A stretch of DNA of 64,000 bases, from the NCBI GenBank assembly GCA_964291495.2, contig OZ219871.1:1184001-1248000 (forward strand), in the 5' to 3' direction. This DNA comes from Dehalococcoidia bacterium. GTDB lineage: Bacteria > Chloroflexota > Dehalococcoidia > UBA2979. Every line of letters begins with the position of its first letter. The first letter of the stretch is position 1. The translations under genes were made by a program, and so were the position numbers. The notes below the pieces were generated by a model. The model saw only the letters and a program-made list of their open reading frames with translations. It had not been told where the DNA came from and did no database searches. Shown here one piece after another: positions 1 to 64,000 of this stretch.

Positions 1-627
1 GACGTCGATGTGCTGGCCGCGGCCGGTGCGCCTGCGCTGCCGCAACGCGCTCAGGATCGCGATCGCGCCGAAGATCCCTCCCGTGTCGTCGAGGTAGGAC
101 CAGCCCCAGCCCGCGGGCGGCCGGTCGGGCAGTCCCGACAGGAACGTCAGCCCGGAGAGCGCCTGCGCGCTCGGCCCGAAGGTGCGGTAGGGGTGATCGC
201 GGCCGATGTGGCCGAGGCCGGACATCGAGACGTAGACGAGACCGGGGTTCAGCTCGCGCAGCTGCTCGTAGCCAAGCCCCCAGCGCTGCATCACGCGCGA
301 GGTGAAGTTCTCCAGCACCGCGTCGGAGTCGGCGAGCAGCCGCCTCAGCAGCTCGCGAGCCCGCTCGTCGCGCAGGTTCATCGTGACGCTGCGCTTGTCC
401 ATGTGCTTCTCGACGAACCAGTGATTGCCTTCGAGGCTCGGTACGGCGTCCTCTGGCATCCCGACGGTGGTGAAACGGTCCTGGTGGTGGACCGTCCCGC
501 GCTGCGGCCACTCCACCTTGATCACGTCCGCGCCGAGCGTCGCGAGGATGCGCGTCGCCCACGGCCCCGCGCGCACCCAGCTGAGGTCGACGATGCGGAT
601 GCCCTCGAGCGCGAGCCGCTTGGTCAT
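1..627 (-). CDS. CaiB/BaiF (family III) CoA-transferase, runs off the left edge of the window
   Basis: ATG at 627 overlaps the stop of the upstream gene (ATGA). Manual translation gives MTKRLALEGIRIVDLSWVRAGPWATRILATLGADVIKVE, the typical family III N-terminus. Confidence 0.88.
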   Translation of the reverse strand, partial: MTKRLALEGIRIVDLSWVRAGPWATRILATLGADVIKVEWPQRGTVHHQDRFTTVGMPEDAVPSLEGNHWFVEKHMDKRSVTMNLRDERARELLRRLLADSDAVLENFTSRVMQRWGLGYEQLRELNPGLVYVSMSGLGHIGRDHPYRTFGPSAQALSGLTFLSGLPDRPPAGWGWSYLDDTGGIFGAIAILSALRQRRRTGRGQHIDV

Positions 628-1127
628 GCCGGCGCCTCCGTTCGCTCCAACTCCGCGTCGAGCCGCCAGACCGCGGTGCCCTCGGGTGTCTCGAGGGCGC
701 GCCAGGCGGGGACGGTGTAGGCGCCGTCCGGCGCCTCCTCCCAGGCGACCTCGACCGCCGCGCCCACGCCCGCGGCATCCTCGCCGTCGAGCAGCAGGCC
801 TGCCAGCCGCACGGGCTCGCCGTCCTCGTTCGCGCAGTCCGGCAACTCGACGAGGGCGACGACGTAGGGGGCGGCAGGGCGGAACGCGGGGAGCACGGAG
901 TGCGCGACGACGACGTAGCTGGCGATCACGCCCCGGCCCTCGGCCTCGTGCCATTCGAGGTCGAAGGAGCGGCAGCGCGGGCAGAGCGGCGCGGGCGGAT
1001 ACCAGCGCCGGCCGCAGTCCGCGCAGGCGCGCACGACCAGCCGGTGCTCGCGCGCAGCCGCCCAGAACTCCTCGGAGTCCGGGTCCGGCTGCAGCGCGAT
1101 CAGCGAGTAGTCGACGGCTCCCTGCAT
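624..1127 (-). CDS. Zn-ribbon/OB-fold DUF35 protein
   Basis: CADC...CPRC zinc ribbon followed by 'PYVVALVEL' OB-fold. Start re-set to MQGAVDY. Confidence 0.85.
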   Translation of the reverse strand: MQGAVDYSLIALQPDPDSEEFWAAAREHRLVVRACADCGRRWYPPAPLCPRCRSFDLEWHEAEGRGVIASYVVVAHSVLPAFRPAAPYVVALVELPDCANEDGEPVRLAGLLLDGEDAAGVGAAVEVAWEEAPDGAYTVPAWRALETPEGTAVWRLDAELERTEAPA

Positions 1128-1155
1128 CTCGCTCCCCGTCCTGTCCCTGCCGTCC

Positions 1156-2463
1156 CTAGCGCCGCAGCACCACGGTCCAGCCCTGCTGCGCGCCACCGCC
1201 GCCTGCGCAGAAGGCGACGCTGGGCGGGCTCGGGTGCTCAACCGGCTCGCCGCGCGCGCGGCGGCGGCGATCCTCGCGCGCGAGGGCCTGGCGGCAGCCC
1301 TGTGCCCGATCGTACGTGTGCTCGCCCTGCCGCCAGCCCGCGCAGAGGTCGTCGGTGCGGCCGCGGAGCTGGCGCGCGCTCTCGATCAGGTAGCCGATGC
1401 CGTGCGCGTAGCCCTCGGAGAGCTGGCCGCCGTTGGTGTTCTGCGGCAACTCGCCGTCGAGGTGGATGCGCCCGCCCCCGACGAAGTCGCCGCCCTCGCC
1501 CTCGCCGCAGAAGCCGAAGGCCTCCAGGTACATCATCGGTGTGGTGGTGAAGTTGTCGTACATCGTGACGATGTCCACGTCCTCGGGGCCGATGCCAGCG
1601 CTGCTGAAGGAGCGCTCGCGCACGAACTTGCCCCAGCCCTCGGTCATGTCGGGGCGGCCCCAGGTCCAGCTCGGGTTGTGGGTGGAGGCGCGCGCGCAGC
1701 CGCCCATGATGTAGACCGGCGGCTGCTCGAGGTCGGCGGCACGCTCCGCGGAGGTCACGATCAGCGCTCCCGCCACGTCGTTCTCCTGGCAGCAGTCGAG
1801 CAGCCGGAACGGCTTCGCGATCCAGCGCGAGTTCTGGTGGTCGTCGATGCTGATCGCCTCGCGGCGCGTCGCCTTCGGGTTGAGCGTCGCGGCGAAGCGC
1901 TGCGTCACGGCGAGGTCGGCCATGTGCAGCGTGTTGTAGCCGTAGCGCTGGAGGTAGGACATCGCCTCGAAGGCGTAGATCGTCGGCGCGCCGCGGATGC
2001 CGAACGGCACCTGGTACTGCCCACGCCCCGCCGCGGCGACCGGCTGCGGCCTCGGCGCCTCGCCGCCGCGCGTCGCGGCGCCGCCGCCCATGCGCAGGCC
2101 GGAGCGCCCGTTCATGGAACGCCAGACCGCCACCGTCTCGCAGTACCCCGCCTCGATCAGCGCGATCGACTGCGCGACGAGCTGCCCGATGCTGTTGCCG
2201 CCGCCGAGGATGTCGACGCCCATGTTGGTACGGATGCCGAGCGCCGAGGCGACCTCGGCGTTGCCGCAGGAGTCGCCCGCCGTCGCCTGATGGCTGGCCA
2301 GCCCGTCGATCTCATCGACGGCGATGCCGGCGTCGGCCGCGGCCGTGACGATCGCCTCGCAGGCCATGGACAGCGTCGTGCGGCCGGACCAGCGGGAGTA
2401 CTCCGTCTCGCCGACGCCGACGATGCAGTAGCGGTCGCGCAGGCCCGGCCCGGATTGCACCAC
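1156..2463 (-). CDS. Thiolase-superfamily SCP-x/Ltp2-like protein (probable acyl-CoA aldolase)
   Basis: 'IVGVGET', 'YDNFT' and 'NTNGGQLSEGY' motifs; adjacent to a DUF35 gene. Confidence 0.82.
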   Translation of the reverse strand: MVQSGPGLRDRYCIVGVGETEYSRWSGRTTLSMACEAIVTAAADAGIAVDEIDGLASHQATAGDSCGNAEVASALGIRTNMGVDILGGGNSIGQLVAQSIALIEAGYCETVAVWRSMNGRSGLRMGGGAATRGGEAPRPQPVAAAGRGQYQVPFGIRGAPTIYAFEAMSYLQRYGYNTLHMADLAVTQRFAATLNPKATRREAISIDDHQNSRWIAKPFRLLDCCQENDVAGALIVTSAERAADLEQPPVYIMGGCARASTHNPSWTWGRPDMTEGWGKFVRERSFSSAGIGPEDVDIVTMYDNFTTTPMMYLEAFGFCGEGEGGDFVGGGRIHLDGELPQNTNGGQLSEGYAHGIGYLIESARQLRGRTDDLCAGWRQGEHTYDRAQGCRQALAREDRRRRARGEPVEHPSPPSVAFCAGGGGAQQGWTVVLRR

Positions 2464-2494
2464 CGCCGCTGCCCTTCCCCGTGCCCCGAGGGCG

Positions 2495-3352
2495 CTACGA
2501 GGCGTCCGCGCTCCCTGCGACCGCGAGCGGGAGCACCTCGTTCATCGAGCCCGAGCGGAAGCCCTCGAGGTCGACGGTCACGTACGCAAAGCCCGCGCTC
2601 TTGACCGCATCGACGATCTGCGAGCGCAGCGGCTCGGCAAGGGCGCGCGCCAGCTCCTCGGGGCCGAGCTCGACGCGGGCGACGCGGTCGTGGTGGCGGA
2701 CGCGCAGCTCGCGGAGGCCGAGCACGCGCAGCGCCAGCTCCGCTTCGGCGATCTGGCGCAGCTTCTCCGGCGTCACCTCGCTGCCGTAGGGAATGCGCGA
2801 GGCGAGGCAGGCCATCGCCGGCTTGTCCCAGGTGGGCACGCCCAGGCGCTTCGCGAGCGCGCGCACGTCGGCCTTCGTGAACCCTGCCTCGGCGAGCGGG
2901 CTGCGCACGCCGTGCTCGCGGGCCGCGCGCCGCCCGGGCCGGAAGTCGCCGCTGTCGTCGGCGTTCGCGCCATCGAGGACCACTGCGTCGCCGAGATCCT
3001 CGCGAGCCAGCGCGTCGAGCAGCGAGTAGAGCTCGTCCTTGCACTCGAAGCAGCGCTCCGGCGAGTTCTCGACGTAGCCCGGCCGGTCGATCTCGTGCGT
3101 ATCAATCTCGCGGTGCGCGATGCCGATCGCCGCGGCGACGCGGCGCGCCTCCTCGCGCTCGCTCGGGGCGAGCGAGGGCGAGACGCCGGTCACGGCGAGC
3201 GCGCGATCGCCCAGCGCCTCAACCGCGGCGGCGGCGAGCAGGCTGGAGTCGACGCCGCCGGAGAAGGCGACGACGGCCCTCGGAAGCTCCGCGAGCAGGC
3301 GGCGCAGCTCGGCCGTCCGGGCATCGAGGTCGCGTGCGTCCTGCTCGTCCAT
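2495..3352 (-). CDS. larE: ATP-dependent sulfur insertase LarE (PP-loop)
   Basis: 'AFSGGVDS' PP-loop, 'RCFECK', 'DFRPG' and 'WDKPAMACLASRIPYG'. Confidence 0.93.
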   Translation of the reverse strand: MDEQDARDLDARTAELRRLLAELPRAVVAFSGGVDSSLLAAAAVEALGDRALAVTGVSPSLAPSEREEARRVAAAIGIAHREIDTHEIDRPGYVENSPERCFECKDELYSLLDALAREDLGDAVVLDGANADDSGDFRPGRRAAREHGVRSPLAEAGFTKADVRALAKRLGVPTWDKPAMACLASRIPYGSEVTPEKLRQIAEAELALRVLGLRELRVRHHDRVARVELGPEELARALAEPLRSQIVDAVKSAGFAYVTVDLEGFRSGSMNEVLPLAVAGSADAS

Positions 3353-3470
3353 CGCTCGTCCTCGCGCGGCGGCGGGGTCCGCCGTGGGCCGCCGCCGCTG
3401 TAGTCTAGCGCAGCGGCGGCTGACCGCCTGCGACCGGGGAGTCGCGGCCAGACGCAGGCGGGGGTGCGAA

Positions 3471-4256
3471 CTGAGCAACGACGGGATTCAACTGGAGGCG
3501 CTGCTGGAGCGGGTCGCGCGGGGCGAGCTGAGCCCGAGCGACGCCGCCGAGCGGCTGCGCGTGCTGCCCATCGAGGATCTCGGCTTCGCCCGCCTCGATC
3601 ACCACCGCGCGATCCGCGACGTCCTGCCGGAGGTCGTGCTCGCCGAGGGCAAGACCGCGCAGCAGGTCGTCGCCGCTGGTTGCGCGATCCTCGAGCGCGC
3701 CGGCTGCCTGCTCGTCACCCGCGCCTCCGAGGAGATCGCGCAGGCACTCGAGGCCGCGATCCCGGACCTGCGCCGCCACCCGCCCTCGACGACGCTGAGC
3801 GTCGACCGCCGGCCGCCGCGCTCGCTACGCAGCGGCGTCGTCATCGCCAGCGGCGGCACCGCCGACCTCGCCGTGGTCGAGGAGGCGGCGGCGACCTGCG
3901 CGCTGATGGGCCACGAGGTAGACCGCATCGTCGATGTCGGCGTGGCCGGCATCCACCGCGTGCTCGCGGAGACGGAGGCGCTGCGCCGCGCGAACGTGAT
4001 CGTCGTCGTCGCGGGCATGGACGGGGCGCTGCCGAGCGTCGTCGCCGGCCTCACCGCCGCGCCGGTGATCGCCGTGCCGACGAGCAACGGCTACGGCGCG
4101 GCCTTCGAAGGCCTCGCGCCGCTGCTCACCATGCTCAACGCCTGCGCGACGGGCGTCTCCGTGGTCAACATCGACAACGGCTTCGGCGCGGGCTACATCG
4201 CCGCGCTGATCAACGAGCAGGCGTGGTCCGGGCCGCCGGACCGCGACGCCGGGTAG
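3471..4256 (+). CDS. larB: NPN cofactor biosynthesis carboxylase/hydrolase LarB (start uncertain)
   Basis: 'FARLDHHR', 'GTADL', 'DVGVAGIHR', 'AGMDGALPSVV', 'PTSNGYG' and 'VVNIDNGFGA'. Confidence 0.92.
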   Translation: MSNDGIQLEALLERVARGELSPSDAAERLRVLPIEDLGFARLDHHRAIRDVLPEVVLAEGKTAQQVVAAGCAILERAGCLLVTRASEEIAQALEAAIPDLRRHPPSTTLSVDRRPPRSLRSGVVIASGGTADLAVVEEAAATCALMGHEVDRIVDVGVAGIHRVLAETEALRRANVIVVVAGMDGALPSVVAGLTAAPVIAVPTSNGYGAAFEGLAPLLTMLNACATGVSVVNIDNGFGAGYIAALINEQAWSGPPDRDAG

Positions 4257-4269
4257 CAGGCGGCAAACG

Positions 4270-5457
4270 ATGCGGGTCGTCTACGTCGACGCGCGCTTCG
4301 GGGCGGCCGGCGACATGCTGCTCGGCGCAGCCCTCGACGCCGGCGCGGACCTCGAGGCCGTGCGTGAGGCGCTGGCCGCCCTGCCGGTCGAGGGCTGGTC
4401 GCTCGACGTGCAGACCGTGCATCGTGCGGGTTTCGCCGCCACGAAGGCGAACGTCTCCGTCGAGACGCCCCAGCCGCCGCGAACCGCGAGCGAGATCGTC
4501 GCGATGATCGAGGCCGCCGCGCTGCCGCCGCGCGTCCGCGAGCGCGCCGTCGCGACCTTCGAGCTGCTCGGCAGCGCCGAGCGCGCCGTGCACGGCACGC
4601 CCGAGGGCGAGGACGCGCACCTCCACGAGGTCGGGGGCGTGGACGCGATCGTGGACGTCGTCGGGACCTTCGCCGCTCTCGAGACCCTCGGTGTCGAGCG
4701 AATCTACGGGAGCGGGCTGCCGGCGGGCGGCGGCACGGCGCGGGCGGCGCACGGCCGCCTCCCGGTGCCCGCGCCGGCGGTGCTGGAGATCGCCGCCCGC
4801 AGCGGCGCGACGCTCCTGGAGGCGCAGCCGGGCGAGCCGCCCTCGGAGCTCGTTACGCCGACGGCGATGGCGATCCTCGGTGCGGTCGCGGAGTTCGAAC
4901 GGCCCGCGCTGCGCCTCGAACGCATCGGGATCGGCGCCGGGACCCGCGACCCCGAGGGCTGGCCGAACGTCGTGCGGCTCTGGATCGGCGAGGCCGAGGA
5001 GCGCGGGACCGGCCTGCGCCCGATCGCGCTGCTGGAGACCAACGTCGACGACATGCCGGGCGAGCACCTGCCGTTCCTCGAGGCGCGGCTGCGCGAGGCG
5101 GGCGCGCTCGACGTCTGGTGGGCGGCGGTGCAGATGAAGAAGGGGCGGCCGGGCCTGCAGATCACGGCCGTCGCCGCGCGCGAGGACGCCGACGCCGTCG
5201 CCGCCTCGATGCTGGAGCACTCACCGACGCTCGGGGTGCGGGCGACAGAGCTGCTGCGCTACGAGGCGGAGCGCGAGGTCTTCGAGTTCGAGAGCTCGCT
5301 CGGCCCCGCTGCGGTGAAGGTCAAGCGCCTCCCCGGCGAGCCGCCACGCGCGGCCCCGGAGTACGAGCACGCGCGCGCCCTCGCCGAGCGCAGCGGCCTG
5401 CCAATCGCCGAGGTCTACGCGCTGCTGACGCAGGAAGCCCTCGCGCTGCTGGAGTAG
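4270..5457 (+). CDS. larC: Nickel insertase (cyclometallase) LarC
   Basis: 'GAAGDMLLGA', 'HLHEVGGVDAIVD', 'PVPAPA', 'ETNVDD', 'MKKGRPG' and 'PEYE'. Confidence 0.93.
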   Translation: MRVVYVDARFGAAGDMLLGAALDAGADLEAVREALAALPVEGWSLDVQTVHRAGFAATKANVSVETPQPPRTASEIVAMIEAAALPPRVRERAVATFELLGSAERAVHGTPEGEDAHLHEVGGVDAIVDVVGTFAALETLGVERIYGSGLPAGGGTARAAHGRLPVPAPAVLEIAARSGATLLEAQPGEPPSELVTPTAMAILGAVAEFERPALRLERIGIGAGTRDPEGWPNVVRLWIGEAEERGTGLRPIALLETNVDDMPGEHLPFLEARLREAGALDVWWAAVQMKKGRPGLQITAVAAREDADAVAASMLEHSPTLGVRATELLRYEAEREVFEFESSLGPAAVKVKRLPGEPPRAAPEYEHARALAERSGLPIAEVYALLTQEALALLE

Positions 5458-5483
5458 GGGAAGCCGTCAGCGCAGGGCTCTGG

Positions 5484-5924
5484 TCAGGCCTCCCACTCGA
5501 GGACAAGGTTGTCGGCCGGCATGTTGAAGTCGAGACGGACCTCGCTCAGGAGGTCGCGGCCCAGCAGCGACGGGATTCCCGCAGTCGTCGGTCCCAACTC
5601 GATGTGCAGGCGGACTTCCGAGGCCATCAGGGCGCCCTCATCCGTCCTGAATACGAGCACGGCGTCCTCCCTGCCGTAGAGGACCGGGACCCCGGCGATG
5701 CCGTAGGCCTGTGCCTGATCCGGGAACACCGTGTCGGCAGGGAGCTCGTCGCCCGTACGCGTTCGGAGCAAGTTACGATCGCCCCAGTGGATCGTGGTCG
5801 TGTCGGCGCCTGTGTCCACGAAGAGGCTGACCTTTGCGGTCACGCCCAGCCGGGGAAGGAGCACGTCCGCATCGACGAAGGGCTGGCGATCGTCGCCCTC
5901 GAAGTAGCCCCTTGTGCTCGGCAC
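5484..5924 (-). CDS. Retropepsin-like (clan AA) aspartic protease
   Basis: 'LFVDTGADTT' catalytic DTG motif and C-terminal 'SLLGRDLL'. GTG start inferred. Confidence 0.75.
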   Translation of the reverse strand: MPSTRGYFEGDDRQPFVDADVLLPRLGVTAKVSLFVDTGADTTTIHWGDRNLLRTRTGDELPADTVFPDQAQAYGIAGVPVLYGREDAVLVFRTDEGALMASEVRLHIELGPTTAGIPSLLGRDLLSEVRLDFNMPADNLVLEWEA

Positions 5925-5932
5925 CCAAGGCC

Positions 5933-6229
5933 CTACAGGATCCAGGTTCGTTCTTCGGTATCCAGCAGGTCCAGCGCCACTCCGTCGGAATCCTGGTAGG
6001 CCTCGCGAACGGTGCGCATCACGCCCTCCGGGGTGTCCCCGTGAGCCACGACCCGCCGGCGAAGGATGGCGATCCACTGGTCGGGGTACTGGCGCTTGAG
6101 GCGCTCGCGATTCTCATCCAGGTACTCCCGATTCTCCCTCAACCGGCGTAGACCCGTGTGGACAGCGTCCGCGCCGCCAAACGGTTCGAGCACCTCACGC
6201 AGTTCTTCGTCCGGAACGATCCTGGCCAT
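5933..6229 (-). CDS. Small DUF5678-like protein
   Basis: 'LKRQYPDQWIAI..RRVVAHGDT' pattern; lies 8 bp upstream of the protease gene. Confidence 0.65.
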   Translation of the reverse strand: MARIVPDEELREVLEPFGGADAVHTGLRRLRENREYLDENRERLKRQYPDQWIAILRRRVVAHGDTPEGVMRTVREAYQDSDGVALDLLDTEERTWIL

Positions 6230-6370
6230 TGCCCGTCCCTCGTGCCTCAAGCGACAGCATAGCAGAACCTTGTCAGTCCGCCCAGCCGCCGGACGTAGTC
6301 CCGGCGCAACGCACCGCTAGAATGCGCGCGCCGCACGAGACAGCTGCGGCAAGCCGCGGGAGGAACGCGC

Positions 6371-7519
6371 ATGAAGCTCGATCTGCTCTACGAGCTGTCC
6401 TGTCCGAAGCCCTGGAACGAGGAGAAAGAGCGCAATGCCTACTACAACGCGCTCGACCAGATCGTGCTCGCCGACCAGCTCGGCTTCGGCACCGTCTGGG
6501 AGGTGGAGCACCACTTCCTCTCCGAGTTCTCGCACTCCTCGGCGCCGGAGATCTTCCTCGCCTGCGTCTCGCAGCGGACCGAACGGATCCGCATCGGGCA
6601 CGGCGTGGTGCTCCTGCCGAACCCGTTCAACTACCCGATCCGCGTCGCCGAGCGCATCGCCGCCCTCGACATCATGAGCCGGGGCCGCGTCGAGTTCGGG
6701 ACGGGACGCTCCACCTGGTACGAGCAGGCCGGGTTCAACGTCCGCCCCGACGAGACGCGCGCTATGTGGCAGGAGGCGCTCAGCATCATCCCGAAGATGT
6801 GGTCCAGCGAGCAGTTCTCGCACAAAGGCGAGCACTTCGAGATCCCCGAGCGCAACGTCCTGCCGAAGCCGATCCAACGCCCGCACCCGCCGGTCTGGGT
6901 CGCCGGCACGCAGGACGAGTCGTTCGAGATCGCAGGCCGCCTCGGCATCGGCATGCTCGCGCTCACGATCATGGTGCCGGTCGAGGAGCTGGAGCGGCGC
7001 ATCGCGATGTACCGCAAGGCGAGCGAGAACGTCGAACCGATCACCGACGTCGTCAACGACCGCATCAACTGCCTCACGCTCGTCCACTGCGCGCGCACCA
7101 CGCGCGAGGCGATCGAGAACGGCGCACCTCAGGCCGTCGCCTGGTACCTGCGCACGGTCGCCGCCCTCTTCGCCCCGCCCGAGGGCGGAGAGATCGTCTC
7201 GGGCTTCGACTTCGCCGCGCACGGCCGGCGCAGCCTCGAGGATTCCGTCCCGCAGCTGCAGAACGAGGCGACGCGGGCCATCGACGAGTTCCACCAGGGC
7301 GAGATCGGCGTTGACGACCTTTACGAGGCGCTGAACACCGACGAGATGGTGATCATCGGCGACCCGGAGCAGTGCCGGAAGAAGCTGGAGCGCTACGCCG
7401 ACCTGGGCCTCAACAGCCTGATGTGCCAGGTCCAGATCGGCGACCTCTCCCACGAGGCCGTCATGAAGTCCGTCGGCCTGCTCGGCCGGGAGGTCCGCCC
7501 GCTGATCGACCCGGACTGA
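6371..7519 (+). CDS. LLM class flavin-dependent oxidoreductase
   Basis: 'WEVEHHF', 'TERIRIG' and 'PKPIQRPHPPVW'; RBS GGAGG upstream. Confidence 0.9.
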   Translation: MKLDLLYELSCPKPWNEEKERNAYYNALDQIVLADQLGFGTVWEVEHHFLSEFSHSSAPEIFLACVSQRTERIRIGHGVVLLPNPFNYPIRVAERIAALDIMSRGRVEFGTGRSTWYEQAGFNVRPDETRAMWQEALSIIPKMWSSEQFSHKGEHFEIPERNVLPKPIQRPHPPVWVAGTQDESFEIAGRLGIGMLALTIMVPVEELERRIAMYRKASENVEPITDVVNDRINCLTLVHCARTTREAIENGAPQAVAWYLRTVAALFAPPEGGEIVSGFDFAAHGRRSLEDSVPQLQNEATRAIDEFHQGEIGVDDLYEALNTDEMVIIGDPEQCRKKLERYADLGLNSLMCQVQIGDLSHEAVMKSVGLLGREVRPLIDPD

Positions 7520-7520
7520 G

Positions 7521-8348
7521 TCAGTAGAGGCGCTGCGCCTCCGCCTCCAGCGCGCGCTGCTCCGCGGCGCCCATCGGTTCGTACGAGGTCGCCGTGGCCA
7601 CGTTCTCTTCGATGCGCGAGGGGAAGCGCGCGCCCGGGATCGCGACCGAGACGCCGGGCTGCGAGAAGACGTAGCGCAGCAGGTTGGGCGGCGTGAGCGG
7701 GCCGTCGTAGCCCTCGGCGATGCGACCGCGCATCACGCTCGTGCGGCCGGAGCCGCCGAGCGGGCGCATCACGATCACGCCCACGTCGTGCTCCCGCGCC
7801 AACTCGATCAGCGGCGCGGTCTCCGTGAAGAACGCCGAGTACTCGAGCATCACCGTCGCGAACTCGCCGCTCTCGATCGCCAGCCTCAGCACCTCGAGGC
7901 TGTGCGAGGAGATGCCGATGTGCTCGATCAGCCCGCGGTACTGGGCGATCTGCAGCCCTTCGAGCGCGCCGTCCTCGCCGGTCGCCTCCTCCCAGGCCTC
8001 GAGCGAGGAGATGTCGTGCAGCTGGTAGAGGCTGATCCGCTCGACGCCGAGCGTGCTCAGCGAGCGGTCGATGTCGTGCTGGCTGCCGTTGATCGAGTGG
8101 CTGAACGTCTTGCTGGCGATGTGGAAGGCTGGCCGGCTGGCCTCGGCGCGCGCACGCACCGCCTGCCCGATCATGAACTCGCTGCCCGCGTACTCGCGCG
8201 CCGTGTCGACGAAGTCGATGCCCAGGTCGAGCGCACGCTCGAGCGTCTGCGGCCCCTCGCGCGCCGTCGGCGTGTCCATCGCGCCGAGGCCCAGCTCGGT
8301 CACCATCAGCCCGGTCCGGCCCAGTCGCCGCCGCCCCAGCTCCGCCAT
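7521..8348 (-). CDS. Aldo/keto reductase
   Basis: 'LGRTGL.VTELGLG', 'DTAREY', 'IASK' and 'LYQLH'. Confidence 0.9.
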   Translation of the reverse strand: MAELGRRRLGRTGLMVTELGLGAMDTPTAREGPQTLERALDLGIDFVDTAREYAGSEFMIGQAVRARAEASRPAFHIASKTFSHSINGSQHDIDRSLSTLGVERISLYQLHDISSLEAWEEATGEDGALEGLQIAQYRGLIEHIGISSHSLEVLRLAIESGEFATVMLEYSAFFTETAPLIELAREHDVGVIVMRPLGGSGRTSVMRGRIAEGYDGPLTPPNLLRYVFSQPGVSVAIPGARFPSRIEENVATATSYEPMGAAEQRALEAEAQRLY

Positions 8349-8372
8349 GCAGCTCGGCCCCGCCCCGAGGCG

Positions 8373-8759
8373 CTAGCCGCCCTCGCCGCGCAGCTGCTCG
8401 AAGTCGAAATCCTCGGGCATGGGGACGACGATCGAGCGGCGGGGCACCTCGACGGTGCGGGCGATGTGGCCCTGCCCGGTGGTGTCGTCGGCGAAGAAGA
8501 CGTCGCCGACGCCGAAGGTGCGCTTCGAGCCGTCGCCGCACTCGATCTCGGCGCTGCCGGAGACGGTGATCACCCACTGGCGGTGCGGCGCGGGGTGGTA
8601 GTCCGTCTCGAAGGCCGCGGTCGATTCGTGGAGGCTGATCTGCGCGGCGTCGAGCAGCGGCGTCCGCACGCCGCGCCCGACATCGAGGGCGAACGCGACC
8701 TCGACGTCCTCGAAGTGGGACTGCCCGTCGTCGCCGGTGTAGATGCGGGTGATTCGCAT
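8373..8759 (-). CDS. Small cupin-fold protein (paralog 1 of 3)
   Basis: 'RIYTGDDGQSHFED...HPAPHRQ...DDTTGQGH'. Confidence 0.75.
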   Translation of the reverse strand: MRITRIYTGDDGQSHFEDVEVAFALDVGRGVRTPLLDAAQISLHESTAAFETDYHPAPHRQWVITVSGSAEIECGDGSKRTFGVGDVFFADDTTGQGHIARTVEVPRRSIVVPMPEDFDFEQLRGEGG

Positions 8760-8875
8760 GAGTCGCTCCCTCGCGCGGCGGCGATGCTAGCAGGCGTCAG
8801 CCGCCGCCGACTCGACCAGCCGCGCCGGAGTAAGGTAGCGGCGGACGGCAGCGGGCGATCAGCGAGGAGGGCGCG

Positions 8876-9649
8876 ATGGGCTTCATGATGGACGGTATCC
8901 GCATGGACGGCCGCGTCGCCGTCGTGACCGGCGCGGGCAGCGGCATCGGCCGCGCGATCGCGATCGGCATGGCCGACGTCGGCGCGCGCGTCGCGATCGG
9001 CGAGATCAACCCGGAGACCGGCCAGGAGACCGCCGACATGATCACCGAGGCCGGCGGCGAGGCGGTCTCGATCCCGACCGACGTGCGCGACCCGGACTCG
9101 CTGCGTGCGCTCGTCGCCGGAGCGCGCGAGCGCTTCGGGCGGCTCGACGCGATGTTCAACAACGCCGGCGGCAACTTCCAGGCGCCGACCCTCGACGTCT
9201 CGGAGCGAGGTTTCGACGCGGTCGCGCGCATGAACGTGCGCGCCGCCTTCATCGGCAGCCAGGCGGCGGCGCGCGTGATGCTCGATGACGGGCGCGGCGG
9301 CAGCATCGTCAGCACCGCCTCCAGCGCCGCCTACCACGCGACAGGGCAGGGCATCGCCGCCTACGCCGCGGCGAAGGCGGGCATCCTCGGCCTCACTCGC
9401 GAGCTGGCGGCGGAGTGGGGGACGCAGGGCATCCGCGTGAACGCGATCGCGCCCGGGGGCGTGGACAGCCCCGGCCGCCACAGGAACATCCAGCGCCGCG
9501 AGGACGACATCGCCGAGAACTACGGGCTCCTGAAGCGCCTCGGTTCGCCGGAGAACTTCGCGGCGGGGGCGATCTTCCTCGCCTCGGACCTGGCGGCCCA
9601 CATCACCGGCCACACGATTCACATCGACGCCGGTACCGGCGTCTCGTAG
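8876..9649 (+). CDS. Short-chain dehydrogenase/reductase
   Basis: TGAGSGIG, NNAG and YAAAK motifs. Confidence 0.92.
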   Translation: MGFMMDGIRMDGRVAVVTGAGSGIGRAIAIGMADVGARVAIGEINPETGQETADMITEAGGEAVSIPTDVRDPDSLRALVAGARERFGRLDAMFNNAGGNFQAPTLDVSERGFDAVARMNVRAAFIGSQAAARVMLDDGRGGSIVSTASSAAYHATGQGIAAYAAAKAGILGLTRELAAEWGTQGIRVNAIAPGGVDSPGRHRNIQRREDDIAENYGLLKRLGSPENFAAGAIFLASDLAAHITGHTIHIDAGTGVS

Positions 9650-9655
9650 CGCGCG

Positions 9656-10186
9656 CTACCCCTCGGCCTCCTCGAGGCGTGCGAGGGCGATGCGGCGGGC
9701 GCTGTTGTCGCCCGCTTCGGCGCGCACCTCGATACGTTCCGCCCACTTGATGCTGGTGAAGCACTCGCCGCCCGGCACGACGAGGCGCGCCGGGCCGCCG
9801 TGCTCGGCGGGCAGCGGCTCGCCGTTCACCTCGAGGGCGAGCAGGGCGTCGCGCGCCTGCTCGAGCGGCAGCGGCAGGCTGAAGTCGTCGGCGCTGATCT
9901 GCACCCACACCGCCTGCGACGGCGCTGCCGCCCGATCGAGCAGGTCGGCGACGGGCACGCCGCGCCAGCGCAGGCCCGGCACCGTCCAGCCCTCGAGGCA
10001 GCTGAAGTCGTCGACCATGAGGCGCTGCGGCATCGCGGCGAGGTCGCGGAGATCGAGGTCGAGCGCCGTGTCGACGAGGCCGTCGACGCGCAGCCGCCAG
10101 GCTGCCGGGTCGGGCGCATCGCCCGGGTGGACCGGGAGCGCGTCGAGGACGTGCAGGTCGCCGGCGGCGGAGTGCTGATCGGTCAT
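9656..10186 (-). CDS. Molybdopterin-dependent oxidoreductase, sulfite-oxidase/MsrP-like domain
   Basis: 'FSCLEGW', 'WRGV', 'HGGPARLVVPG' and 'SIKW'. Confidence 0.82.
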   Translation of the reverse strand: MTDQHSAAGDLHVLDALPVHPGDAPDPAAWRLRVDGLVDTALDLDLRDLAAMPQRLMVDDFSCLEGWTVPGLRWRGVPVADLLDRAAAPSQAVWVQISADDFSLPLPLEQARDALLALEVNGEPLPAEHGGPARLVVPGGECFTSIKWAERIEVRAEAGDNSARRIALARLEEAEG

Positions 10187-10211
10187 CGCAGCTCTCTCGA
10201 TCGCGCAGGGG

Positions 10212-10246
10212 CCCTCACCCCCCGCCCTCTCCCTCGGGGAGAGGGG
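10212..10246. repeat. REP-like palindrome, family A (CCCTCACCC-N-CCCTCTCCC-N-GGGAGAGGG)
   Basis: Intergenic hairpin; near-identical copies occur elsewhere in the window. Confidence 0.8.
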
Positions 10247-10270
10247 GCCGGAGCGCGGGCGCCCGCCCCG

Positions 10271-11239
10271 TTAGTATCCGGCCTGCTTGTCGATCAGGCC
10301 TTCGAGCGGCTCGCCGGTGCGCAGCCGCCAGAGGTTGCCGCAGAAGCGGTCGATGTTCCGAGGCGCACGCAGCTGGCTGGCGCCGGCGGCGTGCGGCGTC
10401 ATCACCACGTCGTCGCGCTGCCACAGCGGGTGGTCCTCGGGCAGCGGCTCGATCGGCACCACGTCGAGCCCTGCCCCGGCGAGCTGGCCGGAGTCGAGCG
10501 CCTCGATCAGGGCGTCGGCGTCGATGATCTCGCCGCGCGTGACGTTGACGATCATCGAGCCGCGCGGCATCCGCGCGAACGCCTCGCGGTCGAACAGGCC
10601 GTGGGTCTCCGGCGTCAGCGGGCAGCAGACCGCAACCACGTCCGAGGCCTCGAGCAGGTCGTTGAAGCGATCCATCGCCCAGACCTCGTCGACATGGTCG
10701 TCGCCCTCGAGGGCGTCGCGGTCGACGGCGATGCTGCGCATGCCGAAGCCCGTTGCGCGCTGCGCGACGGATCGCCCGGTCCCGCCGTAGCCGACGATTC
10801 CCATCACCTTGCCGGTCAGCTCGGTCTCCTGCATGCGCAGCGCGCGTCGCTGGTCCCAGGCCTCGGGGCCGAGCCGGATCGCCGAGCCGACCTTGCGCGT
10901 GAGGGCGAGCAGCAGCGCGAAGGCGTGATCGGCGAGCTGCGGGCCGACCTGCCCCTTCTCGCTCGACAGCATGACCTCGCCGTCACGGAACGCGGGATAG
11001 AGGTAGCGGTTCACTCCCGAGGCAATGGCGTGGACCCAGCGCAGGTTCGGCGCGGCCGCGTACAGCTGCGGCGTCACGAAGCCGAGGACCACGTCCGTCT
11101 CCGCCGCGAACTCCAGCGCCTCGCCGTCCGAGTCGACGACCGTGACCGTCGAGTCCGGCCCGGCGGCCTCCATGATCCGCTCGATGATCTCGGGCGGCAC
11201 CTCGGGCAGGGCCGTCCCCGTAACGATGAGGATGTTCAT
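10271..11239 (-). CDS. D-2-hydroxyacid dehydrogenase family
   Basis: 'GIVGYGGTG', 'VNVTRG', 'GLDV..EPL' and 'TPHAAG'. Confidence 0.9.
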   Translation of the reverse strand: MNILIVTGTALPEVPPEIIERIMEAAGPDSTVTVVDSDGEALEFAAETDVVLGFVTPQLYAAAPNLRWVHAIASGVNRYLYPAFRDGEVMLSSEKGQVGPQLADHAFALLLALTRKVGSAIRLGPEAWDQRRALRMQETELTGKVMGIVGYGGTGRSVAQRATGFGMRSIAVDRDALEGDDHVDEVWAMDRFNDLLEASDVVAVCCPLTPETHGLFDREAFARMPRGSMIVNVTRGEIIDADALIEALDSGQLAGAGLDVVPIEPLPEDHPLWQRDDVVMTPHAAGASQLRAPRNIDRFCGNLWRLRTGEPLEGLIDKQAGY

Positions 11240-11403
11240 CTTGAGCCCCCAATCGGCAGGGCGGAGCCTACTCCCATCGGCGCGGCGTTGCGTGCGCAGG
11301 GCTGATCGAGCGCCCCAACCGCCGGCCACCTCGGTAGTATGGCGTTCGTAGTGGAGCTGCGAGGCGGCCGCTCCCCCGGTCAGCGCCTCGCGTTGGAGGC
11401 AGC

Positions 11404-12615
11404 ATGATCACCGACGAAATCAAGGTCATCGACGTCGACACGCACGTGACGGAGCCCTACGACCTCTTCACCTCGCGAGTCTCGACCAAGAAGTGGGGCG
11501 ACATGGTGCCCCACGTCCGCACGATTCCCTGGGACACGGCGAGGCAGTGGGATCCGAAGGCGGACCCCGAGACGCTGCGCGACATCTGGATCCTCAACGG
11601 CCAGCCGTCCTCGCCGATCGGCATCACCACCATGGCCGGCTGGCGCGAGTGGCCGCCCGCGCATCCCTCGACCCTCGAGGATTTCGACCCCGGCGCCTAC
11701 GACGCCGAGAAGCGCCTGGAGCGCATGGACGAGTACGGGATGTACGCCCACGTCATCTACCCGAACGTGGCCGGCTTCGGGAACCAGAACTTCCTCAAGC
11801 TCGAGGATCCCGAGCTGATGCTGGCCTGTGTTCAGGCCTACAACGACTTCCTGCACGAGTGGTGCGGCCTCAACCCGGACCGGCTATTGCCGATCATGGC
11901 GGTCCCCTTCTGGGACGTGGATGAGACGGTCAAGGAGATCGAGCGCTGCGCCAAGCTCGGTCACAAGGGCGTGCTGTTCCCGCAGCAGCCGCACTACTTC
12001 GGCGACGCGCCGATGCTCGCGGACCCGCACTGGAACCCGGTCTGGCACACCGCCGAGGACCTGGGCCTGAGCATCAACTTCCACATCGGCTCGGGGAACC
12101 CGGTGGACACGCGCGGTGGCTACGAGGGCAATGGCCCGCAGGCGAACTACTCGGCCGGCACGGTGCGCTTCTTCATGGACAACATGAACGGGATCATGGA
12201 GATCCTGATCTCGGGCATCTGCCACCGCCACCCGAACCTCAACTTCGTCTCCGTCGAGAGCGGCATCGGCTGGGTGCCGTACGTCCTCGAGGCGGTCGAC
12301 TGGCAGTGGCTCAACGCCGGAGGGCGCGACGAGCATCCGGAGATGGACCTGCTGCCGAGCGAGTACTTCAGGCGCCAGGTCTATGCCTGCTTCTGGTTCG
12401 AGCGCGAAGTGGCGCTGCACACGATCGAGATGCTGCCCGACAACGTCCTCTACGAGACGGACTTCCCGCATCCGACGAGCATGTCGCCGGGTCCGGCCTC
12501 GGTCGCGGACAAGCCGAAGGACTTCATCGAGCGCAACCTCAGCTCACTGCCGAGGGAGACGCTACAGAAGATCCTCCACGACAACGCCGCGCGCGTGTAC
12601 AACCTCGACTACTAG
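11404..12615 (+). CDS. Amidohydrolase_2 family metal-dependent hydrolase/decarboxylase
   Basis: 'DVDTH', 'AYND', 'NFHIG', 'VESGIGW' and 'ETDFPH'. Confidence 0.88.
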   Translation: MITDEIKVIDVDTHVTEPYDLFTSRVSTKKWGDMVPHVRTIPWDTARQWDPKADPETLRDIWILNGQPSSPIGITTMAGWREWPPAHPSTLEDFDPGAYDAEKRLERMDEYGMYAHVIYPNVAGFGNQNFLKLEDPELMLACVQAYNDFLHEWCGLNPDRLLPIMAVPFWDVDETVKEIERCAKLGHKGVLFPQQPHYFGDAPMLADPHWNPVWHTAEDLGLSINFHIGSGNPVDTRGGYEGNGPQANYSAGTVRFFMDNMNGIMEILISGICHRHPNLNFVSVESGIGWVPYVLEAVDWQWLNAGGRDEHPEMDLLPSEYFRRQVYACFWFEREVALHTIEMLPDNVLYETDFPHPTSMSPGPASVADKPKDFIERNLSSLPRETLQKILHDNAARVYNLDY

Positions 12616-12638
12616 CTCCGAAGGCGCGCCCCGCCCTG

Positions 12639-13721
12639 CTAGTCGAAGAGCAGGATGGTGCGCGCGCCGACGTGGGCGCGCTGGTCCTCGAAGGCCTGGT
12701 CCAGGTCCTCGAGCCGTCCGCGCCGCGTGACCAGCTCGTCGAGCTTGAGCTGGCCCTGGCGGTAGAGCTCGAGGTAGCGCGGGATGTCGACGCGCGCGCG
12801 GGTGCGGCCCATGAACACGCCCTGGATGCGCCGGTCCTGGATCAGCAGGTTCGGCGGCAACTCCAGCGGCGCGGTGATGCCCGCGCCGATGATCGACGCC
12901 GTGCCGCCGGCGCGGGTGCAGGCGAAGGCCTGTTCCGCCGTCGCCTTCATCCCGATCGCCTCGAAGGAGTAATGCACGCCGCGCCCTTCGGTCAGGTCGC
13001 GGATCGCCTCGACCGGATCGTCGACCTCCGAGGCGTTCACCAGGTCCGTTGCGCCGAGTTGCCGCGCGCGCTCCAGCTTCTCGTCGGTCAGGTCGACGGC
13101 GATGATCCGGCTCGCCCCGGCGATGCGCGCGCCCTGGACGACCGAGAGCCCGACGCCGCCGAGGCCGAAGACGGCCGCCGTGGTGCCCGGCTTCAGCTCG
13201 GCTGAGCGGAAGACCGCGCCGAGCCCGGTGATCACCCCGCAGCCGACGAGGCAAGCCGTCTCCAGTGGCACGTCGCCGGGCAGCTTCACGACGCCGGCCT
13301 CGGGCACCAGCATGTACTCGGCGAAGCTGCCGACGTTCGTGAGGGCCAGCACGCCCTCGCCGTTGAGCGTGATCCGAGGGCGCTCGTGCCGGCGGCGGCG
13401 CGGCCGGTCGAGGCAGCGGTGCGGGTTGTCGCTCAGGCACTCCTCGCACTGGCCGCAGAAGACGACGCCCGTGACGATCACGCGGTCGCCGGGCTGCACG
13501 TAGCTCACGTCCAACCCGACCGCCTCGACGACGCCGGAGCCCTCGTGGCCGAGGATGCCGGGGGTCGGCCACTGGCCGATGCCCTCGACGAACATCAGGT
13601 CGCTGTGGCAGACGCCGCTGGCGGCGGTGCGGACCAGCACCTCGCGTGGCCACGGGTCGTCGACCTCGACCTCCTCGATCGGCATCGGCTGGTTGGCGCC
13701 GTGGTAGATCGCGGCTCTCAT
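12639..13721 (-). CDS. Zn-dependent alcohol dehydrogenase
   Basis: 'GVCHSD', 'GHEGSG', C-x2-C-x2-C-x7-C and 'GLGGVG'. Confidence 0.93.
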   Translation of the reverse strand: MRAAIYHGANQPMPIEEVEVDDPWPREVLVRTAASGVCHSDLMFVEGIGQWPTPGILGHEGSGVVEAVGLDVSYVQPGDRVIVTGVVFCGQCEECLSDNPHRCLDRPRRRRHERPRITLNGEGVLALTNVGSFAEYMLVPEAGVVKLPGDVPLETACLVGCGVITGLGAVFRSAELKPGTTAAVFGLGGVGLSVVQGARIAGASRIIAVDLTDEKLERARQLGATDLVNASEVDDPVEAIRDLTEGRGVHYSFEAIGMKATAEQAFACTRAGGTASIIGAGITAPLELPPNLLIQDRRIQGVFMGRTRARVDIPRYLELYRQGQLKLDELVTRRGRLEDLDQAFEDQRAHVGARTILLFD

Positions 13722-13892
13722 GGTCGACTCCCCTCAAGTGCCGAGTCGCCGGGAGCATAGCGGTCGGCATGAGCAGGGCGCTCAGGGCCGTCACATGCGC
13801 AGCACATGTGCTACGCCGCGGTCGAAATCCTCCCGGTCGACGCCGCCACGGACTGACGCACACGACCCGAGAAAGCAGAACCTCGCCGAGGT

Positions 13893-15032
13893 CTACGCGC
13901 CGTCCTCAAGGCTGGCGTAGGTGGCCTCGATGAGAGTGCGCGCGCGCACGTCGCCGGGCCCGCGAATGCGGTTCATCACGTAGGCGAAGCCGAGCCCCGA
14001 GCCCGGGTCCGCGAAGGCCTGCGAGCCGCCGACGCCGGAGTGCCCGAAGGCGGTCTCCGGCCTCGGGTCGTCCAGCTCCGGCGAGGGCAACTGGAAGCCG
14101 AGCGCGTAGCGGTTCGAGACGCCGATCGTCGCGTCCGTGCCCTCGCTCTGCAGCACGCGCGCCGCCTCGATCGCCTCGCTGCTCAGGAGGCGCACGCCGT
14201 CCAGCTCGCCGCCGCGGGCGAGCGCGCCGTAGAAGCGGGCGAGGCCGCGCGCGTCGCTGTGCGCGTTCCCGGCGGGGATCTCGGCCTCGCGCCACTCGGT
14301 CGTGTTCGCGGTCTCGAAGGTCCACGGCGGATTGTTGTGCGCCATCGCGATGATCGAGGTCACGTCGGGCTCCGGCAGCGGGCTGCGGCTCGGCGGGACG
14401 ATCTCCGCGACGCGCGCCTGCTCGGCGGCGGAGAGCCCGATGTGGAAGTCGAGGCCGAGCGGCTCCACGATCTCCTCGCGGATGAAGGCGCCGACCCGGC
14501 GGCCGCTCACGCGGCGCACGATCTCGCCGATGATCCAGCCGTAGGTCCAGACGTGGTAGCCGTGCCGGGTCCCGGGCTCCCACCACGGCTCGGCCTCGGC
14601 CAGCGCCGCGGTCATCGTCTCCCAGTCGTACTTCGCCTCCTCCGGCAGCAGGCGCCGCGCGCCGACCACGCCGGAGCGGTGCCCCAGCACGTGGCGGACC
14701 GTGACGCCCTCCTTGCCGCCCTGCGCGAACTCCGGCCAGTAGCGCGCCACGGGAGCCTCGATGTCCACGAGCCCGCGGTCGGCGAGCATGTGCAGGCCGA
14801 GCGAGAGCACGCCCTTCCCGGTCGAGTAGAGGTTGACGATCGTGTCGCGCTCCCAGGCGCGCGCGCCGGCGGAGTCGGCGTTCCCCGCCCAGAGGTCGAC
14901 GACCGGCTCGCCGTCGATGGTGACGGCGACCGCGGCGCCGATGTCGCCGCGCTCCGTGAAGTTCTCCTCGAACGCCTCGCGCACCGCAGCGAACCGCGCA
15001 TCGCACTCGCCGTGGATCTCGACCTCGGACAT
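13893..15032 (-). CDS. Serine hydrolase, beta-lactamase-related esterase family
   Basis: SxxK (STGK), 'GYH' and 'FGHSGVGGS'. Confidence 0.88.
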   Translation of the reverse strand: MSEVEIHGECDARFAAVREAFEENFTERGDIGAAVAVTIDGEPVVDLWAGNADSAGARAWERDTIVNLYSTGKGVLSLGLHMLADRGLVDIEAPVARYWPEFAQGGKEGVTVRHVLGHRSGVVGARRLLPEEAKYDWETMTAALAEAEPWWEPGTRHGYHVWTYGWIIGEIVRRVSGRRVGAFIREEIVEPLGLDFHIGLSAAEQARVAEIVPPSRSPLPEPDVTSIIAMAHNNPPWTFETANTTEWREAEIPAGNAHSDARGLARFYGALARGGELDGVRLLSSEAIEAARVLQSEGTDATIGVSNRYALGFQLPSPELDDPRPETAFGHSGVGGSQAFADPGSGLGFAYVMNRIRGPGDVRARTLIEATYASLEDGA

Positions 15033-15171
15033 ACGCCGCCTCCCGACACGCCGGCGCAGCGTACGACAGGCCGCGCGAGGGCGCGCGCGGCCTTCGAGGG
15101 GCGGCGTCATCCGCTACAGTGCCAGCGCGGGAGCCGCCGCGGGCGCGATCTCGCGTGAAGGGTCTATCGAG

Positions 15172-15903
15172 ATGCACGAGACGCTGAGCATCGAGCGCGA
15201 GGGCCGCGTCGCCACGCTCACCGTGACCCGGCCGCCCGTGAACGCGCTCGGCCTCGACATGCTCGAGTCGATGGCCGAGGAGCTGCACCGCCTTGGCGAC
15301 GACCCGGAGATCAGCGCGATCGTCTGGCGCAGCGGCGTGCCCGGCATCTTCAGCGGCGGCTTCGACCTCAACGACCCGCGCAGCGCCAGCTCCACGCCGA
15401 TCCACACTCCGCCCGGCGACCACCTGGTGCGCGTGCGCAACGCGCAGACCGCGCTGCTCGATGTACCCGTGCCGATCATCGTCGCGATCAACGGCGCGGC
15501 GGTCGGCCTCGGGATGCTGATGCCGGCGCTCTGCGACATCGTGATCGCCGGGAGGAGCGCGCGCTTCGGGCTGCCGGAGATCCAGATCAACTCGATCGGC
15601 GGGGCCGGCCACGCGCGCCGCATCCTCCCGGAGCCGGTGCTGCGCTACCTGATGCTGACCGGCCGCCGCGTCACGCCCGAGTACCTGCAGCAGTGCGGCG
15701 CGATCGCGCTCGTCGTCGAGGACGACCAGCTCGACGCGGAGGCGCAGGCGATCGCCTCCGAGATCGCGAGCTACGACCCCGTCGTCGTGCGCAACTCCAA
15801 GATCTCCCTCGAGGCCTTGCGCAAGATCGACGACGTCGCGCTCGCCTACTCGCTCGAGCACAAGTGGGGCGCTGCGCTCCGCTGGTCGCGCCAGCAGGGC
15901 TAA
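15172..15903 (+). CDS. Enoyl-CoA hydratase/isomerase (crotonase) family
   Basis: 'PPVNAL', 'FSGGFDL', 'AINGAAVGLG' and 'FGLPEI'. Confidence 0.85.
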   Translation: MHETLSIEREGRVATLTVTRPPVNALGLDMLESMAEELHRLGDDPEISAIVWRSGVPGIFSGGFDLNDPRSASSTPIHTPPGDHLVRVRNAQTALLDVPVPIIVAINGAAVGLGMLMPALCDIVIAGRSARFGLPEIQINSIGGAGHARRILPEPVLRYLMLTGRRVTPEYLQQCGAIALVVEDDQLDAEAQAIASEIASYDPVVVRNSKISLEALRKIDDVALAYSLEHKWGAALRWSRQQG

Positions 15904-15984
15904 GGCCGGACCTCGCGCGACAGCCGCGACGCGCCGGTCGCAATCGAGGCCGTGTAACATGATTGCGCACGGGAGCGAACCGGG

Positions 15985-16542
15985 ATGACGACCACAGAGG
16001 CGAAGCTGCTCACCGCCGCCGACCTGCTGCGACTCGGCAGCCGCGGCGTGCGCGGCGAGCTGATTCGAGGGGTGCTCTGCGAGACCATGCCGACGGGACA
16101 CGAGCACGGCAAGATCGTCACCAATCTGGTCATTGCATTGGGCGCCTTCGTGAAGCCCCGGCGGCTGGGGACGCTCGTCGCCTCGGACTCCGGCGTATGG
16201 CTCGAGCGCGATCCGGACACCGTGCGCGAGCCGGACATCGCGTACACCTCGGCGGAGAAGATCCCGCTCGACGCGCGCATCGTCGGCTACGCCGAGGCCG
16301 TGCCCGACCTCGTGGTAGAGGTGCGGTCCCCGAGCGACAGCCGCCGCGAGGTCCACGACAAGGCGCGGATGTGGCTGAGCCACGGCGTACGCATCGCGTG
16401 GGTCGTGCACCCGGACACGCGCACGGTTGACGTGCATCGGCCAGACCAGCCTGCCGCCACCCTCGGCGCGAACGACAGCCTCGAGGGCGGCGACGTGCTG
16501 CCCGGCTTCGCCCACCCCGTGAGCGCCATCTTCGAGGCGTAG
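15985..16542 (+). CDS. Uma2 (DUF820) family endonuclease-like protein
   Basis: 'ELIRG', 'REPDIAY', 'PDLVVEVRSPSD' and 'VLPGF'. Confidence 0.88.
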   Translation: MTTTEAKLLTAADLLRLGSRGVRGELIRGVLCETMPTGHEHGKIVTNLVIALGAFVKPRRLGTLVASDSGVWLERDPDTVREPDIAYTSAEKIPLDARIVGYAEAVPDLVVEVRSPSDSRREVHDKARMWLSHGVRIAWVVHPDTRTVDVHRPDQPAATLGANDSLEGGDVLPGFAHPVSAIFEA

Positions 16543-16558
16543 CCGCCTCGTCGCGCCG

Positions 16559-19042
16559 ATGCCGCCGTCAGCCGCAGCGCCGCCGCTCTCCGGCATCCGC
16601 GTGCTGGACCTAACCACCGCGCGCTGCGAGATCGGCGGGAGGATCCTCGCCGACCTCGGCGCCGAGGTGCTCAAGATCGAGCCGCCCGAGGGCTGCGACG
16701 CGCGCCGCATGCCGCCCTTCGAGGACGGCCGCGAGGACGAGCCGGACGGCTCGCTCTACTGGGCCGTCTACGGCGCGAGCAAGCGCAGCGTCGTGCTCGA
16801 CCTCGCTTCGGACGAGGGCCGCCGGGGCCTGCGCGCGCTGGCCGAGGGCACCGACGTGCTGCTGGAGTCGTTCGCGCCCGGCCACCTCGCGGCGCTCGGC
16901 CTCGGCTACGAGGATCTGCGCGCGCTCAACCCCGCGCTCGTCTACGCCTCGATCACGCCCTACGGGCAGAGCGGGCCGGACGCGCTCTCGCCGGCGACGG
17001 AGCTGACGATCGAGGCGGCCGGCGGGCTGCTCTCGCTGCAGGGCGACGGCGACCGCCCGCCGATCCCGGTCGGCTACCCGCAGGCCGGGCTGCACGGCGG
17101 CGCGCAGGCCGCCGCAGACGCCGTCGTGGCGCTCGTCGAGCGCGACCGCTCCGGCCTCGGCCAGCACCTCGACGTCTCGATGCAGGCCTGCATGGTCTGG
17201 ACGATGATGGACGCGAGCGGCTACCCGCCGAACGAGGGCGGCGACAGGCCCGGCTACGGCGACGATCGCGCCGAGCCTCGGCCTCCCCACCCCTCCGGCC
17301 TCCACCTGCCAAGCGTGATCGCGGCCGCCGATGGCCACGTGATCGTGACGATGGGCGTCACTCTCCCGCAGCGCATCGCCATCAACGAAACCATCGCCTG
17401 GATGCGGGAGGACGGCGTCGAGTTGCCCGAACGCCTCCGGGCGGTCGACTGGGAGCACTGGCACGAGCAGTTCATCGATCCCAGCGCCGTCCCGGCGGAG
17501 ACGGTGGCGCTGTTCGACGAGGCGCTCCGGCTCGCGGTCGAGTTCATCGGCACCAGGCCGAAGCGCGAACTGCACGAGCGCGCCGTCGCCAGCGGGGCGC
17601 TGATCGCGCCGATCATGACCGCCGCCGATCTCCTCGCGGACCCGCAGCTTGCCTATCGCGACTACTGGAGGGAGGTCGAGGGCCGCCCGCACCCCGGACC
17701 GTTCGCGAGGGCGAGCCGCACGCCGCTGCGCAGCCCGCAGCCCGCGCCGGCACTCGGCGAGGCGAACGCGCTCCTCGGCGAGTCGCGGCGGCCGATGCCA
17801 GCCGAGCGCCCCGACGTGAGCGCCACCCCGACGCGCACGAGGGCGTTCGAGGGGCTCAGGGTGGCGGACTTCTCCTGGGTGGGCGTCGGTCCGCTGCTCG
17901 GCAAGGCGCTGGCCGATCACGGCGCGACGGTGGTGCGAGTCGAGACCGCGAAGCGCATCGACACCCTGCGCGGGATGGGGTCGTTCAAGGGCGGCGTGCG
18001 GGACATCAACCGGGCGCAGTTCTTCGCCAACTTCAACTCCTCGAAGCTGGGCATGACGCTCGACCTGTCGAGCGAGGGCGGCCGCTCCGTCGCGCGCAGG
18101 CTCGCGGGCTGGGCGGACGTGGTCCTCGAGAGCTTCACGCCGGGCACGATGGAGCGGCACGGGCTGGGCTGGGAGACGCTGAGCGCGGGCCGCGACGACC
18201 TGCTGATGGTGCGCACCTGCCTCCGAGGGCAGACCGGTCCGGAGGCCCCGTTCACCGGCTTCGGCAGCCAGGGCGCCGCGCTGGCCGGGCTGCACGGCGT
18301 GACCGGCTGGCCGGACCGCCCTCCCGCTGGGCCCTACGGCGCCTACACGGACTTCATCAACCCGCGCTTCGGCCTCGCCGTGATCGCGGCGGCGCTCCGT
18401 GAACGCGCCCGCAGCGGACGCGGCCAGTTGCTCGACATCTCGCAGGTCGAGGTCGGCATCCACTTCCTCTCGCCGCTCGTCCTCGACTACGCGGTCAACG
18501 GCCGCGTTGCGCCGCCCGCCGGGCACGACTCGCGCACCGCCTGCCCGCACGGCGTCTACCGGGTCGCCGGCGCCGAACGCTACATCGCAATCGCCTGCGA
18601 GACGGCGGAGCAGTGGCGCGCGCTGCGCGACCTCGCCCGCCTCGAGGGCTTAGACGGTGGCGAGTTCAAGAGCTACGAGGGCCGGCTCGCCGCGCGCGAT
18701 CGCATCGACGAGGCGCTGCGCGGCTGGTGCGCCGGGCAGGACGGGCATGCCCTCGCCGCCCGGCTGAAGGCGGCCGGGGTCCCCGCCTCGGCGGTGCTGC
18801 GCGCGAGCGACCTCTACGAGGACGCCCAGCTGGCGCATCGCGGGTTCTTCGTCACCCTGGACCATCCGGCGATGGGCCCGACGCCGTACGACGGCCTCGC
18901 GACCATCTACTCGGAGACGCCCGGCACGCCTCGCAAGGCCGCGCCGCTGCTGGGCGAGGACACGCACTACGTGCTCACGGAGCTGCTCGGACTCTCCGCC
19001 GAGGAGGCCGCGATCCTCGCGGCGAGCGGGGCGCTCACCTAG
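16559..19042 (+). CDS. Double-domain CaiB/BaiF CoA-transferase
   Basis: Two family III repeats: 'LSGIRVLDL...KRSVVLDL' and 'FEGLRVADFSW...KLGMTLDL'. Confidence 0.9.
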   Translation: MPPSAAAPPLSGIRVLDLTTARCEIGGRILADLGAEVLKIEPPEGCDARRMPPFEDGREDEPDGSLYWAVYGASKRSVVLDLASDEGRRGLRALAEGTDVLLESFAPGHLAALGLGYEDLRALNPALVYASITPYGQSGPDALSPATELTIEAAGGLLSLQGDGDRPPIPVGYPQAGLHGGAQAAADAVVALVERDRSGLGQHLDVSMQACMVWTMMDASGYPPNEGGDRPGYGDDRAEPRPPHPSGLHLPSVIAAADGHVIVTMGVTLPQRIAINETIAWMREDGVELPERLRAVDWEHWHEQFIDPSAVPAETVALFDEALRLAVEFIGTRPKRELHERAVASGALIAPIMTAADLLADPQLAYRDYWREVEGRPHPGPFARASRTPLRSPQPAPALGEANALLGESRRPMPAERPDVSATPTRTRAFEGLRVADFSWVGVGPLLGKALADHGATVVRVETAKRIDTLRGMGSFKGGVRDINRAQFFANFNSSKLGMTLDLSSEGGRSVARRLAGWADVVLESFTPGTMERHGLGWETLSAGRDDLLMVRTCLRGQTGPEAPFTGFGSQGAALAGLHGVTGWPDRPPAGPYGAYTDFINPRFGLAVIAAALRERARSGRGQLLDISQVEVGIHFLSPLVLDYAVNGRVAPPAGHDSRTACPHGVYRVAGAERYIAIACETAEQWRALRDLARLEGLDGGEFKSYEGRLAARDRIDEALRGWCAGQDGHALAARLKAAGVPASAVLRASDLYEDAQLAHRGFFVTLDHPAMGPTPYDGLATIYSETPGTPRKAAPLLGEDTHYVLTELLGLSAEEAAILAASGALT

Positions 19043-19070
19043 AATCACGCAGCACGCGCCGGGGGATGCG

Positions 19071-19613
19071 ATGACCAAGGTCGAGGGCGAGTACGACATC
19101 GAGGCCGTGCGCGCCGAGTGGATCGGCAGGAAGACGCCGCTCTACCACGGCCGCTACCCGGTCGAGTACGACCCGATCCGCCGCTACTGCCACATGGTGG
19201 AGGACGACAACCCGCTGTTCCTCGATCCCGACTACGCGGCGACCACGAAGTGGGGCGGGGTGATCGTCCCGCCGGTGATGACCGACTACTTCGCGGGCGG
19301 CGGCGCCTGGCCCGAGGAGGACGAGCCCGCGCTCATCCTCCAGGTGCCGACGCGCGGCGACCGCACCATCAACCTCAACATCAGCTGGGAGTTCATCCAG
19401 CCCGCCCGCATCGGCGACCGCCTCTCGCGGCAGACGGAGATCGAGGACATCTACCAGAAGCGGACGCGGCTGGACCCGCGCTCGATCTGGATCGCGGCGA
19501 AGACCACGATCTTCAACCAGGACGGCGAGGTCGTCGCGATCGGGCGGAACACGATGGTCGCCCACCGCCGCCCCGAGGAGTTCGCGGCCGAGCTCGAGGG
19601 GAACGGCGAATGA
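19071..19613 (+). CDS. MaoC-like hot-dog dehydratase subunit
   Basis: 'IRRYCHMVEDDNPLFLD...VIVPP'. Confidence 0.82.
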   Translation: MTKVEGEYDIEAVRAEWIGRKTPLYHGRYPVEYDPIRRYCHMVEDDNPLFLDPDYAATTKWGGVIVPPVMTDYFAGGGAWPEEDEPALILQVPTRGDRTINLNISWEFIQPARIGDRLSRQTEIEDIYQKRTRLDPRSIWIAAKTTIFNQDGEVVAIGRNTMVAHRRPEEFAAELEGNGE

Positions 19614-20068
19614 GCGGCGAGCCGCGCGCGCAGCGCTACTGGGACGACGTCAGCGCAGGGGATGACCTCGAGGGCTTCACCTTCACGCTCGGCTGGACGG
19701 AGATGGCGAAGCAGGTCAGCGGCTCGCAGGACTTCCACAAGGTCCACCACGACTTCGAGTTCGCGCGCGAGGGCGGACACGAGACGATCTTCTACAACAC
19801 CGGATTCACGCGCGGCTGCCTGGGGCGCCTGCTGACGGACTGGATGGGTCCGGAGGGCTGGATCAGGACCTTCGGCTTCCAGATGCGGCGCATGAACACG
19901 CCCGGCGACGTGATGTCCGTGAAGGGCCGCGTCCGAGGCAAGGCGGACGGAGACGACCCGGAGACGGGCGTCGTGAACCTCGAGATCTGGATCGAGAACA
20001 CCCGCGAGGGCGTGACGACGCCCGGCACGGCGACGGTGCTGCTGCCGCGGCGCGCTGAGGGGACCTAG
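19610..20068 (+). CDS. MaoC-like hydratase subunit
   Basis: 'DFHKVHHD' hydratase-2 type motif; 4-bp ATGA overlap with the previous gene. Confidence 0.82.
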   Translation: MSGEPRAQRYWDDVSAGDDLEGFTFTLGWTEMAKQVSGSQDFHKVHHDFEFAREGGHETIFYNTGFTRGCLGRLLTDWMGPEGWIRTFGFQMRRMNTPGDVMSVKGRVRGKADGDDPETGVVNLEIWIENTREGVTTPGTATVLLPRRAEGT

Positions 20069-20072
20069 CACG

Positions 20073-20552
20073 ATGGCGAACGCGACCAAGGCCGAGATCG
20101 AGGCGGGCGGCACCTACTTCCCGGAGCCCGTCGCCTACCCCGCCACGATGAACGACGACCTCGACAAGCCGTTCATCGAGGGCACGCAGCGCGGCGAACT
20201 GTGGGTGCAGTACTGCAGCGCCTGCGCGAAGCACCAGTGGGGACCGGAGTGGATCTGCCACGGCTGTCTCACATCCGAGCTCGAGTGGCGGGAGGTGGAG
20301 GGGCGCGGGCGGATCTACTCCTGGGAGCGGGTCTGGCACCCGGTGCACCCCGCGCTCAGGGAGGCTGTGCCCTACGTGGCCGTCGTCGTCGAGCTGCCGG
20401 ACGCCGATGGCATCCGCCTGGTCGGCAACCTGCTCGGCGACCCCGAGGCGGAGGTCGTGATCGGCAGCGCGGTCGAGGCCGTCTACGAGCACCACGCGGA
20501 CGCCGACCCGCCCTACAGCCTCGTCCACTGGTCGCGCATCGAGGACGAGTAG
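20073..20552 (+). CDS. Zn-ribbon/OB-fold DUF35 protein
   Basis: CSAC...CHGC and 'PYVAVVVEL'. Confidence 0.85.
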   Translation: MANATKAEIEAGGTYFPEPVAYPATMNDDLDKPFIEGTQRGELWVQYCSACAKHQWGPEWICHGCLTSELEWREVEGRGRIYSWERVWHPVHPALREAVPYVAVVVELPDADGIRLVGNLLGDPEAEVVIGSAVEAVYEHHADADPPYSLVHWSRIEDE

Positions 20553-20562
20553 CAACCACTGT

Positions 20563-20597
20563 CCCCTCTCCCTCGGGGAGAGGGTCAGGGTGAGAGG
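20563..20597. repeat. REP-like palindrome, family A (reverse orientation)
   Basis: ccctctccctcggggagagggtcagggtgagag, intergenic within the operon. Confidence 0.8.
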
Positions 20598-20605
20598 AGC
20601 GAGGC

Positions 20606-21766
20606 ATGGACTTCCAGATGCCCGATGACGTCGTCGAGTTCCGCGAGCAGATCCACGACTTCATCCGCCGTCACCGCACGCCGGAGCTGGAGGCGGAGAT
20701 CGCCGGCCACCACGTGCACGGCTACGGCCCCGCCGCCGAGACGTTCCTGCAGGCGCTCGCCGACGAGGGCCTGCCCTCGGTCGCCTGGCCCGAGGAGTAC
20801 GGCGGCCGCGGCAAGGGCGCGCTCTACCTCTGGATCCTCTCCGAGGAGCTGGCGCGCGAGGGCATGCCCTGGGACACGCTCACCTACAACTCCGTCAGCC
20901 CGACGATCATGCGCCACGGCAGCGAGGAGCAGCGGCGCGACATCCTGCCGAAGGTGCTCTCGGGCGAGATCCGCTTCGCCCTCGGCTACACCGAGCCGAA
21001 CGCCGGGACGGACCTCGCCTCGCTGCAGACCCGCGCCGTCCGCGACGGCGACGAGTGGGTGATCAACGGCCAGAAGATCTACACCTCCTCGGCGCACCTC
21101 GCGACGCACGTCTGGCTCGCCGCGCGCACCGACCCGGACGCGCCGAAGCACCGCGGCATCTCCACCTTCGTGGTGCCGCTCAGCACGCCCGGCATCACCG
21201 TGCGCCCGCTCTGGGTGATGGGCGAGGGCCGCACCAACGAGACGTTCTACGAGAACGTGCGCATTCCCGCCGACGCGCTCGTCGGCGAGGAGAACCGCGG
21301 CTGGTACATCGTCACGGGCGCGCTCGACCTCGAGCGCGTCGCGATCGGCACCTACCGCCCGCTCGAGCGCAGGGTGCAGAACATCATCTCCTACCTCGTG
21401 GCCGAGCGCAGCGACCTGCTGGACGACCCGGCCACGCGCATGGCCGTCGCCGAGGCCTCGATGCGCGTCGAGGTGGGGCGCGCGCTGGCGACCAACAACG
21501 CGGCGATGGTGCACAACGACCTGGTGCCGACGATGGAGGCGGCGATGTCCAAGATCTGGAAGGGCGACTCCAGCGAGCGCATCCACGACGCCTTCATGGA
21601 CATCCTCGGCCGCAGCGGCGGGCTGCACGAATCGAACGAGGACGCCCCGCTCGGCGGCATGCTCGAGGCGGGGTGGCGCAGCGACCCGCCCGGCCGCTTC
21701 GCCGGCGGCACCAACGACATCCAGCGCCGCGTGATCGCCACGCGCGGCCTGCAGCTGCCGCGATAG
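20606..21766 (+). CDS. Acyl-CoA dehydrogenase (alpha-type subunit)
   Basis: 'GYTEPNAGTDLASL', 'NGQKIYTS' and 'GGTNDIQR'. Confidence 0.92.
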   Translation: MDFQMPDDVVEFREQIHDFIRRHRTPELEAEIAGHHVHGYGPAAETFLQALADEGLPSVAWPEEYGGRGKGALYLWILSEELAREGMPWDTLTYNSVSPTIMRHGSEEQRRDILPKVLSGEIRFALGYTEPNAGTDLASLQTRAVRDGDEWVINGQKIYTSSAHLATHVWLAARTDPDAPKHRGISTFVVPLSTPGITVRPLWVMGEGRTNETFYENVRIPADALVGEENRGWYIVTGALDLERVAIGTYRPLERRVQNIISYLVAERSDLLDDPATRMAVAEASMRVEVGRALATNNAAMVHNDLVPTMEAAMSKIWKGDSSERIHDAFMDILGRSGGLHESNEDAPLGGMLEAGWRSDPPGRFAGGTNDIQRRVIATRGLQLPR

Positions 21767-21776
21767 GAGGCGCACG

Positions 21777-22862
21777 ATGGACCTCCGACCGAGCGAGCTG
21801 CAGGACATCCTGCGGACCAACGCCGAGGACTTCTTCGAGCGCGAGGTCAGCTTCGAGCGGATCCGCGAGATCGAGGCGGCGAACCGGCCCGACGAGCAGC
21901 TGCACGGCCAGATGACGGAGCTGGGCTGGAACTCGCTGGCGATCTCCGAGGAGTACGGGGGCCAGGGCGGGACCGTGCTCGACGCGGGCGTGCTGATCAC
22001 GCAGATCTGCCGCGCCGCGCTGCCCTCCCCGCTCGCCAGCACGCTCGTAGGCGCGGTCACGATCGAGCGGCACGGCGACGAGGAGTTGAAGACCTCGCTC
22101 CTCCCGCAGCTCAACAACGGGCTCACGATCTCGCCGGCGCTACTCGAGGCCTCGGACTCGCTCTACGGGCCGGTCACGGCGGAGTACGCCGATGGCACGG
22201 TCACGGGCGAGAAGCGCTTCGTCGAGTTCGGCGAAACCAGCGACGTGCACCTCGTCGCCGCGATGCATGACGGCGCGCCGGGCCTCGCCGTCGTACGGCG
22301 CGACCAGCCGGGCGTCTCGACGCGCGACACGCGCACCATCGGCGCGCTGCCGCAGGCGGCCGTCCACTACGACGGCGCGGCGGCCGAGGCCTGGCTCGAG
22401 GGCGCGGACGCCCTCGATTCGATGCGCTGCCTCGGCGCGGCGGTGGCCGCGTTCGAGACCTACTGCTACACGCAGAAGGCGCTCGACCTGACGGTCGACT
22501 ACGTGCAGATGCGGGTGCAGTTCGGGCAGCCGATCGGCGCGTTCCAGATGGTGCAGATGCGCAGCGCGGACATGGCGACGATCGTCGAGGGCTCCCGCTT
22601 CCTCGTGCACGAGCTGCTGTGGCAGATCGACGAGGGCCTCGAGACGCGCCGCCAGGTCGCGGTCGTCAAGGCGATCACGGCGAAGATGGCGCCGCAGGTC
22701 CTGCAGGACTGCCACCTGCTGCACGGCGGCATCGGCTACATGCAGGAGTACGACCTGCACTTCTTCACGCGTCGCGGCCGTGACGCCGCACTGCGCTGGG
22801 GCAGCGCCCGCGAGACGATGAACATCGTCACAGAGGAGGCCTTCGCCGCTGCCTCGGCATAG
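21777..22862 (+). CDS. Acyl-CoA dehydrogenase (beta-type subunit)
   Basis: 'RVQFGQPIGAFQ' and 'HGGIGY'; degenerate N-terminal half typical of the partner subunit. Confidence 0.85.
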   Translation: MDLRPSELQDILRTNAEDFFEREVSFERIREIEAANRPDEQLHGQMTELGWNSLAISEEYGGQGGTVLDAGVLITQICRAALPSPLASTLVGAVTIERHGDEELKTSLLPQLNNGLTISPALLEASDSLYGPVTAEYADGTVTGEKRFVEFGETSDVHLVAAMHDGAPGLAVVRRDQPGVSTRDTRTIGALPQAAVHYDGAAAEAWLEGADALDSMRCLGAAVAAFETYCYTQKALDLTVDYVQMRVQFGQPIGAFQMVQMRSADMATIVEGSRFLVHELLWQIDEGLETRRQVAVVKAITAKMAPQVLQDCHLLHGGIGYMQEYDLHFFTRRGRDAALRWGSARETMNIVTEEAFAAASA

Positions 22863-22894
22863 CCGGGCGGGCGGGGGGCTGTCTCGACCGTCCG

Positions 22895-23758
22895 CTAGTT
22901 CCCGTACGAGACGTGGGCCGCCTTCATGAGATCCTGAAGTTCAGGCTCATGATCGTCTATGTCGCTCGCCGTCAGCCGCATCCGATAGTTCTGCCAACGG
23001 ACGTCATAGGGCAACATCCCAAGCCCCGACTGTTCTAGCCGCTCTGTCCACTCGTCGGAGCGGGGGATTGAGAACTCCGCAACTACATGCTGCTTGCGCG
23101 GCCTAAAGATCACAAAGTTCTTGGTCACGCCGTGACTCGCTAATCCGATGTAGTACTTGTTGTACTTCGCTTGAAGCCCCGGCTCGATGGTCTGAACCAT
23201 GCGTGCGATCATCCGGTCGACGAGTTGAACGGAACTCGGCGAGGCCCTCTGTTCCCAGTAGCCCCGATCGACGATCTCCCCTTCGTCTTCCTCATCGGTC
23301 CCGAGCGTCATGACATCCAACACTCGCGTCGATACGACTGTGAAGGCCCCATTGACCTCGAGTCCCTGTATCTGGATTGCGATGAGGGGGATAAACCCGT
23401 TGAACAGACTCACGACATTGAGGAAGCGGCTCGTGATGTCCTCGGCAACAATGACGGCGACGTGATCGTATTGGGGGTAGCGACGCTTTTCGAGGTCCCA
23501 GTACTCAATGGTGCGGATGATGTGGGACTCGTCGAGCGAGCCGAGTTGGAGTTCGACCACGTACCGGACATGCGTTTCGGGATCGGCAAGCAGCAGATCG
23601 AGCCTGCCCGCTCGCGGCTGGCGTCGCTCCACCGCCCGCACCTCGAGGTCACCCAGTCCGAGCAAGCTGGGGTCGTTCTTGACTAGTTCTTGTAACTCCT
23701 GCTCGGAAAAGTCAGGATTGCCGCGCAAGTTGACACGCTTGGCTTTATGGAACTCCAT
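22895..23758 (-). CDS. PD-(D/E)xK nuclease-like protein (NucS/RecB-like N-terminus), lower GC
   Basis: 'EQELQ...GRLDLL...YVVELQ' pattern; visibly more A/T-ending codons than the flanking genes. Confidence 0.65.
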   Translation of the reverse strand: MEFHKAKRVNLRGNPDFSEQELQELVKNDPSLLGLGDLEVRAVERRQPRAGRLDLLLADPETHVRYVVELQLGSLDESHIIRTIEYWDLEKRRYPQYDHVAVIVAEDITSRFLNVVSLFNGFIPLIAIQIQGLEVNGAFTVVSTRVLDVMTLGTDEEDEGEIVDRGYWEQRASPSSVQLVDRMIARMVQTIEPGLQAKYNKYYIGLASHGVTKNFVIFRPRKQHVVAEFSIPRSDEWTERLEQSGLGMLPYDVRWQNYRMRLTASDIDDHEPELQDLMKAAHVSYGN

Positions 23759-23882
23759 GGGACTCCCCCTTGTGGAGCAGCATTGTAGGTCCCCGGGGGA
23801 GGGGCGTGGACACGATACCGGCGTCGCTGGTACGTAAAGACGTTTGCGGCGGCAGCAAAGCCCCTCGGCGGCCTCGGGCGAA

Positions 23883-24710
23883 TCAGCCGAGCTCTTGCGC
23901 GGTCCGGTCGCCCGCGTCGTAGTCGGCGAACATGTCGTCATAGTGCTCCTGCAGCACGTCGCGGGCGTCCGGGTGGGTGAAGATGAAGCGGCGGTTCTCG
24001 CGGGCGCCCTGCAGCAGGCGAGGGATGAACGCCTCCGGGGGCGGCGCCTCGATCCGGGGCGCCGCGAAGTCATCGTCCGGCCCCCCGTAGCGCTGCTGAC
24101 GGACGCGCACGGCCCGGCGGATCTGCGTGTCCATGCGGCTCGGGCACCAGCAGGAGACGCCGATGCCCTCGGCCGCCAGCTCGTGGCGCAGCACGTTCGA
24201 GTAGCCGACGACGGCGTGCTTCGTGGCGGTGTAGACGCCGTTGACGTTCTGCCGTCCGACGAGGCCGGACATCGAGGAGGTGAGCACGATCTGCGCGGGC
24301 CCCTCCTGCTCACGCAGCAGCGGCAGGAACGCCTGCACGCTGTGGATCACGCCCCAGAGGTTGACCCCGAGGATCCACTCCCAGTCCTCGCTGGTCGCCT
24401 CGACCAGCGGCGCGTTCCTCATCACCCCGGCGTTCTCGAAGAGCACCAGCCCGCTGCGCTCCGCGCCGAATGCGGCGCGCGTGCGCTCGGCCAGAGCGTC
24501 GAGCGAGGCGCGCTCGGCGACGTCCGTCTGCACCGCGATCGCCTCGCCGCCGCCCTCGCGGATCGCCGCGGCGACGGCTTCGCCGGCCTCGCCGTCGATG
24601 TCCGCGACAACGACGCGCATGCCGTCCGCCGCGCAGGCATGGGCGAGCGCCCGGCCCGCGCCGCCGCCCGCGCCCGTCACCACCGCCACGCAGCCCACGA
24701 AGTTGTGCAT
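23883..24710 (-). CDS. Short-chain dehydrogenase/reductase
   Basis: TGAGGGAG, ENAG and YTATK motifs. Confidence 0.88.
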   Translation of the reverse strand: MHNFVGCVAVVTGAGGGAGRALAHACAADGMRVVVADIDGEAGEAVAAAIREGGGEAIAVQTDVAERASLDALAERTRAAFGAERSGLVLFENAGVMRNAPLVEATSEDWEWILGVNLWGVIHSVQAFLPLLREQEGPAQIVLTSSMSGLVGRQNVNGVYTATKHAVVGYSNVLRHELAAEGIGVSCWCPSRMDTQIRRAVRVRQQRYGGPDDDFAAPRIEAPPPEAFIPRLLQGARENRRFIFTHPDARDVLQEHYDDMFADYDAGDRTAQELG

Positions 24711-24751
24711 CGACCCACCTCCACTCACGGAGCCGAGCCTACGACCTTTCC

Positions 24752-24999
24752 CCCTCGCGCTCACCCTCGCTCACAGGGGAGAGAGGCGCGCCGCCGCCGC
24801 ATCGACTGGATTCCGGCTTTCGCCGGAATGACGGGAAGGGTAGGGCGGAATGCCACAAGCCCGATCCGGCCCCTCTCCCTGGGGAGAGGGCGGGGGTGAG
24901 GGGGAGGACTCCCGCGCCCCCTTCGAGAGCCCCGACGGCGCAAAGAAACTCCAGAGGCGGATCCTCCCTCACCCTGACCCTCTCCCGCGGGGAGAGGGG
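24752..24999. repeat. Composite REP cluster: degenerate family A (24752-24786), hairpin family B (24806-24833), inverted pair of family A (24870-24903 and 24966-24999)
   Basis: Read directly. Family B is ctggATTCCGGC-tttc-GCCGGAATgacg. Confidence 0.8.
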
Positions 25000-25023
25000 A
25001 CCGGAGGGGAGGAGGGGCGCCGT

Positions 25024-25850
25024 CTAGCGGCCCTCGAAGTGGGGGTCGCGACGCTCGAGGAAGGAGCGGAAGCCCTCCTGCGCGTCCTCGCTGCCGAGCA
25101 GGCCGAGCTGGGTGGTCCACTCGTACTCGAGGAAGTGGGACATCGGCAGCTCGCTCGCGCGCATCAGCATGCGCCGCACGCCGGTGTAGGCGAGCGGCGG
25201 TCCGGCGGCGATCTCGCGGGCGTAGCCGAGCGCGCGCTCCAGCAGATCGTCGTCCGGGACGACCTCGGTGGCGAGGCCCAACTCCAGACAGCGCGCGGCG
25301 TCGACCAGGTCGCCGCTGTAGAGCAACTCGACGGCGCGCGCGTGGCCGACGATGCGCGGCAGCCAGTAGGCCGCGCCGTAGTCCGCGGCGAGCCGCGCTG
25401 GATGAAGACCGACCCCATGCGCGCCGATTCGCCGAGGAAGCGCACGTCGCAGCAGAGCGCGAGGCCGAAGCCCGCTCCGACGGCCGCGCCGTTGACCGCC
25501 GCGACGATTGGCACGTCGCAGCGCGCGAGCGTCTCCGCCAGCTCGCCGGAGAGCCCGCGGCGGTCCATCCGGTGCTGGCGCGGAGCGTCCCCGCCCTCCT
25601 GCGCGGCGAGGTCGCCGAGATCTGCGCCCGCGCAGAAGCCGCGGCCCTCGCCGGTGATTACCAGCGCATGCACCTCGTCGCTCTCGTTCGCCTCGGCGAC
25701 GGCGTCGAGCAGCAGCTCGACGGCGTGCCCGTTGAGCGCGTTCATCGCCTGCGGGCGGTTGAGGCGGGCGAGCAGCACGCCGTCCTCGATCGAGGTCAGC
25801 AGCGGCGCTTCCTCCGTGCCGTCGGGCGGATCCGTCGTCCGTGCCACCAT
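25024..25850 (-). pseudogene. Crotonase-family gene split by a 1-nt frameshift near 25392 (pseudogene or assembly error)
   Basis: N-half 'NALN...FCAGADL...AVNGAAVGAG...SVFIQRG' is in one frame; C-half 'LAADYGAAYWLPRIVG...FLERRDPHFEGR' is in another. Confidence 0.8.
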
Positions 25851-25962
25851 CTCGCTGCTCCTTGCCGGTCTCGGCCCTCGCGCGGGGCCACCTCGCTGGA
25901 GTCTGCGCCACGCCGGGCCGCAGCGCCATCCGCTATGCTCGCGCGGCGCGAAGGGAGCCGAC

Positions 25963-27105
25963 ATGAAGATCGGCGTCCACCTCAACTTCCAGAACTACGG
26001 CGACTGGGAACGCTACGAGGCGCGGTCGAACGCGCCGCAGGCCGTCACCGACCAGCAGATCTACGAGGAAGACCTGCATCTCGCCTCGCTCATCGAGCCG
26101 CTCGGCTACGACTCCTACTGGACGATCGACCACCACTTCTCGCCCTACATCATGACCGGCGGGGCGATGCAGCACCTGACCTACATGGCCGGGGCGACGG
26201 AGCGGATCGACTTCGGGACGATGGTGATCGTGCTGCCCTGGTACGACCCGGTGATCGTCGCCGAGCAGATCTCGGTGCTCGACAACATGCTGCAGGGGCG
26301 CAAGCTGACGATCGGCCTCGGACGCGGGGCGGCGCAGCGCGAGTTCGACGCCTACCGCATCCCGATGGGCGAGTCGCGCGACCGCTTCATGGAGTCGCTC
26401 GCGATCCTGCGCAAGGCGCTGACGCGCGAGTGGTGGAGCCACGAGGGCGACTTCTACTCGATCCCGGAGACGACGATCCGCCCGCGTCCGCGCAACGGGC
26501 CCGAGATCGTCGAGAACCTGAAGGTCGCCTGGGTCAGCCCTGAGACACTGGAGATCGCGGCCAACGCCGGCCTCGGCGTGCTGATGACGAACCAGAAGAG
26601 CTGGGACGAGTACCGCGAGGAGCTCGGCCAGTTCAACACGATCCGCCGCGACCGCGGCTGGGCGCCCGTGCAGCCCACCACGGTCGCGAACCTCGCCTGT
26701 TTCGAGACGGAGGAGGAGGCCTGGAGCATCATCCTGGAGGCGGTGACGCAGGCGCAGATCAGCAACAACAACCACTACCAGTTCGCGGACAGCTCGATCT
26801 TCAAGGCGGCCACGGGCTACAGCTACTACGAGAACTTCGAGAAGACCTTCAAGCGCAAGACGACCGAGGAGATCGGCGAGTTCAACGCGCGCCCGCAGGC
26901 CTGGGGCACGCCCGAGCAGGTGCTGCAGAAGCTGATCGACATTCGCGACAAGACCAGCGCCGAGGAGATCATCCTCAACGCCCGCTACGGCGGCATGTCC
27001 GCCGAGCACGCCGAGCGCAGCCTGCGGCTCTTCGCCAGGGAGGTGCTGCCGAAGCTGCAGGAGCTCGACGCGCCGCTCTCGCCCGAGGTGGCCGGGCTGG
27101 CGTAG
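25963..27105 (+). CDS. LLM class flavin-dependent oxidoreductase
   Basis: 'WTIDHHF', 'GLGRG' and 'GTPEQV'; start re-set to MKIGVH. Confidence 0.9.
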   Translation: MKIGVHLNFQNYGDWERYEARSNAPQAVTDQQIYEEDLHLASLIEPLGYDSYWTIDHHFSPYIMTGGAMQHLTYMAGATERIDFGTMVIVLPWYDPVIVAEQISVLDNMLQGRKLTIGLGRGAAQREFDAYRIPMGESRDRFMESLAILRKALTREWWSHEGDFYSIPETTIRPRPRNGPEIVENLKVAWVSPETLEIAANAGLGVLMTNQKSWDEYREELGQFNTIRRDRGWAPVQPTTVANLACFETEEEAWSIILEAVTQAQISNNNHYQFADSSIFKAATGYSYYENFEKTFKRKTTEEIGEFNARPQAWGTPEQVLQKLIDIRDKTSAEEIILNARYGGMSAEHAERSLRLFAREVLPKLQELDAPLSPEVAGLA

Positions 27106-27174
27106 CGAGCCCCGCCCAGACACGAGGGAGGCAGCAACGGGACCGGCGCCCCCGCGCCGGACCGGGGGGACGAC

Positions 27175-28023
27175 GTGGAACAGCTGGAGGGTGGCACGGC
27201 GGTCATCACCGGCGGAGCCAGCGGCATCGGCCTCGGGATCGCCCGCGCCGCAGCCGGCGAGGGCATGCACGTCGTGATCGCCGACATCGAGGCGGGTCCG
27301 GGCAGGGAGGCCGCCGCCGCGGTCGCGGCGACGGGCGCGCGTTCGCTCTTCGTCCGGACGAACGTGATGGATCCCGACTCCGTCGAGGCGCTCGCCGACC
27401 TCGCCTTCTCCGAGTTCGGACGCGTCGATCTGCTGTGCAACAACGCGGGCGTACACCACCCCGGCCTCTTCAGCGAGACGAGCCGGCAGGACTGGCGCTG
27501 GCTGCTCGGCGTCAACCTCGAGGGCGTGGTCCACGGACTGCTTGCCTTCCTGCCGCGGATGCGGGAGCAGGGCGGCGAGTCGCACATCGTCAACACCTCC
27601 TCGCTCGCCGGCCTGGCGCCGTTGCCCGGCGGCGCCGCCTATACGACGAGCAAGTTCGCGGTCACGGGCCTGACCGAGGTCCTGCGCCGCGAGCTTGCCC
27701 CGCACCGGATCGGCGTCTCGCTGCTCTGCCCTGGCCCGGTGAACACCAGAATCGGCAGCTCGGCCCGCAATCGCCGGGGCGCCCTCGGCGACGACGGCGA
27801 GGACAGCGGAGAGACGGCCGACAGCAATGCGCAGGCCGATGTCGAGGCGGTGACCGCCCGCGGGATGGACCCGGACCTCGTGGGGCGGCTGGTGATGGCC
27901 GGTGTACGCGCGAACGACCGCTACATCCTCCCCCACCCGGAGTGGCGGGATGCCATCGAAGCGCGGATGACGCGCCTGCTGCAGGGCTTCGATCGCGCCG
28001 AGGAGATGCTCGACAGCCTGTAG
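27175..28023 (+). CDS. Short-chain dehydrogenase/reductase
   Basis: TGGASGIG, NNAG and YTTSK motifs. Confidence 0.9.
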   Translation: MEQLEGGTAVITGGASGIGLGIARAAAGEGMHVVIADIEAGPGREAAAAVAATGARSLFVRTNVMDPDSVEALADLAFSEFGRVDLLCNNAGVHHPGLFSETSRQDWRWLLGVNLEGVVHGLLAFLPRMREQGGESHIVNTSSLAGLAPLPGGAAYTTSKFAVTGLTEVLRRELAPHRIGVSLLCPGPVNTRIGSSARNRRGALGDDGEDSGETADSNAQADVEAVTARGMDPDLVGRLVMAGVRANDRYILPHPEWRDAIEARMTRLLQGFDRAEEMLDSL

Positions 28024-28038
28024 CGCGACGGCGGTCGC

Positions 28039-28851
28039 TCAGCTCCGGCAGCCGACGCCGTCCCCGTCGCGGTCGAGTTGGTGCGGGTCCGGCGGCAGCA
28101 CGCGGATGTCGCGGTACTCGATATCGCCGCAGTTGAGGTCCGGCGGCGGCGGCGGGATGCAGACGTCGGGGTAGGCATCGTCGCACCCGTCCCTGGAACT
28201 CGCGGCGCCAGCGTCAATGTCGTCCGCGCCATCTTCCGTCTCGCACGCGGTCCAGAGGCCGGCGCCAGCCGCGCGGGCGCGCGCCTCGGCCTCGCGGAGG
28301 CGCTGCTCGTGCTGCTCCATGTCTCCCGAGTCGAAGAGCCTCGCGTAGCCGCCCTCGAGCAGCAGCTCGTTCAGCATCCGCCCGTCGTCGAGGTAGACGT
28401 AGCGCAGCAGGCGGCCGAAGGCGTCCTTGTCCGTGGCATCGCGCTCCAGGCGCACCTCGGAGCCCTCCGGCAGCAGCGAGGAGACGTACTCGCTCGCCTC
28501 CGGTCCGTAGCATTCCGTGGGGCGCAGCTCGGGCGTGTCGACCAGCAGCAGCCGCACGCGCCGCGTCTCATCCCAGATCATCACATCGATCGTGTCGCCA
28601 TCGACGACGCGGGCGACCGGAACGGTCCCGGTCGTCGAGGGCGGCTCGACGACCCAGCGCTCGATGAAGCGCTCGTTGACGAAGTCGGGCGCGGCCGGGA
28701 AGTAGCCATGCCACTCGCCGTCCTCGTCCTGCACCCAGACGGAGCGCGCGCCATCGAGATCGAGCATGAGCCCCGGCGCGGAGGCGCGCGCGTCGACGGC
28801 GGCGACGAACAGGAAGACCGCCGCGAGCAGCGCGAGCGCGAGTCGCCTCAT
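28039..28851 (-). CDS. Secreted thermonuclease (SNase) with C-terminal Cys/Asp-rich Excalibur-like Ca-binding domain
   Basis: Signal peptide; 'VVDGDT', 'RVRLL.VDTPE' and 'GRLLRYV'; tail 'CIPPPPPDLNC...LDRDGDGVGC'. Confidence 0.85.
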   Translation of the reverse strand: MRRLALALLAAVFLFVAAVDARASAPGLMLDLDGARSVWVQDEDGEWHGYFPAAPDFVNERFIERWVVEPPSTTGTVPVARVVDGDTIDVMIWDETRRVRLLLVDTPELRPTECYGPEASEYVSSLLPEGSEVRLERDATDKDAFGRLLRYVYLDDGRMLNELLLEGGYARLFDSGDMEQHEQRLREAEARARAAGAGLWTACETEDGADDIDAGAASSRDGCDDAYPDVCIPPPPPDLNCGDIEYRDIRVLPPDPHQLDRDGDGVGCRS

Positions 28852-28964
28852 CGCCTGTCTCCCGTCCTGCGGCGCCCCTCGTGCGCCCCGCCTGCAAGCC
28901 TAGCGCTCGGGGTGGCGAGCAACGTGGCGCAGTTGTGCGATGATGGAGGCCGCCGGAGGCAATC

Positions 28965-29210
28965 ATGGTGACCAAGCACTTCCGCGCCAGGTACTCGAAG
29001 GGCGTCCTCGAACCCCTCGAGGCGATCGACCTCGAGGAGGGGGCGGAAGTCTCCCTGTCCATCGAGGAGGAGCCCTCGCCGAAGCACGACCCCGAGGCGA
29101 TGAGAGCTGGTGCCGGCGGCTGGGTCGGCCAGCATGAAGATCCGGAAGAGTTGATCCGGATGATCTACGAGTCCCGCATCACCGGCTCGCGGGAACCGCC
29201 AGACCTGTAA
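28965..29210 (+). CDS. Putative antitoxin, AF2212/DUF104-like
   Basis: 'RARYSKGVLEPLEAIDLEEGAEV'; lies directly upstream of a PIN toxin. Confidence 0.78.
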   Translation: MVTKHFRARYSKGVLEPLEAIDLEEGAEVSLSIEEEPSPKHDPEAMRAGAGGWVGQHEDPEELIRMIYESRITGSREPPDL

Positions 29211-29214
29211 CGCC

Positions 29215-29607
29215 GTGCAATATCTCGTAGACACGGATTGGGTGATCCACTACCTGAACCGCATCGGACGCGTCGTTGACCGTGTAGTGGAGTTAACACC
29301 GGAGGGCCTCGCCCTAAGCATCATTTCCCTCGCGGAGCTGCACGAAGGAGTGCTGGGGTCGGCGAATCCGGAACACAGCGAGCGAGAATTGCGGGCCTTC
29401 CTGGAACGGGTCTATCTGCTTGAGTTGGATGAGGAGACCTGCCGGATCTTCGGCAGGGAGCGCGCCCGCCTGCGCGCCGCCGGCAATCTCATCGGCGACC
29501 TCGACCTGCTGATCGGGGCGACGGCGCTACGCCACGGGCTGACGCTGCTCACCAACAACCGGCGCCACTTCGAACGGATCGAGGGTCTCGCCGCCGAGTC
29601 TGTGTAG
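29215..29607 (+). CDS. vapC: PIN-domain VapC toxin
   Basis: 'YLVDTD', 'SLAEL', 'DLLIGATA' and 'LLTNNRRHF'. Confidence 0.9.
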   Translation: MQYLVDTDWVIHYLNRIGRVVDRVVELTPEGLALSIISLAELHEGVLGSANPEHSERELRAFLERVYLLELDEETCRIFGRERARLRAAGNLIGDLDLLIGATALRHGLTLLTNNRRHFERIEGLAAESV

Positions 29608-29627
29608 CGGACGCCCCGGCGCAGCCT

Positions 29628-30077
29628 TCAGCTCGGGCCGTCGGGCTTGTCCTCCTGGCCGGCCCAGACGACGCCCAGCGTGCGATGGGCGAAGCGCCAG
29701 GCGCCCTCGTGGCGCGCGTACTCGTCGCGGTAGTGGATGTACATCACGCGGTCACGCGTGCCCTCCTCGGCGTTCTCGGTGAAGTGGTGGGCGATGCAGT
29801 AAGTCTCGCCGCGGACCACGCCGTCGTCGATCCAGTGGCGCGACTGGCCGACGAGGTGGAAGGTGCGGTCGTAGCGCGCGAGGCCGGACACGCCCTTCGC
29901 GATCGCGTCTCGGCCGTCGTAGCGACCACGCGAGGGGATGAGCACGCCGTCCGGCGTGAACAGCGCGGCGAAGCCCTCGAAGTCTCGCGCGTCGGCGGCG
30001 AAGGCGTAGGCGTGGCCGAGCGCGACCAACTCCTCGCGATCCTCGCGCGTGAGTTCCGCCGGGACGGCGTCGCTCAC
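29628..30077 (-). CDS. NTF2/SnoaL-like protein
   Basis: 'YAFAAD.RD...LFTPDG...YRDEYAR..GAWRF'. Confidence 0.82.
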   Translation of the reverse strand: MSDAVPAELTREDREELVALGHAYAFAADARDFEGFAALFTPDGVLIPSRGRYDGRDAIAKGVSGLARYDRTFHLVGQSRHWIDDGVVRGETYCIAHHFTENAEEGTRDRVMYIHYRDEYARHEGAWRFAHRTLGVVWAGQEDKPDGPS

Positions 30078-31003
30078 GAGGCAGCCGCGCGGAAGGCCTC
30101 GACGATGGCGCTGAACTCCTCCGTGGCCGCCTCGCGCTCCTCGGTGACCCGGAAGCCGCCACGCACGTCGGTCACGCCCGCGGCCACGAGGTCCGGCACG
30201 GCCGCCATCGTCGCCTCGAGATCGATCCCGCCCGCGTCGTCCTGGACGATCTGCAGCCGACCGACGACCCCGAGCTCGGCCGGGTCGCGGCCGAAGCTGG
30301 CGACGGCCTCGCGCATCCGCTCGATGCCGCCCGGGATGTCGGCGGCGTCCGGGCCCCAGGGGATCCAGCCGGAGCCGTAGCGCGCGAGGCGCCGCATCGC
30401 CCTTGGATTGACGGTGCCGCTCACCCAGATCGGGACGCCGCCGGGCTGCACGGGCTTGGGCATCTGGTGGACGTTGCTGAACGTCACGCCCTCGGCGTCG
30501 TAGGCCGCGACGCGGTTGCGCCAGAGCGTCTGGCAGAGCTCGAGCGTGTGGTCGAGCAGCCGCCCGCGACGGTGGTACGGGAGGCCCGCAGCCTGGTACT
30601 CGGCGAGCTGCCAGCCGATGCCGACGCCGATGTCGAGCCGCCCGCCGGAGAGCACATCGATCGTCGCCCCCACCTTGGCGAGGACGAGCGGGCGGCGCAG
30701 CGCGGCAAGCAGGATGTTGGTTCCGAAGCGCACGCGCGAGGTCACCGAGGTGAGGTGCGCGATCACCGTCAGCGGATCGAGCCAGTAGCCGTCGGGGCTC
30801 GTCGGCTGGACGCCGCCGACCTGGCCGCCCAGCTCCGGCAGGGCGTAGTCCTCGAGCTGCTCCCCGAAGGCGACGTGGTCGGAGACCGTGAGCCGGTCGA
30901 CGCCGGCCTCGTCGGCCGCCCGGGCGACGTCGATCAGGTGTTGCCAGCTGCCGGGATCCTCGGGCGTGAACGAGCGGAGACCTGTCGAGAGTTGCGGCTG
31001 CAC
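30074..31003 (-). CDS. LLM class (probably F420-dependent) oxidoreductase
   Basis: 'SDHVAF', 'GVGIGW' and 'PKPVQ'. Confidence 0.88.
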   Translation of the reverse strand: MQPQLSTGLRSFTPEDPGSWQHLIDVARAADEAGVDRLTVSDHVAFGEQLEDYALPELGGQVGGVQPTSPDGYWLDPLTVIAHLTSVTSRVRFGTNILLAALRRPLVLAKVGATIDVLSGGRLDIGVGIGWQLAEYQAAGLPYHRRGRLLDHTLELCQTLWRNRVAAYDAEGVTFSNVHQMPKPVQPGGVPIWVSGTVNPRAMRRLARYGSGWIPWGPDAADIPGGIERMREAVASFGRDPAELGVVGRLQIVQDDAGGIDLEATMAAVPDLVAAGVTDVRGGFRVTEEREAATEEFSAIVEAFRAAAS

Positions 31004-31082
31004 GGCTGTCGCTCCCTTCCGGGCGCGTACGGCCCGATGCGCGGCGTGAAGCGCGGCGATGATAGCGCCTTGGGGCGGCCGG

Positions 31083-32543
31083 TCAGCGTCGCGAGGGCGC
31101 CTCGGCGGCGGCGGCGCGGCCGGCGACGCGGCCGAAGGCGAGTGCGTCGGCGATGTGGAAGCCGCCGTCCTTGCACCAGCTGTAGGTGGAGCTGACGGTG
31201 CCCGCGGCGTAGAGCCCCGGGATCACGCGACCGAACGGGTCGAGCACTTGCGAGCGCTCGTTGCGCCTCGGGCCGCCATTGGTCCAGCCGAGCAGCGGCG
31301 CCGAGGTGAAGCCGTAGTAGGGCGGCTGGTCGATCGGCGCGAGCGTGCGCGGGTGGCGCTGGAACTGGTCGTCGACGCCGGCGGCGCAGGCCGCGTTGTA
31401 GCGCCGCACCGTCTCCTCGAGGACCGCGCCGTCGACGTCGAGCAGCGCCGCCAGCTCGCGAGGCGAATCCGCGCGCTTGATCCAGCCGCGCTCGATCTCG
31501 GCGCTGTTGTCCTCGCTCCACTCGTAGCCCTCGACGAGCATGTTCCAGCCGACGGGGAGCAGCGAGGGCGGCGGCGAAATCGGACCGGCGAGGCGGGTGC
31601 GCTCGTCGAAGATCACGTGCATCGGCGCTGCCGGGTAGAGCTCGTAGCTGCCGTTGATCTTCCCGTGGCCGTGGCCGCCGCGCGGGAACTCGTCGATCAG
31701 CCGCCGGCCGTCCATGCCGGTGAAGATGAAGCCGCGCGCGAAGACGAAGGAGACGTAGAAGCCGCTCTCGAAGCCCTCCGCGCGGAAGCCGAAGGCGGTC
31801 GCCATGTTGTCCATGTGCCAGAGGTCCGCGCCCACCTGCTGCGCCATGCGGATGCCGTCGCCGGTGCCGGCCGGCGACCCCCAGACCGGCGAGTCCGGAA
31901 GCTGCAGGTAGTCGCGCACCATCTGCGGGTTGTTTTCGAAGCCCCCGGTGGCGAGCACCACACCGCCACGGGCGCGGATGCGCAGCGGCGTTCCGCCCTC
32001 GCTCGCCCCGCTCAGCGCCTCGACCCCAACGATGGCGCCCGAGGCGTCGCGCATCAGCTCGCGCCCCGGCGTCTCGAGCAGCACCTCGATCTCGCGCGCG
32101 CGCAGCGCCGCGGTGAGCGTCTCGAAGAGACGCTGCTTCCCCAGCTCGCCGTCGACGCCGATGTACCCGCCGTAGGACTCGCTGCCGGGCAGCTCCGGGA
32201 ACTCGGGGCGGTAGTCGCCGTGCACGGCGACACGCGCGCCGAGGCTCTCGACCCAGGCGGAGTTCTTCGCCGTCTCCCGCGCCCAGACCTCGATCACCTC
32301 CTCGGGGACGGGGAAGTCACCGCAGAGGGCGCGCAGGTAGGTGGCGGCGCCCTCGGGGTCGGTGTTGTCGAACCAGACGCCGCCGGAGACGCGCGTGTTC
32401 CCGCCCTCGCGGCCGGCGGGCATCTTCTCGAGGACGATGACCTCCGCCCCGGCGTCGTGCGCCGCGATGGCGGCGGCACAGCCGGCCGCGCCGAGCCCGA
32501 GCACGACGACGTCCGCCTCGCGATCCCACGCCGCTTCGGTCAT
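31083..32543 (-). CDS. FAD-binding oxidoreductase (fumarate reductase flavoprotein / 3-ketosteroid dehydrogenase-like)
   Basis: 'VVVLGLGAAG', 'GGNTRVSGG', 'LATGGFE' and 'IPGLYAAG'. Confidence 0.85.
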   Translation of the reverse strand: MTEAAWDREADVVVLGLGAAGCAAAIAAHDAGAEVIVLEKMPAGREGGNTRVSGGVWFDNTDPEGAATYLRALCGDFPVPEEVIEVWARETAKNSAWVESLGARVAVHGDYRPEFPELPGSESYGGYIGVDGELGKQRLFETLTAALRAREIEVLLETPGRELMRDASGAIVGVEALSGASEGGTPLRIRARGGVVLATGGFENNPQMVRDYLQLPDSPVWGSPAGTGDGIRMAQQVGADLWHMDNMATAFGFRAEGFESGFYVSFVFARGFIFTGMDGRRLIDEFPRGGHGHGKINGSYELYPAAPMHVIFDERTRLAGPISPPPSLLPVGWNMLVEGYEWSEDNSAEIERGWIKRADSPRELAALLDVDGAVLEETVRRYNAACAAGVDDQFQRHPRTLAPIDQPPYYGFTSAPLLGWTNGGPRRNERSQVLDPFGRVIPGLYAAGTVSSTYSWCKDGGFHIADALAFGRVAGRAAAAEAPSRR

Positions 32544-32579
32544 CGCGCACTCCTCGCTGCTGCAGAGTGTTGGTGAGGA

Positions 32580-32655
32580 TGGCGCGCCGGGAAGGATTCG
32601 AACCCTCGACCATCAGATCCGAAGTCTGACGCTCTGTCCCCTGAGCTACCGGCGC
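32580..32655 (-). tRNA. tRNA-Arg, anticodon UCG, CCA encoded
   Basis: 76-nt cloverleaf GCGCCGG...TCAGA-CTTCGGA-TCTGA...GGTTCGAATCC...CCGGCGC-G-CCA; the A20 arginine identity element is present. Confidence 0.96.
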
Positions 32656-32734
32656 GCGGCCGACCGGGACGCTACGAGTGTACCCGCGGGCGCGCTAGGA
32701 TCGCGCCGGGCGGCACGGCCGCGGGGGAGACGCG

Positions 32735-32953
32735 ATGCAACCTCGCTACAGCCAGCATGCGACGGAGCGAATGACTGAGCAGGGCATCACCCGCGAGATG
32801 GTCGAGGCGGTGCTTGCATCCCCCGAGCGAACCATCGAGGGCGCCACCGCCATTGAGCACGAGGCGACCGTCTCAGGCCGCCTTGTGCACGTGGTGCTCT
32901 CTTCAAGCCCGGAATCCCCTATCGTGATTACGGTCTACTGGGTGGCAGAGTGA
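32735..32953 (+). CDS. DUF4258-like small protein (putative toxin)
   Basis: 'YSQHATERM..QGIT...VITVY'. Confidence 0.72.
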   Translation: MQPRYSQHATERMTEQGITREMVEAVLASPERTIEGATAIEHEATVSGRLVHVVLSSSPESPIVITVYWVAE

Positions 32954-32966
32954 GAGGAGCGTCGGG

Positions 32967-33212
32967 ATGCAAGTCCGCTACGACTCGGAAGCCGATGTGA
33001 TCTTCCTGACGCTCCGCGCAGCCGAGGGCGGCGAGGCCGGTGGGCAGCGCCTTGACGAGAGCCGGATCGCGCATCTCGATCGCGCCGGCCACATCTTCGC
33101 CTACGAGTTCCTCGCTGTGAGCAGCGGTGTCTCGCTCGACGGCATTGAGGCGGACGACGCAACGCTGATCCGTGAAGCACTCCAGCCGGTCGGACAGCTT
33201 GCCGTCGCCTGA
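32967..33212 (+). CDS. DUF2283-like small protein (putative antitoxin)
   Basis: 'MQVRYDSEADVIFL...LDRAGHIFAYEFL'. Confidence 0.75.
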   Translation: MQVRYDSEADVIFLTLRAAEGGEAGGQRLDESRIAHLDRAGHIFAYEFLAVSSGVSLDGIEADDATLIREALQPVGQLAVA

Positions 33213-33254
33213 TTGCACTCGCCCGGGCGCACGCCCGCGGGATGGGACGCGACG

Positions 33255-33629
33255 ATGCGGGTCACGAGGATCTACACCGGAGACGACGAGCAGTCGCACT
33301 TCGAGGACATCGACATCGAGACGGGCGCGGGCGGGACGCAGCGCTCCCCGGACTTCCCGGCGACCGCCGTCGGGCTGCGCGAGTCCGACGGCGCACGCGA
33401 CCTCGATTTCCACCCGGCGCCCCGCAGGCAGCTGGTGGTCGTCCTCGCCGGACGGCTGGAGATCGAGGTGGGCAACGGCACGAGGCGAGAGTTCGGGCCG
33501 GGCGAGATGTTCCTCGCCGACGACACGAGCGGGCAGGGCCACATCCTCCGCGACATCGGCGGCCCGCACCGAGGCGTCGTCGTCCCCCTCGCGCCCGGGT
33601 TCGACCTCGAGGCGTTCCGCGGCGGGTAG
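33255..33629 (+). CDS. Small cupin-fold protein (paralog 2 of 3)
   Basis: 'RIYTGDDEQSHFED...HPAPRRQ...DDTSGQGH'. Confidence 0.75.
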   Translation: MRVTRIYTGDDEQSHFEDIDIETGAGGTQRSPDFPATAVGLRESDGARDLDFHPAPRRQLVVVLAGRLEIEVGNGTRREFGPGEMFLADDTSGQGHILRDIGGPHRGVVVPLAPGFDLEAFRGG

Positions 33630-33670
33630 CTGCTGCCCGGCCGGAGCCGGAGCGGCGCAAGCGCCGCAGG

Positions 33671-33703
33671 CCCTCACCCCCGCCCTCTCCCTCGGGGAGA
33701 GGG
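33671..33703. repeat. REP-like palindrome, family A
   Basis: ccctcacccccgccctctccctcggggagaggg between convergent genes. Confidence 0.82.
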
Positions 33704-33712
33704 AGCCGGACG

Positions 33713-34027
33713 CTACGGCAGCGGCGAGTAGTCGGTGGGCGCGAGGATATCGGAGCGGATGCGCCTGACAAACGACCCCTCGGCGCGGATGCGATGCCAC
33801 TCCTCATCGGCGAAGAACGCCGCCCACTTGCGGTCACGCTCAGCCATGTCGCCGAACCGCATCAGGTAGACGAGCCGGTCGCTCCAGCCGCCGTGAGCGT
33901 GGGTCCAGAGGCCGACTACGGGCATCTCGAGGCGCTCGAAGATCGGCAGCAGGCGTTCGCGAAAGCGAGCGTGCTGCTCGGGCATTGCGCCCGCCACGGC
34001 CTCGTAGGTTCGCAGTTCGTAGATCAT
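33713..34027 (-). CDS. NIPSNAP family protein (copy 3)
   Basis: 'MIYELRTY...LVYL...W.AF.ADEEW...ILAPTDYSPL'. Confidence 0.88.
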   Translation of the reverse strand: MIYELRTYEAVAGAMPEQHARFRERLLPIFERLEMPVVGLWTHAHGGWSDRLVYLMRFGDMAERDRKWAAFFADEEWHRIRAEGSFVRRIRSDILAPTDYSPLP

Positions 34028-34037
34028 CGCCGGCTCC

Positions 34038-34073
34038 CCCTCACCCTAGCCCTCTCCCGCCAGGGGAGAGGGG
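34038..34073. repeat. REP-like palindrome, family A
   Basis: ccctcaccctagccctctcccgccaggggagagggg between NIPSNAP copies. Confidence 0.8.
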
Positions 34074-34085
34074 ACCGGCCGGAAG

Positions 34086-34412
34086 CTACGGCAGCGGCGA
34101 GTAGTCGGTAGGCGCGAGGATGTCGGAGCGGATGCGCGTGACGATCGCGCCGTCGCGCTCCGAGTCGGCGCGGACCTGCCGCCACTCCTCGTCCGCCCGG
34201 AACGTGGCCCACTTGCGGTCGCGGTCGGCCATGTCCTCGAACTTCATCAGGTAGACGAGCTGATCGCTCCAGCCGCCGTGGGCGTAGGTCCAGAAGCCTA
34301 CGACGTCCAAGCCATGGTTCGCGAAGATGCGCAGCGTGTGGTCGCGGAAGCGAGCGTTGAGCGCGCCCAGCTTGCCCGGAGCTGCCTCGTAGATTCGCAG
34401 TTCGTAGATCAT
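34086..34412 (-). CDS. NIPSNAP family protein (copy 2)
   Basis: 'MIYELRIYEAAPGKLGALNARFRDHT'. Confidence 0.9.
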   Translation of the reverse strand: MIYELRIYEAAPGKLGALNARFRDHTLRIFANHGLDVVGFWTYAHGGWSDQLVYLMKFEDMADRDRKWATFRADEEWRQVRADSERDGAIVTRIRSDILAPTDYSPLP

Positions 34413-34437
34413 CGTGGCTCCTCCCGTGAGCGCGCCG

Positions 34438-34764
34438 CTAGGGCAGCGGCGAGTAGTCCGTGGGCGCGAGGATGTCGGAGCGGATGCGCGCGGTGAGCGG
34501 GCCATCGCGGTGTGACTCCGCGACGACGCTCTGCCACTCCTCGTCGGCGATGAACGAGGCCCACTTGCGGGCACGGTCGGCCATGTCCTCGAACTTCATG
34601 AGGTAGACGAGCTGGTCGCTCCAGCCGCCGTGGGCGTAGGTCCAGAAGCCGACGACGTCGAGCCCGTGGTTCGCGAAGATACGCAGCGTGTGGTCGCGGA
34701 AGCGGCGATGGAGCGCGCCCAGCTTGCCCGGCGCCGCCTCGTACGTGCGTAGCTCATAGATCAT
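34438..34764 (-). CDS. NIPSNAP family protein (copy 1)
   Basis: 'MIYELRTYEAAPGKLGALHRRFRDHT'. Confidence 0.9.
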   Translation of the reverse strand: MIYELRTYEAAPGKLGALHRRFRDHTLRIFANHGLDVVGFWTYAHGGWSDQLVYLMKFEDMADRARKWASFIADEEWQSVVAESHRDGPLTARIRSDILAPTDYSPLP

Positions 34765-34846
34765 CGCTGCTCCTTCCGCCGCGGCGCCGACGATACGCCC
34801 TCGCGGGGCGCACGGCGAGATGGCGATTGGGGGCAGCGAGGCCCCG

Positions 34847-35740
34847 CTACGCCTGGAGCGCGGGGAGGTGCTCCGCTCCGAACTCGGCGAGGAGCTCGGG
34901 GGTGCGGTCGATCTGCCCGGGATCGGCGCGGATGGTCGTGTGCTCCACGCCGGCCTCGCGGAGCCGGTGCATGTCCTCCGCCAGCCGGTCCAGCTCCCCA
35001 GCGACGAGGAAGCCCGCGCCCCCGGCGTGCAGGGTGATCGAGGCCGGATCGCGTCCCGCACCCTCGGCGATCTCGCGGACGCGCTCCCAGTCCACCAGCG
35101 TCTTCTCGAGGGGACTGCGCGGCGCGGCCATCCAGCCGTCGCCGAAGCGCACGGTCCGCTCCATCTGCGGGCGCGTGTCGCCGCCGAACCAGAAGGGGAT
35201 CGGCCCGGCCGGTTGCGGGCGGCAGGTCCAGCCGTCCACCCGGTAGAACTCGCCGTCGAAGTCGACCCAGTCCTGCGACCAGAACGCGCGCAGGAGTTGC
35301 AGCGCCTCGTCCGTCCGCCGCCCGCGGCGGTCGTACGGGAGGTCGAGTACCTCGAACTCCTCCTCGCACCAGCCGACGCCCACGCCGAGGATCAGTCGCC
35401 CGCCACTCAGGTGGTCGAGCGTCGCGAGCACCTTCGCGAGCAGCACCGGTTGCCGCATCGGCAGCACGAGCACCGAGGTGCCGAGCCGGATGCGCTCGGT
35501 CGCCCCGGCCACGAACGTCAGCAGCGAGAGCGCCTCGAGCATGATGTCGGGCGGGTAGATGGTGCTGTTGATGCCGTCCGCCGCATACGGGTAGGGCGAA
35601 CGGAACTCCCGAGGCACCACCACGTGGTCGGCGGCCCACAGCGAGTCGAACCCTGCGGCGTCGGCGGCCCGTGCACAGCGCAGCACGTGCTCCCTCGTGG
35701 CCGTCGGTCCGAACTGCGGGAGCGAGAGTCCAACCTGCAT
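34847..35740 (-). CDS. LLM class (probably F420-dependent) oxidoreductase
   Basis: 'WAADHVVVP' and 'GVGVGWCEEEF'. Confidence 0.9.
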   Translation of the reverse strand: MQVGLSLPQFGPTATREHVLRCARAADAAGFDSLWAADHVVVPREFRSPYPYAADGINSTIYPPDIMLEALSLLTFVAGATERIRLGTSVLVLPMRQPVLLAKVLATLDHLSGGRLILGVGVGWCEEEFEVLDLPYDRRGRRTDEALQLLRAFWSQDWVDFDGEFYRVDGWTCRPQPAGPIPFWFGGDTRPQMERTVRFGDGWMAAPRSPLEKTLVDWERVREIAEGAGRDPASITLHAGGAGFLVAGELDRLAEDMHRLREAGVEHTTIRADPGQIDRTPELLAEFGAEHLPALQA

Positions 35741-35825
35741 GATGCCCCGGGCGCCATGATGCACCGTGCGGCGCGCGGCCTGCTACCCTCGCGGCTGCGC
35801 CGTGCGTGCGACGAAGGGGGTTGCC

Positions 35826-37028
35826 ATGGGCGCCGGACCCGCGGCGGGACTGCCGCTTTCCGAGCTGCTGGTGATCGACCTGACGCGAGCGCGCTCGGGC
35901 CCGACCTGCGTGCGTCAGCTCGCGGACTGGGGCGCCGACGTGATCAAGATTGAGCCGCCGCCCGCCTCGGGTGTGCAGGCGACGATCACCGGCGGCCGCC
36001 ACGGCTTCGACTTCCAGAACCTGCACCGCAACAAGCGCAGCCTCACCCTCGACCTCAAGGCTCCCGAGGGACGCGACGTGCTGCTCAAGCTCGCGGAGAC
36101 GGCCGACGTGGTCGTCGAGAACTTCCGGCCGCTCGTCAAGCAGCGGCTCGGCATCGACTACGCGACGCTGCGCGAGGTGAACCCGCGAATCATCTACGCG
36201 AGCATCTCCGGGTTCGGGCAGAGCGGCCCCTATCGCGACCGCCCCGGCTTCGACCAGATCGCGCAGGGCCTCGGCGGCATCATGTCGGTCACCGGCCTGC
36301 CGGGGCAGGGCCCCGTGCGCGCCGGGGTGCCGATCGCCGACCTCAGCGCGGGGCACTTCCTCGCGCAGGGCGTCCTGCTCGCGTTGATCGAGCGCGATCG
36401 CTCGGGCGAGGGCCAGTGGGTCCACACCTCGCTGCTCGAGGCGCAGATCGCGATGATGGACTTCCAGGCCGCGCGCTGGTTGATCGAGCAGGACCTGCCG
36501 GGCCAGGCGGGGAACGACCACCCGACCTCGATTCCCACGGGCGTCTTCCCCACCGCCGACGGCCACATCAACATCGCCGCCTCCGGCCAGCCGATCTACG
36601 AGCGCTTCTGCAAGGCGATCGGCGCCCCCGAGCTGATCGAGCGCCCCGAGTACGCGGACGGACAGTCGCGCTCGGAGCACCGCAAGGAGCTCAACGCCGA
36701 GCTAGCCGCGATCACCGGCGCCCGGACCAGCGCCGAGTGGATCGAGGACCTCAACGCGGCGGGGGTGCCCTGCGGGCCGATCTACCGCGTCGACGAGATG
36801 GCGGAGGACGAGCAGGTCCGCCACCTCGGCATCGCCCGGCCGGCTTCGCACCCGGAGCTGGGCGAGATCGAGCTTGTCGGGCAGGCGATGCAGCTCGAGC
36901 GGACACCACAGCCGCCGCAGATGCGCAGCGCCGCGCCCGCGCTCGGCGAGCACAGCGACGAGGTGCTCACCAGCCTCGGCTACGACGACGAGGCGATCGC
37001 CGGGCTGCGCGAGCGCGGCGTCGTCTAG
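35826..37028 (+). CDS. CaiB/BaiF CoA-transferase
   Basis: 'RNKRSLTLDLK', 'VENFRP', 'SISGFGQSGP' and 'APALGEH'. Confidence 0.92.
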   Translation: MGAGPAAGLPLSELLVIDLTRARSGPTCVRQLADWGADVIKIEPPPASGVQATITGGRHGFDFQNLHRNKRSLTLDLKAPEGRDVLLKLAETADVVVENFRPLVKQRLGIDYATLREVNPRIIYASISGFGQSGPYRDRPGFDQIAQGLGGIMSVTGLPGQGPVRAGVPIADLSAGHFLAQGVLLALIERDRSGEGQWVHTSLLEAQIAMMDFQAARWLIEQDLPGQAGNDHPTSIPTGVFPTADGHINIAASGQPIYERFCKAIGAPELIERPEYADGQSRSEHRKELNAELAAITGARTSAEWIEDLNAAGVPCGPIYRVDEMAEDEQVRHLGIARPASHPELGEIELVGQAMQLERTPQPPQMRSAAPALGEHSDEVLTSLGYDDEAIAGLRERGVV

Positions 37029-37068
37029 CGCACGGACCAGCGAGCAACCTCGGAGCCCCGGAGGAGCG

Positions 37069-37863
37069 ATGGAGACCACGACCGACCAGCTGATCGCAGA
37101 GGTCGAGGACGGCATCGGCTGGCTGACCTTCAACCACGCGGAGCGGCGCAACGCGCTGACCGTCGCGATGACGGCGGCGCTGCCCGGCGTCCTCGAGCAG
37201 TTCGCCGCCGACGACTCGGCGCGGGTGCTCGTGATGAAGGGCGCGGGCGATCGCGCCTTCGTCTCCGGGGCGGACATCTCCGAGTTCGAGCAACGCCGCG
37301 CCTCGCCCGAGGCGATCGCGAAGTTCGACAAGTCGGGCCGGCGCATGGCGGCTGCCTTCGCGGAGTTCCCGAAGCCGATCGTAGCGATGATCCGCGGCTT
37401 CGCGATGGGCGGCGGGCTGATGATGGCGATGCGCGCCGACATCCGCATCGCCGCCGAGGACTCGCAGTTCGGCATCCCCGCCGCGCGCCTCGGACTCGGC
37501 TACGGCTACCAGGGCGTCGAGAACCTCGTGAACCTCGTCGGACCCGCCCACGCGAACGAGATCCTGCTGACCGGCGGGCGCTTCGACGCCGAGACGGCGC
37601 TGCGCTGGGGCCTGATCAACCGCGTCGTCCCCGTCGAGCGGCTCGAGGCGGAGACGCGCGAGGTGGCGGGCGCGATCGCGGAGAACGCCCCGCTCACCGT
37701 CGCCGCACTGCGCGCCTCGATCCGCCAGACGCTGCTGGACCCGGCACGGCGCGACATGGACACGATCACGGAGATGATCGCGGCCTGCTTCGCGAGCGAG
37801 GACTACATCGAGGGCCGCCGCGCCTTCATGGAGAAGCGCCGGCCCGAGTTCACGGGGCGCTGA
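37069..37863 (+). CDS. Enoyl-CoA hydratase/isomerase family
   Basis: 'RRNAL', 'AFVSGADISEF', 'GFAMGGG' and 'EGRRAFMEKR'. Confidence 0.9.
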   Translation: METTTDQLIAEVEDGIGWLTFNHAERRNALTVAMTAALPGVLEQFAADDSARVLVMKGAGDRAFVSGADISEFEQRRASPEAIAKFDKSGRRMAAAFAEFPKPIVAMIRGFAMGGGLMMAMRADIRIAAEDSQFGIPAARLGLGYGYQGVENLVNLVGPAHANEILLTGGRFDAETALRWGLINRVVPVERLEAETREVAGAIAENAPLTVAALRASIRQTLLDPARRDMDTITEMIAACFASEDYIEGRRAFMEKRRPEFTGR

Positions 37864-37870
37864 GCCCCGC

Positions 37871-38239
37871 ATGAACCTCGTGCTGATCGCCCTCGGCGGC
37901 GCGGCCGGCGCGCTGCTGCGCTACGGCGTCAGCGAGTGGGTGACGGCGCCGCGAGGCGGCTTCCCGCTCGCCACGCTGCTCGCGAACGTAACGGGCGCCT
38001 TCCTGCTCGGCGTCGCCTCGATCCTGCTCGTGCGCCTCGAGGTTTCCGCCGCCGTGCGGCTCGGCCTCACCGTCGGCGTGCTCGGCGCCTACACCACGTT
38101 CTCGACATTCAGCGTCGAAACGCTGGACCTCGTCAGCGACGGCCAGTGGCGGACGGCCGCGCTCTACGTCGTCGCCAGCGTCGCGGGGGCCCTCGCGGCG
38201 GCGTGGGCAGGGCAGAGCCTCGCGCGCGCTACGGGGTAG
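37871..38239 (+). CDS. crcB: Fluoride efflux channel CrcB/FluC
   Basis: 'GGAAGALLRY', 'TLLANVTG' and 'GAYTTFSTF'. Confidence 0.92.
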   Translation: MNLVLIALGGAAGALLRYGVSEWVTAPRGGFPLATLLANVTGAFLLGVASILLVRLEVSAAVRLGLTVGVLGAYTTFSTFSVETLDLVSDGQWRTAALYVVASVAGALAAAWAGQSLARATG

Positions 38240-38256
38240 GGGCGGGAGACCTTTTC

Positions 38257-38293
38257 TTGACTCGCAAAGCACCCTACTACACAATAAGATTGT
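38257..38293 (+). promoter_or_regulatory. Putative sigma70-type promoter with an overlapping inverted-repeat operator
   Basis: TTGACT (38257-62), 17 nt, CACAAT (38280-85); ACAAT-aag-ATTGT palindrome at 38281-38293, just before the GTG start. Confidence 0.5.
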
Positions 38294-38294
38294 T

Positions 38295-38741
38295 GTGTCA
38301 GTGATCCCCGACGTCAACGATCGCGGGCTCCTCCCACCCGGAGTTCACCTCGCGAGTTGGGACGAGGTTGCGGCCAGACTCGGGACCAATCCGTGGAGGC
38401 AACACCTGTTGACTGGACTCAGAGCCGCGCTTGAGAACCTGAGGGCCGCAGGTTGCCGAAGGATCTACCTCGACGGGAGCTTCGTGACGAGCAAGACCAT
38501 CCCGAACGACTACGACGCCTGTTGGGAAGAGGCGGACGTCGATCCTGACATCCTCGATCCCGTGCTGCTGACTTTCGACCCGGGGCGGGCGATGCAGAAG
38601 GCCAAGTACCTGGGCGAGTTGTTCCCCGCATCGGTGGTCGCCGGTCTGGATGGACTGTCGTTCCTTGATTTCTTCCAGACCGACAGGGAGACCGGGGAAC
38701 GCAAGGGCATCATCGCGATCGACCTGGAGGGCCTGACATGA
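38295..38741 (+). CDS. DUF6932-like nucleotidyltransferase-fold protein
   Basis: 'LPPGVH', 'YLDGSFVT.K..PNDYD' (GS...DxD) and 'KGII'. Confidence 0.75.
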   Translation: MSVIPDVNDRGLLPPGVHLASWDEVAARLGTNPWRQHLLTGLRAALENLRAAGCRRIYLDGSFVTSKTIPNDYDACWEEADVDPDILDPVLLTFDPGRAMQKAKYLGELFPASVVAGLDGLSFLDFFQTDRETGERKGIIAIDLEGLT

Positions 38742-39148
38742 TCAAGAACGAACGCCAATACCGGATCACCAGATCGCAGGCCGCCCGCTTCGCGACAACC
38801 CTCGAGCACCTGGAGCAGCACCCAGGCGGGGTCGAGGGGGTGCACCCTCGCATCGCCCAGGCACAACGGGATGCGCTGAAGAGCCAGCTCGAAGACCTTG
38901 AGCGTGAGTTGCGCGAGTACGAATCACTGAGGGCAGGAGAGTTCGATCTCGAAGAGTTGCGCGTCGTCGGCGAACTGGCGACGTTTCTGATCAAGGCACG
39001 CATCGCCTGCGGGCTGAGCCAGAAGGACCTGGCGGAGCGCATGGGACTCAAGCACCAGCAGATCCAGCGCTACGAAGCCACGGACTACGCATCCGCCAGT
39101 CTCGCTCGCATCAAGGAGGTCGCGAGCGCCCTCGGCATGACGAGCTAG
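38738..39148 (+). CDS. XRE-family HTH protein with N-terminal coiled coil
   Basis: 'ARIACGLSQKDLAERMGLKHQQIQRYE'; ATGA overlap with the previous gene. Confidence 0.85.
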   Translation: MIKNERQYRITRSQAARFATTLEHLEQHPGGVEGVHPRIAQAQRDALKSQLEDLERELREYESLRAGEFDLEELRVVGELATFLIKARIACGLSQKDLAERMGLKHQQIQRYEATDYASASLARIKEVASALGMTS

Positions 39149-40020
39149 CCCCGCGCAGCCGCGAGCGAGTAGAGCAGCCCCTCCACATCCCGCGGCGGCA
39201 GCGCCGGGCCGGGGGCGAGCAGGCAGTGGGTGACGCCCGCACCGCCGAGGGCGGAGGCGGTTTCGAGGATGGCGGCGGCGGGCTGCTCGGGGGAGACCGG
39301 GAGCGGGGCGCAGACGTCGATGGCGGCGAAGTCGCGGGCGGCGGCCTCGCAGGCCTCGCGCGCCGCGCCGACCGCCGCGGCCGGGTCCGAGGCGGCGTCG
39401 AGGATCAGGCCGTCGCCGCCGGCGGCGAGGCGGGCGAGGGCGCTCGGGCCCTCGTCGCGGACGTAGATCGGCGGGTGCGGCTTGCGGATCGGCTTCGGGT
39501 AGGCGCCGATGTAGCCGAAGCGGATGTAGGCGCCCTCGAAGGTGCTCGGGTCGTCGCTCTCGCGCCACAGCTCGCGGCAGATCGCCAGCCACTCGTCGGC
39601 CACCTCGGCGCGCGGCTCGTGGTAGTCCTCGACGCCGAGCGCGGCGAACTCGCCGGGCGAGGCCTCCTGCGAGACGCCAAAGAGGAGCCGACCCTTCGCG
39701 ATGCAGTCGAGGGTGCTCACCGCCTTGGCGAGGAAGAGCGGGTTGCGCAGCGGCAGCACGCAGTCGAGCGTCCCGACCTCGATGCGCTCAGTGTTGGCGG
39801 CGATGCCGGTGAGCAGCGAGATTGGCTCCAGCACCTCCTCGCGCCAGGCGTTCGCTCCGCCCTCGCCGCGCAGCGGCGTGGCGAGCCGGTCGGAGGCCCA
39901 GACCGAGTCGAGGCCGAAGCGCTCGGCCGCCTCGGCGAGTCCCACGAGCGCCGAGGCGTCGAGGGCGCGCGCGGGGCCGGCGGCGTTGGGCAACACCAGT
40001 CCGAAGCGCATCGGCGTCAC
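39145..40020 (-). CDS. LLM-fold protein with degenerate cofactor-site motifs
   Basis: LLM pattern retained, but 'WASDR', 'GVSQEA' and 'IYVRDE' replace DH, GxGW and GG. Confidence 0.75.
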   Translation of the reverse strand: MTPMRFGLVLPNAAGPARALDASALVGLAEAAERFGLDSVWASDRLATPLRGEGGANAWREEVLEPISLLTGIAANTERIEVGTLDCVLPLRNPLFLAKAVSTLDCIAKGRLLFGVSQEASPGEFAALGVEDYHEPRAEVADEWLAICRELWRESDDPSTFEGAYIRFGYIGAYPKPIRKPHPPIYVRDEGPSALARLAAGGDGLILDAASDPAAAVGAAREACEAAARDFAAIDVCAPLPVSPEQPAAAILETASALGGAGVTHCLLAPGPALPPRDVEGLLYSLAAARG

Positions 40021-40030
40021 CTCGCTCTGC

Positions 40031-41011
40031 TCACGCGAAGGCCGGGAGGATCTCGTCGGCCATGACCTGGATGCCGCGCATGATCCGCTCGAAGGCGGGC
40101 TCGCGGCCCTCGACGCGAGGCAGCGTCATGAAGTGGCGCACGCCGGCCTTCGCGAACTGGCGCAAGTCGGAGACGATCTCGTCGGGAGTGCCGCTGCAGA
40201 GCTGCCGCTCGCCGTCGCGTCGGCCGTTCAGCTGGAAGCGCATGCCGTGCGCGCCGCTCGCGTTGAGCAGCCAATTCTTCGAGATCTCGATCTCCTCGGG
40301 GTCTCGGCCTTCGGCGAGGCAGATGCGGCGGAACTCGGCGATGCGCTCGGTCAGCTCCTCGATCGTGTCGCCCGTGCAGTCGAAGCCCTGGCCGAGGCGG
40401 ACGGCACGGCGCATGGCGGCGCGGCTGTGGCCCCCGATCACGATCGGCGGGTGCGGCTGCTGCAGCGGCTTGGGGTAGGCGCCGACGTTCTCGAAGTTGA
40501 CGAACTCGCCGTGGAAGCTGGAAGGGCCGCTGCTGGTCCACAGTTCCTTGACCGCGCGCAGGTACTCATTGGTGACGGCGCCGCGCCGGGGGAAGTACCC
40601 GGGCGGCAGGTTGAGCGCCGTGAACTCCTCCTCCATCCAGCCCAGCCCCGCCCCGAGGGCGAGCCGTCCGTTCGAGAGGTGGTCGACCGCCGCCAGCATC
40701 TTGGCCAGCACCACGGGGTGGCGCAGCGGGATGATCAGCACGCCCTGGTTGAGGATCACGTGCTTCGTGCGCACCGCGAGCGCGCTGAGCAGCGTGACCG
40801 GCTCGTAGACCGGGTACTGCCAGCGCGTCGCGCCGCGGCGGTCGGCGTGCGCCTCGTCGTAGCCGATCTGCGCCGGCAGCACGACGTGGTCGCCCATCCA
40901 GACCGAGTGGAAGCCGAGCGCGTCGGCGGCCTCGGCGATCTCGATGCAGCCCTGGACGCCGACGCTCTGACCGAGGTTGCCGACGTTGGAGACGGAGATG
41001 CCGAACTTCAC
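40031..41011 (-). CDS. LLM class (probably F420-dependent) oxidoreductase
   Basis: 'WMGDHVVLP', 'GAGLGWMEEEF' and 'PKPLQQPHPPIVIGG'. Confidence 0.9.
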   Translation of the reverse strand: MKFGISVSNVGNLGQSVGVQGCIEIAEAADALGFHSVWMGDHVVLPAQIGYDEAHADRRGATRWQYPVYEPVTLLSALAVRTKHVILNQGVLIIPLRHPVVLAKMLAAVDHLSNGRLALGAGLGWMEEEFTALNLPPGYFPRRGAVTNEYLRAVKELWTSSGPSSFHGEFVNFENVGAYPKPLQQPHPPIVIGGHSRAAMRRAVRLGQGFDCTGDTIEELTERIAEFRRICLAEGRDPEEIEISKNWLLNASGAHGMRFQLNGRRDGERQLCSGTPDEIVSDLRQFAKAGVRHFMTLPRVEGREPAFERIMRGIQVMADEILPAFA

Positions 41012-41047
41012 GGGCGACTCCTCGAGCGCTGCGTCGCTGCGCGCACC

Positions 41048-41893
41048 TTACACGCCGATCTCGCCGCGCTGGAACGCCTCGATGGTGGCGCGCAGGCCGT
41101 CGCGGGTGATGCGGCGGTTCATCTCGTGCACGGCGTCCGAGTGGTGCGCCGTGACGTTGACGTCGACGGACTGCAGCATCGCCTCGCGGAAGCCACGCAG
41201 GTCCTGCGTGCGGTTTATCGCGCGCTTCTGCAGGGTCAGGATGTCGCGAGGCGTCCTCGCGAGCCGCTGCGCGTACTCCTCGACGGCCTCGTCGAGCTCG
41301 TCTGGCGGGAAGGCGCGGTTGAAGAGGCCGATCCGCACGGCCTCCGTGCCGTCGATGATCGAGCCGGTGTTGAAGAACAGCTCCTTCGTCTTCTTCGGGC
41401 CGATCAGCCAGGCCCAGTAGACGGAGTTGAAGCCCGCGCCGAGCGGCAGCTGCGGCGCGCCCACCCGCGCATCCGCGGCGACAAAGGTGATGTCGCAGAC
41501 GGCGGCGAGCTGGACGGCGCGCCCGAGGCAGTAGCCGTGCACCTTCGCGATCACCGGCAGCGGCGAGTCCCAGATGCGGAAGTAGCGCTGCAGGTTCAGC
41601 TCGCGACCGGCGCGGTCGTCGACGGTCGAGGTCGGGACCGGGTGGCCGGAGGCCTCGTCGCGCTTGGTGTCGGCTCCGGCGGAGAAGGAGCGGCCGGCGC
41701 CCGCGATGACGGCGCAGTGGACGCCCTCGTCGGCGGCGGCGCGATCGAGGAGCGCCAGCAGCTCGTCGTCGAGCGCCGGGCTGATCGCGTTGAGGCGGTC
41801 CTGGCGGTCGATCGTGAGGGTGGCGACGCGGCCGTCGACCTCGTAGCGGACGAAGCCCTCGAGCGGCGCGTCGCCGGCAGTCTCAGCGCTCAC
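41048..41893 (-). CDS. Crotonase-family protein
   Basis: 'RLNAIS', 'SFSAGAD' and 'IAKVHGYCLG'. Confidence 0.85.
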   Translation of the reverse strand: MSAETAGDAPLEGFVRYEVDGRVATLTIDRQDRLNAISPALDDELLALLDRAAADEGVHCAVIAGAGRSFSAGADTKRDEASGHPVPTSTVDDRAGRELNLQRYFRIWDSPLPVIAKVHGYCLGRAVQLAAVCDITFVAADARVGAPQLPLGAGFNSVYWAWLIGPKKTKELFFNTGSIIDGTEAVRIGLFNRAFPPDELDEAVEEYAQRLARTPRDILTLQKRAINRTQDLRGFREAMLQSVDVNVTAHHSDAVHEMNRRITRDGLRATIEAFQRGEIGV

Positions 41894-41952
41894 GCGCCAA
41901 CCCCTCTCCAGTTCGGTCTCCGCTGCGGCTCCGGGTCTGCGATGATAGCGAG

Positions 41953-42507
41953 GTGAGCGAGAACCTGGTCGGCAAGCTGTTGGTCGCGACGCCGCTGCTG
42001 CAGGATCCGAACTTCGTGCGCACGGTGGTGCTGATCTGCCAGGAGAACGAGGACGGCTACCTCGGCCTGATCCTCAACCGGCCGCTGGAAGCCACGGTCG
42101 CCGAGCACCTGCCGGAGTGGGAGCACCTCGTGTCCGCGCCGGCCCGCATCTTCGAGGGCGGCCCCGTGCAGCGCGAGGTCGCGCTCGCCCTCGGCCGCCG
42201 CAGCGACGGCGGCGCGGACGGCGGCTGGACGGCGGTGGGCGAGCAGCTGGGGCTGCTCGATCTGCGCGGCACGCCCTCGGAGCTGTGGGGCGTGGTCGAG
42301 GAGCTGCGCATCTTCAGCGGCTACTCCGGCTGGGGCGCCGGGCAGCTACAGGGCGAGCTGCGCGAGCAGGCCTGGTTCGTCGTCGACGCCGAGCCGGGCG
42401 ACCCGTTCGCCGAGGACAGCGAGGGCATGTGGCGGCAGGTGCTGCGCCGCCAGCCCGGCAACCTCGCGATGTTCGCCGACTTCCCGCCCGATCCGGCCCT
42501 GAACTGA
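41953..42507 (+). CDS. YqgE/AlgH (DUF179) family protein
   Basis: 'LLVATP.L.DPNF.RTVV', 'GGPV' and 'GYSGWGAGQL..E'. Confidence 0.92.
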   Translation: MSENLVGKLLVATPLLQDPNFVRTVVLICQENEDGYLGLILNRPLEATVAEHLPEWEHLVSAPARIFEGGPVQREVALALGRRSDGGADGGWTAVGEQLGLLDLRGTPSELWGVVEELRIFSGYSGWGAGQLQGELREQAWFVVDAEPGDPFAEDSEGMWRQVLRRQPGNLAMFADFPPDPALN

Positions 42508-42514
42508 CTCGCCG

Positions 42515-43723
42515 CTACGAGGCGAGCAGCAGCGGGATGCGGATCTCCTCAGGCCGCAGCCCGGAGTGGTGCGAGGCGTGGCGCAGCAGCTCGCGCGCCC
42601 CGTTCGCGGGGTGGTAGCCCAGCACCTGCGCGCCTCGGGAGATCGCGACGAAGTCGCCGAGGCGCGCGGCCGTGAGCGGGCTCAGCGGCTCTGGTCCGAA
42701 CAGCCGCAGCTCGTCCACCTCCTGCGTCGTCAGCAGCAGGAACGCCTCGCCGAAGCGCTCGCGGAAGCGGGCGGCGAACGTCTCGTGGGCGCCGGGCCGC
42801 ACGCGGAAGTGCAGCACGCGCGAGTCGCCGGCGGGCTCGGCGGCGAGCAGCTCCGGGATCCCATCGTCCTCGCGGATCAGCAGCACCTCGTCCTCGGTCA
42901 CGCCGAGGTGCCCGTGATCGGCGCTCAGCGCGACCACGGCCTGGCCGTGCAGCTCTTTCGCAAGCAGGCCGAACACCTGGTTGATGCCGTGCAGCGCCTG
43001 GGTCGCCTCGGGGCTCCACGGGCCGTGCTCGTGCGCCGCGTGGTCGAGATGCGGGATGTAGAGGTAGACGAAGCTGGGCCCGTCGGCCCCGAGGACGGCC
43101 TTGATGGTCTGCTCCACGCCCTCGGCGAGCGTCTCATAGCCGCTCGCGGGCTCGCCGCCCGTGCCGTAACGCGAGTAGACGCTGCCGGCGATCGCCTGCG
43201 GCACGAGGACCAGCGTGTCGCGCGTCATCCTCGGCGTGAGCGCGGGGAGCGGGAACAGATCCTCGGGCCGCACGCCGAGCTCGGCGAGCGATCGATCGTC
43301 GCGGCGGCGCACGTATGGAAGGACGGTGGCCGGCCCGCCGATCGCCTCGACATGCGTCCACCAGCCGGTGACGGCGTGCCGCGCCGGCCACTCGCCGGTC
43401 ATCAGCGTGGTCAGCGCCACGACCGTGGAGGCGGGGAAGATCGCCCGCAACTCCATCGCGAGGTGCGCGCGCAGCACGTTCGCGCCGTCGCCGCCCTGCT
43501 CGATCATGTCGAGCCCGAGCCCGTCGGCGAGCACGAGCACGATGTGCTCGCGCTGCTCGAGCCGTTCGGCGATGGTTTGCGCGTTCGCGCTTCGCGGGAC
43601 GCCCCGTACGCCGCAGGCGGCGCCGACGGCGCGGGAGAGGTCGAGGAAGTTCGGGACATCGGGGTCGGGGCGAAGCAGCTCGCCTGCCTCGAACGCCGCG
43701 AGCAGTGCATCGACATCGCTCAT
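42515..43723 (-). CDS. Alkaline phosphatase superfamily / nucleotide pyrophosphatase-phosphodiesterase
   Basis: 'LADGLG', 'FPAST', 'LDHAAHEHG', 'SADHG' and 'HHSG'. Confidence 0.85.
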   Translation of the reverse strand: MSDVDALLAAFEAGELLRPDPDVPNFLDLSRAVGAACGVRGVPRSANAQTIAERLEQREHIVLVLADGLGLDMIEQGGDGANVLRAHLAMELRAIFPASTVVALTTLMTGEWPARHAVTGWWTHVEAIGGPATVLPYVRRRDDRSLAELGVRPEDLFPLPALTPRMTRDTLVLVPQAIAGSVYSRYGTGGEPASGYETLAEGVEQTIKAVLGADGPSFVYLYIPHLDHAAHEHGPWSPEATQALHGINQVFGLLAKELHGQAVVALSADHGHLGVTEDEVLLIREDDGIPELLAAEPAGDSRVLHFRVRPGAHETFAARFRERFGEAFLLLTTQEVDELRLFGPEPLSPLTAARLGDFVAISRGAQVLGYHPANGARELLRHASHHSGLRPEEIRIPLLLAS

Positions 43724-43865
43724 CGGCGTCCTCCTGTCACCACCATCATGGCCCGCAGCGCGGAGGTTGAACAGCGGCAGCCGGGCAGGGCGACGGCGCG
43801 CCGCGCTCAAGGCGCGCTGCGGCTATGCTGGCGGTCGCGATCCGGGCAGCGAGGAGGAGGGCGAC

Positions 43866-44930
43866 ATGCTGAAGCTGGCGATCTCGTGCGGCGGCGCGAC
43901 CTACGCGATCCAGGACTTCGATGAGACGGCGATCTACGCCCAGGAGGCGGAGAAGATCGGCATCGACACGATCTGGACCGCCGAGGCCTGGATCCACGAC
44001 GCGATCACGCCGCTCGCCTTCCTCGCGGGCAAGACGGAGCGCGTGCGCCTGGGCACGGGCATCATGCAGGTCGGCGCGCGCACGCCGGCGATGGCCGCAA
44101 TGACGGCGATGACGATGACGCGGCTGACCGGCGGGCGCTTCATCATGGGCTTCGGCACATCCGGCCCGCAGGTGATCGAGGGCTGGCACGGCATCTCCTT
44201 CGACCGCCCGATCGCGCGCACGCGCGAGTACATCGAGGTGGTCCGCCGCGCGATCAGCGGCGAGCCGCTGACCTACGAGGGCGAGTTCTACACGCTGCCG
44301 CTGCCCGGCGGAGACGGCAAGGCGCTGCGCCCGACCGGGGCGGCGACGCCGGACGTGCCGATCTGGATCGCCTCGATCGGCCCTCGCAACCTGGAGCTGA
44401 CCGGCGAGCTGGCGGACGGCTGGCTGGGCACGGTCTTCATCCCGGAGGAAGCGGAGCTGTTCTTCTCCCACATCCGCACCGGCGCCGAGCGGGTCGGCCG
44501 CAGCTTCGACGACATCGAGACGCAGGCGGGGGCAGGCGTCTGGTTCACCGAGGACGACGAGCAGTACAACCAGGCGCTGGAGGCGCTCAGCGTCGGCGTC
44601 GCGTTCAGCCTCGGCGGGATGGGCTCGCGCCGCTACAACTTCTACAACCGCGCCTACGCCCGCCAGGGCTACGCCGACGAGGCGAAGCTGGTGCAGAACC
44701 TCTGGCTCGACGGCAAGCGCGACGAGGCGCGCGCGGCCGTGCCTCGCGAGCTGGCCGGCAAGGTCAATCTCGTCGGCGACGACGCGATGGTGAAGGAGCG
44801 GCTGCGCCTCTACCGCGACATCGGGATGGACATGATCTTCGTCTCGCCGCACGGCGACACGGTCGAGGAGCGCCTCGAGACGCTCGGCCGCGTGATGGAC
44901 CTGACGAACGCCGTCAACGCGGAGGAGTAG
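43866..44930 (+). CDS. LLM class (probably F420-dependent) oxidoreductase
   Basis: 'WTAEAW..DA', 'GTSGPQVIEGWHG' and 'ELADGW'. Confidence 0.9.
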   Translation: MLKLAISCGGATYAIQDFDETAIYAQEAEKIGIDTIWTAEAWIHDAITPLAFLAGKTERVRLGTGIMQVGARTPAMAAMTAMTMTRLTGGRFIMGFGTSGPQVIEGWHGISFDRPIARTREYIEVVRRAISGEPLTYEGEFYTLPLPGGDGKALRPTGAATPDVPIWIASIGPRNLELTGELADGWLGTVFIPEEAELFFSHIRTGAERVGRSFDDIETQAGAGVWFTEDDEQYNQALEALSVGVAFSLGGMGSRRYNFYNRAYARQGYADEAKLVQNLWLDGKRDEARAAVPRELAGKVNLVGDDAMVKERLRLYRDIGMDMIFVSPHGDTVEERLETLGRVMDLTNAVNAEE

Positions 44931-46275
44931 CCGGCGGAGACGCCTCCGGCGGTTGCGCGTCGTCCGAGGGCGAGGTGATGCGCAGCCGCTCGCGCGCGGC
45001 GATCTCCGCCCAGGTCGGGCGGCGCACCAGCGCGACGCAGAGCGCGGACACCATCACGAGCCCGCCGAAGATCATGAAGATGCCCTGGTAGGTGCCCGTA
45101 CGGTCGAAGACGATGCCGGCGATGATCGGGAACGCTACCCCGAACGGCATCTGCGTCATCATCGCGAGCCCCCGGATCGTCGAGAACCGCGCCGAGCCGA
45201 AGTAGTCGGCGATCAGGGTCATGAAGAGCACGACGTAGAGGCCGTGCCCGAAGACGTAGAACGGGTAGAAGATCGCGAGCATCCAGGCGCGCTCGGACGT
45301 CACGTGGGCGAAGATGATCAGCCCAATGCCCTGCGCCAGGAAGCAGGCGATGTACGCACGCTTGCGCCCGAGGAAGTCCGCGACGTAGCCGAAGAAGAAG
45401 CGCCCCGGCACCTGCAGCGCGCCGTACGCCGCGACGGCGAGGCCGGCATGCACCGCCGAGAATCCGACGTTCTGGAGATGCGGCACCTGGTGCACGATCC
45501 AGACGTTCTGCGTGGTGCCGCCGAAGGTGATCGCCGCCGCCAGCAGGTAGATGGCGGGCGTGCGCAGCGCCTCGGCGACGGACATCCCGCTCGTCGAGGC
45601 GAGGTGCGCGACCTGGTCTCCCCGCCGCTCCGCCTCCTCGGGGGAGATGCCGTCCGGGTACATCCCGTACGGCTCCGGGCGGTCGCGCAACACGAAGGCC
45701 ATCGGCAGGCCGATGGAGAGGATGGCGAAGGCGGCGATCACGAGCGTCGCGCGCCACCCGAACTGCACGATCAGCGTGGCGACGATGGGCGCCATCATGT
45801 AGCCGGCAGCGTTGCCCGAGAAGAGCAGGCCCATCGCGCGCGGGCGGCCTCGCTGGAACCAGTTCATGACCGCAGCCGAGAACGGCGTGAACCCGCTCGC
45901 GCTCTGACCGACCGCGATCACGAGGCTCGCGGAGTAGTAGTGCCAGATCGTCTGCGCGGAGGCGAAGTAGAGCATCCCGACGAAGACGATCAGCAGGCCG
46001 CCAATCGCCATCCGCCGCGGCCCTAAACGGTCCACGAGGTAGCCGGTGAACGGGGCCATCAGCCCGGACTCGAAGGCGCGCAGCGAGTAGCCGATCGTGA
46101 TCGCCGCGACGGTCCAGCCCATCTCGTCGCGGATCGGCTCGATGAAGACGCCGAAGCTGAACCCGATGACGCCGCCGGCGAGGAGATTCGTCGTTCCGCC
46201 GGCCAGCACGATGTACCAGCCGTAGAACAGCGGACCGCCCGTCAGCCGGTTGACGACGCGCGCGAGCGCCCTCAC
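44914..46275 (-). CDS. MFS transporter
   Basis: Many hydrophobic segments; 'GYLVDRLGPRR' and 'GYVADFLGRKR' motif A repeats. Confidence 0.9.
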   Translation of the reverse strand: MRALARVVNRLTGGPLFYGWYIVLAGGTTNLLAGGVIGFSFGVFIEPIRDEMGWTVAAITIGYSLRAFESGLMAPFTGYLVDRLGPRRMAIGGLLIVFVGMLYFASAQTIWHYYSASLVIAVGQSASGFTPFSAAVMNWFQRGRPRAMGLLFSGNAAGYMMAPIVATLIVQFGWRATLVIAAFAILSIGLPMAFVLRDRPEPYGMYPDGISPEEAERRGDQVAHLASTSGMSVAEALRTPAIYLLAAAITFGGTTQNVWIVHQVPHLQNVGFSAVHAGLAVAAYGALQVPGRFFFGYVADFLGRKRAYIACFLAQGIGLIIFAHVTSERAWMLAIFYPFYVFGHGLYVVLFMTLIADYFGSARFSTIRGLAMMTQMPFGVAFPIIAGIVFDRTGTYQGIFMIFGGLVMVSALCVALVRRPTWAEIAARERLRITSPSDDAQPPEASPPATPPR

Positions 46276-46398
46276 GACCGTCCCATGGGCCGCGCCCTCC
46301 GGTTCCCGTTCGAGTTCATGGCCGGCGTCACGCCAATGCTAGCGGAGGGTCCTCGCGCACAACAGGCGCGCCGCTATAGTCCCGCGGGGAGGTGGCGC

Positions 46399-47231
46399 AT
46401 GAGTGGACGGCTCGAAGGCAAGCGGGCGGTAATCACAGGCGCGGCGAACGGCCTCGGCCGCGCCTGCGCGGAGCGCTTCGCCGAGGAAGGCGCGTCGATC
46501 GTCGTCGCCGACCTGCTGGCGGACGGCGCGGAGGAGGTCACCGAGGCGATCCGCGCGGCCGGCGGCTCGGCCGTCGCCGTGCAGGTCGACACACGCCGCG
46601 ACGAAAGCAACGCCGCGCTGGCGAAGAGCGCCGTCGACGCCTTCGGCGGCATCGACATCGTGATCCCGGCCGCCGGGGTGGCGCACCCCGGCTACGTCAC
46701 CAACGACGTCGAGCACAACGCGCAGCACCTGGCGGCCTTCGCCGAGGATCCCCTGGCCCACAGCTTCATCTACCAGCCGCTGGAGATGTGGGACTACGTC
46801 ATGGACGTGAACCTGACCGGCGTGCTGCTCACGCTGCGCCACACGCTGCGACCGATGATCGAGGCCGGCGAGGGCGGCGCCGTCGTCACGATCGCCTCGA
46901 TCCTCGCGAAGCTGCCCGTGGCGCAACCTCGGCCGCCTACCAGGTGGCGAAGGCGGGTGTCTGGATGCTGACCAAGTCGATGGCGCCGGAGCTCGCGAAG
47001 CACGACATCCGCATCAACGCGATCGGGCCCGGCTACTTCGAGACCTCGATGACGGAGATGCTCCGCCAGGACGAGGCGACGGAGCAGGCGGTGCTGGGGA
47101 TGGTGCCGCTGGGCCGCATGGGCACGCCGCGCGAGCTGGCCAACACCGCGCTCTTCCTCGCCAGCGAGGAGTCCTCGTACTTCACGGGTCAGCTGCTGAT
47201 CCCGGACGGCGGCTGGTTCCCGACGGCGTAG
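46399..47231 (+). pseudogene. SDR gene split by a 1-nt frameshift near 46920 (pseudogene or assembly error)
   Basis: 'TGAANGLG...ASILAKLP' is in one frame; 'GATSAAYQVAK...INAIGPG...DGG' is in another. Confidence 0.8.
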
Positions 47232-47236
47232 CCCGG

Positions 47237-47698
47237 CTAGAGGAGCGCCGCGAGGCCGAGCGAGACCGCGCCGAGGATCAGCACGAGCGAGGCGGCGGCA
47301 GCCCAGAGCGAGAGCAGCCAGTACCACGGCGCGGCGATCATTCCGGCCCCGCGCTCGCGCAGCGCGAGGCGCAGCGTGCGCGCCATCAGCCGTCCGTCGT
47401 CCGACCACGGCTCGCCGCGCACCACGGCCTCGCCGAGCTGCTGCCGCAGCTCGTCGAGCATCGCGGCGGTGCGGTAGAGCGTGCGCGCGAGATGGACGAG
47501 CAGGAGGCCGGGCAGCAGCAGCGCGGCGGCGATGACCGCTGCGAGGGCGTACTCCACCGGCGCCGCAGGGCCCTCGCGACCCGCGATCAGCCACCAGACG
47601 AGCGCGCCCGCCACGAGCGAGGCGAACGCAAGGAGCTCGATGGCGCGCAGGCCGCGCCGCGCGAGCCTCACGGGATCGGCTACCCGCCAGCTATGCAT
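47237..47698 (-). CDS. Hypothetical membrane protein
   Basis: Three hydrophobic stretches; fills the gap between genes. Confidence 0.55.
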   Translation of the reverse strand: MHSWRVADPVRLARRGLRAIELLAFASLVAGALVWWLIAGREGPAAPVEYALAAVIAAALLLPGLLLVHLARTLYRTAAMLDELRQQLGEAVVRGEPWSDDGRLMARTLRLALRERGAGMIAAPWYWLLSLWAAAASLVLILGAVSLGLAALL

Positions 47699-47786
47699 CC
47701 GTCACCACCAGTGCGCCTCCCGGCGAGACGATCCGGACGCCCGCCGGACGCTAGACTGCGGCAATCACCCGGAGGGAGGCAACGCC

Positions 47787-48128
47787 GTGGGCACATACCG
47801 CCTGTACACCGGAAGCGACGGCGAGTCTCACGTCGAGACCATCGACCTGGCGGAGACCCCCGAGTGGACGGCTGGTCTGGACACCACGGCCATCCGCTTC
47901 CGGGAGGACTCCCCGGGGCGGTTCGTGGACTGGCACCCGGCGCCGCGCCGGCAGTTCGTCATCATCCTCTCCGGTCAGCTCGAGATCGGGCTGAGCGACG
48001 GGTCGACGCACGTGTTCGGCCCCGGCGACGCGCGGCTGGTCGAGGACACGACCGGCAAGGGCCACACCACAGCGGTGCACGGCGACGAGCCCTGCGTAAC
48101 GGCCACCATCCCCCTCGCCAACCAGTAG
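47787..48128 (+). CDS. Small cupin-fold protein (paralog 3 of 3)
   Basis: 'RLYTGSDGESHVE...HPAPRRQ...EDTTGKGH'; RBS GGAGG upstream. Confidence 0.78.
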   Translation: MGTYRLYTGSDGESHVETIDLAETPEWTAGLDTTAIRFREDSPGRFVDWHPAPRRQFVIILSGQLEIGLSDGSTHVFGPGDARLVEDTTGKGHTTAVHGDEPCVTATIPLANQ

Positions 48129-48287
48129 CACCCTCCCAATCCCCGGCGGGCCGGGCAGCGCGCGCGACTCCGCCTCGAATCTACCTAAATCGACGGCTCG
48201 ATTCGGCAGTTTCGAGGCCGCCCGGTTGTCGCTTCGCGGACGTTGGCGGAAGCTCGCGAGGGCGTCCAACCGGCGAGGGGACCAGGC

Positions 48288-49322
48288 ATGCGCTATCGCA
48301 CGATCGCGGGCACGGACATCTCGGTCTCTGAGCTCGGCTTCGGCGTCTGGACCGTCGCCGCTGGCTGGTGGGGCGACTACAGCGACGAGCAGGCCGTGAC
48401 GCTGCTGCGGCAGGGCCATGAGCGCGGCATCAACTTCTTCGACACCGCCGACACCTACGGCAACGGCCGTGGCGAAACCATCCTCGCCGAGGCCTTCCCC
48501 GGCGCCGAGCGCGACAAGATCGTGATCGCCACCAAGTTCGGGTACGACTGGGAGTCGCAGATCGGCAAGCGCCGCGAGGGCCACCAGGAGGCCCCGCACT
48601 GCTTCGAGCCGGACTTCCTGCAGCGCGCGCTGGACGGCTCGCTGCGCCGTCTCGGCACCGACCGCATCGACCTCTGGCAGCTGCACAACGTGCGCATGGA
48701 GCACCTCGAGCGCGACGACGTCTGGAGCTTCCTCGACCGCGTGCGCCGCGAGGGCAAGGTGCGCAGCGTCGGCGCCGCGCTCGGCCCGGCGATCGGCTGG
48801 CGCGAGGAGGGGCTGTACGCCCTCGCCGAGCGGCAGGTCGAGGTCGTGCACATGATCTACAACGCGCTCGAACTGGACCCCGGCCGCGAGCTGATCGCGG
48901 CGGCGCGCGCGGCCGGACGCTCGCTGATGGTGCGGGTGCCGCACTCCTCGGGGATGCTCGAGGGCAAGTACACCGTGGACACGGTCTTCGACGAGAACGA
49001 CCACCGCCGCCACCGCCCGCGCGCCTGGCTGATCAACGGCCTCAAGAAGATCGAGCAGCTCGACTTCCTCACCGAGACGACGGGCGGCGTGCTCGGGCAG
49101 GCGGCCCTGCGCTACATCCTCAAGGACCCGGAGATCGTCTGCACGCTGCCCAACATCTACGGCCTCGAGCAGATCGAGGAGTTCGCGGGCGCCTCGGACT
49201 GCGGCGACGTGACTCCCGAGGTCGCCGCGCGCATCGAGGCGCTGTACGACTCCAACTACGGCCTGCCGGTCGAGCAAGAGGCCGCCGTGACGGCGGCGGC
49301 CGGAGGACGGGAATCGCGATGA
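48288..49322 (+). CDS. Aldo/keto reductase
   Basis: 'SELGFGVW', 'FDTADTYG', 'IATKFG' and 'IDLWQLHN'. Confidence 0.92.
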   Translation: MRYRTIAGTDISVSELGFGVWTVAAGWWGDYSDEQAVTLLRQGHERGINFFDTADTYGNGRGETILAEAFPGAERDKIVIATKFGYDWESQIGKRREGHQEAPHCFEPDFLQRALDGSLRRLGTDRIDLWQLHNVRMEHLERDDVWSFLDRVRREGKVRSVGAALGPAIGWREEGLYALAERQVEVVHMIYNALELDPGRELIAAARAAGRSLMVRVPHSSGMLEGKYTVDTVFDENDHRRHRPRAWLINGLKKIEQLDFLTETTGGVLGQAALRYILKDPEIVCTLPNIYGLEQIEEFAGASDCGDVTPEVAARIEALYDSNYGLPVEQEAAVTAAAGGRESR

Positions 49323-50122
49323 CGACGACCGAGGCCCACAGCGGCTCGCACCCGGCGTCCGGCTACCACTCACGGCCGGAGGCGGCGAGCGACGGCGCAC
49401 CGCGCAGCCCGCGCGGGGTGCAGTCGGTGAAGTTCAGCTTCTACCGCGTGCGCGACGAGGTGCGCGCGCTCCCCGCGGCCGAGCGCGAGGCGATCGCCGA
49501 GGGCCTGGAGGAGCTGCTGGAGCGCTCGGCGACCTCGATGCTGACGCGGCTCTACTCGACGGTGGGGATGCGCGCGGACACGGACTTCCTCGTCTGGCAG
49601 GTCCACGACGACCTCGCGCCGATCCAGGACTGGCACGCGCTGCTGCTCGGGTCCGCGGCGGGCGCGGCGCTGGAGCGCCCGCACTCCCTCCTCTCGATGA
49701 CAATGCGCTCGATCTACACCAACCCGCTGCACGAGGGCTCGGGCGCGCGGGACCGGCTGCGCGAGGACGGCGGCGTGAAGGACTACCTCTTCGTCTACCC
49801 GATGGTGAAGACCCGCGCCTGGTACACGCTACCCCGCGACGAGCGGCAGCGGATCATGAACGAGCACATCGCGATCGGCCACCGTTATCACGACATCCAG
49901 ATCAACACGACCTATTCCTACGGCCTCGACGACCAGGAGTTCGTCGTCGCCTTCGAGGGCGACGACCCCGGCGAGTTCCTGGCGCTGGTGCGCGAGCTGC
50001 GCGATTCGGAGTCGTCCTCCTACACGGAGCGCGACACGCCGATGTTCACCTGCCGCCGCATCGACACGCCTCGCGAGCTGACGGCGCACGTCGGCCTGCG
50101 CGCTTCCGGGGGCGCCTCGTGA
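49319..50122 (+). CDS. chdC: Chlorite-dismutase-family heme protein, coproheme decarboxylase (ChdC/HemQ)-like
   Basis: 'FVYPMVK..AWY.L...R..IMNEH...G' and 'YSYGLDDQEFVVAFE'; the distal Arg of true Cld is absent. Confidence 0.8.
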   Translation: MTTTEAHSGSHPASGYHSRPEAASDGAPRSPRGVQSVKFSFYRVRDEVRALPAAEREAIAEGLEELLERSATSMLTRLYSTVGMRADTDFLVWQVHDDLAPIQDWHALLLGSAAGAALERPHSLLSMTMRSIYTNPLHEGSGARDRLREDGGVKDYLFVYPMVKTRAWYTLPRDERQRIMNEHIAIGHRYHDIQINTTYSYGLDDQEFVVAFEGDDPGEFLALVRELRDSESSSYTERDTPMFTCRRIDTPRELTAHVGLRASGGAS

Positions 50123-50421
50123 GCGTGCGGCTCGCAGCGCTGTTCACCGCCGCGCCCGGCGGCGAGCAGCGGCTGCGCGAGGTGCTGGTAGCAGACGCGC
50201 GCTCGACGCAGGACGACGCCGGCGCGGAGCGCTTCGAGCTGTTCGTGAGCGCCGAGAACGACCGCCGCCTGGTGCTGATCGAGCAGTGGCGGACGCAGGA
50301 GGATCTGGACGCGCACAAGACGCACGACCACCGCAACGAGACCCACGCCGCCCTGCACGGCGAAGACATCCTCGAGGATCTCGAAATCTGGATCTGCGAG
50401 CCGAGGGACGGCCCTGCATGA
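50119..50421 (+). CDS. ABM-domain protein (putative quinol monooxygenase) 1
   Basis: 'FELF...LIEQW.TQEDLDAH'; GTGA overlap. Confidence 0.8.
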   Translation: MSVRLAALFTAAPGGEQRLREVLVADARSTQDDAGAERFELFVSAENDRRLVLIEQWRTQEDLDAHKTHDHRNETHAALHGEDILEDLEIWICEPRDGPA

Positions 50422-50714
50422 GCATCAAGCTGACCGTGTCGATCACCGCCAACCCGGAGGGCCGCGACCGGCTGCTTGAGATCCTCCGCGAGGACGTCGC
50501 CGGCAGCCGCGAGGAGCCGGGCAACACCCGCTTCGACCTCTACGTGCAGGACGACGACCCGAACCGCTTCGCGCTGATCGAGGAGTGGCCCAACCAGGAG
50601 GCGTTCAACCATCACATCCAGCAGGACTACCTGCTGAAGCTGCGCGAGGCCTTCGCGGACCCCGCGCTCTGCGCCGGGCGCGATGTCTGGCGGCTGGTGG
50701 AGGACGACGAGTGA
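50418..50714 (+). CDS. ABM-domain protein 2
   Basis: 'SREEPGNTRFDL...FALIEEW...AFNHH'; ATGA overlap. Confidence 0.85.
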   Translation: MSIKLTVSITANPEGRDRLLEILREDVAGSREEPGNTRFDLYVQDDDPNRFALIEEWPNQEAFNHHIQQDYLLKLREAFADPALCAGRDVWRLVEDDE

Positions 50715-51022
50715 GCCTGCGCGCAACGGTCTTCCTCAACACGAACCCGGACGGGGTGGAGGGGGTGCTGGCCCTGCTGCGCGCCTACGCCGAGGCGGGC
50801 CCGAACGAGCCGGGGAACCTCCTCTTGCGGGTCGGCCAGGACATCCTCGATCCCTCGCGGTTCGTGATGTGCGAGGAGTGGGAGACACAGGAGGCGCTGG
50901 ACGCGCACATGGCGCACGACCACACCCGCGCGGTCCTCGCGGCGTTCGGCAACCCGGAGCTGATCACGGGGACCGAGATCTGGCAGAGCTTCGAGGTGGA
51001 ACCCTCCGGAGAGGCGGCATGA
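50711..51022 (+). CDS. ABM-domain protein 3
   Basis: 'NEPGN...DPSRFVMCEEWETQEALDAH'; GTGA overlap. Confidence 0.85.
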   Translation: MSLRATVFLNTNPDGVEGVLALLRAYAEAGPNEPGNLLLRVGQDILDPSRFVMCEEWETQEALDAHMAHDHTRAVLAAFGNPELITGTEIWQSFEVEPSGEAA

Positions 51023-51312
51023 CGGGTCGCGTGACGGTCTTCTTCGAGGCGAACCCGGAGGGGCGGGCGCGGCTGCTCGAGCTGCTGCGCGCGGACGCCG
51101 AGGGCTCGCCCGCCGAGCCGGGCAACGTCTGCTTCCGGGTGAGCCAGGACATCCTCGACCCCGACCGCTTCGTGATCTGCGAGGACTGGGAGAGCCGCGA
51201 GGCGCTCCACGAGCACTTCGAGCAGGACTACGCGAAGGCGGCGAAGGCCGCGTTCACGGATCCTCAGCTGATCACCGGCTTCGACACCTGGTTCGCCGGG
51301 GAGGGCGCATGA
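51019..51312 (+). CDS. ABM-domain protein 4
   Basis: 'AEPGNVCF...DPDRFVICEDWESREALHEH'; ATGA overlap. Confidence 0.85.
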   Translation: MTGRVTVFFEANPEGRARLLELLRADAEGSPAEPGNVCFRVSQDILDPDRFVICEDWESREALHEHFEQDYAKAAKAAFTDPQLITGFDTWFAGEGA

Positions 51313-52445
51313 CCACCGAGGCGGCCGTCCCGGCCACAGTCGACGACCCGACCAACGCCGCCATCCTCGCGGTCTCCGAGGACCGCGTGGCCGGCTTCCA
51401 GCGCGACCCGCTGGGCCGCATCGCCGAGCGCTCCGGCGTGGCGCTGCCGGTCGTCGTCGAGCGCATCCGCGCGATGCTCGACGCGGGGACGATCCGCCGG
51501 GTGCGCCAGACGCTGCTCGCGAACAAGCTGGCGCCCGGCGCGCTCGTCGCCTGGCGGCTACCCGAGGATCGCCTGCACGCGGGCTTCGACTACCTCTTCC
51601 AGCAGGACCCCTTCTCCGGCCACGTCGTGATCCGCAGCGCCGACCCGGCCACGCCGGGGGCCAGCTACCGCCTCTGGACCACGCTCAAGACGCCCGTCGG
51701 CTTCTCGCTGGAGCGGCACTGCGAGCTGCTCTCCGAGCGCATCGGCGCGGAGGCGTTCCGGCTGATGCCGGCAAAGCGTCTCTTCACCCTCGGCGTCGGG
51801 CACGTGCGGCGGCGCGGCCTCGAGCCGGGCGCGCGCAGCGATGAGCCCGCGAGGGTGATCGACACGGAGATCGTGGACCTCGACGAGCAGGACTGGCGCG
51901 TACTGATGGCGCTCAAGCGCGAGTTCGCGCCCGAGGAGATCGGGCCTGACCTGTGGGCGGGCCGCGCTGCTGAAGCCGAACTCACCCTCGAAGCGTTCTT
52001 CGAGGCCGCCGAGGAGCTCGACCGGCGCGGGGTCGTCGGGCGCTTCTCGACGTTCCTCGAGCACGTCAAGCAAGTCGCCGGGGCGGCGCCGGTGACGCGC
52101 TACAACGCGCTGTTCCACTGGGCCGTGCCGCAGGGGCGCGAGCTCGACGCGGGGCGCGAGGTCGGCCGCCACCACGTGATGACGCACGCCTACTGGCGCG
52201 AGGGCGGCCCGGAGTTCCGCAACGTCAACGTGATGGGCGTGGCCCACGGCACCGACAAGGACCTGCTGCTCGCCCACAAGGCGGCGATCGACGAGCACCT
52301 CGCGGAGGCCGGCATCGCGGTGGGCTACACGAGCGTCTTCTGGGGCGGGCGCAGCGAGATCAAGCCCTCGGAGATCGCGCCCGACGCCTACGTCGCGTGG
52401 GCGCGCGAGCAGGGCGTGGACCCGGACGCGCTGCGCGAGGCGTAA
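51309..52445 (+). CDS. Duplicated Lrp/AsnC-like protein resembling a fused siroheme decarboxylase (AhbAB/NirDL)
   Basis: Two wHTH+barrel repeats ('IAERSGV...GTIRRV...LVAW...GHVVIR' and 'GVVGRF...NALFHW.V...THAYWR...MGVAHG'). Confidence 0.65.
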   Translation: MTTEAAVPATVDDPTNAAILAVSEDRVAGFQRDPLGRIAERSGVALPVVVERIRAMLDAGTIRRVRQTLLANKLAPGALVAWRLPEDRLHAGFDYLFQQDPFSGHVVIRSADPATPGASYRLWTTLKTPVGFSLERHCELLSERIGAEAFRLMPAKRLFTLGVGHVRRRGLEPGARSDEPARVIDTEIVDLDEQDWRVLMALKREFAPEEIGPDLWAGRAAEAELTLEAFFEAAEELDRRGVVGRFSTFLEHVKQVAGAAPVTRYNALFHWAVPQGRELDAGREVGRHHVMTHAYWREGGPEFRNVNVMGVAHGTDKDLLLAHKAAIDEHLAEAGIAVGYTSVFWGGRSEIKPSEIAPDAYVAWAREQGVDPDALREA

Positions 52446-52481
52446 CTCCCCACCAACACCCGGACGTCTCCCCTCCCGACC

Positions 52482-52499
52482 CTTAATCGCGGGTTAACC
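52482..52499 (+). promoter_or_regulatory. Pho-box-like 11-bp-period direct repeat upstream of pstS
   Basis: cTTAAtc-gcgg-gTTAAcc; TTAA at 52483 and 52494 in otherwise GC-rich DNA. Confidence 0.55.
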
Positions 52500-52552
52500 G
52501 CGCCCGCCGAGCATGCGCGTCGGACGGGGACATACCGAGGAGGTCACAGCGA

Positions 52553-53533
52553 GTGTTCACTATCCGATCGAGGAGACTGCTCCCGCTGATCACGCTCGCC
52601 GTCGCGGCGACGCTGCTGATCGTGGCGTGCGGCGGCGATGACGGCGGCAGCGAGACCACGGCCGGCGACGAGAAGCTGTCCGGCAGCGTGGCCATCGACG
52701 GCTCGAGCACCGTCTTCCCGGTCACCGAGGCGGTCGCGGAGGAGTTCCGCTCCGTCGCGCCCGACGTGCGCGTCACCGTCGGCGTCTCCGGCACCGGCGG
52801 CGGCTTCGAGAAGTTCTGCAGCGGCGAAACCGACATCTCCGATGCCTCCCGCCCGATCAAGCCCAGCGAGGAGGAGCACTGCGCCGAGAACGGCATCGAG
52901 TACCTGCCGCTCCGCGTCGGCCTCGACGGCCTCGCCGTCGTCGCCCACCCCGACGCCGACTTCCTCGAGTGCATCACGATGGACGAGCTGGCGATCCTCT
53001 GGGGCCCCGAGTCCGAAGGCTCCATCACGAGCTGGAACCAGGTCCGCTCGAGTTGGCCGGACGAGGAGATCAAGCTCTTCGGCCCCGACACCGACTCCGG
53101 GACGTTCGACTTCTTCACCGAGGAAGTGAACGGCGAGGGCGGCGCCTCCCGCGCCGACTACACCAACTCCACCGACGACAACGTGCTCGTCACCGGCATC
53201 TCCGGCTCGAAGGGCGGCTCCGGCTACTTCGGCTACGCCTACTACGCCGAGAACCAGGCCCGCCTGCGCGTCGCCGCCGTCGACGGCGGCTCCGGCTGCG
53301 TCATCCCCTCCGACGCCACCGTGGCGGACGGCTCCTACGCCCTCGCACGGCCGCTCTACATCTACGTCTCGCTGGCGTCGCTGGCGGAGAAGCCGCAGGT
53401 CCGCGAGTTCGTGCGCTACTTCCTCAGCGACGCTGCGATTGCGCTCGTGCCCGACGTGGGGTACACCGCAATCAGTGCCGACGAGCTCGCCGAGTCCCGC
53501 GCCAGCCTCGAGGCCGCCATCCCGGGCGGCTAG
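52553..53533 (+). CDS. pstS: Phosphate ABC transporter substrate-binding lipoprotein
   Basis: Lipobox LIVAC; 'IDGSSTVFP', 'SGTGGGF', 'DASRPIK' and 'SGTFDFF'. Confidence 0.95.
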
Positions 53534-53562
53534 CCACGAGGAGAGAGCAGGGTGAGCGACTG

Positions 53563-54504
53563 ATGGCTGCCGGAACGGCAGCAGCAGGCGAGCCCGCGGC
53601 GGCGCAGTTCCAGCGCCGCCGCGGCCGCGAGCTGTTCGAGAAGGCGATCGGCTACGCGCTGTTCCTCTGCGCGGCGATCACGGTGCTCACCACGGTGGGC
53701 ATCGTGATCATCCTCGTCGTGGAAGGGCTGCAGTTCTTCCGGGACGTCTCGCCCTGGGAGTTCTTCACGGGCACGAAGTGGACGCCGTTGTTCACCAACC
53801 AGGCGTTCGGCGTGCTGCCGCTGATCGGCGGCACGCTGCTGGTCGCGCTCGGCGCGGCGTTGATCTCCGTGCCGGTGGGAAGCGCGAGCGCGATCTACCT
53901 GTCCGAGTTCGCGAGCCCCGCCACGCGCGCGGTACTGAAGCCGATCCTCGAGATCCTGGCGGGCGTGCCGACGGTGGTCTACGGCTACTTTGCCCTCACG
54001 GCGGTGACGCCGCTGCTGCGCGCCACGCTCTTCCCGGAGACCGAGATCTTCAACGCGCTCTCGGCGATGGTCGTGGTCGGGATCATGACCATCCCGATGG
54101 TCTCCTCGCTCTCCGACGACGCGCTGCACGCCGTACCGGCCGACCTGCGCGAGGCCGCCTACGGCGTGGGCGCGACGAAGTTCGAGGTGGTCACGCGCGT
54201 TGTCTACCCGGCGGCGCTGAGCGGGATCATCGCCTCCTACATACTCGCCGCCTCGCGAGCGGTCGGGGAGACGATGGCGGTCACGATCGCGGCGGGGGCG
54301 TCGCCGAACCTGACGTGGAACCCGCTGGAGTCGATCCAGACGATGACCGCCTACATCGTGCAGGTCTCGCTTGGTGATACGCCGCACGGGACGATCGAGT
54401 TCCGCACCATCTTCGTCGTCGCGCTGACGCTGTTCGTGATGACGCTGGTCATGAACATCATCGCCGCGCGGGTCACGGCCCGGTTCCGGGAGGTCTACGA
54501 CTGA
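53563..54504 (+). CDS. pstC: Phosphate ABC transporter permease
   Basis: '[12 protein letters not shown]' and '[10 protein letters not shown]'. Confidence 0.95.
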
Positions 54505-55433
54505 TGGCCGCCACGGACCTGCAGGCCGGGAGCGACCAGCGCCTGTACCTCCCCAGGCTGTCCCTCCGCAACAAGCTGGGCGCGGGCTTCTTCGCGATCT
54601 GCCTCGCAGGCACGCTTGTCGGCGTCGTCTTCCTCGTCTTCCTGCTGGTGGACGTCTGGCGGGACGGCGCGGGCTTCCTGCGCTGGGAGTTCCTCCAGAA
54701 CTTCCCCTCGCGCTTCGCGGAGCGCGCCGGCTTCCAGTCGGCGCTGTGGGGCAGCCTCTGGCTGATCGCGACGACGGCGACCCTCGCCTTCCCGATCGGC
54801 GTCGGCGCGGCGATCTACCTCGAGGAGTACGCGCCGCGGAACTTCGTGACGAAGGCGATCCAGACCAACATCTCGAACCTCGCCGGCGTGCCCTCGATCG
54901 TCTTCGGCATCCTCGGCCTGCAGCTCTTCGTGCGCGGCACGATCGGCATTGGGCCGAGCATCGCGGGCGGCTTCGGGCGCTCGATCATCGCCGGCGGCGC
55001 AACGATGGCGCTGCTGATCCTGCCGATCGTGATCGTCGCGGCGCAGGAGTCGATCCGGGCCGTGCCGCCCTCGCTGCGCGAGGCCTCGTACGGGGTGGGC
55101 GCGACGCGCTGGCAGACGGTCTGGCACCACGTGCTGCCGCAGGCGTTCCCGGGGATCATGACGGGGACGATCCTGGCGCTGTCGAGGGCGATCGGCGAGA
55201 CGGCGCCGCTGATCATGATCGGCGCGCTGACCTTCGTGGCGTTCCGGCCGGAGAGTCTGCTGGACCCGTTCACGGTGATGCCGATCCAGATCTACAACTG
55301 GGTGGCGCGGCCGCAGCCGGAGTTCCAGGACCTCGCGGCCACGGGCATCATCGTACTGCTGGTGATGCTACTCTCGATGAACGCGATAGCCGTGCTGCTG
55401 CGGCAGTGGACCGGACGGCGCTACGGACGCTAG
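54504..55433 (+). CDS. pstA: Phosphate ABC transporter permease
   Basis: '[14 protein letters not shown]' and '[10 protein letters not shown]'. Confidence 0.95.
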
Positions 55434-55490
55434 GACGTACGCGGGCGCCGGTTCCCCTCGCGGGTTCCGGCGGGAGTGAGGAGCCCACGA

Positions 55491-56372
55491 ATGGTGGGGA
55501 ACGTGACCGACGAGGCGGAGCGAACGGCAGCCTCCGCGGCGGCCCGCGCAGCCGGCGTGAGCGTGCAGGCCGGCGTGCGCGCGACGGAGCCGGAGCCGGC
55601 GGAGGAGACCGGCGTCGCCGTCGAGGTTCGCAACGTCAGCCTCTGGTACGGCCAGAAGCAGGCGATCGGTAACGTCACGTTCGATGTGCCGCAGAACCGC
55701 GTGACGGCGCTGATCGGGCCCTCCGGCTGCGGCAAGAGCACGCTGCTGCGCTGCATGAACCGCATGAACGACCTGATCGACGGCGTGCGCTTCGAGGGCG
55801 AGGTGATGATCGACGGCGCGAACATCTACGCGCCCAACACGGAGCCCTCCCAGGTCCGCCGGCACGTGGGCATGGTCTTCCAGAAGCCCAACCCGTTCCC
55901 CAAGTCGATCTACGACAACGTCGCCTTCGGGGCGAGGATCAACGGCTACACCGGCAACATGGACGACCTCGTCGAGGAGTCGCTGACCAAGGCGGCGCTC
56001 TGGGACGAGGTCAAGGGCGAGCTCAAGAAGTCCGGGCTGGCGCTCTCCGGCGGGCAGCAGCAGCGGCTCTGCATCGCCCGCGCGATCGCGGTGAACCCGG
56101 AGATCGTGCTGATGGACGAGCCCTGTTCCGCCCTCGACCCGATCGCGACGCAGCGGATCGAGGACCTGATGCTCGAGCTGGCGAACGACTACACAATCGT
56201 TGTAGTCACGCATAACATGCAGCAGGCTGCGCGCGTCTCGCACAAGACGGCGTTCATGCTCGCCGAGGACGACCTGGTCGGACGGCTGGTCGAGTTCTCC
56301 GATACGGACGAGATCTTCCTCAACCCGCAGGACAGCCGCACAGAGGAATACATCACCGGCCGCTTCGGCTAA
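55491..56372 (+). CDS. pstB: Phosphate ABC transporter ATPase
   Basis: GPSGCGKST, 'FQKPNPFP', [13 protein letters not shown] and 'YITGRFG'; RBS GAGGAG before ATG 55491. Confidence 0.96.
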
Positions 56373-56481
56373 TCCCCGACGCAGCCCCCGAGGCAACCCC
56401 CGGCTGCAGCGACGCGGACGCGCAGCATCGGGAACCTCAGGCGGAAGGGTCCGACACCGCCAGATCGGAGCACCAGCGGAG

Positions 56482-57147
56482 ATGCCGCGCGAGCAGTTCC
56501 AGGCTGACCTCGACCGGCTGCAGGACGGCCTGCTCGAGATGGGCGCGATGGTAGACCGCCAGATCGAGCGCTCGATCGTGGCGCTGGTCGAACGCGACGT
56601 CGCGCTCGCCGACGCGGTGATCCGCGACGACGCCGAGGTCAACCGCAAGCGCTTCGACCTCGACAACCAGGTGCTGCACCTGCTCGCCCAGCAGGGACCG
56701 ATGGCGCGCGACCTGCGCATCGTGATCTCCGTGCTCTCGATGGTCGTGGACCTCGAGCGCATGGGCGACCACGCCAAAGGCATCGGCGCGATCGTGCAGA
56801 TGATGTCGGACGAGCCGCTGGTCAAGCCGCTGGTCGACATCCCGGAGATGGCGACGCGCGCGCGCGCCATGCTCAACAATTCCCTCGACGCCTTCGTCAA
56901 CGGCGACATCGAGGCCGCCTACCGGGTCGGGCAGGCGGACGACGGCGTGGACGAGTTGCAGGACCGCGTCTACCAGGATCTGGTCGCGATCATGATCAAC
57001 GATCCGACGACGGTCGAGCCCTGCACGCACCTGCTCTGGGTGGCGCACAACCTCGAGCGGATCGCGGACCGCACCACGAACATCGCCGAGCGCGTGGTCT
57101 TCGCCGAGACGGGCGAGATCGTCGAGATGGACCTCTCGACGTACTAG
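56482..57147 (+). CDS. phoU: Phosphate signalling protein PhoU
   Basis: 'DLERMGDHA' and 'NLERIADRTTNIAE' repeats. Confidence 0.95.
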   Translation: MPREQFQADLDRLQDGLLEMGAMVDRQIERSIVALVERDVALADAVIRDDAEVNRKRFDLDNQVLHLLAQQGPMARDLRIVISVLSMVVDLERMGDHAKGIGAIVQMMSDEPLVKPLVDIPEMATRARAMLNNSLDAFVNGDIEAAYRVGQADDGVDELQDRVYQDLVAIMINDPTTVEPCTHLLWVAHNLERIADRTTNIAERVVFAETGEIVEMDLSTY

Positions 57148-57158
57148 GCGCTCACCCT

Positions 57159-57863
57159 CTAGCCCGTGTCCGCCTCCTCCGAGCCCGGCGGGCTTGCCGC
57201 TCGCACGAGCTGGTAGAGCAACGCACCGAGGATCGCGCCGGCGATCGGCCCGACCCAGTAGACCCAGTGGTCCGTCCACGTGCCGGAGAGCAGCGCCGGG
57301 CCGAACGAGCGCGCCGGGTTCATCGAGGCGCCCGCGATCGGGCCGGAGAAGATCGCGGCGAGGCCGACGTAGCCGCCGATCGCGATCGCCGCCGTGCCGC
57401 GTACGGCGCGCGCGTCGGTGGCAACGGCCATGATCACGAACATCAGGAAGGTGGTGATCACCACCTCGAGGCCAAGCGCCTGGGCGGCGCCATCGCTTGG
57501 CACGGTGCTGCCGAGGCCGGCGACACGCCCGAACAGCCAGCGCAGCACCAGTCCGGCGGCGGCCGCCCCGGCCAGCTGCGCGCCGAGGTAGGGCAGCATC
57601 TGTGCGCGCGGGAAGCGCCCGACGACCGCGAAGGCGATGGTCACGGCCGGGTTGATGTGCGCCCCGGAGATGTGCCCGGTCGCGAAGACCGCCGCCATCA
57701 CCGCCAGGCCGAAACTGAGTCCGATCCCGAGCGAACCGACCCCGCCTCCCGAGACGGCGTCGATGACGACCGCGCCGGGGCCGGCGAAGACGAGCAGGAA
57801 CGTGCCGAGCGATTCGGCCGCGTACGCCCGCCCGTGGTCGAACCTCGGGAGCCAGTCACGCAT
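57159..57863 (-). CDS. MIP family channel (aquaporin/aquaglyceroporin)
   Basis: 'SGAHINPAVT' and 'GASMNPARS' NPA boxes. Confidence 0.93.
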   Translation of the reverse strand: MRDWLPRFDHGRAYAAESLGTFLLVFAGPGAVVIDAVSGGGVGSLGIGLSFGLAVMAAVFATGHISGAHINPAVTIAFAVVGRFPRAQMLPYLGAQLAGAAAAGLVLRWLFGRVAGLGSTVPSDGAAQALGLEVVITTFLMFVIMAVATDARAVRGTAAIAIGGYVGLAAIFSGPIAGASMNPARSFGPALLSGTWTDHWVYWVGPIAGAILGALLYQLVRAASPPGSEEADTG

Positions 57864-57885
57864 CGCCGGAGCGTAGCGCGAGACG

Positions 57886-57903
57886 ATTATGCCGTCGTTA
57901 ATC
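57886..57903. promoter_or_regulatory. Second Pho-box-like repeat in the MIP / CYTH-CHAD divergent region
   Basis: TTAT at 57887 and TTAA at 57898 (11-bp period). Confidence 0.35.
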
Positions 57904-57962
57904 GGGCGGCCCGCGCACCCACCAGGCGAGGGCTTGCGCGGCGGGCCTACACTCAGGCTCCG

Positions 57963-59579
57963 GTGCAGCGAGCAGTCTCCCCAGCCGACTCGCCTCCCTG
58001 CCTCGATCACGAAATCGAGTGGCAGTTCGCCGTCGCCGAGACAGCCGAGGCCGAGCGCATCCTGCGGCGCGAAGCGGCGGCGGCCGGGCTAGGCCTGGAG
58101 CCACTCGGCGAGCAGCGGCTCGTCGATCAGTACCTCGACACGGACGGGTGGGCGTTCCAGCGCGCGGGCTTCGCGCTGCGCCTGCGCGAGGGTGGCGGCC
58201 CGCCGCTGGCCGAGCTGAAGGCGCTGACCGGGCGCGACGACACCGAGGATCACGCGCCGCTGCGAAGGCTGGAGATCAGCGAACGCCTGAGCGCGGCCTA
58301 CCCGCTCGATCCCCTCGCCGGGCTGCGGGCCGGGTCGGGACCGGTCTCGCGGCGCGTGCGCGACGTCGTCGGGAACGCCACCCTGCGGCTGCTGTTCACG
58401 CTGCGCACCGTGCGGCGCCGCTTCGCGCTGCGCTCGGGCTGCGCCACGCTCGCCGAGATCGCGATCGATGACACCTCGATCCTGCGCGCGGACGGCGCTG
58501 CGGCGACCGAACTGCGCCGCCTCGAGGTCGAGGTCGGCCGCGAGGGCACGCCGGAGCGTGTCGCGCCGTTCGCGCGACGGCTGCGCGAGCAAGCCGAGCT
58601 GCGGCAGGCCGAGGGCTCGAAGTTCGAGGCCGGCCTCGAGGCCGTCGCGCTGCAGCCCGCGCCTGCGCCCGACCTGGGGCCGACGGACTATGACCACGCC
58701 TCGAGCCTCGTCGAGGTGGCCCGCGCCGCGCTGCGGCGCCAGCTCGCGGCCTGCCTCGCCGAGGAGCCGGGGACGCGGCTCGGCGACGACATCGAGGCGC
58801 TGCACCACATGCGCGTCGCGATCCGCCGGATGCGTGCCGTGATCCGCAGCTTCGCCGAGGCGCTCCCGCCGGAGCTGCTCACGCTGCGCGATGAGTGGCG
58901 CTGGATCGGGGACGCGCTCGGCGAGGTCCGCGACCTCGACGTCCAGATCGAGGCGCTCGACGAGACGGACGCCGCCCTCGCCCCGCTGCGCGAGCAGCTG
59001 CAGGCCGCGCGACGCGCGGCGCGCGCCGAGCTGCTGGCGGCGCTGAACTCACCACGCTACGAGGCGCTGACCGAGGGAGCGGCCGAAGCGCTGCGCGGCG
59101 CAGCCACGAGCACAGACGCCGGGACGCAGCCCGCGCACCTCGCGGTCCCGGGCCTGCTGCGCCGGGCCCGCAAGCGGCTGCGGCGCACCGTCAGGCGACT
59201 CGATAGCGACGCGCCGGCCCGCGAGTACCACCGGGCGCGGATCCGCGCGAAGCGCGTGCGCTACGCGACCGAGTGCGTCGCGGACCTCTACGGCGAGCCG
59301 GCCCGGGAGCTGATCGAGGCGCTCAAGGACGTGCAGGACGTGCTCGGCCGCAGCCAGGACGCCGCGATCGCGATCACGCGGCTCCAGGGGATCGCTTGCG
59401 CGGATCGCGATACTCCGTCCGGGACGCTGTTCGCGATGGGCCGCCTGGCCGAACGCGAAGCCCGCGTGCTTGCCACGCGGGACGAGGCGTTCCGCGTCGC
59501 GTGGGCTCGCTTCCGGAAGTCCTGGAAGCGGTTCGATCGGGCGCTCGATCAGGCCGCCCGCCCCGGGGAACCGCGATGA
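57963..59579 (+). CDS. CYTH + CHAD domain protein (polyphosphate-associated), start uncertain
   Basis: 'HEIEWQF', 'YLDT', 'LRLR' and 'LEVE' (CYTH); 'LHHMRVAIRR', 'LGEVRDLDV' and 'HRARIRAKRVRY' (CHAD). Confidence 0.88.
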   Translation: MQRAVSPADSPPCLDHEIEWQFAVAETAEAERILRREAAAAGLGLEPLGEQRLVDQYLDTDGWAFQRAGFALRLREGGGPPLAELKALTGRDDTEDHAPLRRLEISERLSAAYPLDPLAGLRAGSGPVSRRVRDVVGNATLRLLFTLRTVRRRFALRSGCATLAEIAIDDTSILRADGAAATELRRLEVEVGREGTPERVAPFARRLREQAELRQAEGSKFEAGLEAVALQPAPAPDLGPTDYDHASSLVEVARAALRRQLAACLAEEPGTRLGDDIEALHHMRVAIRRMRAVIRSFAEALPPELLTLRDEWRWIGDALGEVRDLDVQIEALDETDAALAPLREQLQAARRAARAELLAALNSPRYEALTEGAAEALRGAATSTDAGTQPAHLAVPGLLRRARKRLRRTVRRLDSDAPAREYHRARIRAKRVRYATECVADLYGEPARELIEALKDVQDVLGRSQDAAIAITRLQGIACADRDTPSGTLFAMGRLAEREARVLATRDEAFRVAWARFRKSWKRFDRALDQAARPGEPR

Positions 59580-60124
59580 ACCTCTACCTCATCCGCCACG
59601 CGATCGCCGAGGAACGAGACGCCCGGCGCTGGCCCGACGACGCACTGCGCCCGCTCTCCGATCGCGGGCGGCGGCGCTTCGAGCGCGCGGCTGCCGGGCT
59701 GCGCCGGCTCGGCATCGAGGTGGACGTGCTGCTGACCAGCCCCTACATCCGCGCCTGGGCGACCGCCGTGATTCTCGCCTCCGAGGCCGGCTGGCCCGCC
59801 CCCGTCGTCTTCGACTCCGCTCGGCCGCGGAGCAGACCTCAGCACGCGATCGCCGAACTCGCCCGGATCGCGGAGCAGCGCAGCAGCATCGGCGAGGGTC
59901 GCGCGATCGCCCTGGTCGGCCACGAGCCGGACCTCAGCCAGCTTGCCTCGGTGCTGCTGACGGGCGAACCGCATGCGCTGTGGCTGCACTGGCGCAAGGG
60001 CGGCGTGGCCTGCCTGCGCTGCGATCCGGCGCTGGTGCCGGGCAGCGCGACCCTCGAGGAGTACCTGCCGCCGAAGGTGCTGCGCGGCATCGCGGGCCGC
60101 CGCGCGCGCGGCGGCGACCCCTAG
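59576..60124 (+). CDS. sixA: SixA-like histidine phosphatase
   Basis: 'LIRHAIA', 'RPLS', 'TSPY.RA' and 'VGHEPDL'; ATGA overlap with the CHAD gene. Confidence 0.88.
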   Translation: MNLYLIRHAIAEERDARRWPDDALRPLSDRGRRRFERAAAGLRRLGIEVDVLLTSPYIRAWATAVILASEAGWPAPVVFDSARPRSRPQHAIAELARIAEQRSSIGEGRAIALVGHEPDLSQLASVLLTGEPHALWLHWRKGGVACLRCDPALVPGSATLEEYLPPKVLRGIAGRRARGGDP

Positions 60125-61671
60125 CCTCCGCCGAGGACGCCGACCTTCCCCCACTCGTCCTCGATCACCAATCGCCTGCCGAAGACCTGCTCGAGGCGCG
60201 TGGCGATCCGATCCGGGCGCCAGCTGGAGCGCCCCGGCAACAGCACGCGCAGATCGCCGGCGGCGTCCAGTGTCACATGCGGCGGTGCGCCGGGCGGCAG
60301 GCGCAGCTCCATGGCGTCGGCAAGCACGAGGAGCGCGGCCGCCCGTTGCAGCGCCTCGTCGTCCTCGGGGCCGAGCAGCGGGCGCAGCACGCGCGCCAGC
60401 GTCTGCGGGCGATGCGCGATGCGGATCAGGGCGGCGAGGCGCGCCACGTCCGCGTGCGCGAAGCCGCTGAGGTCCGCGCCCAGCACGATCTCCGCGGCGG
60501 CGCGCTGGCGGCGGTAGGCGTCGACGGAGCCGCCGATGTCGTACAGCGTCGAGGCGTAGCGCAGCGTCTCGCGCACGCCCTCGTCCGCCTCGGGATCGAG
60601 CAGCGCGAGCAGCAGCTCGACGATCCCGGTGCGGCGACGGGCCCGATCGTCGTCCCAGCTCGCGAAGCGCCGCGCGAGCGCGCCGACCGAGGCGCGACGC
60701 ACGACCGGCGGGTCGGGCAGTGGGCCGTCGCCGCGCGCCACGCCCTCGCGCAGGCCCTGCCCGGAGACGAGCAACGAGCGGGCGCGCACGTGCTCGATAG
60801 CGGCGAGCACGGCGCTGGCGCCGGCGACGATGATGTCGCTGCGATCGCGGTTGAGGCCGGGCGCCAGGCGGCGTTGCGCCGGTGGCAGGCCGGCGAGCCG
60901 GTTGCGGACGCGCCGCAAGCGGCGCCGCGTGAGCGTGTAGCCGTGGACGCGCACGATCGGGTAGCGCCGCCCGCGACGGCTGACCGCCGCGAGGTTGCGG
61001 ACCGTGCCGCCGGTCCCCACCAGCACCTCGTCCGCCGCGAGGCGTGGCACGCCGGCGCTGACGAACTCCGCGCGCACGTGCAGTCGCAGCGCCTCGATCT
61101 CCTCGTCCGCGGGCGGGTCCGAGGGCAGGAAGCGGTCGGTGAGCCGCAACGTGCCGAGCGGGAAGCTCCACGTCTCGGCAATCGCGCGGTCGCGGAAGCG
61201 CGCGATCTGCAGGCTGCCGCCGCCGAGGTCCACGACCAGCCCGTGCTCGACGGGCAGCCCGTAGATCGCGCCCAGCGCGGCGCGGCGGCCCTCGGTGGGC
61301 CCGTCCAGCACCTCCAGCTCGATGCCCCAGCGGTCGCGGATCACGGCCTCGAGGTCGGAGGCGTTGCCGGCGTCGCGCAGGGCCGCGGTGCCGACGGCGC
61401 AGACGCGGGCGACCCCGCGCCGCGCGGCGAGCGCCATGAAGTCATCGAGGACGGTCAGCGCGCGATCGATCGCCTCCGCCGAGAGGCCGCCCGTGGCATC
61501 GACGGCGCGGGCGAGCCGCACGGTGGCGCGCGGCTCGGCGATGACCTCGAGGTACCCGTCGCCGCGCGGGCGGGCGATCATCATGCGCAGGGAGTTCGAG
61601 CCGACGTCGATCACGGCGATCGGCTCCGGCTCGCCGGGGCCGGCGTGCGGACCCCTCAGGCGTACATTCAT
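60121..61671 (-). CDS. ppx: Ppx/GppA exopolyphosphatase family
   Basis: 'IDVGSNS', 'GTAALRDA', 'DLGGGSLQ', 'GTGGT' and 'GLREG'. Confidence 0.9.
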   Translation of the reverse strand: MNVRLRGPHAGPGEPEPIAVIDVGSNSLRMMIARPRGDGYLEVIAEPRATVRLARAVDATGGLSAEAIDRALTVLDDFMALAARRGVARVCAVGTAALRDAGNASDLEAVIRDRWGIELEVLDGPTEGRRAALGAIYGLPVEHGLVVDLGGGSLQIARFRDRAIAETWSFPLGTLRLTDRFLPSDPPADEEIEALRLHVRAEFVSAGVPRLAADEVLVGTGGTVRNLAAVSRRGRRYPIVRVHGYTLTRRRLRRVRNRLAGLPPAQRRLAPGLNRDRSDIIVAGASAVLAAIEHVRARSLLVSGQGLREGVARGDGPLPDPPVVRRASVGALARRFASWDDDRARRRTGIVELLLALLDPEADEGVRETLRYASTLYDIGGSVDAYRRQRAAAEIVLGADLSGFAHADVARLAALIRIAHRPQTLARVLRPLLGPEDDEALQRAAALLVLADAMELRLPPGAPPHVTLDAAGDLRVLLPGRSSWRPDRIATRLEQVFGRRLVIEDEWGKVGVLGGG

Positions 61672-61858
61672 GCGCCCATCCGTATGCGCGCCACACGCCG
61701 CGCCGGGGAGCTATCGGGTAGCCATGATACCGGGGGTGCCCATTGTGGTACGCAGGACTCCCGACGCCGAGCGAGCGCAAGGTGAAGAGCGCGTCCCGGC
61801 TGGACTCGGGGCGGGGGCGGCGCACATCATGGAAGTGCATAGCGAAAGGCGCTCCGCC

Positions 61859-62032
61859 ATGAAGATATTCCGCAGGCTCTTCGTCCTCGCCGCCCTCGCA
61901 GGCATCGTGGCCGTCGTCGCCAGAAAGCTCGGGCTCATCGGAGCGCACGAGGACGAGACGTTCGATTTCGTGTTCGAGGATCCTGCGGGCGAAGACTCAG
62001 CGGACGGCGGCGAGGACGACGCTTCCGAGTAG
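61859..62032 (+). CDS. Small membrane-anchored acidic protein
   Basis: MKIFRRLFVLAALAGIVAVV followed by an Asp/Glu-rich tail; AAGG upstream. Confidence 0.5.
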   Translation: MKIFRRLFVLAALAGIVAVVARKLGLIGAHEDETFDFVFEDPAGEDSADGGEDDASE

Positions 62033-62182
62033 CGCTATCAGCACGATCGCCATGAGGATTCGCAACAGCACGATCCCCCAGGCACGGTGGGCCGGCGGAT
62101 CCCAGTACGCGTATCCCGCCTCTTCCGTGAGATCGGGGTCGAGATCGCCCTCGCTGGACTCGATCCAGTCGCCATCGCTCAC
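61997..62182 (-). CDS. Small membrane protein
   Basis: Acidic N-terminus 'EGDLDPDLTEEAGY' plus a C-terminal TM helix. Confidence 0.55.
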   Translation of the reverse strand: MSDGDWIESSEGDLDPDLTEEAGYAYWDPPAHRAWGIVLLRILMAIVLIALLGSVVLAAVR

Positions 62183-62273
62183 GCGCGCACCTCGCCCTTC
62201 CCGGAACGCCGTCCATGCAGGCTAGCGAACGCGGCCGCGAGGCCGCCAGTGCCCGCAGCGAACGGGCGGCCGC

Positions 62274-63203
62274 GTGACCGCGCCCGAGCCGCCGGCCGGG
62301 GATGGCGCCCTTCCGGCGATCGAGGAGGCCGCCCTCGAGTTCGGCCGGCTCGCCGGCGAGCGCATCGCGGAAGCGCTCGAACACGAGATCGTGGTCGAGT
62401 ACAAGGACGAGACGACCACCGCGGGCGGCGCTCCGACCAACCCCGTCTCCGAGACCGACCGCGCGATCGAGGCGCTGCTGCGTGAGCGCATCGCGGAGCG
62501 CTTCCCGGAGCACGGCGTGATCGGCGAGGAGGTGGGCGCCGACGACGAGGCCGGGCGCGAGTTCGTCTGGGTCCTCGATCCGGTCGACGGCACCGCGAAC
62601 TTCGTCAACGGGTTCCCGCTCTTCTCCAGCTCGATCGGCGTGCTGCAGCGCGGGCGGCCCGTCGTGGGCGCGATCTGGTGCTCGACCTCGCACGCGCTGC
62701 GCCCCGGCGTCTACCACGCGCGCGAGGGCGGCCCGCTCTGTTTCGAGGGCGCACCGGCGCCGCTCGGGCGGCCCAGCGTCGGCGTCACGCGTCGCCTCGG
62801 CGCAGCGCCGGGCGGCGCGCCCGGCCGGCTGCGGCGGCTCGATACGCGCGTGACGGGATCGGCGGCGCTGGAGTGTGCCTTCGTCGCCGCCGGCATCTTC
62901 CAGTCGGCGATCTTTGGCGCGCCGAGCATCTGGGACGTCGCCGCCGGCGCCTGCCTCGTTCGCGCATCGGGACGCGTTGCGGTCACGAACGGGTCGGGCG
63001 GCTGGGGCGCCCTCGATCGCTTCGAGGCGCCGTCGTCCGTCCGGGGAGACCGAACGCCGACGATCCGCGACTGGAGGCAGCCACTGATCCTCGGCACGGA
63101 GGATGAGGCGGAGGCGCTGGTGCGTCGCGCCGGCAGCCTGGGGGTGCGCTGGATGCGGGCGCGCTGGCGGCTCAGGCAGCGCCTGCGGCGCTGGCTGCCG
63201 TGA
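62274..63203 (+). CDS. Inositol monophosphatase family protein
   Basis: 'GEE', 'WVLDPVDGTANF', 'GSAALE' and 'WDVAAG'. Confidence 0.9.
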   Translation: MTAPEPPAGDGALPAIEEAALEFGRLAGERIAEALEHEIVVEYKDETTTAGGAPTNPVSETDRAIEALLRERIAERFPEHGVIGEEVGADDEAGREFVWVLDPVDGTANFVNGFPLFSSSIGVLQRGRPVVGAIWCSTSHALRPGVYHAREGGPLCFEGAPAPLGRPSVGVTRRLGAAPGGAPGRLRRLDTRVTGSAALECAFVAAGIFQSAIFGAPSIWDVAAGACLVRASGRVAVTNGSGGWGALDRFEAPSSVRGDRTPTIRDWRQPLILGTEDEAEALVRRAGSLGVRWMRARWRLRQRLRRWLP

Positions 63204-63213
63204 CGGGCAGCGA

Positions 63214-63975
63214 CTAGATCGGCGGCCAGGGGACGCAGCGCCAGGGGTACATCTCGGGCAGCACCGGATTTGCCAAGAGCTCCGTGCTGCGCTCGATCAG
63301 CGCCTCGACCTCGGCGACGCTGAGGCAGGCGCGCAGCGCGTCCGTCGAGGGGTCCGCGGCGCGCAGGCAGTCGCGCACGCGGCGGATGTCGTGCTGCCAG
63401 CCCTCGGGCAGCCGCTCGCCGGCGAAGTCCCAGATCACCGTGCGCAGCTTCTCGTAGCTGTGGAAGCAGAGCGCGTTGTCGATGCACCAGAGCCGCCCCG
63501 AGCCGTCGAGCAAGACGTGCCCGCCCTTGCGGTCGGCGTTGTTCGCGAGCAGGTCGAAGGCGGCGATGCGGACCAGCGCCTCGCGCAGCTCCTCGCGATC
63601 GCGCAGCTCGAAGAAGTGCTCGGCCGGGTTGTGCTCGATGAAGAGCTGGAACGAGCCCGCGCCCTCGGGCCCCTCGCGCTCGAGGGTCGGCGGTACGATT
63701 TCCCAGCCAAGCAGCCGCGCGTACTCGTAGGTCGCGATCTCGCGGAGATGGAGCGTGCCGTAGGGGAAGTCGCCCAGCGGGCGCTCGCCTCGCTGCGGCT
63801 TGTAGACGGCGAGTCCCTCGCCGTGCGCGGGGTGCGCGAGGTCCACGAGGAAGACGTAGTTGGAGGAGTCGTAGAGCAGCCGCGAGCGCACCACCTCGGC
63901 GTCGCGCAGCGCTTCCTCGACGTAGGGGGCGTCGGGTCGCCAGGCGTTGCGGAGGTCACGGATGCTCTCGGGCAT
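63214..63975 (-). CDS. SCO1664-family PI3/4-kinase-like protein
   Basis: 'VYKP..GERPL.DF', 'NNADRKGGH' and 'IDN...F...KLRTV.W'. Confidence 0.85.
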   Translation of the reverse strand: MPESIRDLRNAWRPDAPYVEEALRDAEVVRSRLLYDSSNYVFLVDLAHPAHGEGLAVYKPQRGERPLGDFPYGTLHLREIATYEYARLLGWEIVPPTLEREGPEGAGSFQLFIEHNPAEHFFELRDREELREALVRIAAFDLLANNADRKGGHVLLDGSGRLWCIDNALCFHSYEKLRTVIWDFAGERLPEGWQHDIRRVRDCLRAADPSTDALRACLSVAEVEALIERSTELLANPVLPEMYPWRCVPWPPI

Positions 63976-64000
63976 GCGCCCTCGCTTCCGGCGGTTCGGT

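Follow-up and report, generated by a model that had tools for sequence, protein, structure and literature searches.

Gene organisation of the locus

The window, that is, the whole 64-kb stretch of DNA analysed, carries seven consecutive genes on the forward strand between positions 48288 and 52445, each joined to the next by a 4-nt overlap (Table 1). According to Pfam, their products are, in order, an aldo-keto reductase (AKR), a Cld-family protein (gene 2), four ABM proteins and a protein composed of two modules (G7). The sequence-only reading had described all six junctions as ATGA/GTGA stop/start overlaps, and this was borne out when the sequence of each junction was read by eye; the motifs that it had named, YPMVK and the proximal E-H as well as GHVVIR and THAYWR, were also found. 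A loose scan of the window counted 12 such overlap junctions with coding-like ORFs of 90 or more codons on both sides; six of them are the consecutive ones of this operon. Purifying selection acts on all seven genes (dN/dS 0.07-0.54). The analysis establishes the order of the genes, their translational coupling, families, fold and conserved motifs, and the neighbourhoods found in relatives, whereas the substrates and activities given below for the operon proteins are predicted ones.

Table 1. Genes and stop/start junctions of the operon, with their positions in the window.
Feature	Positions	Strand	Length (aa)	Description	Pfam match or junction sequence
AKR	48288..49322	+	344	Aldo-keto reductase, first gene of the operon	PF00248 Aldo_ket_red, 6.1e-45
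Gene 2	49319..50122	+	267	Cld-family protein, predicted ChdC/HemQ, actinobacterial type	PF06778 Chlor_dismutase, 5.2e-55
ABM1	50119..50421	+	100	Small ABM-fold protein	PF03992, 1.4e-13
ABM2	50418..50714	+	98	Small ABM-fold protein	PF03992, 4.1e-15
ABM3	50711..51022	+	103	Small ABM-fold protein	PF03992, 3.5e-16
ABM4	51019..51312	+	97	Small ABM-fold protein	PF03992, 4.4e-16
G7	51309..52445	+	378	Two fused HTH + ferredoxin-like modules, predicted siroheme decarboxylase	PF17805 AsnC_trans_reg2, 1.3e-14 (two stretches)
Junction AKR/gene 2	49319-49322	+			ATGA
Junction gene 2/ABM1	50119-50122	+			GTGA
Junction ABM1/ABM2	50418-50421	+			ATGA
Junction ABM2/ABM3	50711-50714	+			GTGA
Junction ABM3/ABM4	51019-51022	+			ATGA
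Junction ABM4/G7	51309-51312	+			ATGA

The two-module protein G7

The single sequence of G7 matches NirDL (PDB 4ch7) at 5.4e-9, and with a profile built from 87 family members the match reaches 4.1e-23 (positions 28-328). This profile recovers only three PDB sequences at E<=0.01, namely NirDL, AhbB (4.1e-8) and AhbA (9.9e-5), and ordinary Lrp/AsnC regulators are absent from the PDB matches at that threshold. The AF2 model of G7 (pLDDT 92.6, pTM 0.86) is matched by Foldseek to NirDL (E 7e-19, TM 0.64/0.77, 355 columns), and the first match that is not a decarboxylase falls short of it by some 14 orders of magnitude. In the structural alignment G7 shares only 17% of its residues with NirDL, and the NCBIfam scores lie below the curated cut-offs (58.6 against 125 for AhbB, which matches the second half of the protein, and 38.3 against 140 for AhbA, which matches the first half). 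An ordinary Lrp regulator was considered and set aside, since the profile finds siroheme decarboxylases only and the model matches NirDL. The proposal of the sequence-only reading that gene 7 is AhbAB/NirDL-like agrees with both the profile and the structure comparisons, which support G7 as a fused protein of this type.

Six residues of G7 (His105, Val107, Arg109, His293, Tyr295 and Arg297) are invariant in all 81 sequences compared, which span at least seven phyla. The stretch H293-A-Y295-W-R297 aligns with the His-x-Tyr-x-Arg motifs of AhbB and NirDL, whereas the motif of the first half has Val where the AhbB-type motif has Tyr. This HXYXR motif was defined by Palmer 2014 (PMC4145669), where His98, Tyr100 and Arg102 of AhbB are reported as catalytic (the R102A variant being inactive), His115 of AhbA as the iron ligand and Arg119 as binding a propionate. 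The G7 family is large and uncharacterised, and its members keep 64-71% identity even between phyla, of which it spans at least seven. For G7 itself, dN/dS is 0.11-0.15. The fusions found in the family join G7 to TrpD-like and CCA-adding enzymes, and fusions to tetrapyrrole enzymes are not among them.

The Cld-family protein

The best solved match of gene 2 is a coproheme decarboxylase (9mhq, 7.6e-26). Asn135, His138, Tyr160, Lys164, Trp168, His183, Thr197, Thr244 and Arg247 align with residues whose functional roles come from work on the Corynebacterium diphtheriae enzyme (PMC9953210), so that gene 2 retains the catalytic Tyr, the distal His of the actinobacterial type, the proximal His and the residues that bind propionate. 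Close relatives are labelled in public records as 'chlorite dismutase (family protein)', and the score against the NCBIfam HemQ_actino model is 120 bits, below the cut-off of 235. Judging from these matches and residues, gene 2 appears to be a coproheme decarboxylase rather than a chlorite dismutase, as the sequence-only reading had held. Its further statement that Ile replaces the distal Arg of chlorite dismutases stands only in part: Arg is absent whichever residue is taken, but if residues are counted from the proximal His183, the expected place of that Arg would fall on Asn196, with Ile195 adjacent to it.

The aldo-keto reductase and the ABM proteins

The start of the AKR at 48288 is supported by the M-R/K-Y-R that opens eight of eight orthologues. 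Its closest solved structures are IolS, YhdN and MtmW, and Tyr57, Lys83 and His133 are invariant in the eight sequences (Asp52 in seven). The gene is strongly constrained (dN/dS 0.07-0.08 against the related loci L001 and L003) and belongs to a specific subfamily that adjoins G7 in 7 of 80 related loci (L001-L003, L005, L006, L017 and L058), among them a Phycisphaeraceae locus with the order AKR-Rieske-G7. The AKR is an older, conserved partner of G7.

The ABM genes adjoin G7 in three of the 80 loci, all of them close relatives of the window. The counterparts of ABM1 share 90-91% identity with it in L001 and L003 and 83% in L002, and those of ABM2 90-91% in all three; identities are 77-80% for ABM3 and 65-67% for ABM4 in L001 and L003, and L002 has one ABM3/4-like gene only. 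The dN/dS values are 0.22-0.24 for ABM1, 0.29-0.49 for ABM2, 0.23-0.31 for ABM3 (dS 0.44-0.50) and 0.45-0.54 for ABM4. The closest solved proteins to ABM4 are uncharacterised ABMs, HmoB being reached only at E 0.0066. The L006 locus keeps AKR, ChdC and G7 and has neither ABM1 nor other ABM genes, in agreement with the alternative, already raised from the sequence alone, that the ABM block is an insertion. The four genes are best described as a tandem block that was inserted recently, and in this lineage only, into an AKR-ChdC-G7 operon of greater age, and they cannot be an obligate part of a pathway because the other 77 loci have no ABMs beside G7. By analogy with the ABM domain of haloarchaeal PitA, which is fused to ChdC and binds heme, they may accept or handle heme.

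Gene neighbourhoods in relatives

The neighbourhoods of G7 were surveyed in 80 loci with flanks of up to 8 kb. The L006 locus, from a related member of the Chloroflexota, encodes on one strand an SDR, AKR, ChdC, G7, a SirC-like protein, HemA, HemC, CobA/HemD, HemB and HemL. The gene ends overlap, AKR-ChdC-G7 continuing directly into sirC-hemA-hemC-cobA/hemD-hemB-hemL, and hemE, hemY and hemH are absent from this operon. Two further loci have the orders HemA-AKR-G7-SirC-CbiC/CbiX-CbiD (L017) and HemA-AKR-G7 (L058), so that genes of the sirC/hemA type lie near G7 in 3 of 80 loci, from three separate Chloroflexota lineages. ChdC does not adjoin G7 in 76 of the 80, and ChdC, AKR and ABM genes are all absent beside it in 73; the other neighbours are lineage-specific (flavin reductase, DUF4202, a molybdopterin-domain protein).

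The search for AhbC covered the window and the 80 flanks. Radical_SAM had no match among the 68 window ORFs scanned, and nir genes are absent from the 64 kb. The motif CxxxCxxC was found 20 times when the window and the 80 loci were screened for it; the hits that were domain-scanned (10 plus that of L067) are RlmN-, DUF3641-, MiaB- and HemN/HemW-like proteins only, and none is of the AhbC/AhbD type.

Proposed heme route and alternatives

The presence of a putative coproheme decarboxylase and a siroheme-decarboxylase-like protein in one operon suggests that the siroheme route of archaea has a bacterial version, and G7 and gene 2 together would be the counterpart of the hybrid route of Haloferax volcanii. 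We give about an even chance to the reading that the operon encodes late steps of siroheme-dependent, ChdC-finished heme b synthesis in Dehalococcoidia-class Chloroflexota. G7, as a single-chain protein of the NirDL type, would most likely produce 12,18-didecarboxysiroheme from siroheme, the catalytic His293, Tyr295 and Arg297 being contributed by the AhbB-like second half and His105, as iron ligand, and Arg109 by the AhbA-like first half. Gene 2 would then act as an H2O2-dependent coproheme decarboxylase, converting Fe-coproporphyrin III to heme b. The intervening step, in which the C2 and C7 acetates are removed (by AhbC in known systems), has no gene in the operon and is presumed to be encoded elsewhere in the genome. 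Counting against this reading are the low NirDL identity and NCBIfam scores of G7, the Val of its first-half motif, the absence of AhbC- and AhbD-type genes from what was scanned of the window and flanks, and the 73 loci in which ChdC, AKR and ABM genes are all missing beside G7. Gemmatimonadota, moreover, make protoporphyrin, so that G7 may have another role there. The L006 operon strengthens the tetrapyrrole link of what the sequence-only reading called an undescribed tetrapyrrole pathway, but 'undescribed' was an overstatement, as a ChdC-finished siroheme route has already been reported in Haloferax (PMC5746218).

It is also possible, although rather doubtful, that gene 2 simply completes an ordinary coproporphyrin-dependent (CPD) pathway whose hemE, cgoX and cpfC lie elsewhere in the genome; G7 would then be a housekeeping protein of different function that shares the operon by chance, and the AKR and ABMs unrelated redox or detoxification enzymes. 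ChdC is explicable without G7 because, according to a review, 55% of Chloroflexi genomes encode the CPD pathway (PMC10740692); the separation of G7 from ChdC in most loci, with its lineage-specific neighbours, the nature of its fusions and the generic PDB relatives of the AKR and ABMs are in line with this. Against it stand the six overlaps binding all seven genes together, the joining of ChdC and G7 in L006 to an operon without hemE, hemY and hemH, the sirC or hemA genes beside G7 in three lineages and the invariance of the siroheme decarboxylase motif. It seems improbable that G7, instead of being a decarboxylase, binds tetrapyrroles as a sensor, regulator or chaperone, in which case it would respond to heme or siroheme by controlling hem expression or GluTR, or would hand these compounds on to client proteins. 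Its fold is common to Lrp/AsnC regulators, both HTH modules are retained, many phyla have G7 without heme genes nearby and hemA is a neighbour of G7 in L017 and L058; yet a transcription factor would not usually be so well conserved between phyla, DNA-binding Lrp proteins are missing from the profile matches at E<=0.01 and the invariant residues include the Arg whose loss is reported to inactivate AhbA/B.

Least probable among the alternatives is an oxygen-tolerant route independent of AhbC, in which, after G7, the AKR would strip the C2 and C7 acetates of didecarboxysiroheme to yield coproheme for ChdC, with ABM oxygenases also taking part in the lineage of the window. It would fit the lack of an AhbC-type gene in the window, the L006 hem operon and the other 79 flanks, the constraint on the AKR and its adjacency to G7, also in a Phycisphaeraceae locus, and the aerobic-type lineages using an O2/H2O2-linked ChdC. 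However, absence within flanks of at most 8 kb says little on a genome, carbonyl reduction with NAD(P)H, the chemistry of AKRs, has no obvious fit to acetate removal, and 73 loci have no AKR and 77 no ABMs beside G7.

Comparison with known systems

H. volcanii has nirDL/nirGH (ahbAB) and ahbC, and uses PitA aerobically and AhbD anaerobically; PitA is a ChdC-ABM fusion whose ABM domain is reported to hold 0.83 heme per subunit (PMC5746218, PMC8305020). This haloarchaeal route and the bacterial operon of the window have in common two-module siroheme decarboxylase homologues accompanied by a ChdC-type last enzyme, and a Cld-family domain physically associated with ABM-fold units. Nevertheless, ChdC and the ABMs are separate genes in the window whereas PitA is a fusion with a His-rich linker, and the ABM part of PitA, described as binding heme b, has about 200 aa, compared with four units of roughly 100 aa each here. 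The operon has a single fused G7 instead of two two-domain proteins; G7 belongs to a distant clade, below the NCBIfam cut-offs for AhbA and AhbB, and has a conserved AKR partner, unlike the haloarchaeal route, with no ahbC seen nearby.

The C. diphtheriae-type ChdC (PDB 6xub, 7q4f; 9mhq-type) shares with gene 2 the catalytic Tyr, the distal and proximal His and the Arg/Lys-Trp propionate contacts; gene 2 differs in having five extra residues between its distal His and catalytic Tyr and in its score below the equivalog cut-off. The Desulfovibrio AhbA/AhbB heterodimer (PDB 4czd/4un1) corresponds half by half to G7 by the NCBIfam models, and the residues to which Palmer 2014 gives a role are conserved. 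Its two subunits are fused in G7, which is found in an aerobic-type organism without an ahbC or ahbD neighbour. The best match of G7 in sequence, profile and fold is the Hydrogenobacter thermophilus NirDL (PDB 4ch7/4czc), a fused siroheme decarboxylase that acts in heme d1 synthesis. It likewise combines two HTH + ferredoxin-like modules in one chain, and its motif aligns with that of the second half of G7. In contrast to NirDL, G7 lies in a window without nir genes and, besides its low identity and the Val of its first-half motif, has invariant loops particular to its family, for example G-V-G-H-x-R-R in the inter-module linker (residues 162-168) and G-G-R-S-E-I-K-P-S-E at 346-355.

Organisation of the operon

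The operon comprises seven genes on the + strand, encoding an aldo-keto reductase (AKR), a protein of the chlorite dismutase (Cld) family that resembles coproheme decarboxylase (ChdC; gene 2), four ABM proteins (ABM1-ABM4) and a protein with two HTH + ferredoxin-like modules, named here G7. The sequence-only reading had proposed a coupled seven-gene operon, and this is confirmed by six 4-nt start/stop overlaps, read by eye, and by the Pfam families of the products, which are as claimed. A loose scan of the window detected 12 overlaps of 4 nt between coding-like ORFs, and half of them are the consecutive junctions of this operon; the coupling is therefore a real, local feature. The G+C content is about 70% across the whole window. 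Comparison with the two closest relatives indicates purifying selection on all seven genes, dN/dS being 0.07-0.19 for AKR, ChdC and G7 and 0.22-0.54 for the ABM proteins.

The operon is followed by pstSCAB-phoU and preceded by genes for a cupin, a frameshifted SDR, an MFS transporter and a luciferase-like monooxygenase. No signal came from scans of the operon region for promoters, terminators and Rfam families, and no other tetrapyrrole or radical SAM gene was found among the other 61 ORFs scanned in the window. The small cupin gene, 160 bp upstream of AKR, may be part of the operon's transcription unit; it has the same position in the three closest relatives (L001-L003, 86-90% conserved) and is absent from the related Chloroflexota locus L006. 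Besides, a frameshift near 46920 interrupts the SDR gene: in the intact L003 orthologue, residues 1-174 correspond to frame 1 and residues 175-277 to frame 3, which means either a pseudogene or an error of assembly.

Features of the operon and of other regions of the window (window positions)
Feature	Position	Strand	Description
Operon	48288-52445	+	seven genes
Junction 1	49319	+	ATGA, 4-nt start/stop overlap
Junction 2	50119	+	GTGA, 4-nt start/stop overlap
Junction 3	50418	+	ATGA, 4-nt start/stop overlap
Junction 4	50711	+	GTGA, 4-nt start/stop overlap
Junction 5	51019	+	ATGA, 4-nt start/stop overlap
Junction 6	51309	+	ATGA, 4-nt start/stop overlap
Gene 1		+	aldo-keto reductase, Pfam 6.1e-45
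Gene 2		+	chlorite-dismutase family, PF06778, 5.2e-55
Genes 3-6		+	ABM proteins, 97-103 aa, Pfam 1.4e-13 to 4.4e-16
Gene 7 (G7)	51309-52445	+	378 aa, AsnC-like ligand-binding domain PF17805 present twice, 1.3e-14
G7 residues 162-174	51792-51830	+	G-V-G-H-x-R-R in the inter-module linker, then P-G
G7 residues 344-355	52338-52373	+	F-W-G-G-R-S-E-I-K-P-S-E near the C-terminus
Cupin gene	47790-48128		small gene upstream of AKR
SDR gene	46285-47231		split by a frameshift
Likely LarE/LarB/LarC set	2498-5454		nickel-pincer cofactor
PP-loop ORF		-	NAD synthase/Asn synthase-like
AIR-carboxylase-like domain	3078-4253		at the end of this ORF
Ni_insertion (LarC)	4210-5454		E 1.7e-117
Catabolic paralogues	6299-7516, 24844-27102, 30077-31222, 34850-35782, 39148-41047, 43179-44927

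G7, a relative of the siroheme decarboxylases

When G7 was compared with the PDB as a single sequence, the strongest match was NirDL of Hydrogenobacter, a fused siroheme decarboxylase (4ch7, E 5.4e-9, residues 31-325), followed by weaker matches to the AhbA/B subunits of Desulfovibrio. A profile of 87 members retrieved exactly three PDB sequences at E<=0.01, which are NirDL (4.1e-23, spanning G7 positions 28-328), AhbB (4.1e-8) and AhbA (9.9e-5). A first AlphaFold model, made from 14 sequences, was mediocre (pLDDT 69.1), and a second one, made from 87 sequences, is confident (pLDDT 92.6, pTM 0.86). In a fold search the latter matches 4ch7 over 355 columns with E 7e-19 and TM 0.64/0.77, and the AhbA/B chains at 4e-5 to 5e-4. 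G7 thus conforms to the architecture of the siroheme decarboxylases, in which two AsnC-like modules, fused or in a heterodimer, make up one barrel. The possibility that G7 is an ordinary Lrp/AsnC regulator was rejected: these regulators are single-module proteins of about 150 aa whose nearest kin bind DNA and sense amino acids, compared with two modules and 378 aa in G7; none is present among the PDB matches of the profile at E<=0.01, and true regulators appear in the fold search only from E 2.5e-4, far behind NirDL. A role of G7 in heme d1 synthesis was likewise discarded, as the window contains no nir genes.

Siroheme decarboxylases are defined by the decarboxylation of siroheme at C12 and C18. 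The passages of Palmer et al. 2014 (PMC4145669) on the active site describe an HXYXR motif conserved in both AhbA/B subunits, in which His98, Tyr100 and Arg102 of AhbB are proposed to be catalytic (R102A is inactive), whereas His115 of AhbA is an iron ligand and Arg119 holds a propionate. The AhbB-like second half of G7 contains H293-A-Y295-W-R297, aligned to the motifs of AhbB and NirDL, and the AhbA-like first half contains H105-V-V107-I-R109. The six residues His105, Val107, Arg109, His293, Tyr295 and Arg297 are invariant in 81 of 81 sequences, which means that in the first half His and Arg are always kept and the Tyr of the motif is always replaced by Val. This replacement, together with an identity to NirDL of only 17% and with scores below the NCBIfam equivalog cut-offs (58.6 bits against 125 for AhbB, 38.3 against 140 for AhbA), counts against full membership of G7 in the siroheme decarboxylases. 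Two Arg/His-rich stretches, one in the linker and one near the C-terminus, are at least 90% conserved in the 87-sequence alignment and have no counterpart in the NirDL alignment; they are candidate contacts for tetrapyrrole carboxylates.

Gene 2, a protein similar to coproheme decarboxylases

The best solved matches of gene 2 are coproheme decarboxylases, 9mhq in first place (7.6e-26) and then the C. diphtheriae enzymes, whereas chlorite dismutases match only from 9e-15. In the sections of PMC9953210 dealing with the C. diphtheriae enzyme, Y135 is reported as catalytic, H118 as a distal base specific to actinobacterial ChdCs, and R139, W143, N115, T172, T205 and R208 as propionate and His contacts. 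The equivalents in gene 2 are Tyr160, His138, Lys164 (a substitute for the Arg of C. diphtheriae), Trp168, Asn135, Thr197, Thr244 and Arg247, with His183 as proximal His. Tyr160 and His183 are aligned to the corresponding Tyr and His in 9mhq; the assignment is based on the 9mhq alignment and on spacing, and the step from 9mhq to C. diphtheriae numbering on spacing. The position equivalent to the distal Arg of Clds, which we take to be +13 from the proximal His, falls in residues 195-197, which are Ile-Asn-Thr and include no Arg. According to a review (PMC7611857), Clds have Ile where ChdCs have the catalytic Tyr, and they require the distal Arg. With a Tyr at the Ile position and no Arg, gene 2 does not bear the marks of a functional chlorite dismutase. 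Its scores with the curated ChdC/HemQ models lie below the equivalog cut-offs (120 bits against 235 for HemQ_actino, 74 against 253 for PRK12276). Among its best 120 relatives, the eight with an organism name all come from Dehalococcoidia or Chloroflexota and are called 'chlorite dismutase (family protein)'.

Thus, both assignments made from the sequence alone are supported: that of gene 7 as AhbAB/NirDL-like by the profile, the fold model and the conserved motif, and that of gene 2 as ChdC-like by the coproheme decarboxylase matches, the catalytic Tyr and the proximal and distal His. Several ChdC and G7 clusters have longest contigs of equal size (e.g. 2294316, 877181, 2652530 and 3114823), which suggests that the two may occur on the same contigs also where they lie apart.

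AKR and ABM proteins

Among solved proteins, IolS, YhdN and MtmW are nearest to the AKR, and the AKR orthologues adjacent to G7 have many invariant residues, including Tyr57, Lys83 and His133. The four ABM proteins all score above the Pfam ABM cut-off and are paralogous to one another; the closest pair is that of ABM3 and ABM4 (53-58% against each other's L001/L003 copies), and ABM1 is 26-34% identical to the others. Divergence is much faster in ABM3 and ABM4 than in the genes around them, with amino-acid identities of 65-80% versus 94-97% and dS of 0.40-0.50 versus 0.15-0.24, which hints at recombination among paralogues. The solved proteins nearest to ABM4 are uncharacterised ABMs; HmoB, related to heme oxygenases, comes up only at E 0.0066. 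The marks of an IsdG-type heme oxygenase would be an Asn/Trp/His catalytic triad and a specific similarity to IsdG, MhuD or HmoB. Heme degradation by IsdG-like ABMs was set aside, because these ABMs are generic and absent from the ancestral operon.

Distribution and phylogeny of G7

G7 belongs to a very large family: all 8000 candidates scored in a set of 5.8 billion proteins were relatives, so that there are at least 8000. The best 120 are 63-95% identical to it and, where named, are called 'Lrp/AsnC family transcriptional regulator', 'DNA-binding Lrp family transcriptional regulator' or 'hypothetical protein'. In a library clustered at 50% identity, 823 matches were obtained at E<=1e-3, mostly fragments, with a handful of full-length divergent forms. 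A scan of one genome per species confirmed G7 in at least 593 of 600 stretches, and the best 80 of these were taken as loci for further analysis. By label, 30 of them are Verrucomicrobiota, 15 Chloroflexota, 15 Planctomycetota (Phycisphaerae), five Gemmatimonadota, four Acidobacteriota, three Armatimonadota, three Vulcanimicrobiota and one Actinomycetota; one has no label, and three are labelled Pseudomonadota, which looks wrong. G7 is 94-95% identical to the window protein in the three closest relatives and 64-71% identical in the rest of the 80 loci.

In a quick tree of the G7 loci, with SH-aLRT as the support measure, the sequences group largely by phylum and the 15 Chloroflexota loci fall together with the window (support 86). 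Such a pattern is in keeping with an old housekeeping gene passed on mostly by vertical descent. Seven loci (L040, L048, L007, L031, L061, L062 and L078) carry unlikely organism names, namely Klebsiella pneumoniae, Klebsiella sp., Janthinobacterium sp. and Akkermansia muciniphila; the G7 proteins of these MAGs lie within Verrucomicrobiota/Vulcanimicrobiota groups of the tree, so the labels are probably wrong. In the Dehalococcoidia MAG of L052 (G7 at 5519-6643), a stop codon at 6629-6631 precedes the end of the tblastn match, and this G7 is either slightly truncated or affected by a sequencing error.

The search for longer forms of G7 found two fusion partners, both uninformative on tetrapyrroles: a TrpD-like protein of glycosyltransferase family 3 in three clusters (among P0391-P0394) and a CCA-adding/HD-domain enzyme of Akkermansiaceae in one cluster of 386 member sequences. 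A TrpD-like gene is also located directly downstream of G7 in two Dehalococcoidia loci (L041, 6126-7217; L052, 6696-7772).

Gene neighbourhoods of G7

The seven window proteins were compared by tblastn with the 80 loci, including flanks of up to 8 kb. The whole cluster is present only in L001 and L003, with four ABMs, and in L002, with three; these closest relatives are about 92% identical in DNA. L006 has AKR-ChdC-G7 and no ABM, AKR adjoins G7 in L005, L017 and L058, and AKR, ChdC and ABMs are all missing from the other 73 loci. This supports an alternative raised in the sequence-only reading, namely an insertion of the ABM block into an AKR-ChdC-G7 operon that was already there, the L006 operon being ABM-free.

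Pfam scans covered 127 immediate same-strand neighbour ORFs and six whole loci (40 ORFs). In L006, one strand encodes SDR, AKR, ChdC, G7, a SirC-like precorrin-2 dehydrogenase/chelatase, HemA, HemC, a CobA/HemD fusion, HemB and HemL, with overlapping gene ends. The order is HemA-AKR-G7-SirC-CbiC/CbiX-CbiD in L017 and HemA-AKR-G7 in L058; in total, G7 has a SirC-like neighbour in two of the 80 loci and hemA as a neighbour in three. A Phycisphaeraceae MAG (L005, 6000-9134) has AKR, a 113-aa Rieske [2Fe-2S] protein and G7 beside a divergent Rrf2-family regulator, with integrase and AbiV genes adjoining. Other upstream genes depend on the lineage: a flavin reductase in five Phycisphaerae loci, DUF4202 in five of Verrucomicrobiota, a molybdopterin-domain protein in six of Dehalococcoidia and a HemN/HemW-like radical SAM gene in two of Verrucomicrobiales. 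According to ORF clustering, the commonest flanking gene encodes a histidine-kinase ATPase-domain protein (13 of 80 loci).

ORFs of at least 200 aa from the 80 loci and the window were also screened for CxxxCxxC. Of 20 matches, 11 were scanned (ten plus that of L067) and are RlmN-, DUF3641-, MiaB- or HemN-like, and the other nine are off-frame ORFs by appearance; on this basis, no gene of the AhbC, AhbD or NirJ type, the radical SAM enzymes to be expected in the company of siroheme decarboxylases, was found in the window or in any of the 80 loci with their flanks.

Comparison with known heme routes and possible function

In current accounts, the siroheme-dependent heme pathway is a property of archaea and sulfate reducers. 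Its four enzymes are AhbA-B, AhbC and AhbD (2026 review, PMC13564367). The passages of PMC5746218 on Haloferax volcanii describe a genome with nirDL/nirGH, ahbC and ahbD and a protein, PitA, in which a ChdC domain is fused to an ABM-like domain that holds the bound heme b (0.83 per subunit); loss of PitA cripples aerobic growth, loss of AhbD cripples anaerobic growth, and heme rescues both. Part of PMC8305020 places chdC in nearly all haloarchaea and describes haloarchaeal AhbA and AhbB as two-domain proteins, and the three fold families of the operon are all assigned to the heme-binding ferredoxin-like barrel superfamily in a section of PMC4835899. Therefore, in view of the Haloferax evidence, both a siroheme route finished by ChdC and the association of ChdC with ABM were already known. 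PitA is a fusion with a His-rich linker, whereas here the genes are separate, each with its own stop (the gene 2 relatives covered have 146-468 aa). What is new is the bacterial host and the distant, very widespread single-chain G7 clade annotated as a regulator, and also the conservation of the AKR as a partner, the ABM genes in tandem and the fact that none of the neighbourhoods seen has an AhbC gene. Title and abstract searches gave no literature match for the operon itself and, among 14 of the 15 papers since 2017 that contain the word didecarboxysiroheme, no AhbC substitute and no bacterial G7-like family, subscription journals being mostly outside this search. A paper on Tepidiforma does not mention heme, siroheme, tetrapyrrole, cobalamin or cytochrome.

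The best explanation, to which we give about an even chance, is that the operon would be a bacterial siroheme-to-heme module finished by ChdC, the removal of the C2/C7 acetates (the AhbC step) being encoded elsewhere. An ordinary coproporphyrin-dependent pathway, with G7 doing something else, is a possible but distinctly less probable reading. On its side, 55% of Chloroflexi genomes encode that pathway according to one passage of a review (PMC10740692); therefore, ChdC alone needs no siroheme route. On the other side, G7 lies between the ChdC and SirC-like genes in L006, where hemE, hemY and hemH are absent from this run of genes. It is unlikely that G7 acts as a sensor or chaperone. Quite improbable too is a route that truly does without AhbC and employs the AKR, whose link with tetrapyrroles is one of position only.

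Beyond the siroheme-to-heme module itself, a broader proposal can be made as speculation that we consider improbable: the G7 family could mark a widespread and hitherto unrecognised siroheme heme route in aerobic bacteria of at least seven phyla (Chloroflexota, Verrucomicrobiota, Planctomycetota, Gemmatimonadota, Acidobacteriota, Armatimonadota and Vulcanimicrobiota), in which oxygen-tolerant enzymes, the conserved AKR for example, would take the place of the radical SAM enzyme AhbC, with ChdC acting last, or else G7 could supply didecarboxysiroheme for a further cofactor there. In any case, these results add a large family of bacterial proteins that look like single-chain siroheme decarboxylases, publicly labelled as Lrp/AsnC regulators and wired, in Chloroflexota, into a hem operon with ChdC. 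Should G7 be active, heme synthesis is being mis-assigned by automatic annotation in many uncultured aerobic bacteria. The conserved AKR neighbour, in neighbourhoods where no AhbC was found, provides concrete candidates for a possible oxygen-tolerant replacement of that enzyme.

Other genes of the window

Far from the operon, the PP-loop ORF, the AIR-carboxylase-like domain and the LarC match are likely a LarE/LarB/LarC set for the nickel-pincer cofactor. The window also contains seven luciferase-like monooxygenase ORFs, three family-III CoA-transferase domains in two ORFs, four enoyl-CoA hydratases, two acyl-CoA dehydrogenases and two NIPSNAP proteins. This paralogue-rich catabolic repertoire resembles the one described for SAR202-type Chloroflexota.
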